From: Basidiobolus meristosporus CBS 931.73
Lineage: Eukaryota > Fungi > Basidiobolomycota
NCBI GenBank assembly: GCA_002104905.1
Contig: MCFE01000033.1
Location: forward strand, 124,001 to 188,000
Reading direction: 5' to 3'
Length of the DNA stretch: 64,000 bases
Part shown: piece after piece, positions 1-64,000 of the stretch
How positions within the stretch are numbered: the first letter of the stretch is position 1
Layout: the number at the start of each line of letters is the position of its first letter
The notes under the pieces: generated by a model
What the model saw: only the letters and a program-made list of their open reading frames with translations
What the model was told of the DNA's origin: nothing
The model's database searches: none
Program-made: the position numbers and the translations under genes

Positions 1-1040
1 AAAGTTGAGGCACAAATGTAGATGTCCAGCCTGTATTGTGCAAATTGCATGTGGAATTGTGTGCATGCAGCTTCCTTATCCAATCCCCTCACTCACGGCT
101 CATTCTTGATTTCAATACTTGTCTGGTAGTATATCTTCTTACATACATCTGCTGGCATCTTGATGTAGAGCTCTTGCCACAGATCACTACTGGTATTCTT
201 CCATATCTGTTGACTCTCTGAGGCATTCAGTTCTGCTAGATTAATGATTAATGCACAGATATCTGTATTCAGGCTCATCATAGACACCTGGGCCATACTA
301 AAATATTTGGCAAGAACTCAGATGGATTCAACATTGACATTTCTGGTCAGGACTGTGCTTATGAGCTGGGGGACTGGTTTTGTCTGGGTTTGAATAATTA
401 TACAGTAGTATATTAGCATCAACCTGGTCTTATCTGCAATATATGTGAGGACTAATGTGATTGTTGAGTTTTCCATACTTTGTATGATGCCTCTTGAATT
501 GTATTGACATGGATCAGATCACATCAATTGAGGATTTCTTATATTACTATAGACATATGATTAAAGCATCAATAAAATCACCAAGTTATTATTTGAGGAT
601 AACTTTTGCAACATAATGATAGGATATATGGCAATTGATGGATATTCAATCATATTGCATAGAAAATCAGGTAAATTAAGCTGATTGCACCAAATCAATT
701 CATGTTACCTGTACTTGATCTCATACCAATTTTGATATGGCTTACTCATCTGAATGGTCTTTTCTCATTAATCCCATCACTACCACTGGATTTCCATTTA
801 ACACATTAAAGAAGATCTATACCAATTACTGTGGACTATCTGCCCCAATCTACTCAAGGAGATCTCTTGTTAAGTGTCTCTGCTATTACATGCACTATTG
901 CCCTACAAGGTCAAACCCCACTATCTATGGTAACAAAAGTCCTAAAAGTGTTCATTCCCAGCTGGCAGCAATGGGGAAACACCATGCAGAGGGTATGAAT
1001 GACCCAGAGTAAGCTTGGAATACTAGATTGTGATTCACAA
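1..1040. mobile_element. Degraded PIF/Harbinger-like element, inverted copy of the element at ~7.8-10.3 kb (ORF2 remnant on minus, transposase N-terminus on plus)
   Basis: 93..296(-) MAQVSMMSLNTDI...IKNEP matches ORF 9010..10257; 737..1012(+) MAYSSEWSFLINPITTTGFPF matches 8078..8650(-); the spacer also aligns; both ORFs have premature stops. Confidence 0.8.
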
Positions 1041-1044
1041 ATTG

Positions 1045-1510
1045 TGCTCAAGGTATTAGATATACACTGATTTTACTACAGCTTACCACCCTCAATCCAA
1101 TGGAATGGTTGAAAAGGGACTTAGTCCACCAGTCAACTCTCTAGTCAAGAATTTGGAATATCACACTTTACAATGGCCACAACCACTATATCTTGCCCTT
1201 TGGGCAGGTAGAATTACTACTAAGAAAACAACTATACCATTGCCACTAATGCTACTCCATAGAATAGACTGTAAACAACCAGTTGAGTTGGATGTTGTCA
1301 TGTGGGACTCATTAGAATAGAAATCTAATATGCACACTGAAGACCTCCTAGCCACATGTATACAGCCGCTTGAACACCATGATTTAAATATCAACAGAGT
1401 TGCTGAATAACTTAAGGAAACTTCTCTGATGAGTAAAGTGCCCTTTGATATGTCACACTCAACAAGACCAAAGCAATATTGACTAAGAGACCCATTGAAC
1501 CTCATGACCT
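1045..1510 (+). mobile_element. Ty3/Gypsy integrase C-terminal remnant
   Basis: Frame of ORF 1105 extended upstream reads FTTAYHPQSNGMVEK, then LYLALWAGRITTKKT...PVELDVVMW; in-frame stops follow. Confidence 0.75.
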
Positions 1511-4500
1511 ACATGGCCTTGGCATAACAAACATGTAAAACAGATTTAGAAAGGTCCCAAGAACATGTGTTTAAATTTTGGGGCTGTCTGGACAACTTTG
1601 TGAACTTTTGTGTTTTAGATACATGATGTCTTTGTGAGATTATTTTTGAGTAGATCCCAACTAGGAAATTGGTCAGTATTCTCTAGAACATGTAAATAAT
1701 GATATAAGTGACTAAGTTATGTCAGTATGTAGGTGGAATTACAAATTTTTACAATTAGATTTCATGAAAACTTGGTTAAGGTTTTTCATCACAGCAAATA
1801 AGTGGCTTTTTGTTGGTTCCCTTCTGGTTCTCTCACTTTTTGATCCCAGGCACTCCATTGCCTTCTATGTTTCTGTATATAGATTGATAACTGCCTCTTT
1901 TTGCACTCCACACTTCCTAACTCCAACAGTGAACTTACTTTAATGCATACAAATTGGCTTATTTCTGTTCAGTTGTCAGGTGTAGCTTGATTTCCAGCTG
2001 TACTAACTTATACAAGTCCCTTTACCCAACACTAACATTGAGCTCAGCCAAACACTCAACAAGTAACTCCATCCACATCCCCCATTAAATGAGCATTTTA
2101 GCCATAATGCCCTTTTTCCATACCTTTAGTGGGGATCCCACTGCTTTATGCCATAGTTCATTCACTGGTTCCCATATGTCTTGGTCTTCAGCCAGCACTG
2201 CAAAGTCTAGCTCCTTGCCTGTCAGTCTTTGCAATAGATTCTTGCATTATTAAAGTGCATTTTTTTGAGCACTGCTCTCAAAGAAGTTCTGCAACCTCTT
2301 TGCATACCTGCTAATGTTCCAAGCTCCACTGTAAACATTGTAATAGTCTTTCACATTCTTGACATCATTGCTATGTCTGTTAGTAGGATCTCCACTGTGT
2401 CACAATGGAGGGTGTGGAGCCAGCAGTAGATGATTACTTTTCTCTGCAAACTCATCTACCTCACTGGAGTAGAGCTCAACTGGCTGTGCTCCAAGCTCTT
2501 GAGAAAACAGCTGCTTTCTTGTTGAAAATTCTTCTTGGCTATTATGGGATCCAGCCTGTTCTGAGCTGATAGCATTTATTGGTGAGACCTGCAACTTTTC
2601 TTTACACATCCCTCTCTGGCTTGTTTAGTCTTTTTGCCTTTACCATTTCTTTTATCACTGTCAGTTCTTTTGCTGCTACTCTGTCTGAGTGCTTCTTGTA
2701 TTAAGCTGCATTATCTCCCTTACAAAAAATAACTTGGTCCTGTGGGTGGATCCAATTCAGATCAGCCATCAGGATCCTGTTTAGAGACTGTCATAATACC
2801 AGCAGCTTGGATTTGCAACCCTCTTGACAATCTCATGACAGGATCACAATGCCATATTGCTGATTTTACTGCCAAATAAAGCTATAAAACTTGAGAGGGT
2901 TTGATTGGTGCTGTGGCAATAATTGGATGGCATTGTTGCAGTCTTGTAGCACTCTACAGCAATTTAAATGGATCTAACTGGCCAGGACATCTAATTGTCT
3001 TATATGGCAAAAATTCTTGATGGTTTATCAATGGCCTCACAGCAAGAATCTGTAGGCATTACTAAGGCAGTATGTTGGCCTACAGTAAGTTCTGTATACT
3101 ACTACCATACCAATATACCAAATGGTATCTCCTTTTTCTACCTCCCCTTGTGCAATTCATCTATCCACTGTAGAATCACCCCTCTTGATTTGCTTACACA
3201 CTTCTACCTTGAGTTTCCACATATAGTCCAAATCAAAAAAAACTATGGCCTCCTGCCTACTAACCTCTTCAAGCATGCACACCTGCCACTATATACTCCT
3301 ATCACCTCAACTTTACAGCTTTTTAGTGTGATACTTGCAAAGTTGTCATATTCCCTGTATTGCTGGTAACATTGACATCTTGCAAACATATGCTTGGATG
3401 TCACCACTTCTGCCATGTATACCTCCTGAATATCCGTCAAGAACCTCTTAGTATTTAGCCAATATATTCCTTCTCCCTACTGGATTCTAGTCCCCCTTGT
3501 AGATGTGCTCTGGCTCTTGTTTGTGTGAATTCTGTATTCAATGGTGTAGAAGCTGGCTTATGACAATGAGAAGTCTGGCATACCATGGAAGAGTTTTCCT
3601 AGTAAAAGTAGTTACTTGTTGCACCCAGCCCAACTTTGCATTACTTAACTGATTACCCATGCATTGGGGCTGCTTAGCTTCTTAATGCCATAGACATAGG
3701 TGTCTTCATGTGCACATCTGTCCTCAGTATTTTGCAACTCTTCCTGGCTGTCCTCCATGTGACAACTCATCACATCTATGACAGACTTGAAGGTAATATT
3801 CTTGATGAGATTGGAATATGGTAGTACCTGCAACTTGACTCACCTTCCAATCTCCCTACACCTCTGCTCCATAGGAAATTCCCAAAAGGTGAAGCAAGGC
3901 CCAATATTCACCACATACCTAGCAAAATAGAGTAGAGAATGGCTACAGTAGCAGCAGAGACTTACATGTTCAGCTTTAGGCTTGTAGTATAGCTGCTCAA
4001 ATCCCATTAGAAACTCCTCACACAACACCTGAAGATATGTCAAGTTGGCATTGTTGATCTGCTTCTGGATAAATAATCCTACAATGTGCACATATGACTC
4101 CCAATGCATCCAATGTACTCTTGGTAGGAATGGCTTCAGAACACCACTTGAATAATTACATATCCAGTTCATCCAGTCTTTGCATTCATATTGCTGCATA
4201 TCCATATGAGTATTGATTGGAGCCTGTGAGAAGTACTTAGGGTAGCAGATACTCTGTTATATCTAGCCAATTCTTTCAGATTTCTCCAGTACTTTGAAGG
4301 GCTCATTTAACTTGAAATGCCCCATGTACAACTTTGTCATCAGTATAGGGATATTGTTGAGAAGCAAATGCATTGCTCCCAGTGGAAGGCTTTTGCTCCA
4401 ACAGATACCTGCTATCTGAAGTATCACTGGTCTCCAATTGATTCAATTTTCTGGCCAATGGCTTATAGCTTGCCAGGTTTGCTGCAATTGCATTCTAACT

Positions 4501-4616
4501 TCTGTATGTTCTCTCTACAGGTAGATGATATTCTTAGTGTTGGTGTTTGGGTTACAATAATGTGTGTGAGTTATGGAGTAAATCCCCTGGATCACACACA
4601 TTTGACAGCAATACTG

Positions 4617-4888
4617 TCCATTGTGCCTGGAAAAACCTGCTATCTTGCTGATGGCTGGGGTATCTCCAATGCAGATAATAATATGCACTTTTACATGATG
4701 GCCATTTACCATTATCCTGCTGGAAAGCATACAAAACTCATCCAGCAATAGATGCAGGTATCCATTGTACCCAGAAAAACCTACTATCTTGCTGATGGTA
4801 GGGTATCTCCAATGCAGTTAATAATATGCACTTTTACATGATGGCCATTTACTGTTATCTTGCTGGAAAGCATACAAAATCATCCCGC
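4617..4888. repeat. Direct tandem duplication, period 144 bp, inside the CACTA transposase relic
   Basis: TCCATTGT...GCTGGAAAGCATACAAAA occurs from 4617 and again from 4761, with a few substitutions. Confidence 0.85.
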
Positions 4889-5971
4889 TGTAGTGGGGTG
4901 ACAGTGACACCCACTGACAGATGTGCTCATTCCCTTATTTTCTACTTCCCTATATCTCTACTACACTTATTTTAGTTTTATCCCATTTGTCTTACCCAAT
5001 CAGTGCTATCCCATCAGCCGGTTGACTATCACACCTGCTTACCTTATTGCATAAGTTACCCCTCACTTTATGTATGATTACTAGCTACAAGTACTTCTAT
5101 ATTAGGCAAGTACCCGTGCCAGTACCCGTGCCAGTACCCGTGACACATGATCAACCTGTGACACCATCCCTACCATTTCCATACCATATATGGTATCCCC
5201 ATGTTACACAGGTTTCAGAATACTGATTCCTGATTGGTTGGATGTGCTGTGCCTCTTAGAACCTTCCGGCACCTACTCAGAACATTCTTAGGTCATTCTG
5301 ATGTCATTAAGATTTCTATTGATATCCGGAACCTTCTGGAACACCATGATTAGTAATCACTTAGCCAGTAAGAAAAGTATCTAAGGGAGGCTATCCCTCA
5401 ACAATAAATCATCATCCCTTTTATCAATATACCAACTTGTTGATTAGTGTGATCACTGCTACCTGCTGCTACCTGAACTTCCAACCCCAGACTACAGGAC
5501 ACTCCCAGGAAACCGTGCTGACAGCCAACTGACCTTGGAGGCACTACTTGTGAGGAATACTCAGAGTAGGTATCTTGTATTATATTTGATTCTTTCCCAA
5601 GTTTGTTCTTGTACAGGCAAAGATACTTTTCTGTCTTTGTAACTATTGACCACAGCTGCATTCTTATCAAGTCCCTGCTGGTGGAGTTTACAGTTGTTTT
5701 GACTTTGGAAGCTTTAGTACATTGTCATCTCAAAGGACACTGAGCCCAGCACATACTTTTGTTAAGACGCCAACTAACTTGGGGATTGTAGCTCAATAGT
5801 TTTCCCTTGACAAGCTTGTGGCTTTATTCCCCTTCACATTAGATTAGAGACAGAACCCAAGTATTCCTAGCAAGCTTTTGCCAGAGGTTATTGCACCCAG
5901 TGAACACCCCACACACAAAACACTTGAGAAGTGTTGGACGTATCTCTCCCTTGGACTTATACACCACCACA
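4889..5971. mobile_element. Solo LTR (~1.08 kb), 4-bp TSD CCGC
   Basis: Starts TGTAGTGG, ends CACCACCACA; CCGC at 4885-4888 and 5972-5975; highly similar to 6770-7830. Confidence 0.88.
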
Positions 5972-6769
5972 CCGCAATGGACACAGGTAGCTATCCAGGT
6001 TGGATGGTGATTTAGGCCAGGATACTAGTGAGTCTACCATCAGATTATTGCTCTGATACCATAAGATGGGCAGCAGATTCAGATTGATGAGAATCAGTGG
6101 CCAGCAGGATTTGCTGGTAGAGTACTGGTTTAATGAGATTCCATCAAGTTCTAAAGCAAAGGCCTGGTCATACATACCTTCAAAGTAACCCTTGCCTCTT
6201 AGCTGTTTGTAATGTATGCCATCAAATATTTAGAATATGTTTGCGCTTGATTGATACATACCAATATAGAAGTATCAACTGGCCAGCAAGATAATGTTGG
6301 TGCAGTAGTGACCAATGAATGGTCAAATATGACTTGGGTTGCAAAACACTGGCCATGATCCTTGTAATACTTCCTATGCTGTCTGCGTGCTTCATGGCTG
6401 AGAGGCTTGGCACAATAGCCACATGGTCTTTTTTCTCTTCTCTTATGGTGTTGAGTCAAAGTGGTCTTGTCCATGGGGCAAACAGTATGACCTTCAACAA
6501 CATAGCGCTATTATATCACTTTTTGGTCAATAATCATGTGAACTTAAGACAGTTTTGTGTTTGAGATATTGCACCTACATGAATGTAAGATTCAATGATG
6601 ACCTGCCATAGTATGCATTATGAATAAAGTTGTGGCACAACAAACACACATATATGTAACACTATTTCCCCTTTGGCTTGACTCACTTCCATATATATGC
6701 TGCCAAAAAATAAAGCAAAGTTGTCTGGCTCTCAACCAATCCCCACCACTGACAGCAACAGAAGAACAG

Positions 6770-7830
6770 TGTAGTGGGGTCACAATGACACCCACTGACA
6801 GATGTGCTCATTCTTATAGTTTCCACTTCCCTATTTCTCTACTACAATTATTTTAGTTCTATCCCATTTGTCTTACCTGAACAGTACTATCCCATAAGCC
6901 AGTTGATTATAACACCTGCTTACCTTGTTGCATAAGTTATCCCTCACTTTATGTAAGATTACTAGCAGTAAGCACTCCTATATTAGGCAAGTATCTGTGC
7001 CAGTACCCATGACACATGATCAACCTGTGTCATCATCCCTACCATTTCCATACCATATACAGTATACATATGTTACACAGGTTTCAGAGTACTGATTCCT
7101 AATTGGTTGGATGTGCTATGCCTCTTAGAACCTTCCTGCACCTACTTAGCAGATTCTTAGGTCATTCTGATATCATTAAGATTACCATTGATATCTGGAA
7201 CCTTCTAGAACACCATGATTAGTAGTCTCTTAGCCAGTAAGAAAAGTATATAAGGGAGGCTGTCCCTCAACAATAAGTAATCATCTCTTTTATCAATAAA
7301 TCAAATTGTTGATTAGTGTGATCATGGCTACCTGCTGCTACCTGAACTTCCAACCACAGGACACTCCCAGGAAACCATGCTGACAGCAAACTGACTTGGA
7401 GGCACTACTTGTGAGGAATACTCAGAGTAGGTATCTTTTATTATATTTGATTCTTTCCCAAGTTTCTTCTTGTACAGGCAAAGATACTTTTCTGTCTTTG
7501 TAACTATTACCACAGCTGCATTCTTTCAAGTCCCTGCTGGTGGAGTTTACAGTTGTTTTGACTTTGGAAGCTTTAGTACATTGTCATCTCAAAGGACACT
7601 GAGCCCAGCACATACTTTTGTTAAGATGACAACTAAATTGGGGATTGTAGCTCAATAGTTTTCCCTTGACAAGCTTGTGGCTTTGTTCCCTATTACATTA
7701 GATTAGAGACAGAACCCAAGTATTTGTAGCAAGCTTTTGCCAGAGGTTATTGCACCCAGTGAACACCCCACACACAAAACACTTGAGAAGTGTTAGATGT
7801 ATCTCTCCCTTAGACATATACACCACTACA
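6770..7830. mobile_element. Solo LTR (~1.06 kb), same family, 4-bp TSD ACAG
   Basis: TGTAGTGG...CCACTACA terminal inverted repeat; ACAG at 6766-6769 and 7831-7834. Confidence 0.9.
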
Positions 7831-7834
7831 ACAG

Positions 7835-8650
7835 TTGGACAACAGGTTGCTTTGACATTCAGTGCAACAAGCAGGGCTACATCCAAAAAGGCCCTGTGGA
7901 CAGTGTGCTCATTGAAGGTAATAATGCAAACTCCTCAGGCTCTCAGTCAAGCAGGCAATTGAGAACCTCTGCAGAGCCACAATCTGACCGTTTTGCTCAG
8001 GCAGATGAGAATGTCTGGCTTCCTATAAGCTGTAATACATCCTAATCTCTGGCCATCCTCTCCTATTGAAGCTAAGTCTACCATACATTTCCCCCTCTAC
8101 TGAATTCAGGATGATTCTCTACCCAGAGTGCTTTGTCATGCCTACTTGCAGCAAATGGCCCACTAAACCAGATGATGTTACCCTCAATGTCAGACAGTGC
8201 TTGAAACTTCACACAGTGTGCCTTGTACTTGCCAGAATAAAAGTGTCTCTGCCCTCTAGAAGGTCTGTTAATCCTCACTGGGAAGGTATCCAAAATACTC
8301 CTGATATGGAACCTGTTGCTGAACACTCTGGGATATGGAAGTCTATTGGAGCTTCTGAACCTAGTATTCCAAGCTTGCTCTAAGTCATTCATACCCTCTG
8401 CAAGGTGGTTCTCCATTGCTGTCAGCTGGGAATGAAAGCTTCTAGGACTTTTGTTGCCATGGATGGTGGGATGAAACCTTGTAGGGCAGTAGTTCTTGTA
8501 ATAGCAGAGAAGCTTGACAAGGGATCTTCTTGAGTAGATTGGGGTTGATGGTCCACAGTACTTGGAATAGATCTCCTCTAGTGTGTCAAAAGGAAATCCA
8601 GTGGTAGTGATGGGATTGATGAGAAAAGACCATTCAGATGAGTAAGTCAT
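7835..8650 (-). pseudogene. PIF/Harbinger-type DDE transposase (DDE_Tnp_4-like), frameshifted; 3' end interrupted by a solo LTR
   Basis: ILDTFPVRINRP, YSGKYKAHCVKFQ, GPFAASRHD; after a frameshift near 8080, DLASIG..GCITAYRKP and HRAFLDVALLVALN. Confidence 0.75.
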
Positions 8651-9009
8651 ATTAAAATTGGTGGATGATCGTATAAAGGCGGTTTGAATTGATTTGGCGC
8701 AATCCGCCTTATTTATCTGATTTTTAATACATTATGGTTAAATCTCCATCAATTGCCACGTATCCCATCATTATGTCGCAAAAATCATCCGCAAACAATG
8801 CCTTGATACTTTTGTTGATGCTTTAATCATAGGTCTATAATCAAATAGGAAATCTGCAATTGATGTGATCTGATCCGTGTCAACGCAATCCAAGATGCAT
8901 CATGCATAATATATGGAGATTTCAACAATCACATTAGTTTTCATATATATTTCATATAAGACCAGGTTGATGTCAATATACTGCTGTATAAGTATCCAAA
9001 TCTGTTGCT

Positions 9010-10257
9010 ATGGTCCCCATACCAAGCCTCAACTCATCTTTAGTACAACCCAGACAAAACCCATCCCCCAGCTCACAAGCACGGTCCGGACCGGAAAATT
9101 CAATGTTGGATCCGTTTGAATTCTTGCCAAATGATTTTAGCATGGCCCAAGTGTCTATGATGAGCCTTCATACAGATATTTGGGCACTACTGATTAATCT
9201 AGCAGAACTAGATACCTCAGAGAGTCAACAAAGATGGAAGAATTTGAGTAGAAAGCTGTGGCATGAGTTCTACATCAAGATGCCAGCCAATGTATGTAAA
9301 AAGATATATAACAAGACAAGTATTGAAATCAAGAATGAGCTGAGAGTGAGGGGATTTGACAAAGAAGCCGCGCGGGAGCAATTTTACGCGCAATTTGCAC
9401 AGTACGGGCCGGACGCGTCCGTTTGTGCCTCAACTTTGGGAACCAAAGAGATTTTGAATGAGTTTTTGCCTCAAATGACTAATGTACTACGTGATATATT
9501 AGTAGAGCTGAGTGGCTTCCGAGAGCAATATACACAGGACTCATCCAGGCAACAGCTCCAAAGTATCAGACAGAGGGTAAGTGAATACCTTGAGGAATCA
9601 GATGGTGAGCTTCAGGAGGAAGAATACAGACCGCGAGCAACATCATCCAGATTGCGCCAGCACACCTTGCTGGATTCCCTACCATCTCTTGCAACCACAG
9701 CGTGCCAGCGCACGTCAGTCCAGAGTACGCCAACACCGTTTACCGGAACGCCCCACCTTGAGTCAATGCGCGTCAGGTCAACATGCGCGCTTCAGAGCAA
9801 AACTACGAGAACTTGCCAAACTGCTCATTTAGACACAAGTCCATTGGAGCGGACCAAGTCGTGTCAACTTGCAGCATCACATCAAACTCAGCCAAGGGCC
9901 ATCTCAACGCGTCAAGGCGTGCCTGCGCGTGCCATTTTGCCTGACCATCAGCAAGTTACTTCTGGTGAACTGACTGATGATGACCAACATGAAGTGCCTC
10001 AACCACCGGAGCCCTTGGCAAGTAAAAGAATGCGTCAGCGCGTGGCACTACAGGCCGGTTCAGTTGGTTCAGTTGGAGCGATTCAGCGCGGCCAAGCTGT
10101 AGCATTGCACTCATCAACTAGGAGGCAAAATACTGACTACAAATACACAAGTAGCCAAGATGATAGTCAGCCAGGAAGTAGTATAGGTGTGCAAAGTGAG
10201 TCACTACCAAATGCTTCAGTAGTAATCCCTGTGAGAAAAAAACCCAGGAGAAGATGA
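9010..10257 (+). CDS. Harbinger ORF2-like protein (putative N-terminal Myb/SANT-like domain, long low-complexity tail); alternative start ATG 9103
   Basis: Uninterrupted 415-aa ORF divergent from the transposase; WKNLSRKLW...MPANVCKKIY resembles Myb/SANT-like helices; two-gene layout is typical of PIF/Harbinger. Confidence 0.6.
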   Translation: MVPIPSLNSSLVQPRQNPSPSSQARSGPENSMLDPFEFLPNDFSMAQVSMMSLHTDIWALLINLAELDTSESQQRWKNLSRKLWHEFYIKMPANVCKKIYNKTSIEIKNELRVRGFDKEAAREQFYAQFAQYGPDASVCASTLGTKEILNEFLPQMTNVLRDILVELSGFREQYTQDSSRQQLQSIRQRVSEYLEESDGELQEEEYRPRATSSRLRQHTLLDSLPSLATTACQRTSVQSTPTPFTGTPHLESMRVRSTCALQSKTTRTCQTAHLDTSPLERTKSCQLAASHQTQPRAISTRQGVPARAILPDHQQVTSGELTDDDQHEVPQPPEPLASKRMRQRVALQAGSVGSVGAIQRGQAVALHSSTRRQNTDYKYTSSQDDSQPGSSIGVQSESLPNASVVIPVRKKPRRR

Positions 10258-11002
10258 TGCAATTGCTTTGAATTGCTCACATTTGTAATGATCCCAACAA
10301 CCCTTTTTTTTGGCGATTAGAATTGTGCTGTTGCAACTCAGTGTTCATCAAATTTTTGATATAAGTAATATCAAGGTTGTCTCACATTTGAGACAGAACC
10401 CCTATAAATAAACACCCTGCATATATATACGTCATCTGTAATACAAGTGCATCTATTGGATCTGTTTTGCACCTACACAATCACTTGCGTGCTGGCTATG
10501 ACACCTTGTCCAATCACTAGGATCAGGGATTTACTTGCTCAATGAGCAAAATGGGATATTTGATGGCAAATCAGGTAGCTTTTTTGGTAGTCAATGAGCC
10601 AATTGGGGGCTGCCAGCTTCAGGATACTTTTGGACCAATTAACCACTGAGATACCGTCCAATTGGAGTGAGGGTAACCAAAATGGTAAGTATTAGTGTAG
10701 TTTATAGTGTGATACACATTTATTTCCATTTGCATTAAAGAAACATATCCAAATACCGGATTTTACCTGCCATAATAGCGGTATCCAATTGCGCATGTGA
10801 TGCAAACATTACAAGTTGGCGCAATCATCTGTTCCAACCTCATTGTGTCAGATTGTGCCATAGTGTGCAAGATCGTCCCGCATAGTGCAAAATCGTCCAA
10901 GAACAATCCTTCCTTCTGGTAGCTATAATATTGCGCCCAATTGTTCTTTGCAACCGCAGATTGCACCGCACGCCCTGGCACGGTACAATGAAACAAGTCT
11001 AT

Positions 11003-13796
11003 TAAGTCAAGAGAGCTAAAATATTTAGCTCCAATTAATCTGTCCAACAGGTCATCTATTTGCAGTAGTGGATACACGTCCTTCTGGGTGAAGGTGTTCA
11101 ATTTTTGGTAGTTGATGCAAAAGTGTTGCTTTCCGTCTTTCTTTGGGACTATCACTATGGGGGAGGCCCATGGAGACTGGCTCTCTGTAATGATATTGTC
11201 TTTCAATAAAGTTTCAATCGTCTCTTTGATATAGGCCGTGTCAATTTTCAAGTTCCTGTAGGCTTTTTGCTTAATGGGGTATTTGTCAGTGAGGTGGATT
11301 TGGTGATATACCCCAGGTATATGACCAATTACTTGGTTCTTAGAGAATACTTGGGCAAGCGGGCATATTCTTTCTAGGAACTTGTCTTGTAACGCAGGCG
11401 GTAGACCGGGGTCCACATCTAGTTTGGGGAGTTCTTCTTCTGGTTCCTTGTTTGTAGGTGGTCCTTGGTTGTTTCCGTTGACTTCCTCTAGGTTCAACAA
11501 TGGTACTCCTCTAGGCAATTTCACCGTGTGTTGCCCGTTGTTGACCACTAAGCACTTCAGACTTTGCGTTTCAAATTTTGGGGGTATCCATACTTTAGGG
11601 ATTGAGATTCCTTCCAGTTGCTTGGATGCCTTTGCTGCGGTTATCATTCAACTGCTTGTCAAATAAGCTATTGGTGTCTCTAATGAGATCACCATCTCAC
11701 TGGCGGGTGGTATTTTTATCACCTTTTGTGTGATGATTGGAGACTGCAACGGTTTCACTTCTTCAATTGTCACACTGTTGCTACATGCCTTGCTCTCATT
11801 GGTGATATGAATCAGTGGGATACTCTTGGTATCCCACCTGAGTTCAGATGCACTGTAAAGTATATCCATCTTATGTTGGATAAACCAACTCTTTCCAATG
11901 AGTAAGTTGTTGGCAGTGACAGGTAGAACCATGACATCTTGGTGTATTATCAAGTTGCCTAGCCGTATGGGGCAACTAGGCACCACGCCTACTGTTGTGT
12001 CCAGTTAGTCATTTGCTAGCCGTACTCAAATGGTGTTGTTGGGAATATGTCTAATTTTAGACGTTTTGATAATGACTCTGACATGATCAATGTAGAGGAT
12101 CCTGTGTTGATAAGGGCAAGAATCTCTTTATTCTCTATACATACCTTTACGTATGTACCTTTATTTGGTTTTTGCAGGACCATCTGGTTGACATGAAGGG
12201 TTGTTATCTCCCTCAATCCCTCTATCAGTTCCTTGACTAGAGCCAGGGCAAGTCCCAGTAAATTGGTTATTGGGAGGGTTGCCTTGGTTTGCTCTAGTAC
12301 CTTCATTATGAGGAATAGGCCATGGGAAGACATGCTAGCGTTCTTTGTTTGTTTTTATACTTCTTCCCAAGGCTCATTCCGCACTTCTTCACCTAATTCC
12401 ACGTTCTTTCCTTTTTACGGAACCTCTACTACAGATTCCTTTGCCTCCTCTCTAGAAGCATCATGTCAACGCTTCTTCTTCCGCACTTCAACTGTCCTGA
12501 CCGGAGGGCTTAGATTGACTGAGTCCCGTTGGCCTCCTGGCAAGGGACTCTGTCTTTTGATGCCTTCTTCTCTTTGGTGTCCGGTACAGCTTCTTGTCCA
12601 TACCGTTTTTCACATTTGTGAGCCTGGTGACCTATTTCTCCACACACATAACACGGATACTGTTGTTGTGGTTGTTCCATCTGTTGGGTCAGGGCTTGTA
12701 CCTGGGTCTTTAGATCTACAACAGCTTTCCAGAGTTTATCACTTTCTTTGGGGACTTCTTGGACATTGTTGATTGAGAGTTCTTGGACCTTTTGCCATAA
12801 TTCTTCTAACTCATGGTCTTTTGGGGAGGCAATTTTTCCTTTCTTACAGGGGATCCCTGTCCTTCAATCATTTGTATCACTATAGGGTAGCCCCCATAGC
12901 AAGATGACCCCTTGCACTTGTTTGACCAGCCCTTGCAGCGTTTTACATCCCTGTTGTTCTTTGGATGCCCTACATCTTATTTTGTTGTCTAAGCCCATGA
13001 TGTAATACCTCATGAGCTGTTGTTTGGCAATTTTGTCCTTTGGGAGACATCAAACTTGTTGGAGGAACAGTTCAGTGTAGGCTTCATAGCTCTCACTGCT
13101 TTTCTTCCGTGAGGACAGTAGAAGGGCTTTGTAGTGGTACCCTTAGGCATATAGAAAGAGTGTCTTGTAGGCTTCTTCTAGTGCATCCCAGTTGTCTTTA
13201 ACTGTGTCTTCCAACCCATAATGCCATTGCCATGCTGACCCTTCCATATGTCTTGCAAACTCCCTTACTTTCTTATTGTTGTCCCATCCTGCATCAACGG
13301 CAGCTCTCTCAAACTTATCAAACCATTCAAGGGCTTTCTCTCTCTTTCCTTTGTATGTTTTTAGTTTGATTGTAGTAGTCATTACCTCACTTGTGCTTAT
13401 TTCCGCAGAGACAGCACCAAATATGTGGGTTATTACTGACTGTACTTAGTGAGTGGGAGAGCTTGTAGGTTAAGCCAGTACCACTTGGTTCAGAATAGCT
13501 TCCAATAGGAGGTAGTAAGGTAATAAAGACTTGTGTTTATTTTGTCTCAAATCTCCTTGTTCTCTTGCTTGGTTCAATTGGGTAGATATATATCACTTGG
13601 GGCTTAGATAATAGACAATGTGTTATAAAATAGGGGTGTAAACACCTTCCTATTATGGTAAGTGTTCTAACTAGATAAGGGCAGGGATAGGAGGGAGGGT
13701 GCATGGAGGAATCATAGGGAGGATACTGGGGGACTTTGGGTAGGACTCTGGGGAGAACTCTTGGGCAAAGAGTGGGTACTGCATTTAGTACTCACA
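11003..13796 (-). mobile_element. Truncated Ty3/Gypsy element: 5' LTR, PBS, gag (CCHC knuckle), protease, start of RT
   Basis: gag WFDKFERAAVDAGW (13143-13382); CYVCGEIGHQAHKC near 12610-12660; protease ALINTGSS; RT SQSPWASPIVIVPKKDGK..YQKLN..YPLLQIDDLL..YFSSLDL, then an abrupt break. Confidence 0.9.
13424..13796 (-). repeat. 5' LTR of the Gypsy element (373 bp)
   Basis: TG...CA ends (TGTGGGTT / TACTCACA); adjacent PBS TGGTGCTGTCTCTGCGG on minus at 13403-13419. Confidence 0.8.
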
Positions 13797-14481
13797 TATG
13801 GCAACCTGTGAAGCTACAAAAGAAGCAATGTGGTTAAGAAAGCTTTTTACAGATTTAGGCCTATGTCAAAAAACCCCTATTACTTTACTTAAAGATAATC
13901 AAGGATGTATCAAATTAGGTAGAAATCCAAATTTTCATGCTAGAACTAAGCACATAGATATTAGACATCATTTTATATGTGAAGCTATAGGGAATAACTT
14001 AGTTAGCTTAGTTTACTGTCCTACAGATGAAATGATTGCAGACATATTTACCAAACCCTTAGCTAGAGACAAGTTTGAATATCTTAGGTCAAAATTAGGA
14101 CTAGTCAGTATGAACATTTAGCTCAGTGGAAGTGTTGTAAGAATTTGTAATTCCACCTTGATATTCACCTAACCTAGTCACTTAGATCATTACCTTCAAA
14201 TCCTAGAGAATACTGACCAATCTCCTTGTTGGGATTTGCTTAAAATATTTTCACCAAAATACCAGATACCCAGTGCATGAAAATTCTCAAGGTGGTCCAA
14301 ACAGCCCCCAACTTTGCATACATGTTCTTGGGACCTTCCTTGACCTATTCTACATGTATGTAATGCCAAGACCATGTAAAAGTATAAATAGTACTTTTAC
14401 ATTCAATAGATCATTAAGTGAAAAACACATAATCTACTTGTTCTTGCAATCACTTCCAATATCTCCAAGACTCTTACAAAA
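13797..14481 (+). mobile_element. Copia copy A: RNase H C-terminus, PPT and 3' LTR (14133-~14481)
   Basis: 13798..14121 nearly identical to the end of the intact Copia polyprotein; LTR starts TGTTGTAAG. Confidence 0.88.
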
Positions 14482-15359
14482 AATGGAACTGCTACTATCT
14501 GCTTAAGGTGCACCTATTGGGATTCAGAACAAGATCCTGTGGGATACACTGATGCTGAGTGGGGACAAAACGTAGAAGACAGAAGGTCCACTACAGGATC
14601 CACCTTACTTTACAGTCAAGGAGCATTTCATGGAATTCAAGAAAGTAACCAACTGTAGCACCATCTACCTAAGTGGCAGAGTAAATGGTAGCCTGTGAAG
14701 CAACAAAACAAGCAATGTGGCTAAGGAAGCTTTTTAAAGATATAAGATTATGTCAAAAAACACCTATTACTTTCTTCAAGATAATCTAGGATGTATACAA
14801 TTAGGTAGAAATCCAACTTTCATGCTAGAACTGAGCACATAGATATTAGACATCATTGCATATGTGAAGCTATACAGCTTAGCTCACTTAGCTTACTGTC
14901 CTACAAATAAAATGATTGCAGACATATTTACCAAACCATTGGCTAGAGATAAGTCTGAATATCTTAGGTCAAAATTGGGACTAGTCAGCACGTACATTTA
15001 GTTGAGTGGGAGTGTTGTAAGTACTTGTAATTCCACCTAAATATTTACCTAACTCAGTCACTTAGATCATTACCTCCAAATCCTAGAGAACTCTGACCAA
15101 AACCCTTGTTGGGATTTACTTGGAATATTTGTACCAAAATATCAGGTACCCAGAACATGAAAATTCTCAAAGTTGTCCAACCACCCCAAACTTTGCCCAC
15201 ATGCTCTTGGGACCTTCCTAAGTCTATTCTACATGTTTGCTATGCCAAGACCATGTAAAAGAATAAATACTACTTTTACATTCAATAAATCATTAAGTGA
15301 AACCGCATATTCTACATGTTCTCCCAATCACTTTTAATATCTCCAAGACTCTTTCATCA
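14482..15359 (+). mobile_element. Copia copy B: degraded RT-end/RNase H and 3' LTR (15013-15359)
   Basis: Matches intact element from ~19540 onward with stops and indels; LTR TGTTGTAAG...CTTTCATCA. Confidence 0.85.
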
Positions 15360-15741
15360 AAATATTCTATGAGTGGCTGTACATAAACAGTGGGTGTCTT
15401 GTAATGCCTTCCAGGCATTCCTTCATGTTTTTGCTTTTGGTTATTGAGATGTTCACAAATGTGCAGTTGAAGGTACTTTTTTTTTGCTCTTGTATCTGAG
15501 GGCTTCTTCATCTCAACCATTAAAGAGGGCATTCTCTTTACATGACTATATCCCAAAGGCCTCTTTCCTGCAGCATCATATTCATGTTCATCTTCACCTG
15601 CCAGACTTGGTAGTTGTGTCCATCCAATCCTTAGCACATAAAAGAATCTCCATAATAGCGGTAATACACACTCCAGAGAGTGGCAGCTTGGGGTCCATAG
15701 CATGCTGTAGGAGTTTTGGAGATATTAAAAGTGGTTGGAAG
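15360..15741 (-). mobile_element. Copia copy C (old, antisense): LTR end, PBS and gag 5' remnant; rest of its LTR lies at ~20432-20712
   Basis: Reverse complement reads CCACTTTTAATATCTCCAAAACTCCTACAGCA-TGCTATGGACCCAAGCTGCCACTCTCTG, then gag-like DNA (GAAAGAGGCCTTTGGGATAT), matching 16060-16440. Confidence 0.8.
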
Positions 15742-18700
15742 TGTTGTAAAAATTCATATTTTCACCTAAATATTCACCTAACTTAGTCACTTAGATCATC
15801 ACCTTTAAATCCTAGAAAATACTAACCAAATTCCTTGTCAGGATATACTTAGAATATTTTCACCAAAATACCAGGTACCCAGAACATGAAAATTCTCAAA
15901 GTTGTCCAAACAGCCCCAAACTTTGCACACATGTTCTTGGGACCTTTCTTAACCTATTCTACGTGTTTGTAATGCCAAGACCATGTAAAAGTATAAATAC
16001 TACTTTTACATTCAATAAATCATTAAGTGAAAACCACATAATCTACTTGTTCTCCCAATCACTTCCAATATCTCCAAGACTCTTACAACAGGTTATTAGC
16101 CCCAAGCTGTCACTCTCTGCAATGTCTACTACTGCTATTACTGGAATTTTTCCCTCTGCTGAAAAGTTGGATGGCTCTAACTACCAAGTGTGGAAGGTGA
16201 AGATGAAGATGCTGCTACAAGAAAGAGGCCTTTGGGATATTGTCATGGGAGAAGAATACCCTCCTAAAAACGTGGGAGAAGAAGCCTTAAAGTACCAGAA
16301 GAAAGAACAAAGTGCCTTTAACTGCATTTGCCTTAATGTTAAAGACAAATTGCTGATTCAATGCTCAAGAGCAAAAACGGCAAAGGATGCCTGGAAGGCA
16401 TTAGAAGACACCTACCAGTCATGTTCAGCAGCCAAGAAAATGTATCTGAGAAGAAAACTCTTTACTACAAAGATGCTGCCAGGAGAAGAAATGAAAAATC
16501 TAATTAACAGAATTACCCTGCTGGTAGATGAGATGGAATCTGTGGGTGTACCAACTACTGATGAGGATGTGATAGTTACCATCCTGAATAGCCTGACAGA
16601 CAGGTTTCAGGGCCTTGTATCAGCCCTAGAGTCCAGAACTGAAGATTTGACCTTAAATTACGTATATGGAAGGCTCCTGGATGAAGAATTAAGAAAATCA
16701 AGCGCCAATAAGAAGGAAGAAGAAAATGCTTTAATAAGCAATGATAACCAACAAAGAAGGTACCCAAGACCCTACAAAGGCAACAGCAACCTATTTTGCA
16801 ACTACTGCAAAAGGAAAGGACACACATCAGACCGGTGTTTCAAAAAGAGAGATTATCAGCAAAAGAAGCCTGAATATGGAAATGCTGCAACAACTGAAGA
16901 TAGACTATTCATATCTGCACTAAATATGACCACAAACAAGGATTCTCAGACGTGGTATATTGACTCTGGAGCTTCTCAACACTTTACACACCAAAAAGAA
17001 CTTTTTACCCAATATCAAGAAATTCCAATTAAGAAGGTTTTCATGGGCAACAATAGAACACTTGATGCAGTGGGAGAAGAAACTATCCAAGTAAACCTTA
17101 GAAGCAGTAAAGGAAGCCATACACTGACCTTTAAAGAAGTACTCTATGTACCAGAAATAGCCAAGAACCTACTCTCTGTAAGCAAGGCCACAGTAGAAGG
17201 ACTCAGTTTCAGTTTTGACAATTCTGGATGCAGGATCACTGATCAAAATGGTGCCCATATTGCTTTGGGCATCAGAGATCAGAATCTATACAAGTTGACT
17301 TATATTCCATCATATCCGGAAGCCAATATAAGTAACTTAAATGAAGAAACACCAATGCTTTGGCACAGGAGATTTGGACACATCAATTTTGATTATTTGC
17401 GTAAAATGATCAAAGATCAGCTAATTTCTGGAGTGAAAATTGATCCCCCAGCTAATTTGGAGCACTGTGAAGCCTGCATATATGGGAAACAAGCCAGACA
17501 ACTGTTCAAGAGCTCTGGGTTAATCAAAACTAAGAAAAAATTAGATCTAATTCACTCAGATCTGTGTGGACCTATGCAAAATTTATCCTTAGGCGGGATG
17601 AAGTATTTAATCACTTTTATTGATGATTATACAAGATACACATGGGTCTACTTCATGGAGAGAAAGGAAGAAGCTCTGTCTAAGTTCAGGGAGTTTAAAG
17701 CCATGGTGGAGAGAGAAACTGGTGAAAAAATCAAGAAAATACACTCTGACAATGGTGGAGAATATACCTCAAAACTCTTCATCCACTTCTGCAAAATTCA
17801 TGGGATAAAGCAAGAGACTACTGTACCATACTCCCCACAGCAAAATGGAGTAGCAGAACAAGCTAACCGATCAATAATTGATATGGCAAGATCTATGATC
17901 CATGATCAAAAATTATCCTATGATTTTTGGGCGGAATCAGTTGCAACTGCTGTATACCTTAAAAATAGGAGTCATAACAGAATACTTCGTGATTCTACTC
18001 CATTTGAAGCATGGTATGGATACAGACCAAGTGCAGAACATCTAAGAATATTTGGGTGTACAGCATATGCCAAAAAACTGGCCGGAAATCAGTCAAAATT
18101 TGAGCCAAAAAGTGTAAAATGCATATTTTTGGGCTACTGCAATGAGAGTAAGGCATACAGACTCTACAATACCAAAGCAAAGAAGCTGATCAAGTCCAGG
18201 GATGTGTTGTTTGATGAAAATTCAAAATTTTCACAAAAAATGACATCAGATGATGACAAAAATTTGATCTCAAGTCCACCAATTGTCAGGATTGAATCAG
18301 AGCAAAACAATGAAAATTTTTTCACTCCAGAGGACTCTACAACCGTGGTTCAGCCAGAATCAGTGCCTGGGAATATCCCAGAAGTGATCATTCCAGTACC
18401 AAATGCCCGGAGATCAAATCGGACAAGAAATAGCCCAAATTACTATATTAATGAGGGTACAAACTTAGCCTATGCCTATTCAGTCCATATTGATGAACCC
18501 CAGACTGTAAAAGAGGCCCTAAATAGCCCTCAGACAAAGTTTTGGAGATCTGCAATGACTGAGGAATATCAGGCCCTGATTGAAAATCAAACTTGGGACT
18601 TAGTCAAATTACCAATCAACCAAAAATCAATTGGATGCAGATGGGTCTTCAAGACAAAATACAAGGCTGATGGTACAATTGAAAGATACAAAGCAAGACT

Positions 18701-20426
18701 TGTAGCCAAAGGATACTCTCAAACAAAAGGACTTGACTATACTGAGACCTTTGCACCGGTAGCCAAGTTTAATTCCATCAGATTAATATTGGCTATTGCA
18801 GCCAAATATAAGTTTTTTATTCATCAAATGGATGTAAAAACTGCATTTTTGAATGGAGAACTTGATGAGGACGTGTATATGGACCAGCCTGATGGGTTTG
18901 TTGACCAAGATAACCCCCATTTGGTCTGCAAGCTTAAAAAGTCACTATATGGTCTCAAACAATTACCAAGAGCCTGGAATTGCAAGATAGATTCTTATTT
19001 GAAATCTTTGAGTTTCAAAAGGAGTAATGCTGACTATAGTATATACTATAAGCCAGATAGAGCAAATCCAGTTCTATTAGCTCTATATGTGGATGATCTT
19101 ATTATAGCCACCAATAACCTAGAAACATTGGAAGAAACTAAATCCAGCCTATCTAAGGAGTTCAAGATGTCCGATCTAGGAGAACTCAGTTACTACTTAG
19201 GGATTAAGTTCTCCCTAGACAGAAGTACCCAGACTATTACCCTAAGCCAATCCAAGTATATTCAAGATATACTAAAGAAGTACAAAATGGAAGACTGTAA
19301 ACCAGCAGCTACCCCAATGGAGACAAACCTTAACTTGGTCAAAACTCAACCAAATCAAGAGAGCTTGGTGCCATCTGAAAGCCCTGACTTTCCTTATCAA
19401 TCTATGGTCGGCAGTCTGATGTATATCATGCTTGGAACACGTCCAGATATCTCATATTCAGTGGGAGTTGTCAGCCAGCATAATCAGAATTATGGATCTG
19501 ATCATATTGCAGCAGTTAAGCGGATTTTTAGATACCTAAAAGGAACTGCTGATATCTGCTTAAGATACACTTATAAGGATTCAGAACAGGATCTTGTGGG
19601 ATACTCTGATGCTGATTGGGGACAAAATTTGGAAGACAGAAGATCCACCACAGGATACACCTTTCTTTACTGTAAAGGAGCAATTTCATGGAATTCAAGA
19701 AAGCAACCAACTGTAGCACTTTCTACTACAGAGGCAGAGTATATGGCAGCCTGTGAAGCTACAAAAGAAGCAATGTGGTTAAGAAAGCTCTTTGCAGATT
19801 TAGGCCTATGTCAAAAATCGCCTATTACTTTATTTCAAGATAATCAAGGATGTATACAATTAGGTAGAAATCCAACTTTTCATGCTAGAACCAAGCACAT
19901 AGATATTAGACATCATTTCATACGTGAAGCTATAGAGAATAACTTAGTTAGCTTAGTTTACTGTCCTACAGATGAAATGATTGCAGACATATTTACCAAA
20001 CCATTAGCAAGAGACAAGTTTGAATATCTTAGGTCAAAATTAGGACTAGTCAGTATGAACATTTAGCTGAGTGGGAGTGTTGTAAAAATTCGTATTTTCA
20101 CCTAAATATTCACCTAACTTAGTCACTTAGATCATCACCTTTAAATCCTAGAGAATACTGACCAAATTCCTTGTCGGGATATACTTAAAATATTTTCACC
20201 AAAATACCAGGTACCCAGAACATGAAAATTCTCAAAGTTGTCCAAACAGCCCCAAACTTTGCACACATGTTCTTGGGACCTTCCTTAACCTATTCTACGT
20301 GTTTGTAATGCCAAGACCATGTAAAAGTATAAATACTACTTTTACATTCAATAAATCATTAAGTGAAAACCACATAATCTACTTGTTCTCCCAATCACTT
20401 CCAATATCTCCAAGACTCTTACAACA
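15742..20426 (+). mobile_element. Intact Ty1/Copia LTR retrotransposon (copy D)
   Basis: LTRs 15742-16090 and 20078-20426 (349 bp each, 6 transitions); TSD GGAAG at 15737-15741 and 20427-20431; PBS GGTTATTAGCCC; PPT before the 3' LTR. Confidence 0.97.
16122..20066 (+). CDS. Copia gag-pol polyprotein (gag, CCHC, protease, integrase, RT, RNase H)
   Basis: Single ORF: CNYCKRKGHTSDRC, WYIDSGAS, WHRRFGH..CEAC, HSDLCG/HSDNGGEY/QQNGVAE, LYVDD, GYSDADW; likely start MSTTAITG just after the PBS. Confidence 0.95.
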   Translation: MSTTAITGIFPSAEKLDGSNYQVWKVKMKMLLQERGLWDIVMGEEYPPKNVGEEALKYQKKEQSAFNCICLNVKDKLLIQCSRAKTAKDAWKALEDTYQSCSAAKKMYLRRKLFTTKMLPGEEMKNLINRITLLVDEMESVGVPTTDEDVIVTILNSLTDRFQGLVSALESRTEDLTLNYVYGRLLDEELRKSSANKKEEENALISNDNQQRRYPRPYKGNSNLFCNYCKRKGHTSDRCFKKRDYQQKKPEYGNAATTEDRLFISALNMTTNKDSQTWYIDSGASQHFTHQKELFTQYQEIPIKKVFMGNNRTLDAVGEETIQVNLRSSKGSHTLTFKEVLYVPEIAKNLLSVSKATVEGLSFSFDNSGCRITDQNGAHIALGIRDQNLYKLTYIPSYPEANISNLNEETPMLWHRRFGHINFDYLRKMIKDQLISGVKIDPPANLEHCEACIYGKQARQLFKSSGLIKTKKKLDLIHSDLCGPMQNLSLGGMKYLITFIDDYTRYTWVYFMERKEEALSKFREFKAMVERETGEKIKKIHSDNGGEYTSKLFIHFCKIHGIKQETTVPYSPQQNGVAEQANRSIIDMARSMIHDQKLSYDFWAESVATAVYLKNRSHNRILRDSTPFEAWYGYRPSAEHLRIFGCTAYAKKLAGNQSKFEPKSVKCIFLGYCNESKAYRLYNTKAKKLIKSRDVLFDENSKFSQKMTSDDDKNLISSPPIVRIESEQNNENFFTPEDSTTVVQPESVPGNIPEVIIPVPNARRSNRTRNSPNYYINEGTNLAYAYSVHIDEPQTVKEALNSPQTKFWRSAMTEEYQALIENQTWDLVKLPINQKSIGCRWVFKTKYKADGTIERYKARLVAKGYSQTKGLDYTETFAPVAKFNSIRLILAIAAKYKFFIHQMDVKTAFLNGELDEDVYMDQPDGFVDQDNPHLVCKLKKSLYGLKQLPRAWNCKIDSYLKSLSFKRSNADYSIYYKPDRANPVLLALYVDDLIIATNNLETLEETKSSLSKEFKMSDLGELSYYLGIKFSLDRSTQTITLSQSKYIQDILKKYKMEDCKPAATPMETNLNLVKTQPNQESLVPSESPDFPYQSMVGSLMYIMLGTRPDISYSVGVVSQHNQNYGSDHIAAVKRIFRYLKGTADICLRYTYKDSEQDLVGYSDADWGQNLEDRRSTTGYTFLYCKGAISWNSRKQPTVALSTTEAEYMAACEATKEAMWLRKLFADLGLCQKSPITLFQDNQGCIQLGRNPTFHARTKHIDIRHHFIREAIENNLVSLVYCPTDEMIADIFTKPLARDKFEYLRSKLGLVSMNI

Positions 20427-20431
20427 GGAAG

Positions 20432-20712
20432 GCCAACTAAATGATGTGGCTTTCACTCAGTGACTTATATAATTTTGCATTATCTTGGCAAAACAAACAC
20501 TCAAAATGTGCTTAAAGAGAGCCCAAGAGCATGTGTGCAAAGCTTAGGCTGCTTAGATAACTTACAATATTATCACCAAAACATCAGGTACCCAGTATAT
20601 TAGTGATAAATAAGTAAATCTCAACAAGGAATTTGGCCAGAGTTCACTAATATGTATGATATAGAAGAATGTATTAGATGAATATTTATGTGTTATTACA
20701 AAATCTACAACA
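20432..20712 (-). repeat. Degenerate antisense Copia LTR (remainder of copy C)
   Basis: CAAGAGCATGTGTGCAAAG and TAGATGAATATTTATGTG...TACAACA match the reverse complement of the family LTR. Confidence 0.65.
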
Positions 20713-21059
20713 ATATTGATACTGAGTATGGTGCTCTATAGCACCATATATATACATATATACATTGGATAGCATGAGATTCTTTACATGTGGTATTACT
20801 GATATGCAAACTGATGGTGAGAAAGTCTCTCCCATATAGTGGTACATTCCTGGCATGACATACATCTTACAATGGTGCTATTTTGTTATGCTATAAGATT
20901 GGTGGCAGATTCAGGTTAATAAGATTTGGTGGAGAGCAGGATATACTGGTAGTATACTTGTTTAATGATAGCCCATCAAGTACCAAGCAAAAGTTATATT
21001 CATACACACCTTCAAAGACACATTGACTTTTCAGCTGTTTGCAATGCCAGCCATCAAAT

Positions 21060-21392
21060 TGTTGTAAAAATTTGTAATTTCACCTTAATATTCACCTAAC
21101 CTAGTCACTTAGATCATTACCCTCAAATTCTAGAGAATACTGACCAAATTCCTTGTTGGGATTTACTTAGAATATATACCCAGAACATGAAAATTCTCAA
21201 AGCTGTCCAAACAGCCCCAAACTTTGCACACATGTTCTTGAGATTTTGCTTAACCTATTTTGCATGTTTGTAATGCCACAACCATGTAAAAGTATAAATA
21301 CTACTTTTACATTCAATAAATTGTTAAGTGAAAACCACATAATCTACTTGTCCTCCCAATTCACTTCCAATATCTCCAGGACTCTTACAACA
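21060..21392 (+). mobile_element. Copia-family solo LTR
   Basis: TGTTGTAAAAA...CTCTTACAACA, with a small internal deletion; AAAT on both sides. Confidence 0.85.
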
Positions 21393-21689
21393 AAATGGCA
21401 AAAGTACTTGTGGTTGATTAATATTGAGTATGGCAAGAATGTGAGTAATGCTTTCCTCCTACAGAGATGGAATCCTGGCAAGCTGGACCCCTCACAATGG
21501 TGCTATTATTGGGTAAAAATGCCTTACAACTATTGATGTATGATTGCATCAAGCCTGTCTTTGGGACATATGCTGCTAGTGGTATTATGTGGGCCCATTT
21601 ACATCATGTAGATGTCAAGTTGTATCCCAGAAAATTTACCACAAGCAGTACTGTCATACATATTACAACACAATCATATTATCCACAAT

Positions 21690-22430
21690 TCCAACATAGT
21701 CAAAGCCAAGTTGGACTTGAGAACCTTGGCTAGCATCTGAGCTCTGTTATCTCTAATCACATTACCCACCAAGTTTGGACTGGTCAAAGTTAATGGTCTT
21801 GGGTGCCTTGGCCAATGCCTAAGCGCTGTTGTCTCCAATCCAGCTATTGTACAAGTATAAAGAGGTCAGAGTTGAGTTGACATTGAACACCTCATCCAGC
21901 GCCTGAGCTCTGTTGTCTCCAATCAGTTCGTTGTGCAGGTTCAAAGCAGAGTCGAGTTGGTCTAGAGCGCTTCAATCAGTGCCTGAACTCCATTGCGAGA
22001 GATCAGGTTGCTACCGAAGTACAAAGTGGTCAGAGTCGAGCTGATTCTGAGTGCATTAGCAGTCTCCGATCGAGTTGTTGTGAAGGTACAAAGTGGTTAG
22101 CGAGGGGTTAGTCTCGAGCACCTCAGCCAGCACCTGAGCCCCGCTATTCTTGATCTTTTTGCTGACCAAGCTGAATTGGACTTGAGTGCCAGATTCAACG
22201 CCAGTCCTCCGTCACGTCCAATCTTGTTGCGTACAAATTTAGTGTGGTCAGACCAGAGCTAGTGCTGAGCATTGGATTTAATTGAATTACCCCAAAAGTC
22301 CAATATATGGCCAAAGTTGAGTTGATTTCAAGTGCCTGCCACAGCGCCTGAGCTCCGCTGTCCACAACCCTACACCTTGGCACCATCATACATATTTCAA
22401 AAAGCCTCCAAATCCACCTTTTACGCATTT
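21690..22430 (-). pseudogene. RNI/NLRC3-like leucine-rich-repeat pseudogene
   Basis: ~28-aa units such as GAQVLAEVLETNPSLTTLYLHNNSIGD, GVQALIEAL*TNSTL, RAQMLAKVLKSNLALTML; several stops and frameshifts; limits approximate. Confidence 0.8.
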
Positions 22431-23112
22431 GTGGTCAGGTCTAAATCTCAGTGGTTTGAGCATTAAAACATCTATTTCATTTTATGCTTGCTTTCACTGT
22501 CGCCTTTTTCCTCTTGTCTCCTCATGATATTCCACACTTCTATAACAGCTTTGGAGAATGAAAGTAGCAAGTTTCGGTGTATCACATACAGAAAGTATGT
22601 CAAAGAAAACTTGATACGTGTCAGCATTGCTATGGAATCAATTCCAAAGTAGGCAAGAACGAATCCATGTGGTTTCCCAGAATACGGAATTCAGCCTGGC
22701 AGAATTACCGACACGGGCCATCGCAAACATTCACGGTTACTGTTTCATTTTGTTTGGGTTGAAAGAAGATGACCTTCGTAGAAGGCCACTACAAAAATTA
22801 CTTTCCCGACTTCTTCAAGTCGTGAAAGTGGGGTATTGGTAGTAGTTTTCAATCAGCAATAACCCAACCTCAGTTGAAACTTCACAGGTGTGGGTATACC
22901 AATGCACAAGGATGTCGTACCCCGATGCAGGTGGGGGAATCTTTATAGCGAGCGGAGATTGACCGATGTTTATGGGATTCCAGAGGGGGCCGAGAAATCG
23001 ACCATGAGATTTGTTTCACCCGAGCTGGAACTGGGGACGGGGGACGGGGGATCGATTTCTATCGTGTCCCTTTTCAGCCTTCCACCGGCATTCTTACGCA
23101 GATTTTTTCAAC

Positions 23113-25782
23113 ATGCCACCTAAAGGTTGGCGCAGAGGAAAAGACGACGACTTGGATTCGGTCACCACCGGGATGGAGTCCGAGATTTACCCCGAACCCG
23201 ACCTTAACCCTGGTCAGAGTGAACAGGCTCAGAGCCTACGGTACACCTCCGTCCCCATCGCAACCTTGCTGCAAACCCGTAACGTGACCTCCACCTACCT
23301 ACGTACGGAGAAAACCTACCTGTTGCCTCCGGAAACGAAGTCGGAACCGATGGCGGTAGAGACCGAACCGGTACGACACTCGAGATCCGTTTTCGGTCAC
23401 TCAACCCGGATTAACCTTTGCTAATGTTTACAGACTGATGAGATGGAGGTGGATTCGGAGGAGAAGGAGAAGGAGACCCCGATCTCCGGTGTTTCCGAGC
23501 GCTCGGAGGAAAGTGAGGAGGAGGAAGAGGAAGAGGAAGAAGTAGAGGAGAAGATCAGTGGGCCTGGTTCCGACGTCATCGTCATCCATCCTGGCTCCCG
23601 GTTTTTGCGTATTGGACGCGCCATCGACGCGTTTCCAAAGCAAATCCACCATTGTTTAGCTCGACGCATGAGAGTACCTATGTCGCCCCCGCCTTCGAAC
23701 ACTTCGGCCACTGGAAACGAAGGCGTGGTTGGCGGTAAACCGGGGACTGAGCAAAGCGGGGAAGCCGAGAGCGATGAGGAGGTATGCTGTTATGATATTC
23801 GCACCCGCCACGATCATTTAGGCTTACCCTTTCTCTAGGAGGATGACATGAAAGAGGACCTGTCCATCATTGAGGATGAGCTCAAGCAACGCATGAAAGC
23901 GGCCAAGAGACGCTCTGTGTACAACGCCAGATCTCAGGTCCTTTCCTTCAACTCGTCCTCAACGCCGAAACCATTCCTGATCACAACGACCCCTACAAAG
24001 TCGAATGGACGGATGTCTCTTCAGAACCCGAGTGCTTAATTGGCCAAAAGGTGATTGGCCACTTTACCCGTCGCACACGAGCTGCGCTAATCGAGCATGA
24101 CCATCCCTCTAGGCCTTACGCATACCTCAGCTCTATCCGAACTATCGACTGACCTATCCAATACAGAATGGAGCCTTCAACACACACGACTACACCTCGG
24201 TGAAAGAGGTGGTGGCAGACCTGGAAGCAATTTGGCGCATGGCGATCGAAGAAGAGCTGGAGATAGCAGCCAAAGAGTTCCCGGTATGCTCTGCGGCATC
24301 TCTTTGGATGGATGGTGGGGCTAACAAGTTTTGTAGAATTACAACGTTGTTCTGGTCATCCCTGACCTGTACCAGAAAGCCTACGTGACGGAGTTGGTAA
24401 ATATGCTGCTGAACGATATGCGCTTCAAAGGGGTCCTGATCCACCAGGTAAGGTGTAGACCGCGTTACCAGGTCAGGCCGGAAGATTAACATCTGGTCTA
24501 GGAGTCCGTCATGGCGACGTTTGGCGCGGGAATGTCCACAGCGTGCATTGTTGATATTGGTGCGCAGAAGATCAGCGTGACTTGCGTCGAGGATGGGATG
24601 TGCATACCAGATTCCAGGTTGGTGCACTGGTTGTCTACATCGCCGGTAATGAATGTGCTAACAGAAGATGACAAGGGTGCGTCTGAACTTCGGTGGCGAC
24701 AACGTGACCACTTTCTTCATGAAGTTGCTCAAGAGAAACCAATTCCCTTACTCGGAGTTCGATATGTCCCACTACTATGACTGGCTTTTGGCTGAGGAGC
24801 TTAAGGAAAAGTACTGCACCATGAGCGAGGTAGGGAGATGCTAGATGGTAGTCAGATAAGGTAGCAGCAGCTAAGCTTTCTTTTAGGCCGAGATCAGCGT
24901 TCATGTGGCGGATTTCTTCGTCAGAGTGCCGAACAAGACCGCTAGAAAGTATCAGCTGAAGCTTTATGATGAAGTCATCTTGGCGCCCATGGTAAGTCCA
25001 CCATGTCACTCATTCTGGGTGAATCCATCACTTAATCCCACATCCAGAGCCTGTTCTTCCCACAAGTACTGCACGTGGAGTCCCCTGCCAAGCCAAACTA
25101 TCTATCATATCCAGCCGACGATGGATACGACGAGCTCATGGACAAACCTATCTCGGTTGGTTCCCTTTGATGCGTATCTTCCATACACTGACACTAATCG
25201 AGTCACTAGAATGGCCCCTCGACACCGTTTTCCAAATCAAAGATAATGAGCGCCAATTCGGCCGTTTCTTCACCCCAACCCTTTACTCCACAAAGCAGTA
25301 CGATGGACGGCGTCGACACCCCCATATCAATTGCCGGCACAAGCGAGAAGGACGAAAGACTGTACGAAATCACGACCCCCGAAGAACAAGTGATCGGCCT
25401 GGACAGTGCAGTCCTAAAGAGCATCAGTGATTCTGGATTAGGGGAGCACAAAAGGCTGTTCACGAGCATTGTGTTTACGGGTGGTGGCGGCTTGATCAAC
25501 GGATTTAACAGAATGTTGGAGGACAAGTAAGTATGGTTTCGAGCTTCTCACCCTATTACATGGTCATTGATGAGCATCCACAGAATTCAAGAGGCCAGGC
25601 CAGGCCTTGAAAAGGTAGAAGTCCTCCCTGCACCTAGAGAGATTGATCCCAGATTATTGTCGTGGAAAGGAGGCTCTGTATTTAGCAAGCTTGACTCTGC
25701 CAAGGAACTATTCATATCAGAGTGGGAGTGGAGACATTTGGGAACCCGAATTCTCAGAGAAAAATGTTTATTCGTTTGGTAG
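23113..25782 (+). CDS. ARP8: Actin-related protein 8 (INO80 complex), multi-exon
   Basis: IVIHPGSRFLRIGRAIDAFPKQIHHCLARR, ATFGAGMSTACIVDIGAQKISVTCVEDG, PREIDPRLLSWKGGSV...REKCLFVW*. Confidence 0.92.
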
Positions 25783-25935
25783 TTGCTTTTTCTGCGTCAG
25801 TCACTCGACCCTTTGTAGATGTATACATTGAACCCACATTGAACCCTGTACCTTTTAACAAAGCCCCTCGTTTTTTGAATAAATGGCCTGCTCATTCGTA
25901 GCCATCCGATCCTCTATGACTGGGCCGATTGTTCG

Positions 25936-26521
25936 TTAGTCGACTTCAGGAACTGGAAGTGGTGTGTGAATCTGGATACAAGTGGTGAGCACGATATTGT
26001 GAATACTATGCTACGAATGGTGCCCCTTTACCAGTTCCGACGCTTGAAGCCAGTCCATCGCTTTGATAACTGCGTTGTTCGAGGGGGTGGGTTCAGTATC
26101 ATGAGCCCAGACTTGGAATTGCTCAAATTTCCTTGTCGCGCGCCATGTCCGCCCCTCCTCTTCGTAATTTTTGGCTTCTCTAAAGACATATCCTAGGATA
26201 GATATGTTTAGTCGGTCAGAACGCGAATACCCCAGCGTACTAACAGAACAGTACCTTTGTAGCCCTCGGGAAGTGCCACATTCGTAGCCTTCAGCATGCG
26301 GCCGCGAAAGCTGGAAGTGCTACCTTAAGCTACACATATTAGACTAGGCAAGGGGAACGGCTCCTCAGAAAAGCTACTCTACCCGATTCAGGCTCGGTGG
26401 TTTGTATGAAGAACCCCTCGACCTTGGCAGCCCCGTCATATTCTATCTTACAGGGTAGCAAGTGTAAACCATTGCTAGTTTCGGCAGTGTTCACTGAGTC
26501 CGCGGAGATGTGGATATCCAT
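25936..26521 (-). CDS. RNASEH2C: Ribonuclease H2 subunit C, multi-exon
   Basis: LHLLPCKIEYDGAAKVEGFF, FRGRMLKATNVALPEGYKG, AVIKAMDWLQASEL-IH. Confidence 0.85.
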
Positions 26522-26747
26522 GCTCACTTCTTTCTCGTGGTGGGAAAACGAGCAACGGCCACATCGCCGAATCCAATGCGTGATAAAATGGCCCATGTTT
26601 TTATTTGGATGCGAGGAATACATACTGCCGATCCGAATTGGCTGGGCAGTGATGGATTTTCGGGATCCGTGAATTTCATAATGAAGCTAGCTGAATTGGA
26701 ATCGCCGAATCATCCTTTCATTATTCCCAAGCCAATCTTTCGTCAGC

Positions 26748-28118
26748 ATGTCCGAGACTAATAACGAGGGGTCTTTCCTGGAAGAAGTTCCTTCGGATGT
26801 TGAAGTAACCCCGGTTTGGAACGAGCACTCAGCTGTTGCAACAGTCGAACTCATATCTTTCTTTCACCACAGACCCTGGAGCTCACGCATTCAAGAATCA
26901 CCGACCTCCCAAGTTTGGGTTTAGACCGATTCAAGCAGCTCAAGGTTTGCCAAGAATTCGAGCCTCGAACACCTCCCCAACAGACTCTCACGCACATTGA
27001 ATCTCATACAGTCCCTGTGTTTCCGGCAAAACTTGATAGAGAAGATCGAATCCTTGGACGAACTTGTACAGCTGGAAGAACTCGATTTCTACGACAACCG
27101 ACTCTCACGCATCGAGAACCTGGAGACTCTTGTGAACCTGGAGTAAGAGCATCTCCTTCGACCCCCTTCCTGAAGCCTGTCGCTGAAACCCATTTGCTTT
27201 CAGAACGCTCGATTTGTCCTTCAACGGCATCAAGCACATCAAGAATCTCGAGAACCTCACCAAGCTGGTAAACCTGTATTTCGTGAGCAACAAGATCGCA
27301 AAGATCCAAGGGCTGGATACTCTTGTGAATGTCACCAACCTGGAGCTTGGCGCCAACCGGATTAGGGTATATGGGCAGGGTTTCGTCGCCACAGTGGATC
27401 ACCCTTTGCTAACCCGTCAGATCAGACCATCGAAAACCTAGATTATCTAGTTAACCTGGAGCAGCTCTGGCTGGGTAAAAATAAGATCACCCAATTCCAG
27501 GTAACTGCGCCTGTGTCACTCCGTTCAAACAAGCATCTGTGCTAATGATTGTCTCCGCTGCAGAATCTGGGCGCGCTACGAAACCTGAAGATCCTTAGTA
27601 TTCAGAGCAATCGATTGACCAAGATCGAAGGGTTGGAACAGCTGGTCAATTTGGAGGAGCTCTACCTGAGCCACAACGGGGTTGAAAAGATCGAGGGACT
27701 AGAGAACAATGTATGTATTCCAATACCCCCACTGTGTCGTTGATCTTTGGTAACCTTTCGTACTAGACGAAGCTTAGGGTTCTGGATGTGTCCAACAACC
27801 GAGTGAGTAAGCTGGAGAACCTCTCACATCTGACGCAGCTCGAGGAATTCTGGGTAACAGCGAGCATTGAACACCCCGAAGCGGGCCCAAGCTAATGTCC
27901 AGTTGATCGATCTCTAGGCTAGCTACAATCAGATCTCCTCATTTGAGGACTTGGAGAGCTGCTTCCGCAACACCACCACCCTAACGACCGTTTATCTCGA
28001 GGGAAACCCTATGCACAGGGAAAATGCCGCCACTTACAGACTGAAGGTCAAGCTGGCGCTACCCAATCTTGAGCAGATCGACGCCACCCTTTGTAACACC
28101 TCCACCTCTCCCCGATAG
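26748..28118 (+). CDS. SDS22: PP1 regulatory subunit Sds22 (PPP1R7), multi-exon
   Basis: SDS22-type LRRs (IKNLENLTKLVNLYFVSNKIAKIQGL, LEELYLSHNGVEKIEGLE); LRR cap YLEGNP..YRLKVKLALPNLEQIDAT. Confidence 0.9.
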
Positions 28119-28340
28119 ATATGCAATGTATCAAGACATTAAACCATTAAACTGTTTTCATGCACTGAAATCAAATCAACATTTAGCCAAGATACGGGAT
28201 CAATGAAAAAAAGTGTGCGTTTTTTTTTCACCGAAAATGGAGGAAAAATTTCCGCTCAGTTAGGCCAAGTGGTGGATTTTAAGCGTACTCTAGTTGCTCA
28301 CGTTAGTTCGTTTTCCCCTTCTCTCGTTTATTCTCTCAAC

Positions 28341-28598
28341 ATGCATTTGATGTACTATCTCGGTTCCGACGGCAAGCGCGTCTACACCCTCAAGAAGACC
28401 ACCCCCACCGGTGGAGTCACCAAATCTGCCCATCCTGGTAAGCAACCACTCTACACCCACCACCCACCTGCCGCTAGGTACTAACTTTCCCTTCCTACAG
28501 CCCGTTTCTCCCCTGACGACAAGTTCTCCCGTCACCGTGTCACCCTCAAGAAGCGTTTCGGCCTTCTCTTGACCCAGCATGCTGATTTCGAGTTGTAA
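28341..28598 (+). CDS. NOP10: H/ACA snoRNP protein Nop10 (one intron)
   Basis: [19 protein letters not shown]...[30 protein letters not shown]. Confidence 0.95.
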
Positions 28599-28978
28599 AC
28601 GAGCTACCTCGTTGAATTTTTTTTACTGCGAGAGCACCGAGGGAGAGGATCACAACGTCCGCACGGGGGCTGATGGTTTATTCCTTGGCGTTATTTCGAT
28701 ATCAGGAATACTGAATTGAAATTGTAAACTTTTTCCTCCCTTTGATCGATAGAGTACACCACACAATAAAGTACCAATTTTTTTTTGTTTCTGACAAATC
28801 CACCGGGTTCGTTCAAGTGGCGAGGTGAGATGGGCTGGGAAGGGATGCCAGTGAGGGGAGGGAGGAGAAGGGTAGTGTTGCGAAGGTGAAAAAGGGCACT
28901 CAAAAAATGGGAAAAATCGCTACGGTGGCATCCATTAACCACCCATATCGCACCTGACCCCCTTCTCCTGCTTCACCA

Positions 28979-29698
28979 ATGTCATCCATCAAACCAACGT
29001 GGCTAGCTTATGATTGTTCGTATATACTGGCAAATATCGGCTCCAAGGTTAGGGTCACGCTGAAGGAAGGGGGCATTGTCGAAGGAGGTCTTTTCAACCT
29101 TGACCCCAGCACGTACAGTTTATTTCTGATACAAAAGGTAAGCCGCAACTTAGGTATTGTACTTTCGTGGGTGGTGGGAGTGGCTGATCTGGGCTGCTTT
29201 AGATTCCCGACGAGACGGCGGAGTCGAGCAAGGGGAAAGTGCTAGTGATCTTGGAACACGCGGTGGCAAACTTGGAAAGTACGGGGTAGATTTGGTGGTG
29301 GATACGCTGGACAAGAAGGGTTAACCGTTTTCTGCTTCAAAATAGTTTTGGAAGGAGAGACACTGTTTTCGTCTGACCAGCTGTCTTCTCTGCTTCTGGA
29401 GGAAGTTGCAAAGTATGACCTGGGCAGCTCAGAGCTGGAAAGAAGGAAGGCGATACTAATGGAGCATCTCAAAGAGGTACTCCCACTCTTCATTCACTCT
29501 TTCCAACCTCACAACCTCACAACCTCAATATAATCCCTGTAGAGTCGAGTGCCCGCTATTACCACGCCTGAGGACCGGACCGTGCATATTATGGATAGCG
29601 CCCATGTGGACCCGCCCTATATTTCTACTTCAGTCCGATGCGATAACGATGTAGTGAAACAGAGAGTCCAAAAGATACTCACTTTCATAGAGTACTAA
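28979..29698 (+). CDS. GEMIN6: Gemin6-like Sm-fold protein with C-terminal AD-like domain, multi-exon
   Basis: KVRVTLKEGGIVEGGLFNLDPSTYSLFL; C-terminal HIMDSAHVDPPYISTSVRCDNDVVKQRVQKIL. Confidence 0.6.
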
Positions 29699-29834
29699 AT
29701 GATCGATTGATCCCAAAGATTGATCCCAAATAAACCTACCAATGATGAATTTTATTCCATAACACAAGCATACAAGCCTCCCTATTTACCCTTCGTCCCT
29801 GTTTCTTCGTTTTCCTTGCCCACCCAAGCTTGAC

Positions 29835-31101
29835 ATGACATTGACAGCTATCTGGGAGCTGGGCTTTGGTTCCCGGCCCATTTTGCCCACCGACAACCGC
29901 ACCTCCGAAGCGGACGTTCAGCACGTAGAGAACGAAATCCTCACCTCCATTGGCTTCTACAACACCCCCAATGAGAGTAAAGGTAAGCCGGCACACGCCG
30001 TAAGCCACCCTCGCCGTATCGTATTTGACTGAGTTCTCTAGAGCAGTATGAGAATATCTTCGGCCTCACCTCTGCGGTGACTTCTCTCGTGTTCAGCTCG
30101 TTTCTATCGTATCCCTTTATATCGATCCGAAACAGACACCAAGTACAGTGCTAAATACGGCCACAATAACGCACCATTCCCCCTCCTAACGTATCTCTCC
30201 CAAGGTGTTCCCTACCAAATCCCCCACATCCAACCATCCCTTCCAGAATCTGTCCGTCCTGAAGGAGGTGATACGTAAAGAAGGGCTAAGATCTTTGTGG
30301 GTCGGTTATGGAGCAGGACTTCTCTGTCAGAGCGCCTTTGTTGTGTACGAGACGGGTTGCAACGTAGTGAGTGTCACAGGTAACCGACTCCGCAGTAAGA
30401 GCGATTTCCCTCGTCGGGTTTGGGACTTGGGCATGGCTAGGTAAATGATAGCGTACAGGCCAGGAATTTGCGAGGCGAAAACTCACCCATATTTATCAAG
30501 TGTCCACTTCCTCCTATACATCCCGCTCTATCCATTCTACCGCACTTCGGTGTTGTTGCGCTTGGGCGGATACGAGGCCAACCGGCTGACGAGCAAAAGC
30601 GAAGTCACCAGCATCAAGAGGTTGACGTTGGATTTCTGGGGGAGCTTGCTTCGCCCGCGCGTCGACAGGATACCATGGACCACTCTGACCAGCGCCTACA
30701 TCCATCATTATATATTCGATTACGTCCAGGCAGCATGTCACCTGAGATTCTGCCGTCTTCTCCTCTCGACCAAAAAATCCAACAAGCGAGAAACCATGCT
30801 GCACAGCTTCTTCCCGGAGTTGGTGTGTGTCGTTGGGAGTCATCTGCTGGCTAGACTGATCACCTACCCCATGGAGACCATCGTCTACTCCTTGATCGCC
30901 CAGGACGGTCGTCTCACGGATACCAAATACACCAGTTTACTCCATTGCGCCCTCTCGATCTGGCGTGAGCGAGGATGGAGGGGGCTTTACTCGGGAATGA
31001 ACGGGTTCTTTGTCGAAGCTTGCGTGAGTTGGACGGTCCTGGAGGGGACATATTACATCTACACCGCCACCGCCAACTTTCTGGATTGGGTTTATCGCTA
31101 G
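29835..31101 (+). CDS. Divergent mitochondrial carrier-family protein (SLC25A46/Ugo1-like), multi-exon
   Basis: YPFISIR, VIRKEGLRSLWVG, TYPMETIVYSL, IWRERGWRGLYSG carrier motifs. Confidence 0.7.
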
Positions 31102-31249
31102 ATCGTGTGCATTGCCCGTTAATAAAAGAAATCGAATTTATTAATACGTCTAAATGGAATGTTTATGAAGTTGTTGCATGGGATGTGGGTGTGGGTGTGG
31201 GTGTAGGTGTAGGTGTAGGTGTGGATATGCAGTTGTGGGTGGGTGGTGA

Positions 31250-32128
31250 TCAGTCCATCTTCTCAGTGGCACCCAAGGTCTGTATATCTTTCACCGTGGC
31301 ATAGCTGCGGTTATGGTACACGAGTGGAGCATCCCCAGCGTCCGAGGAGTTGTTTTCCACCTGAACCACTTCGCCCATCCAGACCTCATGATCACCCACG
31401 TTCAACACACGCTCCGTGGTGCAATGCAATGTAACGAGATTTCCGTTCAAAATTGGGTTCCCGTGGGGGCAGATACTGTGTGGGACCATTTCGAACGGAT
31501 CCTTGGGAAGGTTTGGGGTGGAGAAGGCGCGGCTGCATCGGACTTGTTCGGTGCCAAGTATGTTGACCACGAACCTGTTGGACTCGTGGAGGGTCTTGGA
31601 GAAACGGGACGGTGGCTTGACGCAAAAGGAAATGATCGGTGGTTTCAACGAGACTGAGGTGAACGAGCTGAGGGTGATGCCGACTTTCTCCGAGGGGTTT
31701 TGCGGATGCGCCGTTGTAACTACCACCACTACGGCGAGGTAAGAGGAGATCGGGGTTGGGTTAGGCCGGTGTCTTTCGGGAAGCGTGAAATAGGAATGGA
31801 AACTTGAGTTGAGCCTACCTGAAGATGCGAAATTGCGAAGAGCCAGACGAAGCTCTTGCGCTGTTGAATTGGTATCTAATAACAAGGGTTTCGGTTAATA
31901 GCCTGGTTTTGTAAAGTTTAGTATCCATTACAAGCTGCTCTTGGCAAAGTTGAGGGGGTAGTGAGTCAACTTGCACATACCAGTGTTGGCATTCTGAAAA
32001 CTGTTGGCAGCAGCCGTATGGATCGGGTGACTCCTACAGGAAGGGCGAGGGTACAGTGAATTCAACCAGAACTTGTGTCGAGGTAGACACGGCCTAGAGA
32101 GGGCCACAACACGGGTGAAAAGCGGCAT
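31250..32128 (-). CDS. Flavin reductase-like domain protein with probable mitochondrial presequence exon
   Basis: GITLSSFTSVSLKPPIISFC, GDHEVWMGEV, PLVYHNRSY; Arg-rich N-terminal exon at 31980-32128. Confidence 0.85.
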
Positions 32129-32381
32129 AGGTTGTTGGGGAGGCCGTTGCTTGGGAGTATCTCAGTTCAATGTTCAAGGGAAATAATAAGGAGCCATCGA
32201 AGATTTTGCTCTCGGATAAATTGGAAAAGTCCCTTTTGATTTATGACCCCAGGCTGCGTGGATTATTATATCATTCAACGGATCGATTTGACGATTTATT
32301 ACGGCCCTAATCTCCCATATTTCCATTGGAGACATGCTAATTCTGTGTTCATCTCACTAGTTTCCTATATTGCCCCTACAC

Positions 32382-33814
32382 ATGGCTAGTCTAGAGACAG
32401 CACTCTCCCGAGCAGCCACCGCATATTATCAAGCAGGAGACTATCTATCCTCCCAAAAATGTTTACGTGAATTGTCGGCGTTACGTCAACACAAGGATGT
32501 CAAAGTGTTGCACAATTTAAACTTGACTAACTATTTGTTGGAGAGCACAACCCCTTCCATCGCCAAAGTCACCACCTCTTTTCAAGCACTGATTACTACC
32601 CCAGGACCAGAAATCCCGACCGAAGGTGGTTTCTACGACTGGTGTAGAAAAAGAACCCTCGATCTGGCCGTAACCAGATACAATATTGCCGTGTTGACCT
32701 TTCAACAACGTCGGTTTGGTGAGTGTATTGAGCTGATCACCTCCATACTTCGGGAAACCGGAAATGGCTACTGGTTGAACACGGCCATACGGCAGAAGTT
32801 TTTGTGGCTCTTGGTGGATGCCTATTTGAATATTTCCCAAGGCGAGAAGGCCGAGATGATAGTGAAGGAAATCGAAAGACTCCTCTCGGAAGAGGAGCGA
32901 GCGTTGCCAGACAATGCGCCCACGTCAGCCGAGTCAGGTGGCAGAGTTGAAGATTTATGGTTGGCGAAGCTCACTAACAACTCCAGCAAAGAGGCCCTCC
33001 TGGAAGGAGACCAAAAGCAAGCAAAGGAGATCTTATCGGCCATAACGCCCCTTGGAGAATCCGAGGCCCAAGGGCGAAAGGTCAAGTTAGCCTTTGATAA
33101 CGCGAGGTATAGAGTCGCGCTGACTCGGGCGTACATCTCCATATTGCAAGGGAATTACGACTCGGCTGGTGTGCAGTTGAATCGATTACTTCCCCGAAGC
33201 TTCGACGAAGACCAAAAGAGCGTCGACTACAACGACAACCAGCTGGAACGATATCTCACTGCTGCCTACCTGGCTACCAGGATAGAGTATGCGAAGGGGG
33301 ACATGGCGCGGGCTGTGGATCTATTGGAGACGTGTCGCATCATCCACGGCCGCATTCGGTGCCCGATAAAGGCGAAGAAGTTTCAGCTGTGCAGACAAAA
33401 CAACCTTGGATGCATCGCTTTCTGCCAAGGGGAAGTCAAACTGGCACGAGGGTTATTCTCGGCCGTGCTGATTGAAATAGAGGATGCTCTCGAAAGCCAT
33501 GAAGAGGAGTCGACTGGTTAGTGTCGTCACTGTCGTCATGGTGCAAAGATATACTCACGCATGATTGTTTAGTCCTCAAAAGGGATCTGGAATTCTCGCA
33601 TGCAACCTACCTCCAAGCATTGCAGAACTTTACCCTGGCCAGCTTGATGTGTAACGAGCCGAAGCAAATCGATGAATGTTTTGAAAAGATTGCCCGCTCC
33701 AAAGTTTGTCCCAGAAACCCCATGTTCTGGTTAAGATGTGCCGAGGGCCTGCTCTATTCCCATGCAGTTAAGGTAGGACCGATCACCGTCATGACTCAGA
33801 GGAGAGATCATTAA

Positions 33815-33854
<40 letters not shown>

Positions 33855-34080
33855 GCAGCAATCTATAGCCCATCGCGTTGTTGAGCTTGCCAGGGCGGCC
33901 AGCTATGTCGAAAACGCGCTGGTGTTACTGAATATGATGACAGAGGAGGAGATCAACCAAATCCAGAAATGCTCCGCCAATCTACGTCAATTCTCCATCG
34001 CAGCGCGAGCCTATTGTGCTTGGGAACTGGGAGACAAAGCCACAGCCAGAAATCACCTCAGCAAGCTAGATGAAGATTGA
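32382..34080 (+). CDS. CNOT10: CCR4-NOT subunit 10-like TPR protein (an upstream exon is possible)
   Basis: AYYQAGDYLSSQKCLREL..DVKVLHNLNLTNY, QNNLGCI, RNPMFWLRCAE, AYCAWELGD; introns ~33517-33572 and 33772-33852 restore the frame. Confidence 0.72.
33816..33850. repeat. (CA)n microsatellite abutting an intron 3' splice site
   Basis: TTAAT(CA)n CAG directly visible. Confidence 0.95.
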
Positions 34081-34092
34081 AAATGTAAATAC

Positions 34093-34148
34093 CAAGCTAA
34101 TAATAAAGCAGCCTAGCACACAAGCTAATAATAAAGCAGCCTAGCACA
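34093..34148. repeat. 28-bp tandem duplication
   Basis: CAAGCTAATAATAAAGCAGCCTAGCACA x2. Confidence 0.9.
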
Positions 34149-34187
34149 CATCTCCATGGAAGATAATCAGCATCTGATCTGGCCCAT

Positions 34188-34267
34188 CCATCATGAGCAA
34201 CCACCGAGTCAGTACTTTCGATTGAATCCATCGTGAACAACCACCGAGTCAGTACTTTTGATTGAAT
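34188..34267. repeat. 40-bp tandem duplication
   Basis: CCATC(A/G)TGA(G/A)CAACCACCGAGTCAGTACTTT(C/T)GATTGAAT x2. Confidence 0.9.
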
Positions 34268-34404
34268 AGGATTGATTAAACGGGTGGATTATGCGCGACG
34301 GAGTTTCGTATTGGCTGGAGCTCGGTTGGGTCCAATTTGGGGGTGATTCCCGAACCACTATTAAACGAGCCTCTACGCACCATTGATTCTTCACCTCGAT
34401 TAAG

Positions 34405-34863
34405 ATGTCTCTTCGCGCCTTCTCCTCTTCCCTTTTCCGTAACTACACCGCTTCTGTTAGAGCCTCCCCTCTCTACAGAGCCGCATACTACTCTACTATC
34501 AAGAGATACACTGAAGACCACGAATGGGTCTCAGTTACCGATGGTGTTGGAACCGTCGGCGTCACTGACTACGCTCAAAAGGCCTTGGGAGACGTCGTCT
34601 TTGTAGATATCCCCGAGACCGGAGTCACCGTCGAGGCCAACGCTCAAATCGGCGCTGTCGAGTCGGTCAAGGCTGCCTCTGATATCTACTCTCCTCTTGC
34701 CGGAGAGATCGTCGAGTCCAACAGCGCTTTGGACTCCAGCCCTGGTTTGATCAACACCTCCCCCGAGAATGAAGGCTGGATTTGCAAGATCAAGCTCGCC
34801 GATGCCTCTGAGTTGGATGGCTTGATGGACGAAGACGCCTACAAGACTCACTGCGAGCACTAA
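34405..34863 (+). CDS. GCV3: Glycine cleavage system H protein, mitochondrial
   Basis: YTEDHEWV..GTVGVTDYAQKALGDVVFV..VESVKAASDIYSP (lipoyl Lys); N-terminal presequence. Confidence 0.97.
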   Translation: MSLRAFSSSLFRNYTASVRASPLYRAAYYSTIKRYTEDHEWVSVTDGVGTVGVTDYAQKALGDVVFVDIPETGVTVEANAQIGAVESVKAASDIYSPLAGEIVESNSALDSSPGLINTSPENEGWICKIKLADASELDGLMDEDAYKTHCEH

Positions 34864-34950
34864 TCCGTATACAAATGCATTTACTCTCATCACAATAAAC
34901 AGACCAATCTCCACTGCATGTTGTGACTTGTGAATTTCGTGGTTGGGGCT

Positions 34951-36157
34951 TTATTGTGGATTCTGGATGTAGCTAACAAACAACGGTATCCCACGGTCGG
35001 TGTGTATGACGAAGTAGAAAGGCCGGTTGCATTCGAATCGGAATGGCGGCGGTGGGAGGCAGAATGCCACCATAAGTATTGCGGTGGCCGCACTTGCCGT
35101 GGAGCCTGAGGAAAGGTTAGAGGGGCAGTCGCATATAAGAAAAAGAAACCCCACCAATACCTGTTTCGTCCACTTGAATTCTGCACTTGTGATGGATTTC
35201 TTTGACCTCAATAGGTAGCGCGGACAGCTCGTTCAACCCGGATACCGTTCTATCGAACACCTTCTTCACCCCGAATTGTTCAAGCCCTTCCTTTAGCTGG
35301 AAGCTTAGCTCCAGGTCGAACTTCGGAAGGACTACGCTTCCCTCACGGTCCATAGAGCGCTGTAAATAAACAAAGTCCCACTCCTCTTGAGTCATCATGG
35401 ACTCAGCCTCCTGGAAAGTCAGCACCTCCCGAGGGAGCACTATGCTGGCAGAGAATTTCTCCTCATTATACGGTAGTCTAAGGACTTGATATTTCTCCGT
35501 CTCTTTGTATTCCCACTTCTTCCCGTCCGAGTGCATCATCGAAGTCTGCACCTTTTGGGTTTTACCGGTGGAGAATTCTCCGCTACGCGTGTGCACGGGA
35601 TCGAACGACTTGGCCCAAGTGCCACGGAAGTATACGGAATTCAGCAGCATAACCGAGTTATGGGAGAAGCGCTTGTCGTCCTCAAAAAACTGCTTGAGGT
35701 GGCCGTTCGTCTTTCGCTCTATCCAGTCGTTCACCTCCTTGCCGTTCTTTGGAACCGGGAACCCCTCGGCCTCGAAAAGCCTTTGGATTTTATCAGCATA
35801 GGAAGGTAGTACGTGGTTTCCCCAGAGGGAATTCCCCACGATAAACTCGGTATGTTCCTTATCCTCTGTGCCGCCCACACTCTGGCTAAGGTACTCTTTC
35901 AGAGAGGTGCTTATGACCGAGTTGAGCTGTGCTAGTTGTCCGCACTTGTCGCCCTCGATGCTGAAATATGCCAAAAGCTCGTCCCTACTCTCTGCTTGCT
36001 CCGAGGTACCGTTTAGCAATAACAACAGGGCCAAGCTTATGGAGAGGGGTGAGTACAAAACGTTGCCTTCTTGGGCACTCAGATACTTGGAGAGTTTGGT
36101 GGAGATGCTGGTGACACTCTTGTAGAGCAAGGCATCTTGGTCGGATTCAAAATACAT
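34951..36157 (-). CDS. Serpin (intracellular, inhibitory-type hinge); one intron 35106-35160
   Basis: NVLYSPLSISLAL, VNDWIERKTNG, LLNSVYFRGTW, LPKFDLE, VDETG|STASAATA..NRPFYFVI..PLFV; probable start MYFESD at 36157. Confidence 0.92.
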
Positions 36158-36497
36158 GGGAATAGGCGGGTTGGTGTTGAGCAAATTGCTTTCCCGGTGA
36201 TTTATAGTGATATTGGGCCTGTGGCGTCGCCTTGCCCAGCTCTCCTTTCTAGGCAATCATGTAACTCTATTGGTGACACAAAGACATCATCGAATAGTTC
36301 TCAAAATACATCAAATGGGCAGGACTAATTGGAAATGCAGCAACACCGCCCTTCCGGGTATGGGGAAGGGGGTTTGATTTGGTTTGGTGAAGGCTCATTT
36401 ATTTCGCGCCAAGCCTTGGGACCCACTGCCATATTCGAACATGATTACGAGCTTCGTTGCACTGCAGCATTCTAATGATGGGGGAAGAGGAGCCGGT

Positions 36498-38086
36498 TCA
36501 CTTCTGCGAACATCCCGGGCAGTTATGCAGGATGTCGTGAACAAACAGATCGCACTCGATGCAGAAATGCTGATCGCACTTGGGACACCGGAAACGCGGG
36601 GTGATGTCCGACGGCGGGGACCCGTCAGTGGGCTCGTCCCGCTTGTTCTCGAAGGCTACCTGGCAAGCAAAGCAACAGGTGCTGGTGCAACTGGTTGGTG
36701 TGGCGGTGGGTTAATGGAAAGCATGGTCGGAGACGATCACGATGGGGGAACTTACTGCTGTGTATCGACATCCACGAAATTATCTACCGGAAATAGATGA
36801 TGGTACGAACGCGCCAAGTGTGGACTGGACACCAGCGTTAGGTTACACACGTCGCAATCAGTGGGCAACTCGCAGATCTTGGATTTGCATCGCGGACACA
36901 CATACCCACCGAGCACTAGCTTCTGGTGGCTACACATCAATCAGTTACTGGGATGAAACGCTTGGCCAAGTGCCTCGTTCTACTCCAACCTTACCATACA
37001 CAAAATGACGGGATGGACTCGACTATCCGCGTGGGGAATCCCATCTTGACTAGATTCGAGGAACTCTTGGCGGCTGTGGTGGGTGGGGGTGGAATCGTCT
37101 CAAACATGATGTCTCGGTAATGGTTGTCGTTCATGGCGACCGCAAATTTGCCCCCGGTCTCCCTACATAGGGTCTTGAACACTTGGACCTCTGCGGACAA
37201 CTGCACCATGGAGCACCGGATCTCCTCATCCTTCAGTAGCTGAATGGTTTCGTGGATGTTCCCGGGGTCGCAGGTCGTCAATGAGCCAAAGATCGCCAGG
37301 ATTTCCCGTGATCCATGGGCGGGTACGTGGCTAGTAAAGGGGAGATTAGACATTGGCGTCAATCAAACTTGTCAAGCGGTGGTGCTCGAACCTGAGCGAG
37401 CTCCGCGCCATCTCGAGAGCATTCTGCAGCGACGGCTCACCAATACAATCCTGATTGTTCTTGTTCCTTATGGCTCTGATGTGGTCCATGGGGTTACCTG
37501 CGTGTCGGAAGAATGTTTAGAATGGCCATCATTGGGCAACATCGGGCACAAACGTACCGCTCAGCTCAGTTAGCTTCTCGGCAATTCCATCTCGAGTGAT
37601 AATCAGTCCCAATTGACTGATAGGGTTCTGATCAAAATACTCCAAAACGAACGCTTCCACATAATTCACCGTAAGGCCTAGCCTGTGTGGGCGATAATCC
37701 TTCTCCATCATGTCCGCCGACATGTCCAAGATCAAGTACAAGTGGCGAATAATCCCACGGCGGATGGTCGATGTATCGCGTAAGAGGCTAGGTGGAGGGG
37801 AACAAAGAAGGATTAAAACCAAATCGCAAATTACGAAACTGGATCCTCAGGCCCAAACGTATCCACAGCGTTGATGGTGCCACTTCGGAGAAGGAAACAC
37901 TCACCGTCGACGCTTTTGTTGTTGTAGATTGGCGACCACGCTTCGTAGCGAGCCTTGCTCGTCTTCCTGAACCACATCCCAACTTCTTTTGTACTCTTCT
38001 TCCCAGGCGTAGCCTAAATTATTGTTGTTGGCATCATCGTCATCTTCCACTTCGTGTATTTTTGGGGGTTTGGTAGCTTGTGACAT
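36498..38086 (-). CDS. SSL1: TFIIH subunit Ssl1/p44, multi-exon
   Basis: [71 protein letters not shown]. Confidence 0.96.
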
Positions 38087-38523
38087 GCTCTTTGAATGGA
38101 GGGAGTTTGCTTTCTATGACTCGCCTCAATCAACTGGCCATACTCCAACCCGGAGCATATAAATTATTTATGGAGCAGATTTATCTACTTCGTATCACAT
38201 GACCCCTCAGTTGTGCACTCTGCCTGTTGAGGGTGAAGGGCAACAAGTGAAAAGGCCCAATTAATCCTAGCCATACCCCTATTTCCCACCGAAATCATCG
38301 TATTCTCCCTTGAGCAGCAATCAGCAATCAGTAATCGAGCAACAAAAAAAAACCAACCTTCCTGATGGTTTGGTCAATGCCAAATGCTGATTGTTTTTTT
38401 TCCAATCAGTCACCAGCTGGGCCGTAGTAAGTGGTATACTGACTCGGTGACCTGCGGACAGAACTAGTCGTCTTGATTCATTAAAGCTCCCCCCTTCCTC
38501 GGGTTCAACAAGACAGGTCAAAA

Positions 38524-40771
38524 ATGGTCGCAGAAACGATAAACGCCAAGGCAGAGAAGCTGATGCGCGAAGCAGTCCCCAACGTAGATGATCCCATCGT
38601 CGATTATCTCCTTGGTTGGCTAGCGGAACCCCAAAATGAAGACGAAGACATTCCGGTCCACGATTTCGTTGGGCCCATGCTGGTTGACGCAGGTGGCAAC
38701 ACCGCCGCTGTCAATGCTCTATGCCAGGAACTCTCGAAGATGTTCGACTACCATGGCTTGGCCAAGGAACAGAAATCGAGCGGCTTAACCAAGCTCGAGA
38801 CCCCCATCCACATGCTTTCCCAGAGCCACATCTCAGCCACTGCCAAGCTGGCGGCCAGAAACATCGATTTGGAGGCGGTCAGCGGTAGAAAGATTGCCTC
38901 TCAGGTGGACCAGAAGAAGTTGGAGAAGGCAGAGAAGAAGATTCGGGAGAAACTTCTCAAGAGAGAACGCAAGTCCAACTACGAGGGCAGCAAGCTTCTG
39001 GTGAAGCAAGAGGAGGTGGAGCTCCTCGCCATCAATCCTATTCTGGATTACACCACCACTCGCGGGAAATCGAAGGACATCAAATTGGACAACTTCGATA
39101 TCTCCTTTGCTGGCAAGCGTATTCTTACAGACGCTTCCCTCACCATTGCTTTCGGTAGACGTTACGGTCTCATCGGTAGGAACGGTATCGGAAAGTCCAC
39201 CCTGCTACGTACCATTTCTAGACGTGAGGTAAACATCCCCACTCACGTTAGTATCCTACACGTGGAACAGGAAATGGTTGGAGATGACACCCCTGCCATC
39301 GAATCAGTACTCAAGGCCGATTACTTCCGTGAGCATCTGTTGCAGGAGGAAAGAAAGCTTACTGCCAGAATGACCGAGTTGGAGCAATCAACGGAGACCA
39401 ACAACGACGAAATCGAGAACGAAAAGGGCGAGATCGAGCTCAAGCTCCGTGGAGTTTATTCCAAGCTCAACGATATCGAATCGGACAAGGCCGAGGCCAG
39501 GGCAGCCGCCATCCTTTCTGGTTTAGGATTCCGCACCGAGCAAATCCGCAACCCTACCTCCTCCTTCTCCGGTGGTTGGCGTATGCGTCTCTCCCTTGCC
39601 CGTGCGCTCTTCTGCAAGCCCGATCTTCTACTTCTTGATGAACCTACCAATATGTTGGATATTCCAGCGGTGGTGTGGTTGGAATCCTATCTCAAAACAT
39701 GGCCCAACAGTTTACTCGTCGTCTCCCACGACAGAGAGTTTCTGGACGAGGTTGCTACCGATATCCTCCATCAACACTCCGAGAAGCTCGATTACTACAA
39801 AGGAAACTTCACCCAGTTCTACGCCACCAAAGAAGAGCGTCGCAAGAACCAACTGCGCGAGTACGAATCGCAGATGCAGTATCGCCAACATCTGCAAGAC
39901 TTTATTGACCGTTGGAGATACAATGCTAACCGTGCTGCCCAGGCTCAGATGAAAATCAAGATTCTGGAGAAGCTGCCCGAACTTGAGAAGCCTGAGGATG
40001 AGACCATCGTGACGTTCAGCTTCCCAGAGACCGAGAAGTTGAGTCCACCAATCCTGCAGATGGATGAGGTGACATTCGGCTACGGCGACGGACGAACCAT
40101 TCTTGGCGGTATCAGCTTTGACATGCAAATGGATTCTCGTATCGCCGTGGTGGGTCCCAACGGTGCGGGTAAATCCACCATGCTGAAACTCTTAACCGGT
40201 CAGTTAGAGCCTAGAACCGGCATGGTTCACAGACACGGCCGCCTTCGTCTGGCCTACTTTACCCAGCATCACGTCGACCAGTTAGATTTGAATCTTTCCC
40301 CCGTTGGATATATGGCCAAGGCGTTCCCTGGACGAACTGAAGAAGAATATCGTCGCTACCTTGGTAGATTCGGTATCTCTGGAATGGTTGGCCTGCAACC
40401 TATCCAAACTCTGTCTGGTGGTCAAAAGAGTAGAGTGGCATTTGCCTGTTTGGCCATCCAAGATCCACACTTCTTGGTGCTCGATGAAGTAAGAAACTCC
40501 CCCCTAACAGATTACCCTCACGGCAGACTAACCTGAAACTAATTGATCACCTCTTTAGCCTACAAATCATTTGGACATGGACTCCATTGATGCCCTGACG
40601 AACGCTCTCAAGCAATTCACTGGTGGTGTCGCAGTGGTTTCTCACGATGAGCGTTTCATCGACTCTGTGTGTAACGAAATCTGGGTCTGTGACAATGCCA
40701 AACTCACCAAATTCACAGGAGAGGGCATCAAGGACTACAAGAGAATCATATGCCCCGAGGGAAATTTCTAA
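38524..40771 (+). CDS. GCN20: ABC-F protein Gcn20/ABCF3 (intron ~40490-40559)
   Basis: Two ABC ATPase domains: GRNGIGKST/FSGGWRMR/LLLLDEPTN and GPNGAGKST/LSGGQKSR; last exon NHLDMDSIDAL. Confidence 0.95.
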
Positions 40772-40785
40772 GCTTGATGTAGAAT

Positions 40786-40817
<32 letters not shown>

Positions 40818-41119
40818 CACTACCCGTTCCCACCTTTGTGCCCTTCACCCATTCATCGTTTTCAGGAAAATACACACTGTCAAAAAACTGCCTCGGGGTT
40901 GGATCATTCTATACAGAACAGAAAAGCGATCGCTGCACTTTAATGATGACTCTATAACTTTGCTAAAATACATGAATTTTCTGATATTACATAAATACGA
41001 TACATGCTTAGAACACCAATCCAGCATAATATATACGCGGCAGACCTGGGAAATTGTTGGAACAATTCGGATTCGGAGGAGTTGCTAGATTAGGTTGTTT
41101 GCAACAACTCCTGGCTCCG

Positions 41120-42239
41120 CTATTCGTCAGCGCAATCCTCATCGCATGTTGAAGAGGCAGGCGTAGTGTTGCGAGATCTACGGGTATCGATCAATACTAT
41201 CGGCAGTACCTTGGTCGATAAATCTCTCGAGCTACCGGCTCTGCCACGGGTGCTTCCCAGCAACTTTTCGTATTTGACCGACTGCTCCTGCATGATCTTT
41301 CCATGCTTCCACTTCACACCGCAGGCATTACAAAGTGTTCCAGGACCCGCTGGACCCCTCCTCCACATAGGGGTGCTTTTACACCCACAGTAGCCACACT
41401 TCTTACCAATGCCGCCTGAATTGGGGGAGGTGTTCACGCGTTTGGCTATGATTGACATTTTGTCCGGCACTTTGTCTTTAGAAAACGATTACTAAGGATG
41501 TCGGTCGATCGTGTATTCGAGAAAACGAATGCAAACCTGTTAACCCATGACCGTGGACCTTCGGGAACTTACGGGGACAGGGGCTTGAACCCCACGGGTC
41601 ACTCGCGAAGTCGGAATCCGAGTCGGACTGCGAGAGGCAGTAGTACTTGTCAACCGAGTCGTTGTGGTGGTTTTGAGACTGTTTGAGGATGATCTTTGGT
41701 CGAGGATGGTACGCTTCGAACTCATCATCCACACAAAAATCAATCAGTGCTAATTGAAGCTCGGCCCATAGCTCCTTTTGAACTCCGTAAATGTAGACAT
41801 AGCTTTGATTCGCTTGCTGATAGAAAGGATCCGGCAATGACTTGATCGCACGCTGAGGGAATGATACTGTGACTTGATAGGGCTCCTTCAGAGACTGTGT
41901 CTTGAGCTTGACATCTCTAGGTAACAGCCACCATACGCCGGGGCTATCTTGAAACTCGAAGATAATATCAAATCTATCTATGGGGGATGCTAAGGGTGAT
42001 GTTGGCGGAGTCGATATATGACTGATATTCTTTGGCGGCGAATATGTTGGCTTGCTCGAGCGATGGTTTGACAAAGGTCCAATTTTGGCGCGTGTCTTGT
42101 AGAATTGACAATTCGCGAATACGTGTGGTCCTATCAATATGGTGCAGCTACCCAAGGGGAGGTGGAGTGTTTTGTCGGAAGTAACCGAAACAAATACCGA
42201 AGAAAGCCATTCCCTTCTCGAGGTGGCAAAACTATCCAA
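41120..42239 (-). CDS. GATA-type zinc-finger transcription factor (CX2CX18CX2C), one intron
   Basis: [27 protein letters not shown]; GTAAGT...CTAAAG intron (~41476-41572) joins ORFs 41478..42239 and 41120..41470 in frame. Confidence 0.82.
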
Positions 42240-43991
42240 AATATCGCTAGAGGAGGAACGTTAAACTCGCTTGCTCTCGACATGGCAAGTGTGATTGAGG
42301 CACCTACGTTTTTGAACAGTCAATTGAGTTGGCGGTGGGACTCAAATCGACGGAATTATATCTCGAGGTGGCTAAAAGCCCCATTTCATTCGATATCAGT
42401 AAAGGCTCCATATCACACTGTTCACAGAGGAGATATCCAAACTTTGAAGTTGGCGGTTCGGTTAAATAGATACGTGGGCAGGATTGCTGAGGTTTGGCAT
42501 ACAACGTTTGTTAAAGTGACACAGCAATGAATGTTATGATAGAAATGCCGAAATGGCGTCACTAAATTTAAGAGCAAACGAAAAGAAAAACAAAGCTGAA
42601 TCCAGAGAAAAATTCTGATCAAAACAACAGAGTGCCGAAATTTATAAGCTCCATTGTATGCCCACGCGAAATCACAATTTGATTGGATTGCTCTAGCGAA
42701 AGAATGGTTCCAAAACTGAGCTAGCATTCATACAAATTAGGCCCGAATGCTGGAAGATCACATAATCTTGGTTTTCGTAACACAGATGTAATTGATGCGC
42801 ATTTCATGACGAAATTAAACAGGATTTCCATCCAGATAAAAACGCGATCGAGTTACCTGTCTTGATCAGATTGCAAATCAAAACCAATGCGTCGAACCAA
42901 ACGCGTAACAATTTCATCCTCAGGTTTTTGTTCCAACTTGATTAAATTTTGGCTTGACATCGGTAGCGTGTTGGGTAAATTACCCGATTTTGGATCGTAC
43001 TAATTAGAAGTGGCGTGCGAGCCAGATGTAATTAACAATGTTAACCAGGAATACAAACATGTACAATCAGCAAATAGGTGCTAATGTGGCTTAAGATTCG
43101 AAATACCAAAAAGTAACCTTGGTCAGTTTCCACTTGGGTCAATACAATGCATACATATTCTGAAAGAATTTTGGCGCTAGACCTTTATGTAGTGTGGCTG
43201 CTGCCTGGTCGCGGTCTAGTGAGCTAGACCAAATATGTGTCTGCAATGAAAGCCTAAGGTTTTGTGTGACAATATTGCACACGACTAAGGTCTAGTGTTC
43301 ACAGTGTACCTCAGGTGAGGATAATAAGGGGCAAGTAATGGAGCAGCGACGAGTAGAGCATTAAAGCTAACGGTCATTTGGATTGTGTGGTTGCGGACTT
43401 CATTAGGAAAGATACATACAAATATAGAATACACAATTATAGAAGTGGTGGATCTCAGGTTCCTAGCGAATAATAGGCGGTATGTGGATGAAACATCAAC
43501 ATCACAATGGCACCAAACTCGTCGTGGTGAAGTTTCTAAAGAGGCAGTGCCTTCCACGGATCAATGGATTACACCGGGGACCACTTACGTAGAGGAACGG
43601 TTTTGAGCCACCACATCAGTGGAGTCAGTTTGCCAAAGAAAGTAAACAAGAGTAGTGAAAATAGTAGGAAACCAATTCAGTAACTCAGTTTTCAACTGCT
43701 GAACTGCCAATACAAACTGAAATCCGAGATTCACCAAGATCTTCCACGGATAGAACTAGGCCTAAACTGGGCCCAATAGGACAAAGCCAACTCCAGTAAA
43801 ATAAAACCTATTTAGCAATGGTGTAAAACCACTCACCGACCACAATAGAAAGTCTTCAAGTCCAGAAGTTCCATCGCCGCAACCCAAATAAACTTCCACA
43901 AAGCGTGGATGAGAAGGTATAAAAGACCTAGCACATTAGTTAGAATTTACTCAAATCATCTCAAGCTTATTCCTTTTCATTCTTTTTCATC

Positions 43992-45696
43992 ATGGATATA
44001 GAGATGTCAGCGCATGAAAGTCAAGACCAAAAGCCCGAAGTTGTCTCAGCTGATACGGCGAGTGGATCCCATCCTGTTTCATTTTTACCAACATCGACAA
44101 GCGATAAGTATCCAGATCATGAGAAAAAGATGTCTGAGGAGCCAGAGGAGAAAAAATCCCTTTATCAACGCTTTCGCCTTTACATCCATATTGCTATTGT
44201 ACTCCTCTACACTGGGTATATGATTGCTGCATGGATTCTTCATGGAAAAAAGACCCTTGTGGCTTCCTTGCTCTGGGCCTTTGTTTCGTTAAAGATCATG
44301 TTCTACCACGTTCCTACCACCATTCTCACTAAGCCCTTAGGCTGGTTCTTCTCCAATCTAATTGCATTTGCTATGAGGTTCCCAAGCAAAGTTCGCTGGA
44401 TTGTATCTGTTGTCTTCACCGTCGGTCTGATTGTTGGTGTCACTCTGGGACTACCCGTGCATGAAGGCCAAGGAACCCTGGTCGACAGAGTGAGATCGTT
44501 GGCCGGCTTGTTCGTGTTTGTGCTAGTGCTCTACGCTACCTCTACTGATCGCAAGCGGATTCGTTGGGCCACTGTACTCTCCGGGCTTTTGCTTCAGTAT
44601 CTTCTCGGATTGTTCATCCTCAAGACCTCGGTTGGTTACGACATCTTCCACTGGATCTCGCACATGTGCACCACCCTCCTCGAGTTCTCCAACAGTGGTT
44701 TCGCTTTCATTGTTGGTGATAAGGTAGCCGCCATGGGAACATTCGCTACTGGAGTTCTGCCAGCTGTCCTCTTCTTCGCTGCTATCGTGAAGATCGTGTA
44801 CTTCTTTGGAGGCATGCAAGTGGATGGTGAAGAAGATCGCCTGGCTCATGGTCAGACTGATGAACACCAGTGGTGCCGAGTCCACCGTAGCCGCCGCCTC
44901 GCCCTTCGTTGGTATGGGTGAATCATCATTGCTGGTTCTTCCCTTCTTGGAAACCATGACCAAGTCGGAGATCCACTCCACCATGACATCAGGATTTGCC
45001 ACTATCTCCGGCTCAGTGCTGGTCGGATTCATTTCCATGGGAGTCAACCCACAACCACTCGTCACCTCATGTGTCATGTCAGTTCCATGCGGTATGCTTA
45101 TCTCCAAGATGCGCTATCCTGAGGATGGCGAGCCAGTGACCAAGGGTAAGGTTCGCATTCCACCAGCCGCTGAAGAGGAGTGTAATTTCTTGCATGCAGC
45201 ATCCAACGGAGCTGCTCAAGGTATCCACTTGGTGCTGTTGATTGCTGCCACTGTTCTTGCCTTCATGTCACTCCTCGCCTTGGTGAACGCTTTCCTTACC
45301 TGGTTTGGTAGCTTCATCAACATCGACCACCTAACTCTTCAGTTGGTCATGGGATACATCTATGTGCCATTCATCTGGTTTGTTGGTGTCGCCCAGAAGG
45401 ACGTGTTGGTTGTTTCTCGCTTGATGGCCACCAAGACATTCGTCAACGAGTTCGTCGCCTTCGGTGAGCTCACCACCCCAGCTGTAGCTGATGCATTGAC
45501 CGCTCGCTCCAAACATGTTGCGGTGTACTGCCTCTGTGGATTCGCCAACTTCGGATCGATCGGTATTCAGATCGGATCATTGGGATCCATGGCACCTTCC
45601 CGCAGACAAGATCTTGCCGAACTATCGTTCTCAGCCATGTTGTGTGGCACCATGTCAACCTTGATGAGTGCCGCCATTGCAGGAATGCTAATGTAG
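43992..45696 (+). CDS. CNT: Concentrative nucleoside transporter (SLC28) copy 1; apparent +1 insertion near 44819
   Basis: ASPFVGMGES, GFATISGSV, FVNEFVAF, CGFANFGSIGIQIG; ORFs 43992..44921 and 44806..45696 overlap. Confidence 0.9.
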
Positions 45697-46348
45697 GCTA
45701 TCAAATTGAACTTCACCAAAGCAGTAAATGTAAATAGTATCAGTATTTTCAACAAAAATTTGTGAAATCATTATTCCTATTGGTCCATGAATATATGAAT
45801 CTGTTTAGAAATACATAAGTCCAGCGCAATGCAAATAGTATCATAAATAAAACGCCATACAAAGTATACCCAGAGTTAACCCGCTGAGGGTAGAGTCAAT
45901 CGAATATCACTTTGTGTTACATAGTGTGCCAAAGCCGAAAATGACCAAATAATGATTTTGGATTTGTTGAAAGCCACCGGCACTCATTGGCAGGGCCCAA
46001 GGAAGTGTTAACGATTTGATTGAATGATCGAAGCTATATCTGACCCCGCGCAATCGCCACATATTTGGTAAATATCAGGTGAGGCACCTTCTTCCTGAAT
46101 GGATGGGTGATAATGGAAGGAAATCTCATTCTCAGTGATCTAGGTCAGAGTCTAGATGGATGAAATTACCATATTCGTTTTAGCGATTCCTGTAGGAACT
46201 CCATGTGTTCCCAAGAATAAAGTTTAGCGTGTGCAGGGTAGCGTGCAACTTCACATATAAAAGAACTCCCACACCTCCATTCGAATCATCAACCTACAAG
46301 CTCAACGCATTCTAACTTCCTATTCCACATTTCTTTGTGAATATTGAA

Positions 46349-48026
46349 ATGTCTACCCACGAAGCCTCGGACCAAAAAGTCGAATCGGTCCCCGTCTCCT
46401 TGTTGCCCACCACTGTCCACGACACTTACATTGAGGATGACTGTGAGAAAAAGCAGGAGGTAACCGAAGTGACTGAGGAAAAGAAGTCGCTTTACCAACG
46501 CTGCCGCATTTACATTCATATTGCCGCTGTATTGCTCTACACTGGCTACATGATTGCCGCGTGGATTCTCCATGGAAAGAAGACCCTTGTGGCCTCCTTG
46601 CTCTGGGCTTTTGTATGTCTTAAGATCATGTTCTACCACGTTCCTACCTCCATTGTCGCCAAGCCATTGGGCTGGTTCTTCTCTCAGCTGATCTCATTTG
46701 CCATGAGATTCTCGAGCCGAGTTCGCTGGATTGTATCTGTTGTCTTTACCGTCGGTCTGATTGTTGGTGTCACCCTGGGACTACCTGTGCATGAAGGCCA
46801 AGGAACCCTGGTTGACAGAGTGAGATCGTTAGCCGGCTTGTTCGTGTTTGTGCTAGTGCTCTTCGCGACCTCCACCGACCGCAAGCGGATTCGTTGGGCC
46901 ACTGTACTCTCGGGACTTTTGATCCAGTATCTTCTCGGTTTGTTCATCCTCAAGACCTCGGTTGGTTACGACATCTTCCACTGGATCTCGCACATGTGCA
47001 CCACCCTCCTCGAGTTCTCCAACACTGGCTTCGCTTTCATTGTTGGCGATAAGGTAGCCGCCATGGGAACGTTCGCTACTGGAGTTCTGCCAGCTGTCCT
47101 CTTCTTCGCTGCCATCGTGAAGGTCGTGTACTTCTTTGGAGGCATGCAGTGGATGGTGAAGAAGATCGCCTGGCTCATGGTCAGACTGATGAACACCAGT
47201 GGTGCCGAGTCCACCGTAGCCGCCGCCTCGCCCTTCGTTGGTATGGGTGAATCATCATTGCTGGTTCTTCCCTTCTTGGAAACCATGACCAAGTCAGAGA
47301 TCCACTCCACCATGACATCAGGATTTGCCACCATCTCCGGCTCAGTGCTGGTCGGATTCATTTCCATGGGAGTCAACCCACAACCACTCGTCACCTCATG
47401 TGTCATGTCAGTTCCATGTGGTATGCTTATCTCCAAGATGCGCTATCCTGAGACTGGTGAGCCAGTGACCAAGGGCAAGGTTCGCATTCCACCCGCCCCC
47501 GAAGAGGAGTGTAACTTCTTGCATGCAGCTGCTAACGGAGCTGCTCAAGGTATCCACTTGGTGCTGTTGATTGCTGCCACCGTTCTTGCCTTCATGTCAC
47601 TCCTCGCCTTGGTGAACGCTTTCCTTCACCTGGTTTGGCAACTTCATCAACATCGATAACTTGACTCTTCAGTTGGTCATGGGATACATCTATGTGCCAT
47701 TCATCTGGTTTGTTGGTGTCGCCCAGAAGGACGTGTTGACTGTGTCTCGCTTGATGGCCACCAAGACATTCGTCAATGAGTTCGTCGCCTTCGGTGAGCT
47801 CACCACCCCAGCTGTAGCTGATGCATTGACTGCTCGCTCCAAGCATCTTGCGGTGTACTGCCTCTGTGGATTCGCCAACTTCGGATCGATTGGTATTCAG
47901 ATCGGATCATTGGGATCCATGGCACCTTCCCGTAAACAAGATCTTGCCGAACTATCGTTCTCAGCCATGTTGTGTGGCACCATGTCAACCCTGATGAGTG
48001 CCAACATTGCGGGATTGCTGATGTAA
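46349..48026 (+). CDS. CNT: CNT copy 2; apparent +1 insertion near 47627
   Basis: Same motifs; TATAAAAG upstream near 46256. Confidence 0.9.
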
Positions 48027-49167
48027 ACCACGAATTTCTCCAGGTATCCTAACATGGATGAGCAACCAAAATTATGTGTGTATCTGTATATAGACCAGGA
48101 GTACCAGTGGTAAACTGTAAATAGCCAGAGATTATCGAATAGTATATCATGTAGAGCCCTTCTTCTCATCACTGCCAAACTTACCCTAGATCTTTATATT
48201 TACGCGCAATGAATATCACTGTGACCAATATATTATTAAATTGATAGATACCCTACATGGTTTTCATTCATACGATTACTCATCAACTAAGTTGCAGACT
48301 GGCTTAATAGCCCCATTCCAGGGTTCGTGATAGCCTTTAAAACGGGTCGTGGGTATCTACAGTCCTCCCATAACAGAAATATCCCACTGAACCAAAATGC
48401 TTAAATATGCTGCATTAGGCATGGTGTTGATCCAGCTTTAGTAAAGGTTCGAATGGATGTTGACCAATACACAATATTGGTATTTTCATAGCGGATCTCG
48501 ACAGAATAATTGATCAACCACCGCAGCCTGCAGATGGCAACCTTTAAATGTTTGTACAATGCATATAGTGCCATAAATATGGACCAACACAAGTTTATCA
48601 GTACATTATATTGGCTGACGATTTCCGTCTAACTAAATGGGCTAACAAATAAATGCAATAGTCGTGGTTTCGAAATCTTATCTTACCTAATATAATTTTG
48701 ACAACAGTGGTGTTCAAGCCTATGATGATCATTACTCAAATCATTTCGCGAGAATTCCTGGGTCCACTAAGCCATCGATCTGCAGAGCGCCACTCCTTCG
48801 CATTGGTAGATTCAAAGAAGGGGTCAATGATTTGATTGAATGATCGAACAAGCTATATCTGACCCCACGGAGTAATCCCACAATTAATGAAAATCAGGTG
48901 AGACACCTTCTTCCTGAATGGATGGGTGACAATGGAAGGATATCTCATTCTCAGTAATCTCGACCGGAGTCCAGATGGATGAAATTACCATATTCGTTTT
49001 AGCGATTCCTGTAGGAACTCCATGTGTTCCCAAGAATAAAGTTTAGCGTGTGCAGGGTAGCGTGCAACTTCACATATAAAAGAACTCCCACACCTCCATT
49101 TGAATCATCAACCTACAAGCTCAACGCATTCTAACTTCCTATTCCACATTTCTTTGTGAATATTGAA

Positions 49168-50845
49168 ATGTCTACCCACGAAGCCTCGGACCAAAAAGTC
49201 GAATCGGTCCCCGTCTCCTTGTTGCCCACCACTGTCCACGACACTTACATTGAGGATGACTGTGAGAAAAAGCAGGAGGTAACCGAAGTGACTGAGGAAA
49301 AGAAGTCGCTTTACCAACGCTGCCGCATTTACATTCATATTGCTGCTGTATTGCTCTACACTGGCTACATGATTGCCGCGTGGATTCTCCACGGAAAGAA
49401 GACCCTTGTGGCCTCCTTGCTCTGGGCTTTTGTGTGTCTGAAGATCATGTTCTACCACGTTCCTACCTCCATTGTCGCCAAGCCATTGGGCTGGTTCTTC
49501 TCTCAGCTGATCTCATTTGCCATGAGATTCTCGAGCCGAGTTCGCTGGATTGTATCTGTTGTCTTTACCGTCGGTCTGATTGTTGGTGTCACCCTGGGAC
49601 TACCCGTGCATGAAGGCCAAGGAACCCTGGTTGACAGAGTGAGATCGTTGGCCGGCTTGTTCGTGTTTGTGCTAGTGCTCTTCGCGACCTCCACCGACCG
49701 CAAGCGGATTCGTTGGGCCACTGTACTCTCGGGACTTTTGATCCAGTATCTTCTCGGTTTGTTCATCCTCAAGACCTCGGTTGGTTACGACATCTTCCAC
49801 TGGATCTCGCACATGTGCACCACCCTCCTCGAGTTCTCCAACACTGGCTTCGCTTTCATTGTTGGCGATAAGGTGGCCGCCATGGGAACGTTCGCTACTG
49901 GAGTTCTGCCAGCTGTCCTCTTCTTCGCTGCCATCGTGAAGGTCGTGTACTTCTTTGGAGGCATGCAGTGGATGGTGAAGAAGATCGCCTGGCTCATGGT
50001 CAGACTGAATGAACACCAGTGGTGCCGAGTCCACCGTAGCCGCCGCCTCGCCCTTCGTTGGTATGGGTGAATCATCATTGCTGGTTCTTCCCTTCTTGGA
50101 AACCATGACCAAGTCAGAGATCCACTCCACCATGACATCAGGATTTGCCACTATCTCCGGCTCAGTGCTGGTCGGATTCATTTCCATGGGAGTCAACCCA
50201 CAACCACTCGTCACCTCATGTGTCATGTCCGTTCCATGCGGTATGCTTATCTCCAAGATGCGCTATCCTGAGACTGGCGAGCCAGTGACCAAGGGCAAGG
50301 TTCGCATTCCACCCGCCCCCGAAGAGGAGTGTAACTTCTTGCATGCAGCTGCTAACGGAGCTGCTCAAGGTATCCACTTGGTGCTGTTGATTGCTGCCAC
50401 CGTTCTTGCCTTCATGTCACTCCTCGCCTTGGTGAACGCTTTCCTTACCTGGTTCGGCAACTTCATCAACATCGATAACTTGACTCTTCAGTTGGTCATG
50501 GGATACATCTATGTGCCATTCATCTGGTTTGTTGGTGTCGCCCAGAAGGACGTGTTGACTGTGTCTCGCTTGATGGCCACCAAGACATTCGTCAACGAGT
50601 TCGTCGCCTTCGGTGAGCTCACCACCCCAGCTGTAGCTGATGCATTGACCGCTCGCTCCAAGCATCTTGCGGTGTACTGCCTCTGTGGATTCGCCAACTT
50701 CGGATCGATCGGTATTCAGATCGGATCATTGGGATCCATGGCACCCTCCCGCAAACAAGATCTTGCCGAACTATCATTCTCGGCCATGTTGTGTGGCACC
50801 ATGTCAACCTTGATGAGTGCTAACATCGCCGGATTGTTGATGTAA
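49168..50845 (+). CDS. CNT: CNT copy 3; apparent +1 insertion near 50008
   Basis: Near-identical to copies 2 and 4. Confidence 0.9.
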
Positions 50846-51907
50846 GCTCTGACTCTCTAATTGTCGAGGTTTCTATCTATATCGACCGGAAAGAATGATG
50901 GAAATGGTGTCGATCTGTAAATAGCCCTAGTTCTATATTCTTTATTCGGGGTATTTGTGAAGTATACTATATAGAGTACCTGTTCATATCTCTCTTTGCT
51001 TTGTTTCGTTTATGCCATAACTCAAAAATTAAACTGATTAGTAACATACCTACTGACTTGGTATTCGCCTCTGTTTCCCAGCAGCCAATAGTAGATCCGA
51101 GATCTTTCATCCAACCAAACTTATTTCGATTTAATGGCCGATTTCGCAAACTGATAATCAAGCGATATGCCAATCGTGTAAATATGGTTTCGCAACATGC
51201 CCATACATTGTAGTTCCATGTCAATGATATCAATCAGACTAAGTAGACACGGACTTGTATGTGGTGTTGGTATGAAAATTATCCTGCTTGTAAATAGACA
51301 GACTCGGTTCAAAGCAAAAAACATCACTAAAGGAGGTTCATATAAATCCGATATATTGTTGCCGTCTGGCCAAATGCACCAAAGCCTGCGCCCATTCCTA
51401 TCACTTTGTGCCATAGAAAGCTACTAAATCCCATTTGTGGTAAGGCCAATGATGGTCGGTACTGAAATCATGTCACGAGAATTCCTGTTGCCACCAAGCC
51501 ATGAAGCTACAAAACGCCACGCCCTCGCATTGGTGGATGGTTGGAAGTTGCCAATCTAGTTTCAGCAGTGGATTTGATTGAATGATCGAACAAGCTATAT
51601 CTGACCCCAGGCAGTAATCCTATATTTGATGAAACTCAGGTGACACGGAATTCTGGAATGGATGGGTAAGAATCGAAAGAAATCTTACTCGGAGTAATCT
51701 CGAACGGAGTCCAGATGGATGAAATTACCATATTCGTTTTAGCGGTTCCTGTGGGAACTCTATGTGTTCCCAAGAATAAAGTTTAGCGTGTGCAGGGTAG
51801 CGTGCAACTTCACATATAAAAGAACTCCCACACCTCCATTCGAATCATCAACCTACAAGCTCAACGCATTCTAACTTCCTATTCCACATTTCTTTGTGAA
51901 TATTGAA

Positions 51908-53585
51908 ATGTCTACCCACGAAGTCTCGGACCAAAAAGTCGAATCGGTCCCCGTCTCCTTGTTGCCCACCACTGTCCACGACACTTACATCGAGGATGAC
52001 TGTGAGAAAAAGCGGGAGGTAACTGAAGTGACTGAGGAAAAGAAGTCGCTTTACCAACGCTGCCGCATTTACATTCATATTGCCGCTGTATTGCTCTACA
52101 CTGGCTACATGATTGCCGCGTGGATTCTCCATGGAAAGAAGACCCTTGTGGCCTCCTTGCTCTGGGCTTTTGTGTGTCTTAAGATCATGTTCTACCACGT
52201 TCCTACCTCCATTGTCGCCAAGCCATTGGGCTGGTTCTTCTCTCAGCTGATCTCATTTGCCATGAGATTCTCGAGCCGAGTTCGCTGGATTGTATCTGTT
52301 GTCTTCACCGTCGGTCTGATTGTTGGTGTCACCCTGGGACTACCCGTGCATGAAGGCCAAGGAACCTTGGTTGACAGAGTGAGATCGTTAGCCGGCTTGT
52401 TCGTGTTTGTGCTAGTGCTCTTCGCGACCTCCACCGACCGCAAGCGGATTCGTTGGGCCACTGTACTCTCGGGACTTTTGATCCAGTATCTTCTTGGTTT
52501 GTTCATCCTCAAGACCTCGGTTGGTTACGACATCTTCCACTGGATCTCGCACATGTGCACCACCCTCCTCGAGTTCTCCAACACTGGCTTCGCTTTCATT
52601 GTTGGCGATAAGGTAGCCGCCATGGGAACGTTCGCTACTGGAGTTCTGCCAGCTGTCCTCTTCTTCGCTGCCATCGTGAAGGTCGTGTACTTCTTTGGAG
52701 GCATGCAGTGGATGGTGAAGAAGATCGCCTGGCTCATGGTCAGACTGATGAACACCAGTGGTGCCGAGTCCACCGTAGCCGCCGCCTCGCCCTTCGTTGG
52801 TATGGGTGAATCATCATTGCTGGTTCTTCCCTTCTTGGAAACCATGACCAAGTCAGAGATCCACTCCACCATGACATCAGGATTTGCCACCATCTCCGGC
52901 TCAGTGCTGGTCGGATTCATTTCCATGGGAGTCAACCCACAACCACTCGTCACCTCATGTGTCATGTCAGTTCCATGTGGTATGCTTATCTCCAAGATGC
53001 GCTATCCTGAGACTGGTGAGCCGGTGACCAAGGGCAAGGTTCGCATTCCACCCGCCCCCGAAGAGGAGTGTAACTTCTTGCATGCAGCTGCTAACGGAGC
53101 TGCTCAAGGTATCCACTTGGTGCTGTTGATTGCTGCCACCGTTCTTGCCTTCATGTCACTCCTTGCCTTGGTGAACGCTTTCCTTACCTGGTTTGGCAAC
53201 TTCATCAACATCGATAACTTGACTCTTCAGTTGGTCATGGGATACATCTATGTGCCATTCATCTGGTTTGTTGGTGTCGCCCAGAAAGGACGTGTTGACT
53301 GTGTCTCGCTTGATGGCCACCAAGACATTCGTCAACGAGTTCGTCGCCTTCGGTGAGCTCACCACCCCAGCTGTAGCTGATGCATTGACCGCTCGCTCCA
53401 AGCATCTTGCGGTGTACTGCCTCTGTGGATTCGCCAACTTCGGATCGATTGGTATTCAGATCGGATCATTGGGATCCATGGCACCCTCCCGCAAACAAGA
53501 TCTTGCCGAACTATCGTTCTCAGCCATGTTGTGTGGCACCATGTCAACCTTGATGAGTGCCAACATTGCGGGGTTGCTGATGTAA
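51908..53585 (+). CDS. CNT: CNT copy 4; apparent +1 insertion near 53286
   Basis: Near-identical to copies 2 and 3. Confidence 0.9.
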
Positions 53586-55109
53586 ACTGTGCCTTTACTT
53601 GGAAAGCGCAAACATTGCTTCACTAATCAGCCAGATAGAGCGATGGAAAGAGTGTACATAGCCAGAATTTATCCATCAACAAAAATTTCCCAGCAAAATA
53701 GTATATTTTATAGAAAAACGATTTACAGCTTACCATATATACATATATATATACCCTGACCCATTATTTGCCACATATTTGAATTCCACTACCCCTTATA
53801 CATAAATAAATTGTTTAGTACTCTACTTCTCTGCATTCTCGTTACGTCCATTATTCACCACAAGTAGGATGGCTACTAAACCCGCTATTTTAAAGCAGGA
53901 GTTTCATGTTTGCCCTCTTGTGGTTATCAGCGTTATCTTACAATAGATATGCCTCCTCAGCCAACAATTTCTTTAACTTTGATCAGGTCGTAAAGAAATT
54001 AAACCCTAGAAGATGAGCAATGTAGTTTGCTTCTACCTCATTGTGTAAGTAAATCAACACGTGAAGGTTTCAACCGAAGGCACCCACTTATTTTACGTCC
54101 TCTATATCTTTTCACAATGTCAAATTTTTTGGAATTAGTGAGCCTTTCACAGGACTGCGCAGAGCATACACACAAGTTCGTCTTGATGTCATTAAGGACC
54201 CAGCCAAGAATCAATTAACAAGTAGTGCATTCATCGTTACTGGATCCGCACCACAGTTACCAACATATCTGGGTTACCCCCACACGTTAAGGGTTTGCAA
54301 TTTAGGCTAACTGATTCCGCCAGCTTAGGGCAAACGCGGTATTAAAAGACATCTAATGCCCCTTTATGTAGTCAACATGTCGGAAAAGATTTGTTTTTTA
54401 TCGTTTCATATGGTAATACATTACAAGAATCCCTGGCCTTAGGAATTTGTTTAGAGTATAGAAAAATCCAGCGGCCACTTGAGGCGAAGGTTGAACCCAT
54501 GATTGATGGAGAATATTAATGCTTACGCCTTGAGCAAAAGCGTACTCCAGGTGGGTGCATTTGTCGTCTGATCTAATCTACTGACCAAATATCCGTAATC
54601 TTATCTTGCTCGATAGAATGCAGATATTGCCTGATGCAAAGTAACCAAGTATGCGGTAAGGCCAATGATAATCAATAATCAAATCATATCGCGAAAATAT
54701 CTGTTATCACGACGTGTTGGATTTGATAAAAAGTCCTCATTGGTGGGCTTAAGACAGTTGGTAACTTGACCTCGGCATCTAATCCACTCGAATCAACAAA
54801 TTAAGTATATCTAACCTCATACAGTCAATATGAATTTGGTAACTGACATTTGAGACAACAATTTACCAAAATGATCGTTGATAATTGGAAGAAATCCCCA
54901 TTCAGATTAATCTCGACCGGAGTCCAGGTGCGAGAAATTCCCATATTCGTCCGGCTACTTCAAGTGGGAACTCCCTGTTTACCGAGGAAATAAAGTTAGG
55001 TGTGCGTGATGAAGCGTACATTAGCGAATATAAAAGAACTCCAAGGTCGCACCTTCAATCTTCAAACCACAGGCTCTGCGTACTCTACCGACCCAACCTT
55101 GCTTTCCGT

Positions 55110-56796
55110 ATGGAGATTGAAATGACAGTTCGCGAAGACCCGGATCAAAAGGTTGAATCTGTTCCCGTCTCTTTGCTGCCTACCACTGTTCATGATACTT
55201 ATATCGACGACGAATGCGAGAAAAAAAAGGCCAGCGAGGAACCTGTGGTTGAAAAAACATTGTATCAGCGCTACCGACTTTACCTTCATATTGCTGCTGT
55301 ACTGCTCTACACTGGTTACATGATTGCCGCATGGATTCTTCACGGAAAGAAGACCCTTGTGGCCTCCTTGCTCTGGGCCTTTGTTTGTCTGAAGATCATG
55401 TTCTACCATGTCCCTACCACCATTCTCACGAAGCCATTGGGCTGGTTCTTCTCTCGGCTGATCTCATTTGCCATGAGATTCCCAAGTCGAGTTCGCTGGA
55501 TTGTATCTGTTGCCTTCACTGTGGGTCTAATTGTTGGGGTCACTCTGGGATTACCTGTGCATAAGGGTCAAGGAACCCTAGTCGACAGAGTGAGGTCGTT
55601 GGCCGGCATGTGTGTGTTTGTGCTAGGGCTCTACGCTACCTCCACTGACCGCAAGCGGATTCGTTGGGCCACTGTGCTCGCTGGTATTTTGATCCAGTAT
55701 CTTCTCGGTTTGTTCATCCTCAAGACCTCGGTTGGTTACGACATCTTCCACTGGATTTCCAATCTGTGTACGACACTCCTTGAATTCTCCAACACTGGCT
55801 TCGCTTTCATTGTTGGTGATAAGGTGGCTGCTATGGGAACATTCGCCACCTCAGTTTTACCAGCAGTCCTGTTCTTTGCCTCCATTGTGAAGATTGTGTA
55901 CTATTTCGGAGGAATGCAATGGATGGTCAAGAAGATCGCCTGGCTCATGGTCAGACTGATGAACACCAGTGGTGCCGAGTCCACCAGTAGCCGCTGCCTC
56001 CCCCTTCGTTGGTATGGGTGAATCATCATTGCTGGTCCTTCCCTTCCTGGAATCCATGACCAAATCGGAGATTCATTCTACCATGACCTCGGGATTTGCC
56101 ACTATCTCCGGATCAGTGTTGGTCGGATTCATTTCCATGGGAGTCCATCCGCAACCACTTGTCACCTCATGTGTCATGTCCGTCCCATGCGGTATGCTTA
56201 TTGCTAAGATGCGCTACCCCGAAACTGGTGAGCCAGTGACCAAGGGCAAGGTTCGCATTCCACCCGCCCCCGAGGAGGAGTGTAACTTCTTGCATGCAGC
56301 ATCCAACGGAGCTGCGCAAGGTATCCACTTGGTGCTGTTGATTGCTGCCACCGTTCTTGCCTTCATGTCACTCCTCGCCTTGGTGAACGCTTTCCTTACC
56401 TGGTTTGGCAACTTTATCGATATTGACCACCTGACTCTTCAGTTGGTCATGGGATACATCTATGTGCCATTCATCTGGTTTGTTGGTGTCGCCCAGAAGG
56501 ACGTGTTGACTGTGTCTCGCTTGATGGCCACCAAGACATTCGTCAACGAGTTCGTCGCCTTCGGTGAACTTACCACCCCAGCCATCGCTGATTCCTTGAC
56601 TGACCGCTCCAAGCATCTTGCGGTGTACTGCCTCTGTGGATTCGCCAACTTCGGATCGATTGGTATTCAGATCGGATCATTGGGTTCCATGGCGCCTTCC
56701 CGCAAACAAGATCTTGCCGAACTATCGTTCTCAGCCATGTTGTGTGGCACCATGTCGACCTTAATGAGTGCCAACATTGCAGGAATGTTGATGTAG
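55110..56796 (+). CDS. CNT: CNT copy 5; apparent +1 insertion near 55986
   Basis: MEIEMTVRE start; same motifs; TATAAAAG near 55029. Confidence 0.9.
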
Positions 56797-57449
56797 ACGA
56801 ACGGCCATAAGAAATGCAATCATCGCAGGCATTGCTGTATAATTCGAGCAGAAAGAACGATGGATATAGTGTAGATCTGTAAATAGCTGAATTTAATATC
56901 ATGAACAATAGATTCCAACATATTCTATATGGAACGCCCGCTTATTCCTCACCTTTACATGGCTCTGTTTCGTATATGTCAGGAATTTCACTACAATTGA
57001 TACATAATTAAATCGATTAGTACTGTACGTCGCGCCTTCAGTTACCAATCGAGCATCATCTTATCTGTATCCTGGAGATATCCTGGTATCGTGCTTGATG
57101 TCTACCTATATGTCAAGTCCGATAGTTGCCTAGCATCAAATCATTGCGCTTGGATACGAGTGGTAACAAATCACAAAGCGCACCTTCTCTCAAACATCCG
57201 AACCGCACTGATATGGCAAATCTAAATATACATAAATGTCTGTAATATGATTTTTTTGCTAGTCCAGATGCTCTATGTTACCATTTATTGCCACCAAGTT
57301 CCGATCAGAATTCCGCTGGAGCTACCAAAATAAAATTAAGCGTGTGTTGAGTAACGTACGCTCGAAACTATAAAAGGGCATCAAGTGGTGTAGCTCCTTA
57401 AGCAGATCACAAACTCCACTCTTTTTACCCTAAACGTTATAACATTCCC

Positions 57450-59132
57450 ATGGATTTAGAAATGTCAACTCGGGAAAACCAGGATCAGAAGGTTGAATCC
57501 GTTCCTGCTTCTCTATTGCCTACCAACGTCCATGAAACCTTTGTTGAAGACGAGTCGGAGAAGAAAAAGAGTTCGGAGCAAGTGGTGAAGCCTACACTGT
57601 ATCAGCGCTACCGACTTTACATTCACATTGCTGCTGTGCTTCTCTACACCGGTTATATTATTGCCGCATGGATTCTCCACGGCAGACAGAGTCTCGTGGC
57701 CTCCTTGCTCTGGGCATTTGTTTGCCTTAAGATCATGTTTTACCATGTCCCTACTACCATTCTCACAACACCATTGGGCTGGTTCTTCACCTTCTGGATC
57801 GACTTTGCCATGAAATTCTCGCTGAGGGTGCGCTGGATAGTCTCCCTTGTTTTCACTGTGGCCTTGATTGTTGGTGTGACATTGGGATTGCCAGTGGATG
57901 AGAGCAAAGGTACCCTAGCTCAAAGAGGTCGATCATTAGGCGGCTTGTGCGTTTTCATTATCGTACTCTATGTCACATCGAAGGATCGCAAAAAGATTCG
58001 TTGGGCCACTGTCATTGTTGGAGTCCTTATGCAATATCTTCTTGGCCTGTTCATCCTCAAGACTTCTGTCGGTTATGACATCTTCAACTGGTTGTCACAT
58101 CTGTGTACCACACTCCTTGATTTCTCCAACACTGGTATGGCGTTCATCGTTGGTGACAAGGTGGCCAATTCAGGATCATTCGCCACCGCAGTTTTACCAG
58201 CAGTTCTATTCTTCGCTTCTATCGTCAAGATTGTTTACTTTCTTGGAGGTATGCAATGGATTGTCAGTAAGATTGCCTGGTTCATGGTTAGAGTAATGAG
58301 TACCAGCGGTGCTGAATCCACTGTTGCTGCGGCTTCGCCTTTTGTTGGTCAGGGAGAATCGTCATTACTGGTACTTCCATTCTTGGAAACCATGACCAAA
58401 TCGGAGATTCATTCTACCATGACATCTGGCTTTGCCACCATTTCTGGATCAGTATTGGTTGGATTCATCTCCATGGGTGCCGACCCGCAGACACTCATTA
58501 CCTCATGTGTCATGTCAACTCCATGCGGTTTAGCCATCTCTAAGATGCGTATTCCTGAGACTGGGGAGCCAGTTACAAAAGGAAAGGTTCATATTCCACA
58601 AACAGAGGAGAAGGAATCTAATTTCCTACACGCTGCGGCCAACGGTGCCGCTCAAGGTATTCATCTGGCGCTTTTGATTGCGGCCACCGTTCTTGCCTTC
58701 ATGTCGCTGCTAGCCTTGGTGAACGCATTCCTTACCTGGTTTGGCCGCTTTATTAACATCGAGCAGTTAACCCTTCAGTTGATCATGGGATACATCTATG
58801 TTCCATTCATCTGGTTTGTTGGTATTCCCCAAGAAAATGTGTTGACTGTTTCTCGCTTGATGGCCACCAAGACATTCGTCAACGAGTTCGTCGCCTTCGG
58901 TGAGCTCACCACCCCAGCCATTGCCGACGTATTACTCCCTCGCTCCAAGCATCTTGCGGTGTACTGTCTCTGTGGATTCGCCAACTTCGGATCAATCGGT
59001 ATTCAAATCGGAGCATTGGGATCGATGGCCCCTTCACGTAGACAGGATCTTGCCGAACTGGCGTTCTCGGCCATGTTGTGCGGTACCATGTCGACCTTGA
59101 TGAGCGCTACCATCGCTGGTATGCTAATGTAG
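57450..59132 (+). CDS. CNT: CNT copy 6, intact 560 aa
   Basis: Uninterrupted ORF; ASPFVGQGES. Confidence 0.96.
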   Translation: MDLEMSTRENQDQKVESVPASLLPTNVHETFVEDESEKKKSSEQVVKPTLYQRYRLYIHIAAVLLYTGYIIAAWILHGRQSLVASLLWAFVCLKIMFYHVPTTILTTPLGWFFTFWIDFAMKFSLRVRWIVSLVFTVALIVGVTLGLPVDESKGTLAQRGRSLGGLCVFIIVLYVTSKDRKKIRWATVIVGVLMQYLLGLFILKTSVGYDIFNWLSHLCTTLLDFSNTGMAFIVGDKVANSGSFATAVLPAVLFFASIVKIVYFLGGMQWIVSKIAWFMVRVMSTSGAESTVAAASPFVGQGESSLLVLPFLETMTKSEIHSTMTSGFATISGSVLVGFISMGADPQTLITSCVMSTPCGLAISKMRIPETGEPVTKGKVHIPQTEEKESNFLHAAANGAAQGIHLALLIAATVLAFMSLLALVNAFLTWFGRFINIEQLTLQLIMGYIYVPFIWFVGIPQENVLTVSRLMATKTFVNEFVAFGELTTPAIADVLLPRSKHLAVYCLCGFANFGSIGIQIGALGSMAPSRRQDLAELAFSAMLCGTMSTLMSATIAGMLM

Positions 59133-59722
59133 GCTACGGTTTTCTTGAAGATCTGTATATAGTATCAAATCATCAATATCTTTAAATCAAATTTTAATTA
59201 TCCAACGGTAGTTTTAATAATTATGTTACATACACCTTAATATTAACACCTGTACATATCACCAGTAAATATAACCACTCATTCATTTCACATTTACATT
59301 TCCGTATCTGTTTTGTCACTTTTTCTGATTCGGATTCATTTTGTTTTTTGGTTTCCATTTCTAAAAATATCCTAGTGCCTGAAGGAGATACTGATTTTCG
59401 GATAACACTGAAAATCCGAATATCCGCACAAATCCTTGCGGTTTTCCCAATTTTTTTCCACTGCAATCGACAATCGCCAATCTAGAAAGAATTCGTGGAA
59501 TTCAGGTGACAGCCAGATATGGTAATAACAGCTTTCTGGAATGGCTCGCATACCAAATCAGGGATATTTCCAGGGTTCAATTTAGGGATTGCCAAAAATG
59601 TTGCAATAATTATATTATGGTTTGTGGTTGGTGTGGTGCTAGGACATATGATTTTCGCTGCAGCAGAATCAAAATTTACATTGTACAACGAGATTCATCG
59701 GAATGCTATAGATGAGGACAGC

Positions 59723-61390
59723 CTACATTAGCATACCAGCGATGGTGGCGCTCATCAAGGTCGACATGGTACCGCACAACATGGCCGAGAACGCCAGTTC
59801 GGCAAGATCCTGTCTACGTGAAGGGGCCATCGATCCCAATGCTCCGATTTGAATACCGATTGATCCGAAGTTGGCGAATCCGCAGAGACAGTACACTGCC
59901 AAGGACTGAGTACGTGGAAGCAATTTGGCAACCATTTCTTTGCTGGTCAGTGTTCCAAAGGCCACAAACTCGTTCACAAACATCTTGGTAGCCATCAGAC
60001 GAGCTACATCCACGCAATCGCGCTGAGGAATGCCAACAAGCCAGATGAATGGAACAAAAATATATCCCATAATCAACTGCAGGGTCAAGTTGTCAATGTT
60101 GATAAAGTTCCCGAACCAAGTGAGCAGAGCGTTCACCAAAGCAAGAAGTGACATGAATGCAAGCACCGTAGCTCCGATCAAAAGTGCCAAGTGGATACCC
60201 TGGGCCGCACCGTTGGCAGCAGCGTGTAGGAAATTGGCTTCCTTGTCCTCAGAAGGTGGGATACGCACTTTTCCTTTTGTAACTGGCTCTCCAGTCTCGG
60301 GGATACGCATCTTCGAGATGGCTAAACCGCAAGGGGTTGACATGACACAGGAGGTAATGAGAGACTGGGAATCAACGCCCATGGAGATGAATCCAACCAA
60401 CACTGATCCAGAAATGGTGGCAAAACCGGACACCATTGTTGAGTGAATCTCGGCCTTTGTCATGGTTTCTAAGAACGGTAGAACCAGTAATGCCGATTCA
60501 CCTTGGCCAACGAAGGGAGAAGCAGCGGCAACAGTGGATTCCGCTCCGCTGGTGCCCATAACTCTGACCATGAACCAGGCTACCTTTCTCACCATCCATT
60601 GCATACCTCCAAAGAAGTACACGATCTTCACGATAGCCGCAAAGAAGAGCACAGCTGGAAGAACAGTGGTAGCGAATACCTTGGTGTTTGCAACATCGTC
60701 GCCAGCAATGAAGGCCAAACCGTTGTTCGAGAACTCGAGAAGAGTCGAGCACAAGTCAGATAACCAATGGAAAATATCGTAGCCAACCGATGTCTTGAGG
60801 ATAAACAAGCCCAAGATGAACTGCATCAAGATGCCTACAATGACGGTGGCCCAGCGGATCTTCTTACGGTTGGACGAGGTTGCATATAGCACGAGAAGGA
60901 ATACACATAGACCGCAAAGCGATCTGACTCTGTCAACAAGGCTGCTGTGACCTTCTTTCACAGGAAGCCCGAGCGTCACACCGGCAATGAGGCCAACGGT
61001 GAAAATGATCGCGCTGATCCAGCGAACTTTACTAGGGAATCTCATGGCAAATCTAATCAAGGTCGAAAAGAACCAGCCCAAAGGCTTGGTAAGGATGGTG
61101 GTGGGCACGTGGTAGAACATAATCTTTAACGAAACAAATGCCCAGATCAGCGACATGACAAGGGTGTCACGTCCATGAAGAATCCATGCGGCGATCATAT
61201 ATCCAGTATACAATACCACCGCAGCGATATGGAAGTAGAGACGATAGCGTTGATAAAGTGATCCCTTTTCCTCGGGCTTTTCGGGTTGCTTCTTTTCATC
61301 TTCATCAATGTAAGAGTCATTTGCAGTGGTAGGCAAGAAAGAGACCGGGACTGACTCCGTTTGCGCGTTTTGAGCTTCGTGGACAGACAT
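59723..61390 (-). CDS. CNT: CNT copy 7, intact 555 aa, inverted
   Basis: Uninterrupted ORF; ASPFVGQGES; most divergent copy. Confidence 0.96.
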   Translation of the reverse strand: MSVHEAQNAQTESVPVSFLPTTANDSYIDEDEKKQPEKPEEKGSLYQRYRLYFHIAAVVLYTGYMIAAWILHGRDTLVMSLIWAFVSLKIMFYHVPTTILTKPLGWFFSTLIRFAMRFPSKVRWISAIIFTVGLIAGVTLGLPVKEGHSSLVDRVRSLCGLCVFLLVLYATSSNRKKIRWATVIVGILMQFILGLFILKTSVGYDIFHWLSDLCSTLLEFSNNGLAFIAGDDVANTKVFATTVLPAVLFFAAIVKIVYFFGGMQWMVRKVAWFMVRVMGTSGAESTVAAASPFVGQGESALLVLPFLETMTKAEIHSTMVSGFATISGSVLVGFISMGVDSQSLITSCVMSTPCGLAISKMRIPETGEPVTKGKVRIPPSEDKEANFLHAAANGAAQGIHLALLIGATVLAFMSLLALVNALLTWFGNFINIDNLTLQLIMGYIFVPFIWLVGIPQRDCVDVARLMATKMFVNEFVAFGTLTSKEMVAKLLPRTQSLAVYCLCGFANFGSIGIQIGALGSMAPSRRQDLAELAFSAMLCGTMSTLMSATIAGMLM

Positions 61391-62751
61391 TTTTGGTCAC
61401 GAATCTTTGGTGGAAAGTGTAGAAATTGTAAGAGTAGAAGAGAAGAATGGTTTGCGGATAATCAGGTAAAAGCACTTTTATAGGCTTCGATAAATTTTCC
61501 AAACCACCCTTCCTAATCTGGATCATTTCTTTATAACGAATAATCTTAACATTGTTTGACTAGCGCCCCGATTCGAATGTTAATTCATTTTGAATGATAC
61601 CATAAAGAGAATACTGGGCTTCAATTCACCACAATCGTCGGTTCTTGATGCCCCTCGACCCTATTGGATTCGATCAAAAAATTTCTGCTCCAAATACAGC
61701 AACGTCTCAAACAATGATTCTTCCCGCTCATTAGAAGTGCTTGAGAGTGCTAACAAGAGCGCTTTACCTGGAATGCTCTTTTTATTGCCATCGCATCAGC
61801 GGTTCCCTCTTTTTCGCCATATTTGTCTCTTTAATCCTGGGAAAGAGAGGATGGTGTTACCGCTGAAAGCCACAGCATAATACGGCACACGAGAATAGAA
61901 TTTCCCTGCATACATGTCAAGCCCTATATGGGTCATTCGCGTTGAAGTGCGTATTTCTATGAGCTTTCGGTTACTCCACTCGCATTATACATATCGAGTC
62001 CTTTGCCTCGTTACCTTCACATATCGAGTCTGAATTCTTTGCCGACGGTTGCTTTTCGCATATCGAGCCTAGCGCCTAAGGACTTTGAGTGCAACCATGC
62101 ATATTCCGGTCCCTCATCGATGCTAATGCTTATTTATAGCTGGTCGTTGACTACGTATATATTCCACCCCAGCACCAAGTACCGAGTGAATATTCATTCA
62201 TTGGCTCTTGAGCACGGTGACGCAGGCAATCATCAACGACCTCAAAAGAGAAAAATGAGGGCAAAAAAGGAATCTCCGATGAGCTGCCCAGTCCAATCCT
62301 TGGCAACTCCGGTGTGGACACAATACCATTACTGGCATCGAAGTGCTAATTTCTCAGGATCAGAAATTTATCCATTTTGAGGTTCTCTTGACGAGGAATT
62401 TCTTGCTATATCCATACACCTGTCCTACAGCGCCATCACATGGTCTACCATGGCAACTGCCCATCTTACACAGTAAGGAGGCTTGTAAGATGCTGATCTT
62501 TGCCAACTAAGTACCGCTGCCAGTAGGTCAAGCAATCTCTCGCTAACCAACACTGTCGACTGTGACCTGATAAATTGCCGGAGGACCAAAATGGTAAAAT
62601 TAAGTATCACGAATTACCCATGTAATGAGCTAACGGTGCAGTGAACTAAAGAGATTCCGCTGGTGTGAAGCGTCTTGCGGAGGTAAGAAAGTATAAAAGT
62701 TCCCGTGCTATTGATCAGAACTTCAGAAAGCGTCCAATTCTCTTAGTCCCT

Positions 62752-64000
62752 ATGGGTCCTCGCGCAAAAACTCTCCTTGCTTTGGCTGGTTCCTTCTTGG
62801 TCACCCGTTCCGCTGTAGCGTTTGATGTAGGTGCCATTTACGATGTAAAGTAGAGGGAAATGTTCTAAATACGTTGAACGCTTTCTGATAGGCCACTTGC
62901 AATAACAATCTTGTAGCATGTATGTATCTTTGTTTAACACTAATCAACCTTGTAACGTTCACTAAATTCTCATCCTGTAGACTGGTAAAGCACCGTTATA
63001 ACCAAGTGAATCTACTGGCGTTACTAAATGGATTACTTTTCATGTCAATCTTTCACAAATCCAGGGGTCAGAACAGTTACGGTGGTGGTGGCGGCGACTC
63101 TAGTGGTTGGCAGAAGAATTTGGCTTATTATTGCCAAGATGACACCGTTGATGTGATCCCAGTTTGTAAGTTCTACAAGTGGCGTACAAAAATCCCAATA
63201 GGAACTAATGACCTCTACGCACGCAGCTTTTCTGAACACCTTCTTTGGCAAGGGCGGATTTCCTGAGCTGAACCTGGCTAATGTACTTCATCAGTCCTCA
63301 GCCATTGCTCCACTTTTCTCTAACAGTTTCCTCTTTAGACTTGCAACGTCAAAGACAATGCCACCTTCCCGGGAACCAACATGGTCAATTGCCCTAGCAT
63401 TGGTGATGATATCAAGTACTGTCAATCCCGTGGTAAATCGATCATTCTTTCTCTGGGAGGAGCAGGTGGATCGTACGGATTCCAGAATGACGCACAAGCC
63501 CAAGGTTTTGCCACCCAAGTTTGGTAAGTTTCTGATTGGTCAGATTAAATTCCGTACTGAGAATAACAATGCTGGCAATTAGGAACCTATTCCTTGGTGG
63601 AAAGTCCGATACTAGACCATTTGGTGACGCCGTCTTTGATGGAGTTGATCTCGATATCGAAGGCGGAGGTCCTACTGGGTATGTGGCATTTGTCAACCAG
63701 CTTCGCTCATACTACCAGCAAGATAAAAGCAAGAAATACTTGATTGCTGCTGCTCCCCAATGTGTTTACCCTGGTACGTACTGGTGACTTCTTATCCAAA
63801 TGAAAACGAGTGTTTTCTGATTGTTGCATCTACCGAAATCTTAGATGGCCAGCTAAGCAGCACCTTGAACAATGCGTGGTTCGATTTAGTTTTTGTCCAG
63901 TTTTACAACAATCCATGTAAGTGGATCTCCTATATCGAACGTACAGCTCCAGACTGATACGTTGTTCGACCTATAGGTGGTTTGCAGTATTACAACAACT
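62752..64000 (+). CDS. Secreted GH18 class III (Cts1-like) chitinase, multi-exon, incomplete at window end
   Basis: Signal peptide [23 protein letters not shown]; [24 protein letters not shown]; [11 protein letters not shown] (DxxDxDxE); AAPQC; VQFYNN; TATAAAAG near 62692. Confidence 0.93.

Follow-up and report, generated by a model that had tools for sequence, protein, structure and literature searches.

Seven CNT nucleoside transporter genes clustered in Basidiobolus meristosporus differ by Met or Gln at a known selectivity site

The DNA analysed here is a 64,000-nt stretch of Basidiobolus meristosporus CBS 931.73 (assembly GCA_002104905.1, contig MCFE01000033.1, positions 124,001-188,000 of the forward strand), called the window below. 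It carries seven genes of the CNT/SLC28/NupC family (Table 1). Copies 6 and 7 contain the Pfam domains Nucleos_tra2_N, Gate and Nucleos_tra2_C, all above their curated cut-offs and with E-values down to 1e-77, while copies 1-5 are assigned to the family through their full-length DNA identity of 72-79% to copies 6 and 7. The protein of copy 6 is identical to database protein P0151. In copies 2-4 the first codon is GTG and the next in-frame ATG lies four codons on (46349 in copy 2). Among the JGI models, P0153 spans the 3′ part of copy 1, and P0152 (K493DRAFT_296911) bypasses a one-base insertion in copy 2 by a modelled intron of 58 nt (47615-47672); both annotated models are probably wrong, bridging one-base insertions by invented introns or altered splicing. 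Apart from the Met/Gln contrast described below, nothing sets the array apart from other subtelomeric expansions of known transporter families.

Table 1. Genes and repeat of the CNT array (positions are those of the window)
Feature	Position	Strand	Details
Copy 1, CNT, Met class	43992..45696	+	Met codon 44914-44916; Ser-Val 45013-45018; private +1 G at 44820
Copy 2, CNT, Met class	46337..48026	+	Met codon 47243-47245; private +1 C at 47627
Copy 3, CNT, Met class	49156..50845	+	GTG first codon; Met codon 50063-50065; +1 A at 50008
Copy 4, CNT, Met class	51896..53585	+	GTG first codon; Met codon 52802-52804; +1 A at 53285
Copy 5, CNT, Met class	55110..56796	+	Met codon 56014-56016; private +1 A at 55986
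Copy 6, CNT, Gln class	57450..59132	+	intact 560-aa ORF; CAG 58350-58352; Ser-Val 58449-58454
Copy 7, CNT, Gln class	59723..61390	-	intact 555-aa ORF; CAA 60503-60505; convergent with copy 6
Inverted repeat I6	58847..60008		3′ ends of copies 6 and 7 with 590-bp spacer

A six-frame motif scan found FVGMGE five times, once in each of copies 1-5, and FVGQGE in copies 6 and 7. This is the division reported in a preliminary description of the locus, and the ATG at 44914 and the CAG at 58350 lie exactly where it had placed them; a second pair, which it gave as Ser-Val throughout, is indeed Ser-Val (ISGSVLVG) in all seven copies. The site was also correctly identified: the Met/Gln column aligns without gaps to Gln341 of human CNT3 (FVGQTE) and to Gln154 of vcCNT, and the Met of copies 1-5 shares its column with the Met of a mammalian CNT2, which combines Gly-Met with Thr-Val, this last comparison being made through bat CNT2 (P0112) and published residue tables. 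Aligned to the structures 6KSW and 3TIJ, all seven copies keep FVG-x-GE, the HP2 motif FVNEFVAF and the TM10 motif CGFANFGS. Of the residues listed as nucleoside-binding in CNTs (PMC5465479), the HP1 Glu, the HP2 Glu and the Phe, Asn and Ser of TM10 (TM7b) are present. The Asn of the Na+ site (hCNT3 Asn336, vcCNT Asn149) is absent from all copies, which have Ser in its place (A-S-P-F-V-G; compare Ser142 of NupC); across 262 CNT proteins this column holds Ser in 141 and Asn in 94.

Copies 1-5 possess the Gly-Met HP1 pair that marks the CNT2-type subclass, but its other mark, Thr-Val at the TM7 pair (TM4b of vcCNT), is absent from all seven copies. Copies 6 and 7 show the CNT3-type combination of Gly-Gln and Ser-Val. 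Mammalian CNT2 (SLC28A2), which is selective for purine nucleosides and uridine, resembles copies 1-5 in its Gly-Met (GNIFVGMTE in the bat protein), whereas it differs by Thr-Val instead of Ser-Val, by Thr instead of Gly after the Met and by Asn instead of Ser at the Na+ site; identity is about 40%, and the N-terminal extension of the animal proteins is missing in the fungal ones. The broadly selective human (SLC28A3; 6KSW) and bovine (8TZ1) CNT3 share Gly-Gln and Ser-Val with copies 6 and 7. Among solved structures they are the closest matches (E about 1e-94), aligning with residues 129-559 of copy 6. Glu of HP2 and Phe, Asn and Ser of TM10 are conserved, and the alignment gaps are confined to residues 487-500, far from the motif. 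By comparison with CNT3, the fungal copies have Gly for Thr342 and Ser for Asn336, and since NupC also has Ser at the latter position, their transport would probably be coupled to H+. vcCNT (3TIJ) and E. coli NupC share both the fold and the HP1 motif FVGQ-x-E, but these proteins of about 400 residues are without the N-terminal helices. The sole characterised fungal member of the family, CaCNT of Candida albicans, compared here by its published description, is H+-coupled and takes purine nucleosides, uridine and toyocamycin; it shows that purine nucleosides and toxic adenosine analogues can enter fungi through CNTs, and it is encoded by a single gene as opposed to the Basidiobolus array.

The residue that distinguishes the two classes is a base contact in vcCNT, where Gln154 touches uracil directly (PMC4139061). 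The equivalent pairs are S319/Q320 and S353/L354 in hCNT1, G313/M314 and T347/V348 in hCNT2, and G340/Q341 and S374/V375 in hCNT3; the human residue numbers used in the preliminary description agree with the literature. Permeant selectivity changes in the hCNT3 mutant Q341C. The double change S319G/Q320M alone makes hCNT1 broad and hCNT3-like, and a CNT2-like phenotype also requires the Thr-Val second pair. The hCNT1 Q320M change alone reportedly has little effect, a result attributed to Loewen et al. in 1999. The changed, possibly purine-biased selectivity that had been predicted for copies 1-5 therefore retains the Gly-Met half of the CNT2 signature in its favour and lacks the Thr-Val half, and we consider the prediction weakened because the Gly-Met change alone leaves hCNT1 broad and the second pair is here Ser-Val.

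In the assembly, the reading frame of each of copies 1-5 is broken by exactly one private insertion of one base. It could be argued that the Met class consists of five dead genes, each killed by its own insertion, perhaps under selection against toxic nucleoside uptake, so that the Met/Gln contrast would have no present function in this strain. Copies 6 and 7 have no such insertion, at three of the five sites the inserted base does not lengthen a homopolymer, and the GTG starts of copies 2-4 point the same way; moreover, loss of a CNT could be advantageous since CNT uptake sensitises fungi to toyocamycin-type nucleosides (PMC9431476). Constraint, however, is not relaxed: pairwise dN/dS among all copies is 0.06-0.13, and in copies 2-4 dN = 0 at dS 0.036-0.067, with 30 synonymous and 0 nonsynonymous private changes. 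We found no lesions beyond the single insertions, and all five being insertions is, in our judgement, closer to long-read consensus error than to a natural mutation spectrum. Between 51000 and 56900, the read contigs show just two indels, at the insertion sites of copies 4 and 5, and the extra base is absent in both cases. At the copy 4 site it is missing from contigs of runs X1 and X2, which could derive from copies 2 or 3, and these runs carry SNPs relative to the window (54885, 55021) and may therefore represent another isolate. Copy 5 is intact in a contig of the RNA-like run X3 (55848-56532, depth 750-1000), in which it has by far the highest contig depth. Because of the strong purifying selection and of these contigs, we read the insertions as artefacts, most likely assembly errors or changes private to the assembled strain, and we rejected the pseudogene reading as the leading view, keeping it as a rival; that copies 1-5 are dead is improbable. 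Exactly one insertion per copy is a pattern that fits neither random assembly error nor ordinary decay.

The preliminary description had proposed a convergence on Met in the recently amplified copies, and the distribution of the residue within the genus does not support this. Met is found in each of the five dispersed paralogs of B. meristosporus (P0155-P0159) and in the syntenic plus-strand ortholog of B. ranarum (P0001). Met is therefore older than the amplification; it is the prevailing state in Basidiobolus, and Gln genes are the minority. The B. ranarum ortholog of copy 7 (L001:12397-14061, minus strand) has Gln, also encoded by CAA, and forms with the Met gene a convergent pair arranged like copies 6 and 7, at a locus collinear with 34462-37500 of the window; the syntenic locus is bordered by the Ssl1/ABCF3/GATA genes and by the CBM_5_12/FTR1 genes. 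The proposal would also lose ground if Met were common in fungal CNTs, and this is the case: CNTs of Entomophthora, Coemansia, Mycoemilia, Dissophora and Podochytrium carry it, and so do 43 of 262 CNT homologs, on whose tree we count at least 25 Gln/Met changes. Gln is found in 100 of the 120 proteins nearest copy 6 (10 of these 120 being Basidiobolus entries). On sequence comparison, the Met/Gln contrast appears to be an ordinary case of a known selectivity switch that is frequent across the family.

On that proposal, Gln would be ancestral in this lineage and the line leading to copies 1-5 would have switched to Met independently, converging on CNT2 and gaining a new purine- or analogue-biased selectivity. 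CNTs of fungi other than Basidiobolus mostly have Gln, and in the gene tree, where the Basidiobolus clade is supported at 100/100, copies 6 and 7 branch outside copies 1-5, copy 6 being their sister at 100/99. P0001 also branches outside copies 1-6. Every scenario for the ancestral state costs three changes, so that three independent Gln-to-Met gains are equally parsimonious. At the codon level (nine genes from two syntenic loci), however, parsimony favours a Met ancestor of the plus-strand lineage with a change in copy 6, at two against three codon changes. Together with Met in the B. ranarum ortholog and in all dispersed paralogs, and with Ser-Val at the second pair where a CNT2-like phenotype would call for Thr-Val, this makes such an independent switch unlikely. 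A single origin of either residue in the locus was also considered, and AU tests reject both Met-monophyly (p = 0.02) and Gln-monophyly (p = 0.0017), for groups that were named after the tree had been seen and under a tree model that gene conversion violates. With gene conversion between the paralogs, polarity taken from any single tree is unreliable, which also weighs against a Gln ancestor read from the tree.

Traces of such exchange are visible in the array. Copies 6 and 7 differ at one position across their last ~140 coding nucleotides (the final three 60-nt bins hold 0, 0 and 1 differences, and third-position divergence is 0.02 in the final window), and these near-identical 3′ coding ends mark a recent gene-conversion tract. 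A single clean tract bringing Gln from copy 7 to copy 6 was rejected: the sites beside the codon (alignment nt 935, 938 and 948) are of the plus-lineage type, and the third base of the codon itself differs (CAG and CAA). Copy 7-like states are nevertheless enriched near the copy 6 codon, at 9 of 13 informative sites between nt 893 and 953 compared with 38% overall, and the Gln of copy 6 may stem from an old, eroded conversion tract from copy 7. Around the motif, silent-site divergence to the dispersed paralog P0155 is 0.42 for copies 2 and 5 and 0.57-0.60 for copies 6 and 7, and the silent sites of copies 2 and 5 are closer to P0155 in the C-terminal half too. This no more than hints that Met reached copies 1-5 by conversion from dispersed paralogs, a reading that we did not adopt since shared codon bias could produce the signal too.

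It is also conceivable that, in this protein background, exchanging Met for Gln makes next to no functional difference, the site toggling between tolerated residues with the same selectivity in both classes. The frequency of Gln/Met changes among the homologs is consistent with this, as are the further residues found at the site (Ala, Leu, Cys, Ser, Asn and His), the rank of Gly-Met plus Ser-Val as third commonest combination (26 of 262) and the merely broad selectivity of the Gly-Met form of hCNT1. Yet a Gln/Met change takes two substitutions, via Leu or Lys, and has occurred at least three times within the genus; the direct contact of Gln with the base and the altered selectivity of hCNT3 Q341C likewise argue for function. 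The genes of the B. ranarum pair differ at 13 positions around the motif (nt 900-959) and at 3 and 2 in the 60-nt bins on either side, a local peak that is only suggestive as a sign against neutrality. Altogether, near-neutrality seems to us possible but doubtful.

We favour, with a probability of roughly 0.6, an explanation that combines a subtelomeric cluster of seven CNT genes, an old Met state, a quantitative difference in base preference between Met and Gln copies, and artefactual insertions. Each copy would encode a nucleoside importer of about 560 residues working by the elevator mechanism of the CNT family. The ancestor of the cluster would have been a convergent pair with a Met type on the plus side and a Gln type on the minus side, an arrangement that is still a simple pair in B. 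ranarum, whereas in B. meristosporus the plus side would have grown to six copies, five with Met and one with Gln. In hairpin HP1, Gln would hydrogen-bond the pyrimidine base directly, as in vcCNT, and Met would abolish this bond, as in mammalian CNT2. By analogy with these transporters, the loss of the bond would make the classes differ in degree, Met copies most likely being less pyrimidine-friendly and biased towards purine nucleosides and uridine, and Gln copies broad and CNT3-like. The difference would not be all-or-none because the preceding Gly and the Ser-Val pair are identical in all copies, and extrapolation from the human pocket is uncertain because the next fungal residue is Gly and not Thr342.

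The dimorphism is present in both Basidiobolus species although their paralogs undergo gene conversion. A bolder and only tentative proposal, which we hold to be less probable than its opposite, is that selection has maintained Met and Gln in the syntenic convergent pair of the two species despite repeated homogenisation of the partners by conversion, and that a later five-fold amplification of the Met type took place next to a chromosome end; the residue would be a switch that occurs naturally and has been used repeatedly, with which this gut-associated fungus partitions and boosts the uptake of different nucleosides. Across the family, the site is in any case documented as a recurrent evolutionary toggle. 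If the two classes truly differ in base preference, Basidiobolus would offer natural pairs of transporters, about 80% identical and with the same Gly and Ser-Val context, that differ at one known base-contacting residue, and the effect of Gln versus Met on selectivity and analogue uptake could be separated more cleanly than with human CNT1/CNT2 chimeras.

Between 43992 and 61390, the window carries seven copies of a CNT (concentrative nucleoside transporter) gene of ~1.7 kb. Copies 2-4 are 98.4-99% identical in DNA sequence; copies 1 and 5 are ~88-90% identical to these three and 86% to one another, copy 6 shares ~77-79% with copies 1-5, and copy 7 only ~72-74% with every other copy. The intact copies 6 and 7 possess the three CNT Pfam domains, and among solved structures they match human and bovine CNT3 best, followed by the bacterial vcCNT. 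On the minus strand, the 5′ part of each of copies 2-5 is overlapped by a conserved ORF of 115-116 aa (46289-46639, 49108-49458, 51848-52198 and 55062-55409), which probably arises from codon composition. The G+C content of the window steps up sharply near 22000, from 0.37-0.44 (1-22000) to 0.45-0.51 in the remainder.

CNT genes of the array, with the HP1 motif and its Met or Gln codon (six-frame scan) and the base inserted in each Met copy
Gene	Position	Strand	HP1 motif	Met/Gln codon	Inserted base	State
CNT copy 1	43992-45696	+	FVGMGE	ATG 44914	44820 G	
CNT copy 2	46337-48026	+	FVGMGE	ATG 47243	47627 C	
CNT copy 3	49156-50845	+	FVGMGE	ATG 50063	50008 A	
CNT copy 4	51896-53585	+	FVGMGE	ATG 52802	53285 A	
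CNT copy 5	55110-56796	+	FVGMGE	ATG 56014	55986 A	
CNT copy 6	57450-59132	+	FVGQGE	CAG 58350		intact, 560 aa
CNT copy 7	59723-61390	-	FVGQGE	CAA 60503-60505		intact, 555 aa, convergent with copy 6

The division of the array into Met and Gln copies, reported with its coordinates in the preliminary description, was recovered by the six-frame scan, which also found the second selectivity pair to be Ser-Val (ISGSVLVG) in all seven copies. The variable residue does lie at the known selectivity position. In HMMER alignments, copy 6 (...SPFVGQGESSLLVLPF...) aligns without gaps in this region to hCNT3 (...NIFVGQTESPLLVRPY...) and vcCNT (...NIFVGQTEAPLVVRPF...), and counting along the 3TIJ chain identifies its Gln as vcCNT Gln154, the equivalent of hCNT3 Gln341, hCNT1 Gln320 and NupC Gln147 (PMC5465479). 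The Met of copies 1-5 shares its alignment column with that of a bat CNT2 retrieved by representative search (P0112, GNIFVGMTE ... SGTVLG). The human pairs quoted for comparison also agree with the literature: S319/Q320 and S353/L354 in hCNT1, G313/M314 and T347/V348 in hCNT2, G340/Q341 and S374/V375 in hCNT3. In vcCNT, the Gln side chain directly contacts the uracil base (PMC4139061). Since the seven copies do not vary in the HP1 Glu, HP2 FVNEFVAF or TM10 CGFANFGS, Met/Gln is their sole difference at a known ligand-contacting position. All seven nevertheless depart from human CNTs by a Gly in place of Thr342 and a Ser in place of the Na+-site Asn336, the latter as in the H+-coupled NupC.

Met at this site is not confined to the array. 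Six more Basidiobolus proteins were retrieved by a word-index protein search, all carrying FVGMGE: the B. ranarum protein P0001 and five B. meristosporus paralogs from other contigs (P0155-P0159), which share 63-67% identity with copy 6. Annotation gives all five dispersed paralogs full length, at 551-560 aa, with P0157 as an 864-aa model that includes a fused ABC domain; P0155, P0156 and P0158, the three whose DNA was read, are intact. Gln is found in 100 of the 120 nearest proteins, Met in 12, and Ala, Cys, Leu or Ser in the remaining eight; the Met carriers are eight Basidiobolus proteins (two of them gene models for copies 1 and 2 of the array), two from Entomophthora muscae and one each from Mycoemilia and Podochytrium. 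Further fungal carriers were found in Coemansia, Dissophora and additional Entomophthora paralogs, so that Met proves to be common in fungal CNTs. Of 262 CNT homologs compared, 197 carry Gln and 43 Met, with at least 25 Q/M changes on the FastTree phylogeny; across the family, Met thus recurs as a frequent alternative, and Gly-Met with Ser-Val is the third commonest combination (26/262). In Basidiobolus, Met is the majority state (10 of the 12 B. meristosporus genes), and the proposal that the recently amplified copies converged on it is not upheld as stated.

The B. ranarum contig bearing P0001 (L001, JASJQH010006925.1) is collinear with the window, 34462-37500 corresponding to its positions 1-2850. 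Its locus holds just two CNT genes, P0001 on the plus strand (ATG, Met) and a 554-aa gene on the minus strand (CAA, Gln), a convergent pair that mirrors copies 6 and 7. ML trees unite all Basidiobolus genes in a single clade (100/100), which divides into the dispersed Met paralogs on one side and both syntenic loci on the other. Within the latter, copy 7 and its B. ranarum ortholog are basal, followed by P0001 and then by copy 6 as sister to copies 1-5 (100/99). AU tests rejected the grouping of P0001 with copies 1-5 (p = 0.02) and that of the three Gln genes (p = 0.0017). On this tree, three changes are needed under any scenario, be it ancestral Gln with three gains of Met, ancestral Met with two reversions, or a mixture, and each Q/M change takes two nucleotide substitutions (CAG to ATG via CTG or AAG).

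The gene tree of the locus is blurred by gene conversion. Copies 6 and 7 converge in near-identical 3′ ends (58847-59135 and 59720-60008): a single site differs over the last ~140 coding nt, against an overall identity of only ~74%, which marks a recent conversion between these inverted paralogs. The sequence of copy 6 is mosaic: in places, as many as 12 informative sites in a row resemble copy 7. At third positions, the B. ranarum paralogs (L001 10001-14061) diverge by 0.32 from each other and by 0.53-0.57 from their B. meristosporus counterparts, which points to concerted evolution within species at the syntenic locus. When this pair is compared in 60-nt bins, differences peak at the bin with the motif, where there are 13, as opposed to 3 and 2 in the bins on either side; selection keeping the Met and Gln types apart would yield such a peak, but it is only suggestive. 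Silent sites of copies 1-5, both near the motif and over the C-terminal half, are nearer to P0155 than those of copies 6 and 7, which is likewise only suggestive.

In this assembly, each Met copy bears exactly one private inserted base, whereas copies 6 and 7 have none; just two of these five insertions extend a homopolymer. Without the inserted base, each of copies 1-5 is a full-length ORF. The published model of copy 2 (P0152) bridges the insertion with a 58-nt intron (47615-47672), and that of copy 1 (P0153) matches the copy only from 44851 onward, downstream of its insertion. The initiator position of copies 2-4 (46337, 49156, 51896) is GTG, against ATG in copies 1, 5 and 6 and the B. ranarum gene; the next in-frame ATG, four codons downstream, is the start of the annotated model.

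The codons of the Met copies show no decay: pairwise dN/dS is 0.06-0.13 throughout, and copies 2-4 have dN = 0 at dS 0.036-0.067, with 30 synonymous and no nonsynonymous changes on their private branches. Read contigs from three sequencing runs (X1-X3), placed over 51000-56900, differ from the window by two indels only, at the insertion sites of copies 4 and 5, where the extra base is absent. The X1 contig at 53105-53333 (depth ~300) is also free of the insertion that the corresponding position of copy 2 bears. An X2 contig is clipped at 53286, its sequence running on after two A's as GGACGTGTTG, and the X3 contig at 55848-56532 spans the copy 5 site. Run X3 has the character of RNA data, with GT..AG introns spliced out in one contig and depth limited to the gene (750-1000 on copy 5 vs ~10-16 on copy 2-4-type sequence), and is probably nearer to the assembled strain, since it matches the window at SNP 54885, unlike X1 and X2. 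Altogether, these observations argue that the insertions arose as errors in the consensus or exist only in the assembled culture, and that the Met genes are functional in the species, to which we give a probability of about 0.75-0.8. Neither random assembly error nor ordinary decay accounts for the pattern of one insertion per copy. Just upstream of copy 5, a spliced X3 contig (54770-55101; introns 54811-54866 and 54974-55051) has CT..AC intron ends on the plus strand, that is GT..AG on the minus strand, suggesting an unannotated divergent or antisense transcript.

As to function, the preliminary description predicted a changed, possibly purine-biased or analogue-related selectivity. Such a change is plausible, though the case for it is less strong than proposed: hCNT1 mutants with Gly-Met that keep Ser in the second pair transport broadly, like CNT3, and the CNT2-like phenotype requires Thr-Val (PMC7440666). 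The Met class, with Ser-Val, is thus not a copy of CNT2. The likeliest effect of Met would be quantitative, a lower preference for those pyrimidines that depend on hydrogen bonding to Gln, with a modest or null effect as a serious rival. Since CaCNT carries toyocamycin-type nucleosides (PMC9431476), an analogue-related selectivity of the Met class would be reasonable in kind. The Met/Gln gene set is of moderate value as a natural test system.

Follow-up and report, generated by a model that had tools for sequence, protein, structure and literature searches.

A tandem array of seven concentrative nucleoside transporter genes in Basidiobolus meristosporus, five of which carry single-base insertions

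We found that seven paralogues of the concentrative nucleoside transporter family (CNT/SLC28) occupy positions 43992–61390 of the window, the 64,000-nucleotide stretch of contig MCFE01000033.1 from B. meristosporus CBS 931.73 that we analyzed, with six copies arranged head-to-tail and one inverted. The best overall explanation, which we consider probable, is that the fungal CNT/SLC28 family (TC 2.A.41) underwent a genuine tandem expansion specific to the B. meristosporus lineage and that the single-base insertions that break five of the copies are artefacts. The expansion is of an ordinary kind and concerns a family already known, although its size is unusual.

Layout and family identity of the array

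The window agrees base for base with the GenBank record across their overlap, and the array lies 30–47 kb from the end of the contig. Six copies are encoded on the forward strand, namely c1 (43992–45696), c2 (46349–48026), c3 (49168–50845), c4 (51908–53585), c5 (55110–56796) and c6 (57450–59132), and c7 (59723–61390) is on the reverse strand, tail-to-tail with c6. An intact, intronless open reading frame (ORF) of 560 aa with the HP1 motif ASPFVGQGE (Gln type) was found in c6, and an intact ORF of 555 aa, also of the Gln type, in c7. The other five copies are of the Met type (ASPFVGMGE in c1) and would encode 567, 558, 558, 558 and 561 aa (c1 to c5) if one extra base in each is ignored: G at 44820, C at 47627, A at 50008, A at 53285 and A at 55986, respectively. 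With the frame corrected in this way, the c2 and c3 proteins are identical. The spacers between the copies measure 673, 1162, 1083, 1524, 653 and 590 bp, and each has unique segments. Apart from gene overlaps, every ORF in them is shorter than 100 aa; they contain no extra CNT fragment, and no transposon, tRNA or Rfam match was detected in them. Coordinates, Pfam domains and the otherwise empty spacers thus bear out the layout of six head-to-tail copies and one inverted copy that an earlier note had proposed. That note had also spoken of seven genes; seven CNT-type coding regions are indeed present, but only c6 and c7 are open, the frameshifts of c1–c5 having escaped its reader.

The Pfam domains Nucleos_tra2_N, Gate and Nucleos_tra2_C were tested as an ordered triad. 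All three were present in every one of the seven copies: c6 and c7 have them within a single ORF, whereas in each of c1–c5 they are divided between the two pieces of the split ORF. The c6 protein matched human CNT3 (6KSW) with an E value of 5.5e-94 (query residues 132–559), bovine CNT3 with 6e-94, vcCNT with 6e-78 and CNTnw with 1e-77, over the whole transport and scaffold core. Core identity to hCNT3 is moderate, yet the ribose- and base-pocket residues of human CNT2 and CNT3 (SLC28A2 and SLC28A3) are kept: c6 conserves the equivalents of hCNT3 E343, T370, I371, S374, V375, E519, F563, N565 and S568. Its alignment retains NEF and the GE of HP1, and reads FANFGS where hCNT3 has FANIGS. In hCNT3, E519, F563, N565 and S568 make ribose and stacking contacts, and E343 belongs to HP1 (PMC7440666). 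Because the elevator-type CNT core is kept together with the ribose-binding and cation-site scaffold residues, the seven proteins should, as judged from these residues, be cation-coupled nucleoside importers.

By their residues, the copies fall into two pocket classes. The nucleobase pocket combines Gly-Gln with Ser-Val in c6 and c7, as in hCNT3 (G340/Q341), and Gly-Met with Ser-Val in c1–c5, as in human CNT2; the hCNT2-type pair was defined by the S319G/Q320M conversion of hCNT1 (PMC7440666). Since hCNT2 has Met, the Gly-Met pocket appears compatible with nucleoside binding. In all copies, the equivalent of hCNT3 T342 is Gly. At the Na1 site, Ser replaces the Asn of the Na+-coupled subgroup (hCNT3 N336, vcCNT N149) in all seven copies, and Pro replaces Ile337. 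However, Ser or Thr occupies the Na1-site position in more than 100 fungal matches, among which ASPF[VI]GQGE is the general HP1 motif. The Ser is therefore uninformative about this locus in particular: the substitution pointed out in the earlier note (ASPFV) is seen in every copy but is not special to the array.

Which known transporters do these proteins resemble most? CaCNT of Candida albicans and CntA of Aspergillus nidulans belong to the same family and share the eukaryote-type N-terminal extension. We liken them to the array copies through the literature and the fungal HP1 motif A-S/T-P-F-[VI]-G-Q-G-E, which lacks the Na+-site Asn. Both are described as H+/nucleoside symporters (PMC5307856; Loewen 2003 as cited in PMC7440666). 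By this analogy, and given the Ser at the Na+-site Asn position, the coupling ion is probably H+; the substrates would be nucleosides. On the other hand, Met replaces the fungal-type Gln in the nucleobase pocket of c1–c5, and CaCNT and CntA are each encoded by a single gene in their species, whereas B. meristosporus has an array of seven and a minimum of eight others elsewhere. In their transport and scaffold core, bacterial NupC, vcCNT and CNTnw match the Basidiobolus copies (E about 1e-77), but they lack the N-terminal region of roughly 160 residues, with three hydrophobic segments, that the latter have. A bacterial origin was rejected, as the Basidiobolus CNTs sit among fungal CNTs in the tree and have the N-terminal extension.

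Origin of the array, selection and gene conversion

The syntenic locus of Basidiobolus ranarum reads ABCF3-GATA-CNT-CNT-CBM5_12-FTR1-Cu oxidase, and both of its CNT genes are intact. The same order is found here: an ABCF3-type ATPase gene (forward strand) and a GATA-factor gene (reverse strand) form the left flank (38524–42411), the start of a CBM_5_12 gene on the forward strand forms the right flank (62685–64000), and FTR1 followed by a multicopper oxidase lies past the right edge of the window. Frame-corrected sequences of c1–c5 were used for the tree and the codon comparisons, and intact c6 and c7 or separate ORF pieces for the database searches. In the tree, c7 grouped with its B. ranarum orthologue (K7432_001982), and the second B. 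ranarum gene (Bran_001983) was sister to c1–c6 (support 88/86), within which c6, c5 and c1 branched in that order before c2–c4. Synonymous divergence (dS) was 0.04–0.065 among c2–c4, 0.28 for c1, 0.46 for c5 and about 1.0–1.2 for c6; between B. meristosporus and B. ranarum, synonymous sites are saturated. The array started from a convergent CNT pair, the state that B. ranarum retains, and unequal crossing-over amplified its forward member from one copy to six (c1–c6); this one-to-six expansion follows from the presence of only two intact CNTs at the B. ranarum locus.

Codon comparisons show that purifying selection acts strongly on the corrected coding regions and maintains a full-length protein. 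Pairwise dN/dS between copies was 0.0–0.17; the comparison of c2 with c3 gave 24 synonymous changes and no non-synonymous one; and 31 of the 33 variable codons among c2–c4, located on both sides of the breaks, vary synonymously. These low dN/dS values and the 24:0 ratio exclude old pseudogenes. Instead of the dN/dS near 1, several lesions and stops of decaying pseudogenes, one lesion per broken copy was found.

Furthermore, judging by their patterns of identity, the copies show gene conversion, including between the inverted neighbors c6 and c7. A tract of 134 nt in c6 (58974–59107) is identical to 59748–59881 of c7 on the opposite strand. Over codons 281–400, 37 informative sites of c6 match c7 and 21 match c1–c5, compared with ratios of 4:27, 22:47 and 20:57 in three other blocks of codons 1–520. 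Similarly, c1 is a mosaic whose 5' 80 codons are 58–72% identical to c2 and whose 3' two-thirds are 93–100% identical. Among c2–c4, coding regions are 97–100% identical, whereas spacers are 85–91% identical; the latter range was obtained for the promoter-proximal segment upstream of c3 (48801–49188, forward strand) and its homologues upstream of c2 (45985–46369) and c4 (51437–51928). Gene conversion keeps the coding regions alike.

In yeast, HXT and MAL are families of subtelomeric nutrient transporters. The array resembles them in the head-to-tail amplification of an importer near a chromosome end, with homogenized coding regions, drifting spacers and strong selection, but it differs in its transporter family, its older inverted partner and the single-base breaks in five copies.

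Is the copy number unusual for a fungus? B. meristosporus has at least eight further CNT genes, hence at least 15 in the assembly: four are dispersed single genes on other contigs, and a second tandem array, also on other contigs, alternates CNT genes with protoglobin genes. In most characterized fungi the number of CNT genes is one or zero. Aspergilli have one CNT homologue or none (PMC5307856), the B. ranarum locus has two, and no non-Basidiobolus species contributed more than 2–3 clusters to the 120 best matches. The claim of an unusual copy number therefore holds. The idea of one dedicated nucleoside-scavenging locus, in contrast, is contradicted by the four dispersed genes and the second array, and its explanation by a gut or dung scavenging niche is speculation.

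Single-base insertions in c1–c5

Each of c1–c5 is cut into two frames by one 1-nt insertion that is unique to it among all copies, and the sites differ even among paralogues that are 97–100% identical. All five lesions are +1 insertions, with no deletions and no stops, and removal of the extra base lets each copy read through without a stop. In every case (CAA+G, CTT+C, CTG+A, CAG+A and ACC+A, from c1 to c5), the extra base stands immediately after a third codon position and could replace the base there without changing the amino acid. The chance of such placement for five random insertions is about 0.02 (0.018), and two of the five can also be explained by simple homopolymer extension. The extra G of c1 is the base that c2–c4 have at the same site, and it marks the start of a 146-nt run identical to c2. 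A sixth case of this form, AAT+C, occurs in the second array, on a short contig that nearly duplicates another; it is missing from the twin contig, which is 99.7% identical.

Could these bases be errors of the assembly? The CBS 931.73 assembly is PacBio-only (PMC7466969), and the sequence features above lead us to favor consensus errors over real lesions as the probable source. Two sequence variants, either alleles or near-identical copies, may have piled up at the error sites and left an extra base in the consensus. If so, all seven genes are probably functional. A high genome-wide indel error rate is unsupported: two contigs with 99.7% identity show a single 1-nt indel over about 12 kb, and about 9.5 kb of long ORFs elsewhere in the window (Copia, ABCF, c6 and c7) are free of 1-nt indels. 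A change of frame in the GATA gene, viewed as a further test of assembly quality, falls in a highly divergent region. Set against this low error elsewhere, five insertions in the 8.5 kb of c1–c5 require a local cause, and we postulate, for example, collapsed haplotypes or copies. For random error, it is odd that each young copy (c1–c5) has exactly one lesion and the two old ones (c6 and c7) have none. No near-identical read-derived proteins from Logan or ENA were found in word searches that used intact c6 or a 200-aa segment covering three break sites; the cluster look-ups yielded CBS 931.73 models, B. ranarum proteins and three ENA fragments of 51 aa, and nothing else.

Alternatively, and with a lower but appreciable probability, the insertions are real: c1–c5 would be null alleles, inactivated very recently in an array that is decaying after its expansion, and only c6 and c7 would encode transporters. 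The extra bases do stand in the public GenBank record, 1-nt indels are few elsewhere in the assembly, and the broken copies are all members of the young Met-type subgroup, perhaps because this class is no longer needed. Subtelomeric arrays are subject to rapid turnover, which would also suit such a decay. However, neutral decay would produce several-fold more substitutions than indels, about three quarters of them non-synonymous, whereas c2–c4 differ by 0–2 non-synonymous and 15–25 synonymous changes on both sides of the breaks, and no in-frame stop, deletion or other damage accompanies the insertions. Five independent +1 hits that all form synonymous third-position doublets are unlike spontaneous mutation, and ongoing gene conversion should have spread or erased the lesions.

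The copy number itself could be a product of the assembly, with c2–c4-like units or two haplotypes collapsed, or fewer units over-expanded. The repeat units of c2–c4 (2.7–2.8 kb) are 97% identical to one another; the second CNT array is broken over three contigs that are 99.3–99.8% identical, which indicates that repeats were handled imperfectly; and doublets at variant sites suit mixed read piles. Nevertheless, we regard this as improbable, as the synonymous differences and the spacer are particular to each copy, which argues against assembler duplication, and units of 2.3–3.2 kb are normally spanned by long reads.

It is very unlikely, in our view, that the insertions are genuine while c1–c5 remain selected for full length, through either non-canonical recoding or on/off switching by gene conversion from intact neighbors; if this were true, the locus would be a eukaryotic subtelomeric transporter array with most members +1-shifted, a phase-variation-like reservoir. 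Site-specific +1 ribosomal frameshifting, or other recoding or editing, with regulated or low-level expression of c1–c5, is hardly credible. In its favor, each broken copy requires one +1 shift and no more, every insertion falls between two codons and selection on the full-length frame is strong. Against it, the five P-site/A-site contexts (CAA|GUG, CUU|CAC, CUG|AAU, CAG|AAA and ACC|AGU) involve five different codons at non-conserved positions, share no slippery motif and in no case permit +1 re-pairing; the variation of sites among near-identical paralogues rules out inherited recoding signals; and the frame is unbroken in the B. ranarum orthologues and in all other Basidiobolus CNTs. Known +1 frameshift sites for comparison are those of Ty1, Ty3, EST3 and OAZ1.

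Pocket series and deposited gene models

With at least 15 CNTs in two tandem arrays and dispersed copies, and with both Gly-Met and Gly-Gln classes, B. meristosporus offers a convenient natural series in which to examine how the nucleoside selectivity of H+-type fungal CNTs depends on the pocket residue. The expansion suggests that this dung- and gut-dwelling fungus invests heavily in nucleoside uptake.

At this locus, the single-base breaks distort the deposited models of five of the seven genes, so care is needed with gene counts and protein sequences taken from the CBS 931.73 annotation. The c1 model (ORY04636, 502 aa) skips the insertion site, and those of c2 (ORY04637, 538 aa) and c3 (ORY04638, 548 aa) bypass it by removing 58 nt and 31 nt, respectively, as implausibly short "introns". 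The called product of c4 (415 aa) ends at a frameshift-induced stop, and the c5 model has 517 aa. We rejected introns as an explanation of the breaks, each of which is a single base; no introns occur in c6, in c7, in either B. ranarum gene or in any of the dispersed paralogues, and the "introns" of the c2 and c3 models would delete conserved membrane segments.

A real Basidiobolus intron is present in the neighboring serpin gene; it is 55 nt long and reads GTATTG...CTCTAAC...CAG.

Array layout and history

Seven paralogous coding regions of concentrative nucleoside transporters (CNT; c1–c7) were located within window positions 43992–61390 from an ORF list, Pfam domain scans and a repeat search, and the location, copy number and orientation proposed in the earlier note therefore hold. 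Six forward-strand copies (c1–c6) lie head-to-tail, with start-to-start distances of 2330, 2819, 2740, 3211 and 2337 bp, and the seventh (c7; 59723–61390, reverse strand) is inverted, tail-to-tail with c6. The Nucleos_tra2_N, Gate and Nucleos_tra2_C domains were found in all seven by Pfam scan, and c6 matched human and bovine CNT3 (E ~1e-94) and vcCNT and CNTnw (E ~1e-77), all of solved structure, over the entire transporter core. When searched, the spacers (590–1524 bp, 35–41% GC) contained no extra CNT fragment, ORF of their own of at least 100 aa, tRNA or Rfam match, in agreement with the claim that nothing else lies between the copies. The window is base-for-base identical to GenBank MCFE01000033.1 over the overlapping part, and 29.5 kb separate the array from the end of this 214,922-bp contig. 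The strain, CBS 931.73, was isolated from gecko dung and sequenced with PacBio only (PMC7466969).

The corresponding B. ranarum locus (JASJQH010006925.1) has the same flanks (ABCF3, a GATA factor, a CBM_5_12 protein, FTR1 and a multicopper oxidase), and between them just a convergent pair of intact CNT genes. A maximum-likelihood tree unites all Basidiobolus CNTs in a single clade (100/100), in which c7 groups with B. ranarum K7432_001982 and the sister to c1–c6 is the other gene of the pair, K7432_001983 (88/86). Within c1–c6, the branching order is c6, c5, c1, then c2 + c3 + c4, and synonymous divergence agrees with it (1.0–1.2 for c6, 0.46 for c5, 0.28 for c1 and 0.04–0.065 among c2–c4), being saturated between the two species. 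Taken together, the locus comparison, tree and synonymous divergence indicate that the forward gene went from one to six copies in the B. meristosporus lineage. The way in which the array evolved is plain: unequal crossing-over together with gene conversion, near a putative chromosome end. The array is a real, lineage-specific expansion, maintained by selection, in a transporter family that is well known, and nucleoside scavenging is a plausible, if putative, ecological account of it.

Single-base breaks in five copies

The earlier note missed that the reading frame is unbroken in just two of the seven copies, c6 (560 aa) and c7 (555 aa). In a seven-copy DNA alignment, c1–c5 each carry exactly one extra base that is absent from all other copies: G at 44820 (c1), C at 47627 (c2), A at 50008 (c3), A at 53285 (c4) and A at 55986 (c5). 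The deposited models at the array (ORY04636, ORY04637, ORY04638 and others; 415–548 aa) either end at the stop caused by the frameshift or bridge the break via "introns" of 31 or 58 nt that cut out conserved membrane segments. The array sets a trap for annotation: five one-base breaks, probably errors of the assembly. True introns at the breaks are ruled out, as every other CNT gene of Basidiobolus lacks introns and a genuine intron nearby looks different: our reference, in the serpin gene at 35062–36256 (reverse strand), is 55 nt long with canonical signals (GTATTG...CTCTAAC...CAG) and precedes the exon for the reactive-centre loop.

When the extra base was removed by script before the frame and dN/dS analyses, c1–c5 read stop-free throughout (558–567 aa), with zero deletions and zero nonsense codons. 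In the corrected frame, dN/dS was 0.05–0.17 for the older pairs and 0–0.04 among c2, c3 and c4; c2 and c3 encode the same protein yet differ at 24 synonymous sites, and 31 of the 33 variable codons of c2–c4 vary synonymously, on either side of the breaks. The corrected frames are under strong purifying selection. Long-standing pseudogenes are excluded because neutral decay at one indel per copy should have brought many non-synonymous substitutions, and these are missing.

Are the extra bases present in the genome at all? All five stand immediately after a third codon position and are a synonymous alternative of the preceding third base (CAA+G, CTT+C, CTG+A, CAG+A and ACC+A). The chance of such a reading is ~0.45 per random insertion and ~0.018 for five of five. 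Moreover, the extra G of c1 is the base of c2–c4 at the same position and stands exactly at the start of a 146-nt stretch identical to c2. We consider assembly artefacts the likelier origin, with moderate confidence. The long-read consensus would have kept both variants of one single-nucleotide difference between two read populations, which could be alleles or near-identical copies; since nearly all variation among these genes is synonymous and at third positions, such doublets are what it would be expected to leave. The fourth codon of a CNT gene in a second array, on the short contig MCFE01001199.1, shows a sixth case of this kind (AAT+C), and the 99.7%-identical twin contig MCFE01000325.1 lacks the extra base.

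On the other hand, protein searches found no independent reads or read-derived proteins over the breaks, and the assembly is not generally poor. Some 9.5 kb of other long ORFs in the window have no breaks, where ~5.6 would be expected at the c1–c5 rate (P(0) ~0.004), and two near-identical contigs of the second array are a single 1-nt indel apart in ~12 kb. An artefact must therefore have a local cause, such as haplotypes or copies collapsed at the array, and real, recent lesions keep perhaps a one-in-four share of our belief. Recoding by programmed +1 frameshifting is highly improbable, as the contexts of the five insertions have no motif in common and permit no +1 re-pairing, and the sites differ among paralogues that are 97–100% identical.

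Gene conversion and predicted selectivity

Concerted evolution of the copies is evident. Among c2–c4, promoter-proximal spacers are 85–91% identical versus 97–100% for the coding regions, and c1 is a mosaic, 58–72% identical to c2 at its 5' end and 93–100% from codon 161 on. At their 3' ends, c6 and c7 are perfectly identical over 134 nt (58974–59107 and 59748–59881), against ~72% identity in the rest of the two genes, a pattern that indicates recent conversion between inverted neighbours. In codons 281–400, c6 sides with c7 at 37 informative sites and with c1–c5 at 21; over the remainder of codons 1–520, the ratio is reversed.

Aligned with human CNT3 (hCNT3), c6 conserves E343, T370, I371, S374, V375, E519, F563, N565 and S568, and differs at N336 (Ser), I337 (Pro) and T342 (Gly) (residue roles from PMC7440666). 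The Ser at the Na+ site highlighted in the earlier note is present but not specific to the array: ASPF[VI]GQGE is the usual motif among more than 100 fungal matches, with ATPF in Ascomycete ones, which marks the Ser as a family-wide fungal trait at the sequence level. The residue would fit the H+ coupling demonstrated for CaCNT and CntA (PMC7440666, PMC5307856) and is not evidence on this array in particular.

As in hCNT3, c6 and c7 have Gly-Gln as their base-pocket pair, whereas c1–c5 have Gly-Met, as do the dispersed B. meristosporus genes, Entomophthora and Podochytrium. In human CNTs, changing Ser-Gln to Gly-Met shifts selectivity to purines or broad specificity (PMC7440666), and by this analogy the seven copies probably fall into two classes of selectivity. 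Met is carried by c1–c5, the closest relatives of c6, and also by K7432_001983; c6 has Gln like c7 because the HP1 loop, which holds the ASPFV motif, lies inside its codon 281–400 tract.

CNT genes elsewhere and window surroundings

The copy number proved moderately unusual, as had been suggested. Aspergilli have at most one CNT, and S. cerevisiae and S. pombe lack CNTs altogether (PMC5307856); other early-diverging fungi have 1–3 clusters each among the best 120 matches. B. ranarum has at least four CNT genes and the B. meristosporus assembly at least 15, including, besides c1–c7, four dispersed single intronless genes and the second tandem array. In the latter, a 560-aa CNT gene and a 234-aa protoglobin (PF11563) gene alternate, repeating every ~4.9 kb over three contigs that are 99.3–99.8% identical (MCFE01000539.1, MCFE01000325.1 and MCFE01001199.1), and the CNT coding sequences differ by only 4–26 nt. 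It is odd for a fungus to have amplified a protoglobin together with a nucleoside transporter. Two deposited proteins there, ORX91344 (947 aa; MCFE01000325.1 locus, 2625–6858) and ORX64523 (864 aa; MCFE01001199.1 locus, 2724–6819), fuse an upstream ABC ATPase to the first CNT, probably through an annotation merge. Three 51-aa fragments (P0124–P0126) from ENA metagenome contigs of 603–2043 bp cluster with c7 and its B. ranarum orthologue at an identity of at least 90%, which suggests that some public metagenomes contain Basidiobolus DNA.

The GATA-factor gene (41123–42411, reverse strand) changes frame near 41478–41523, a point at which the B. ranarum ORF runs on unbroken; the region is very divergent, and either a short intron that escaped recognition or one more single-base problem could account for the change. 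The AT-richer first third of the window holds an intact 1367-aa Copia-type Gag-Pol ORF (15963–20066, forward strand) with gag, a protease-like barrel, integrase and RT, and a fragment of a DDE_Tnp_4 (Harbinger-type) transposase lies at 8078–8650 (reverse strand).
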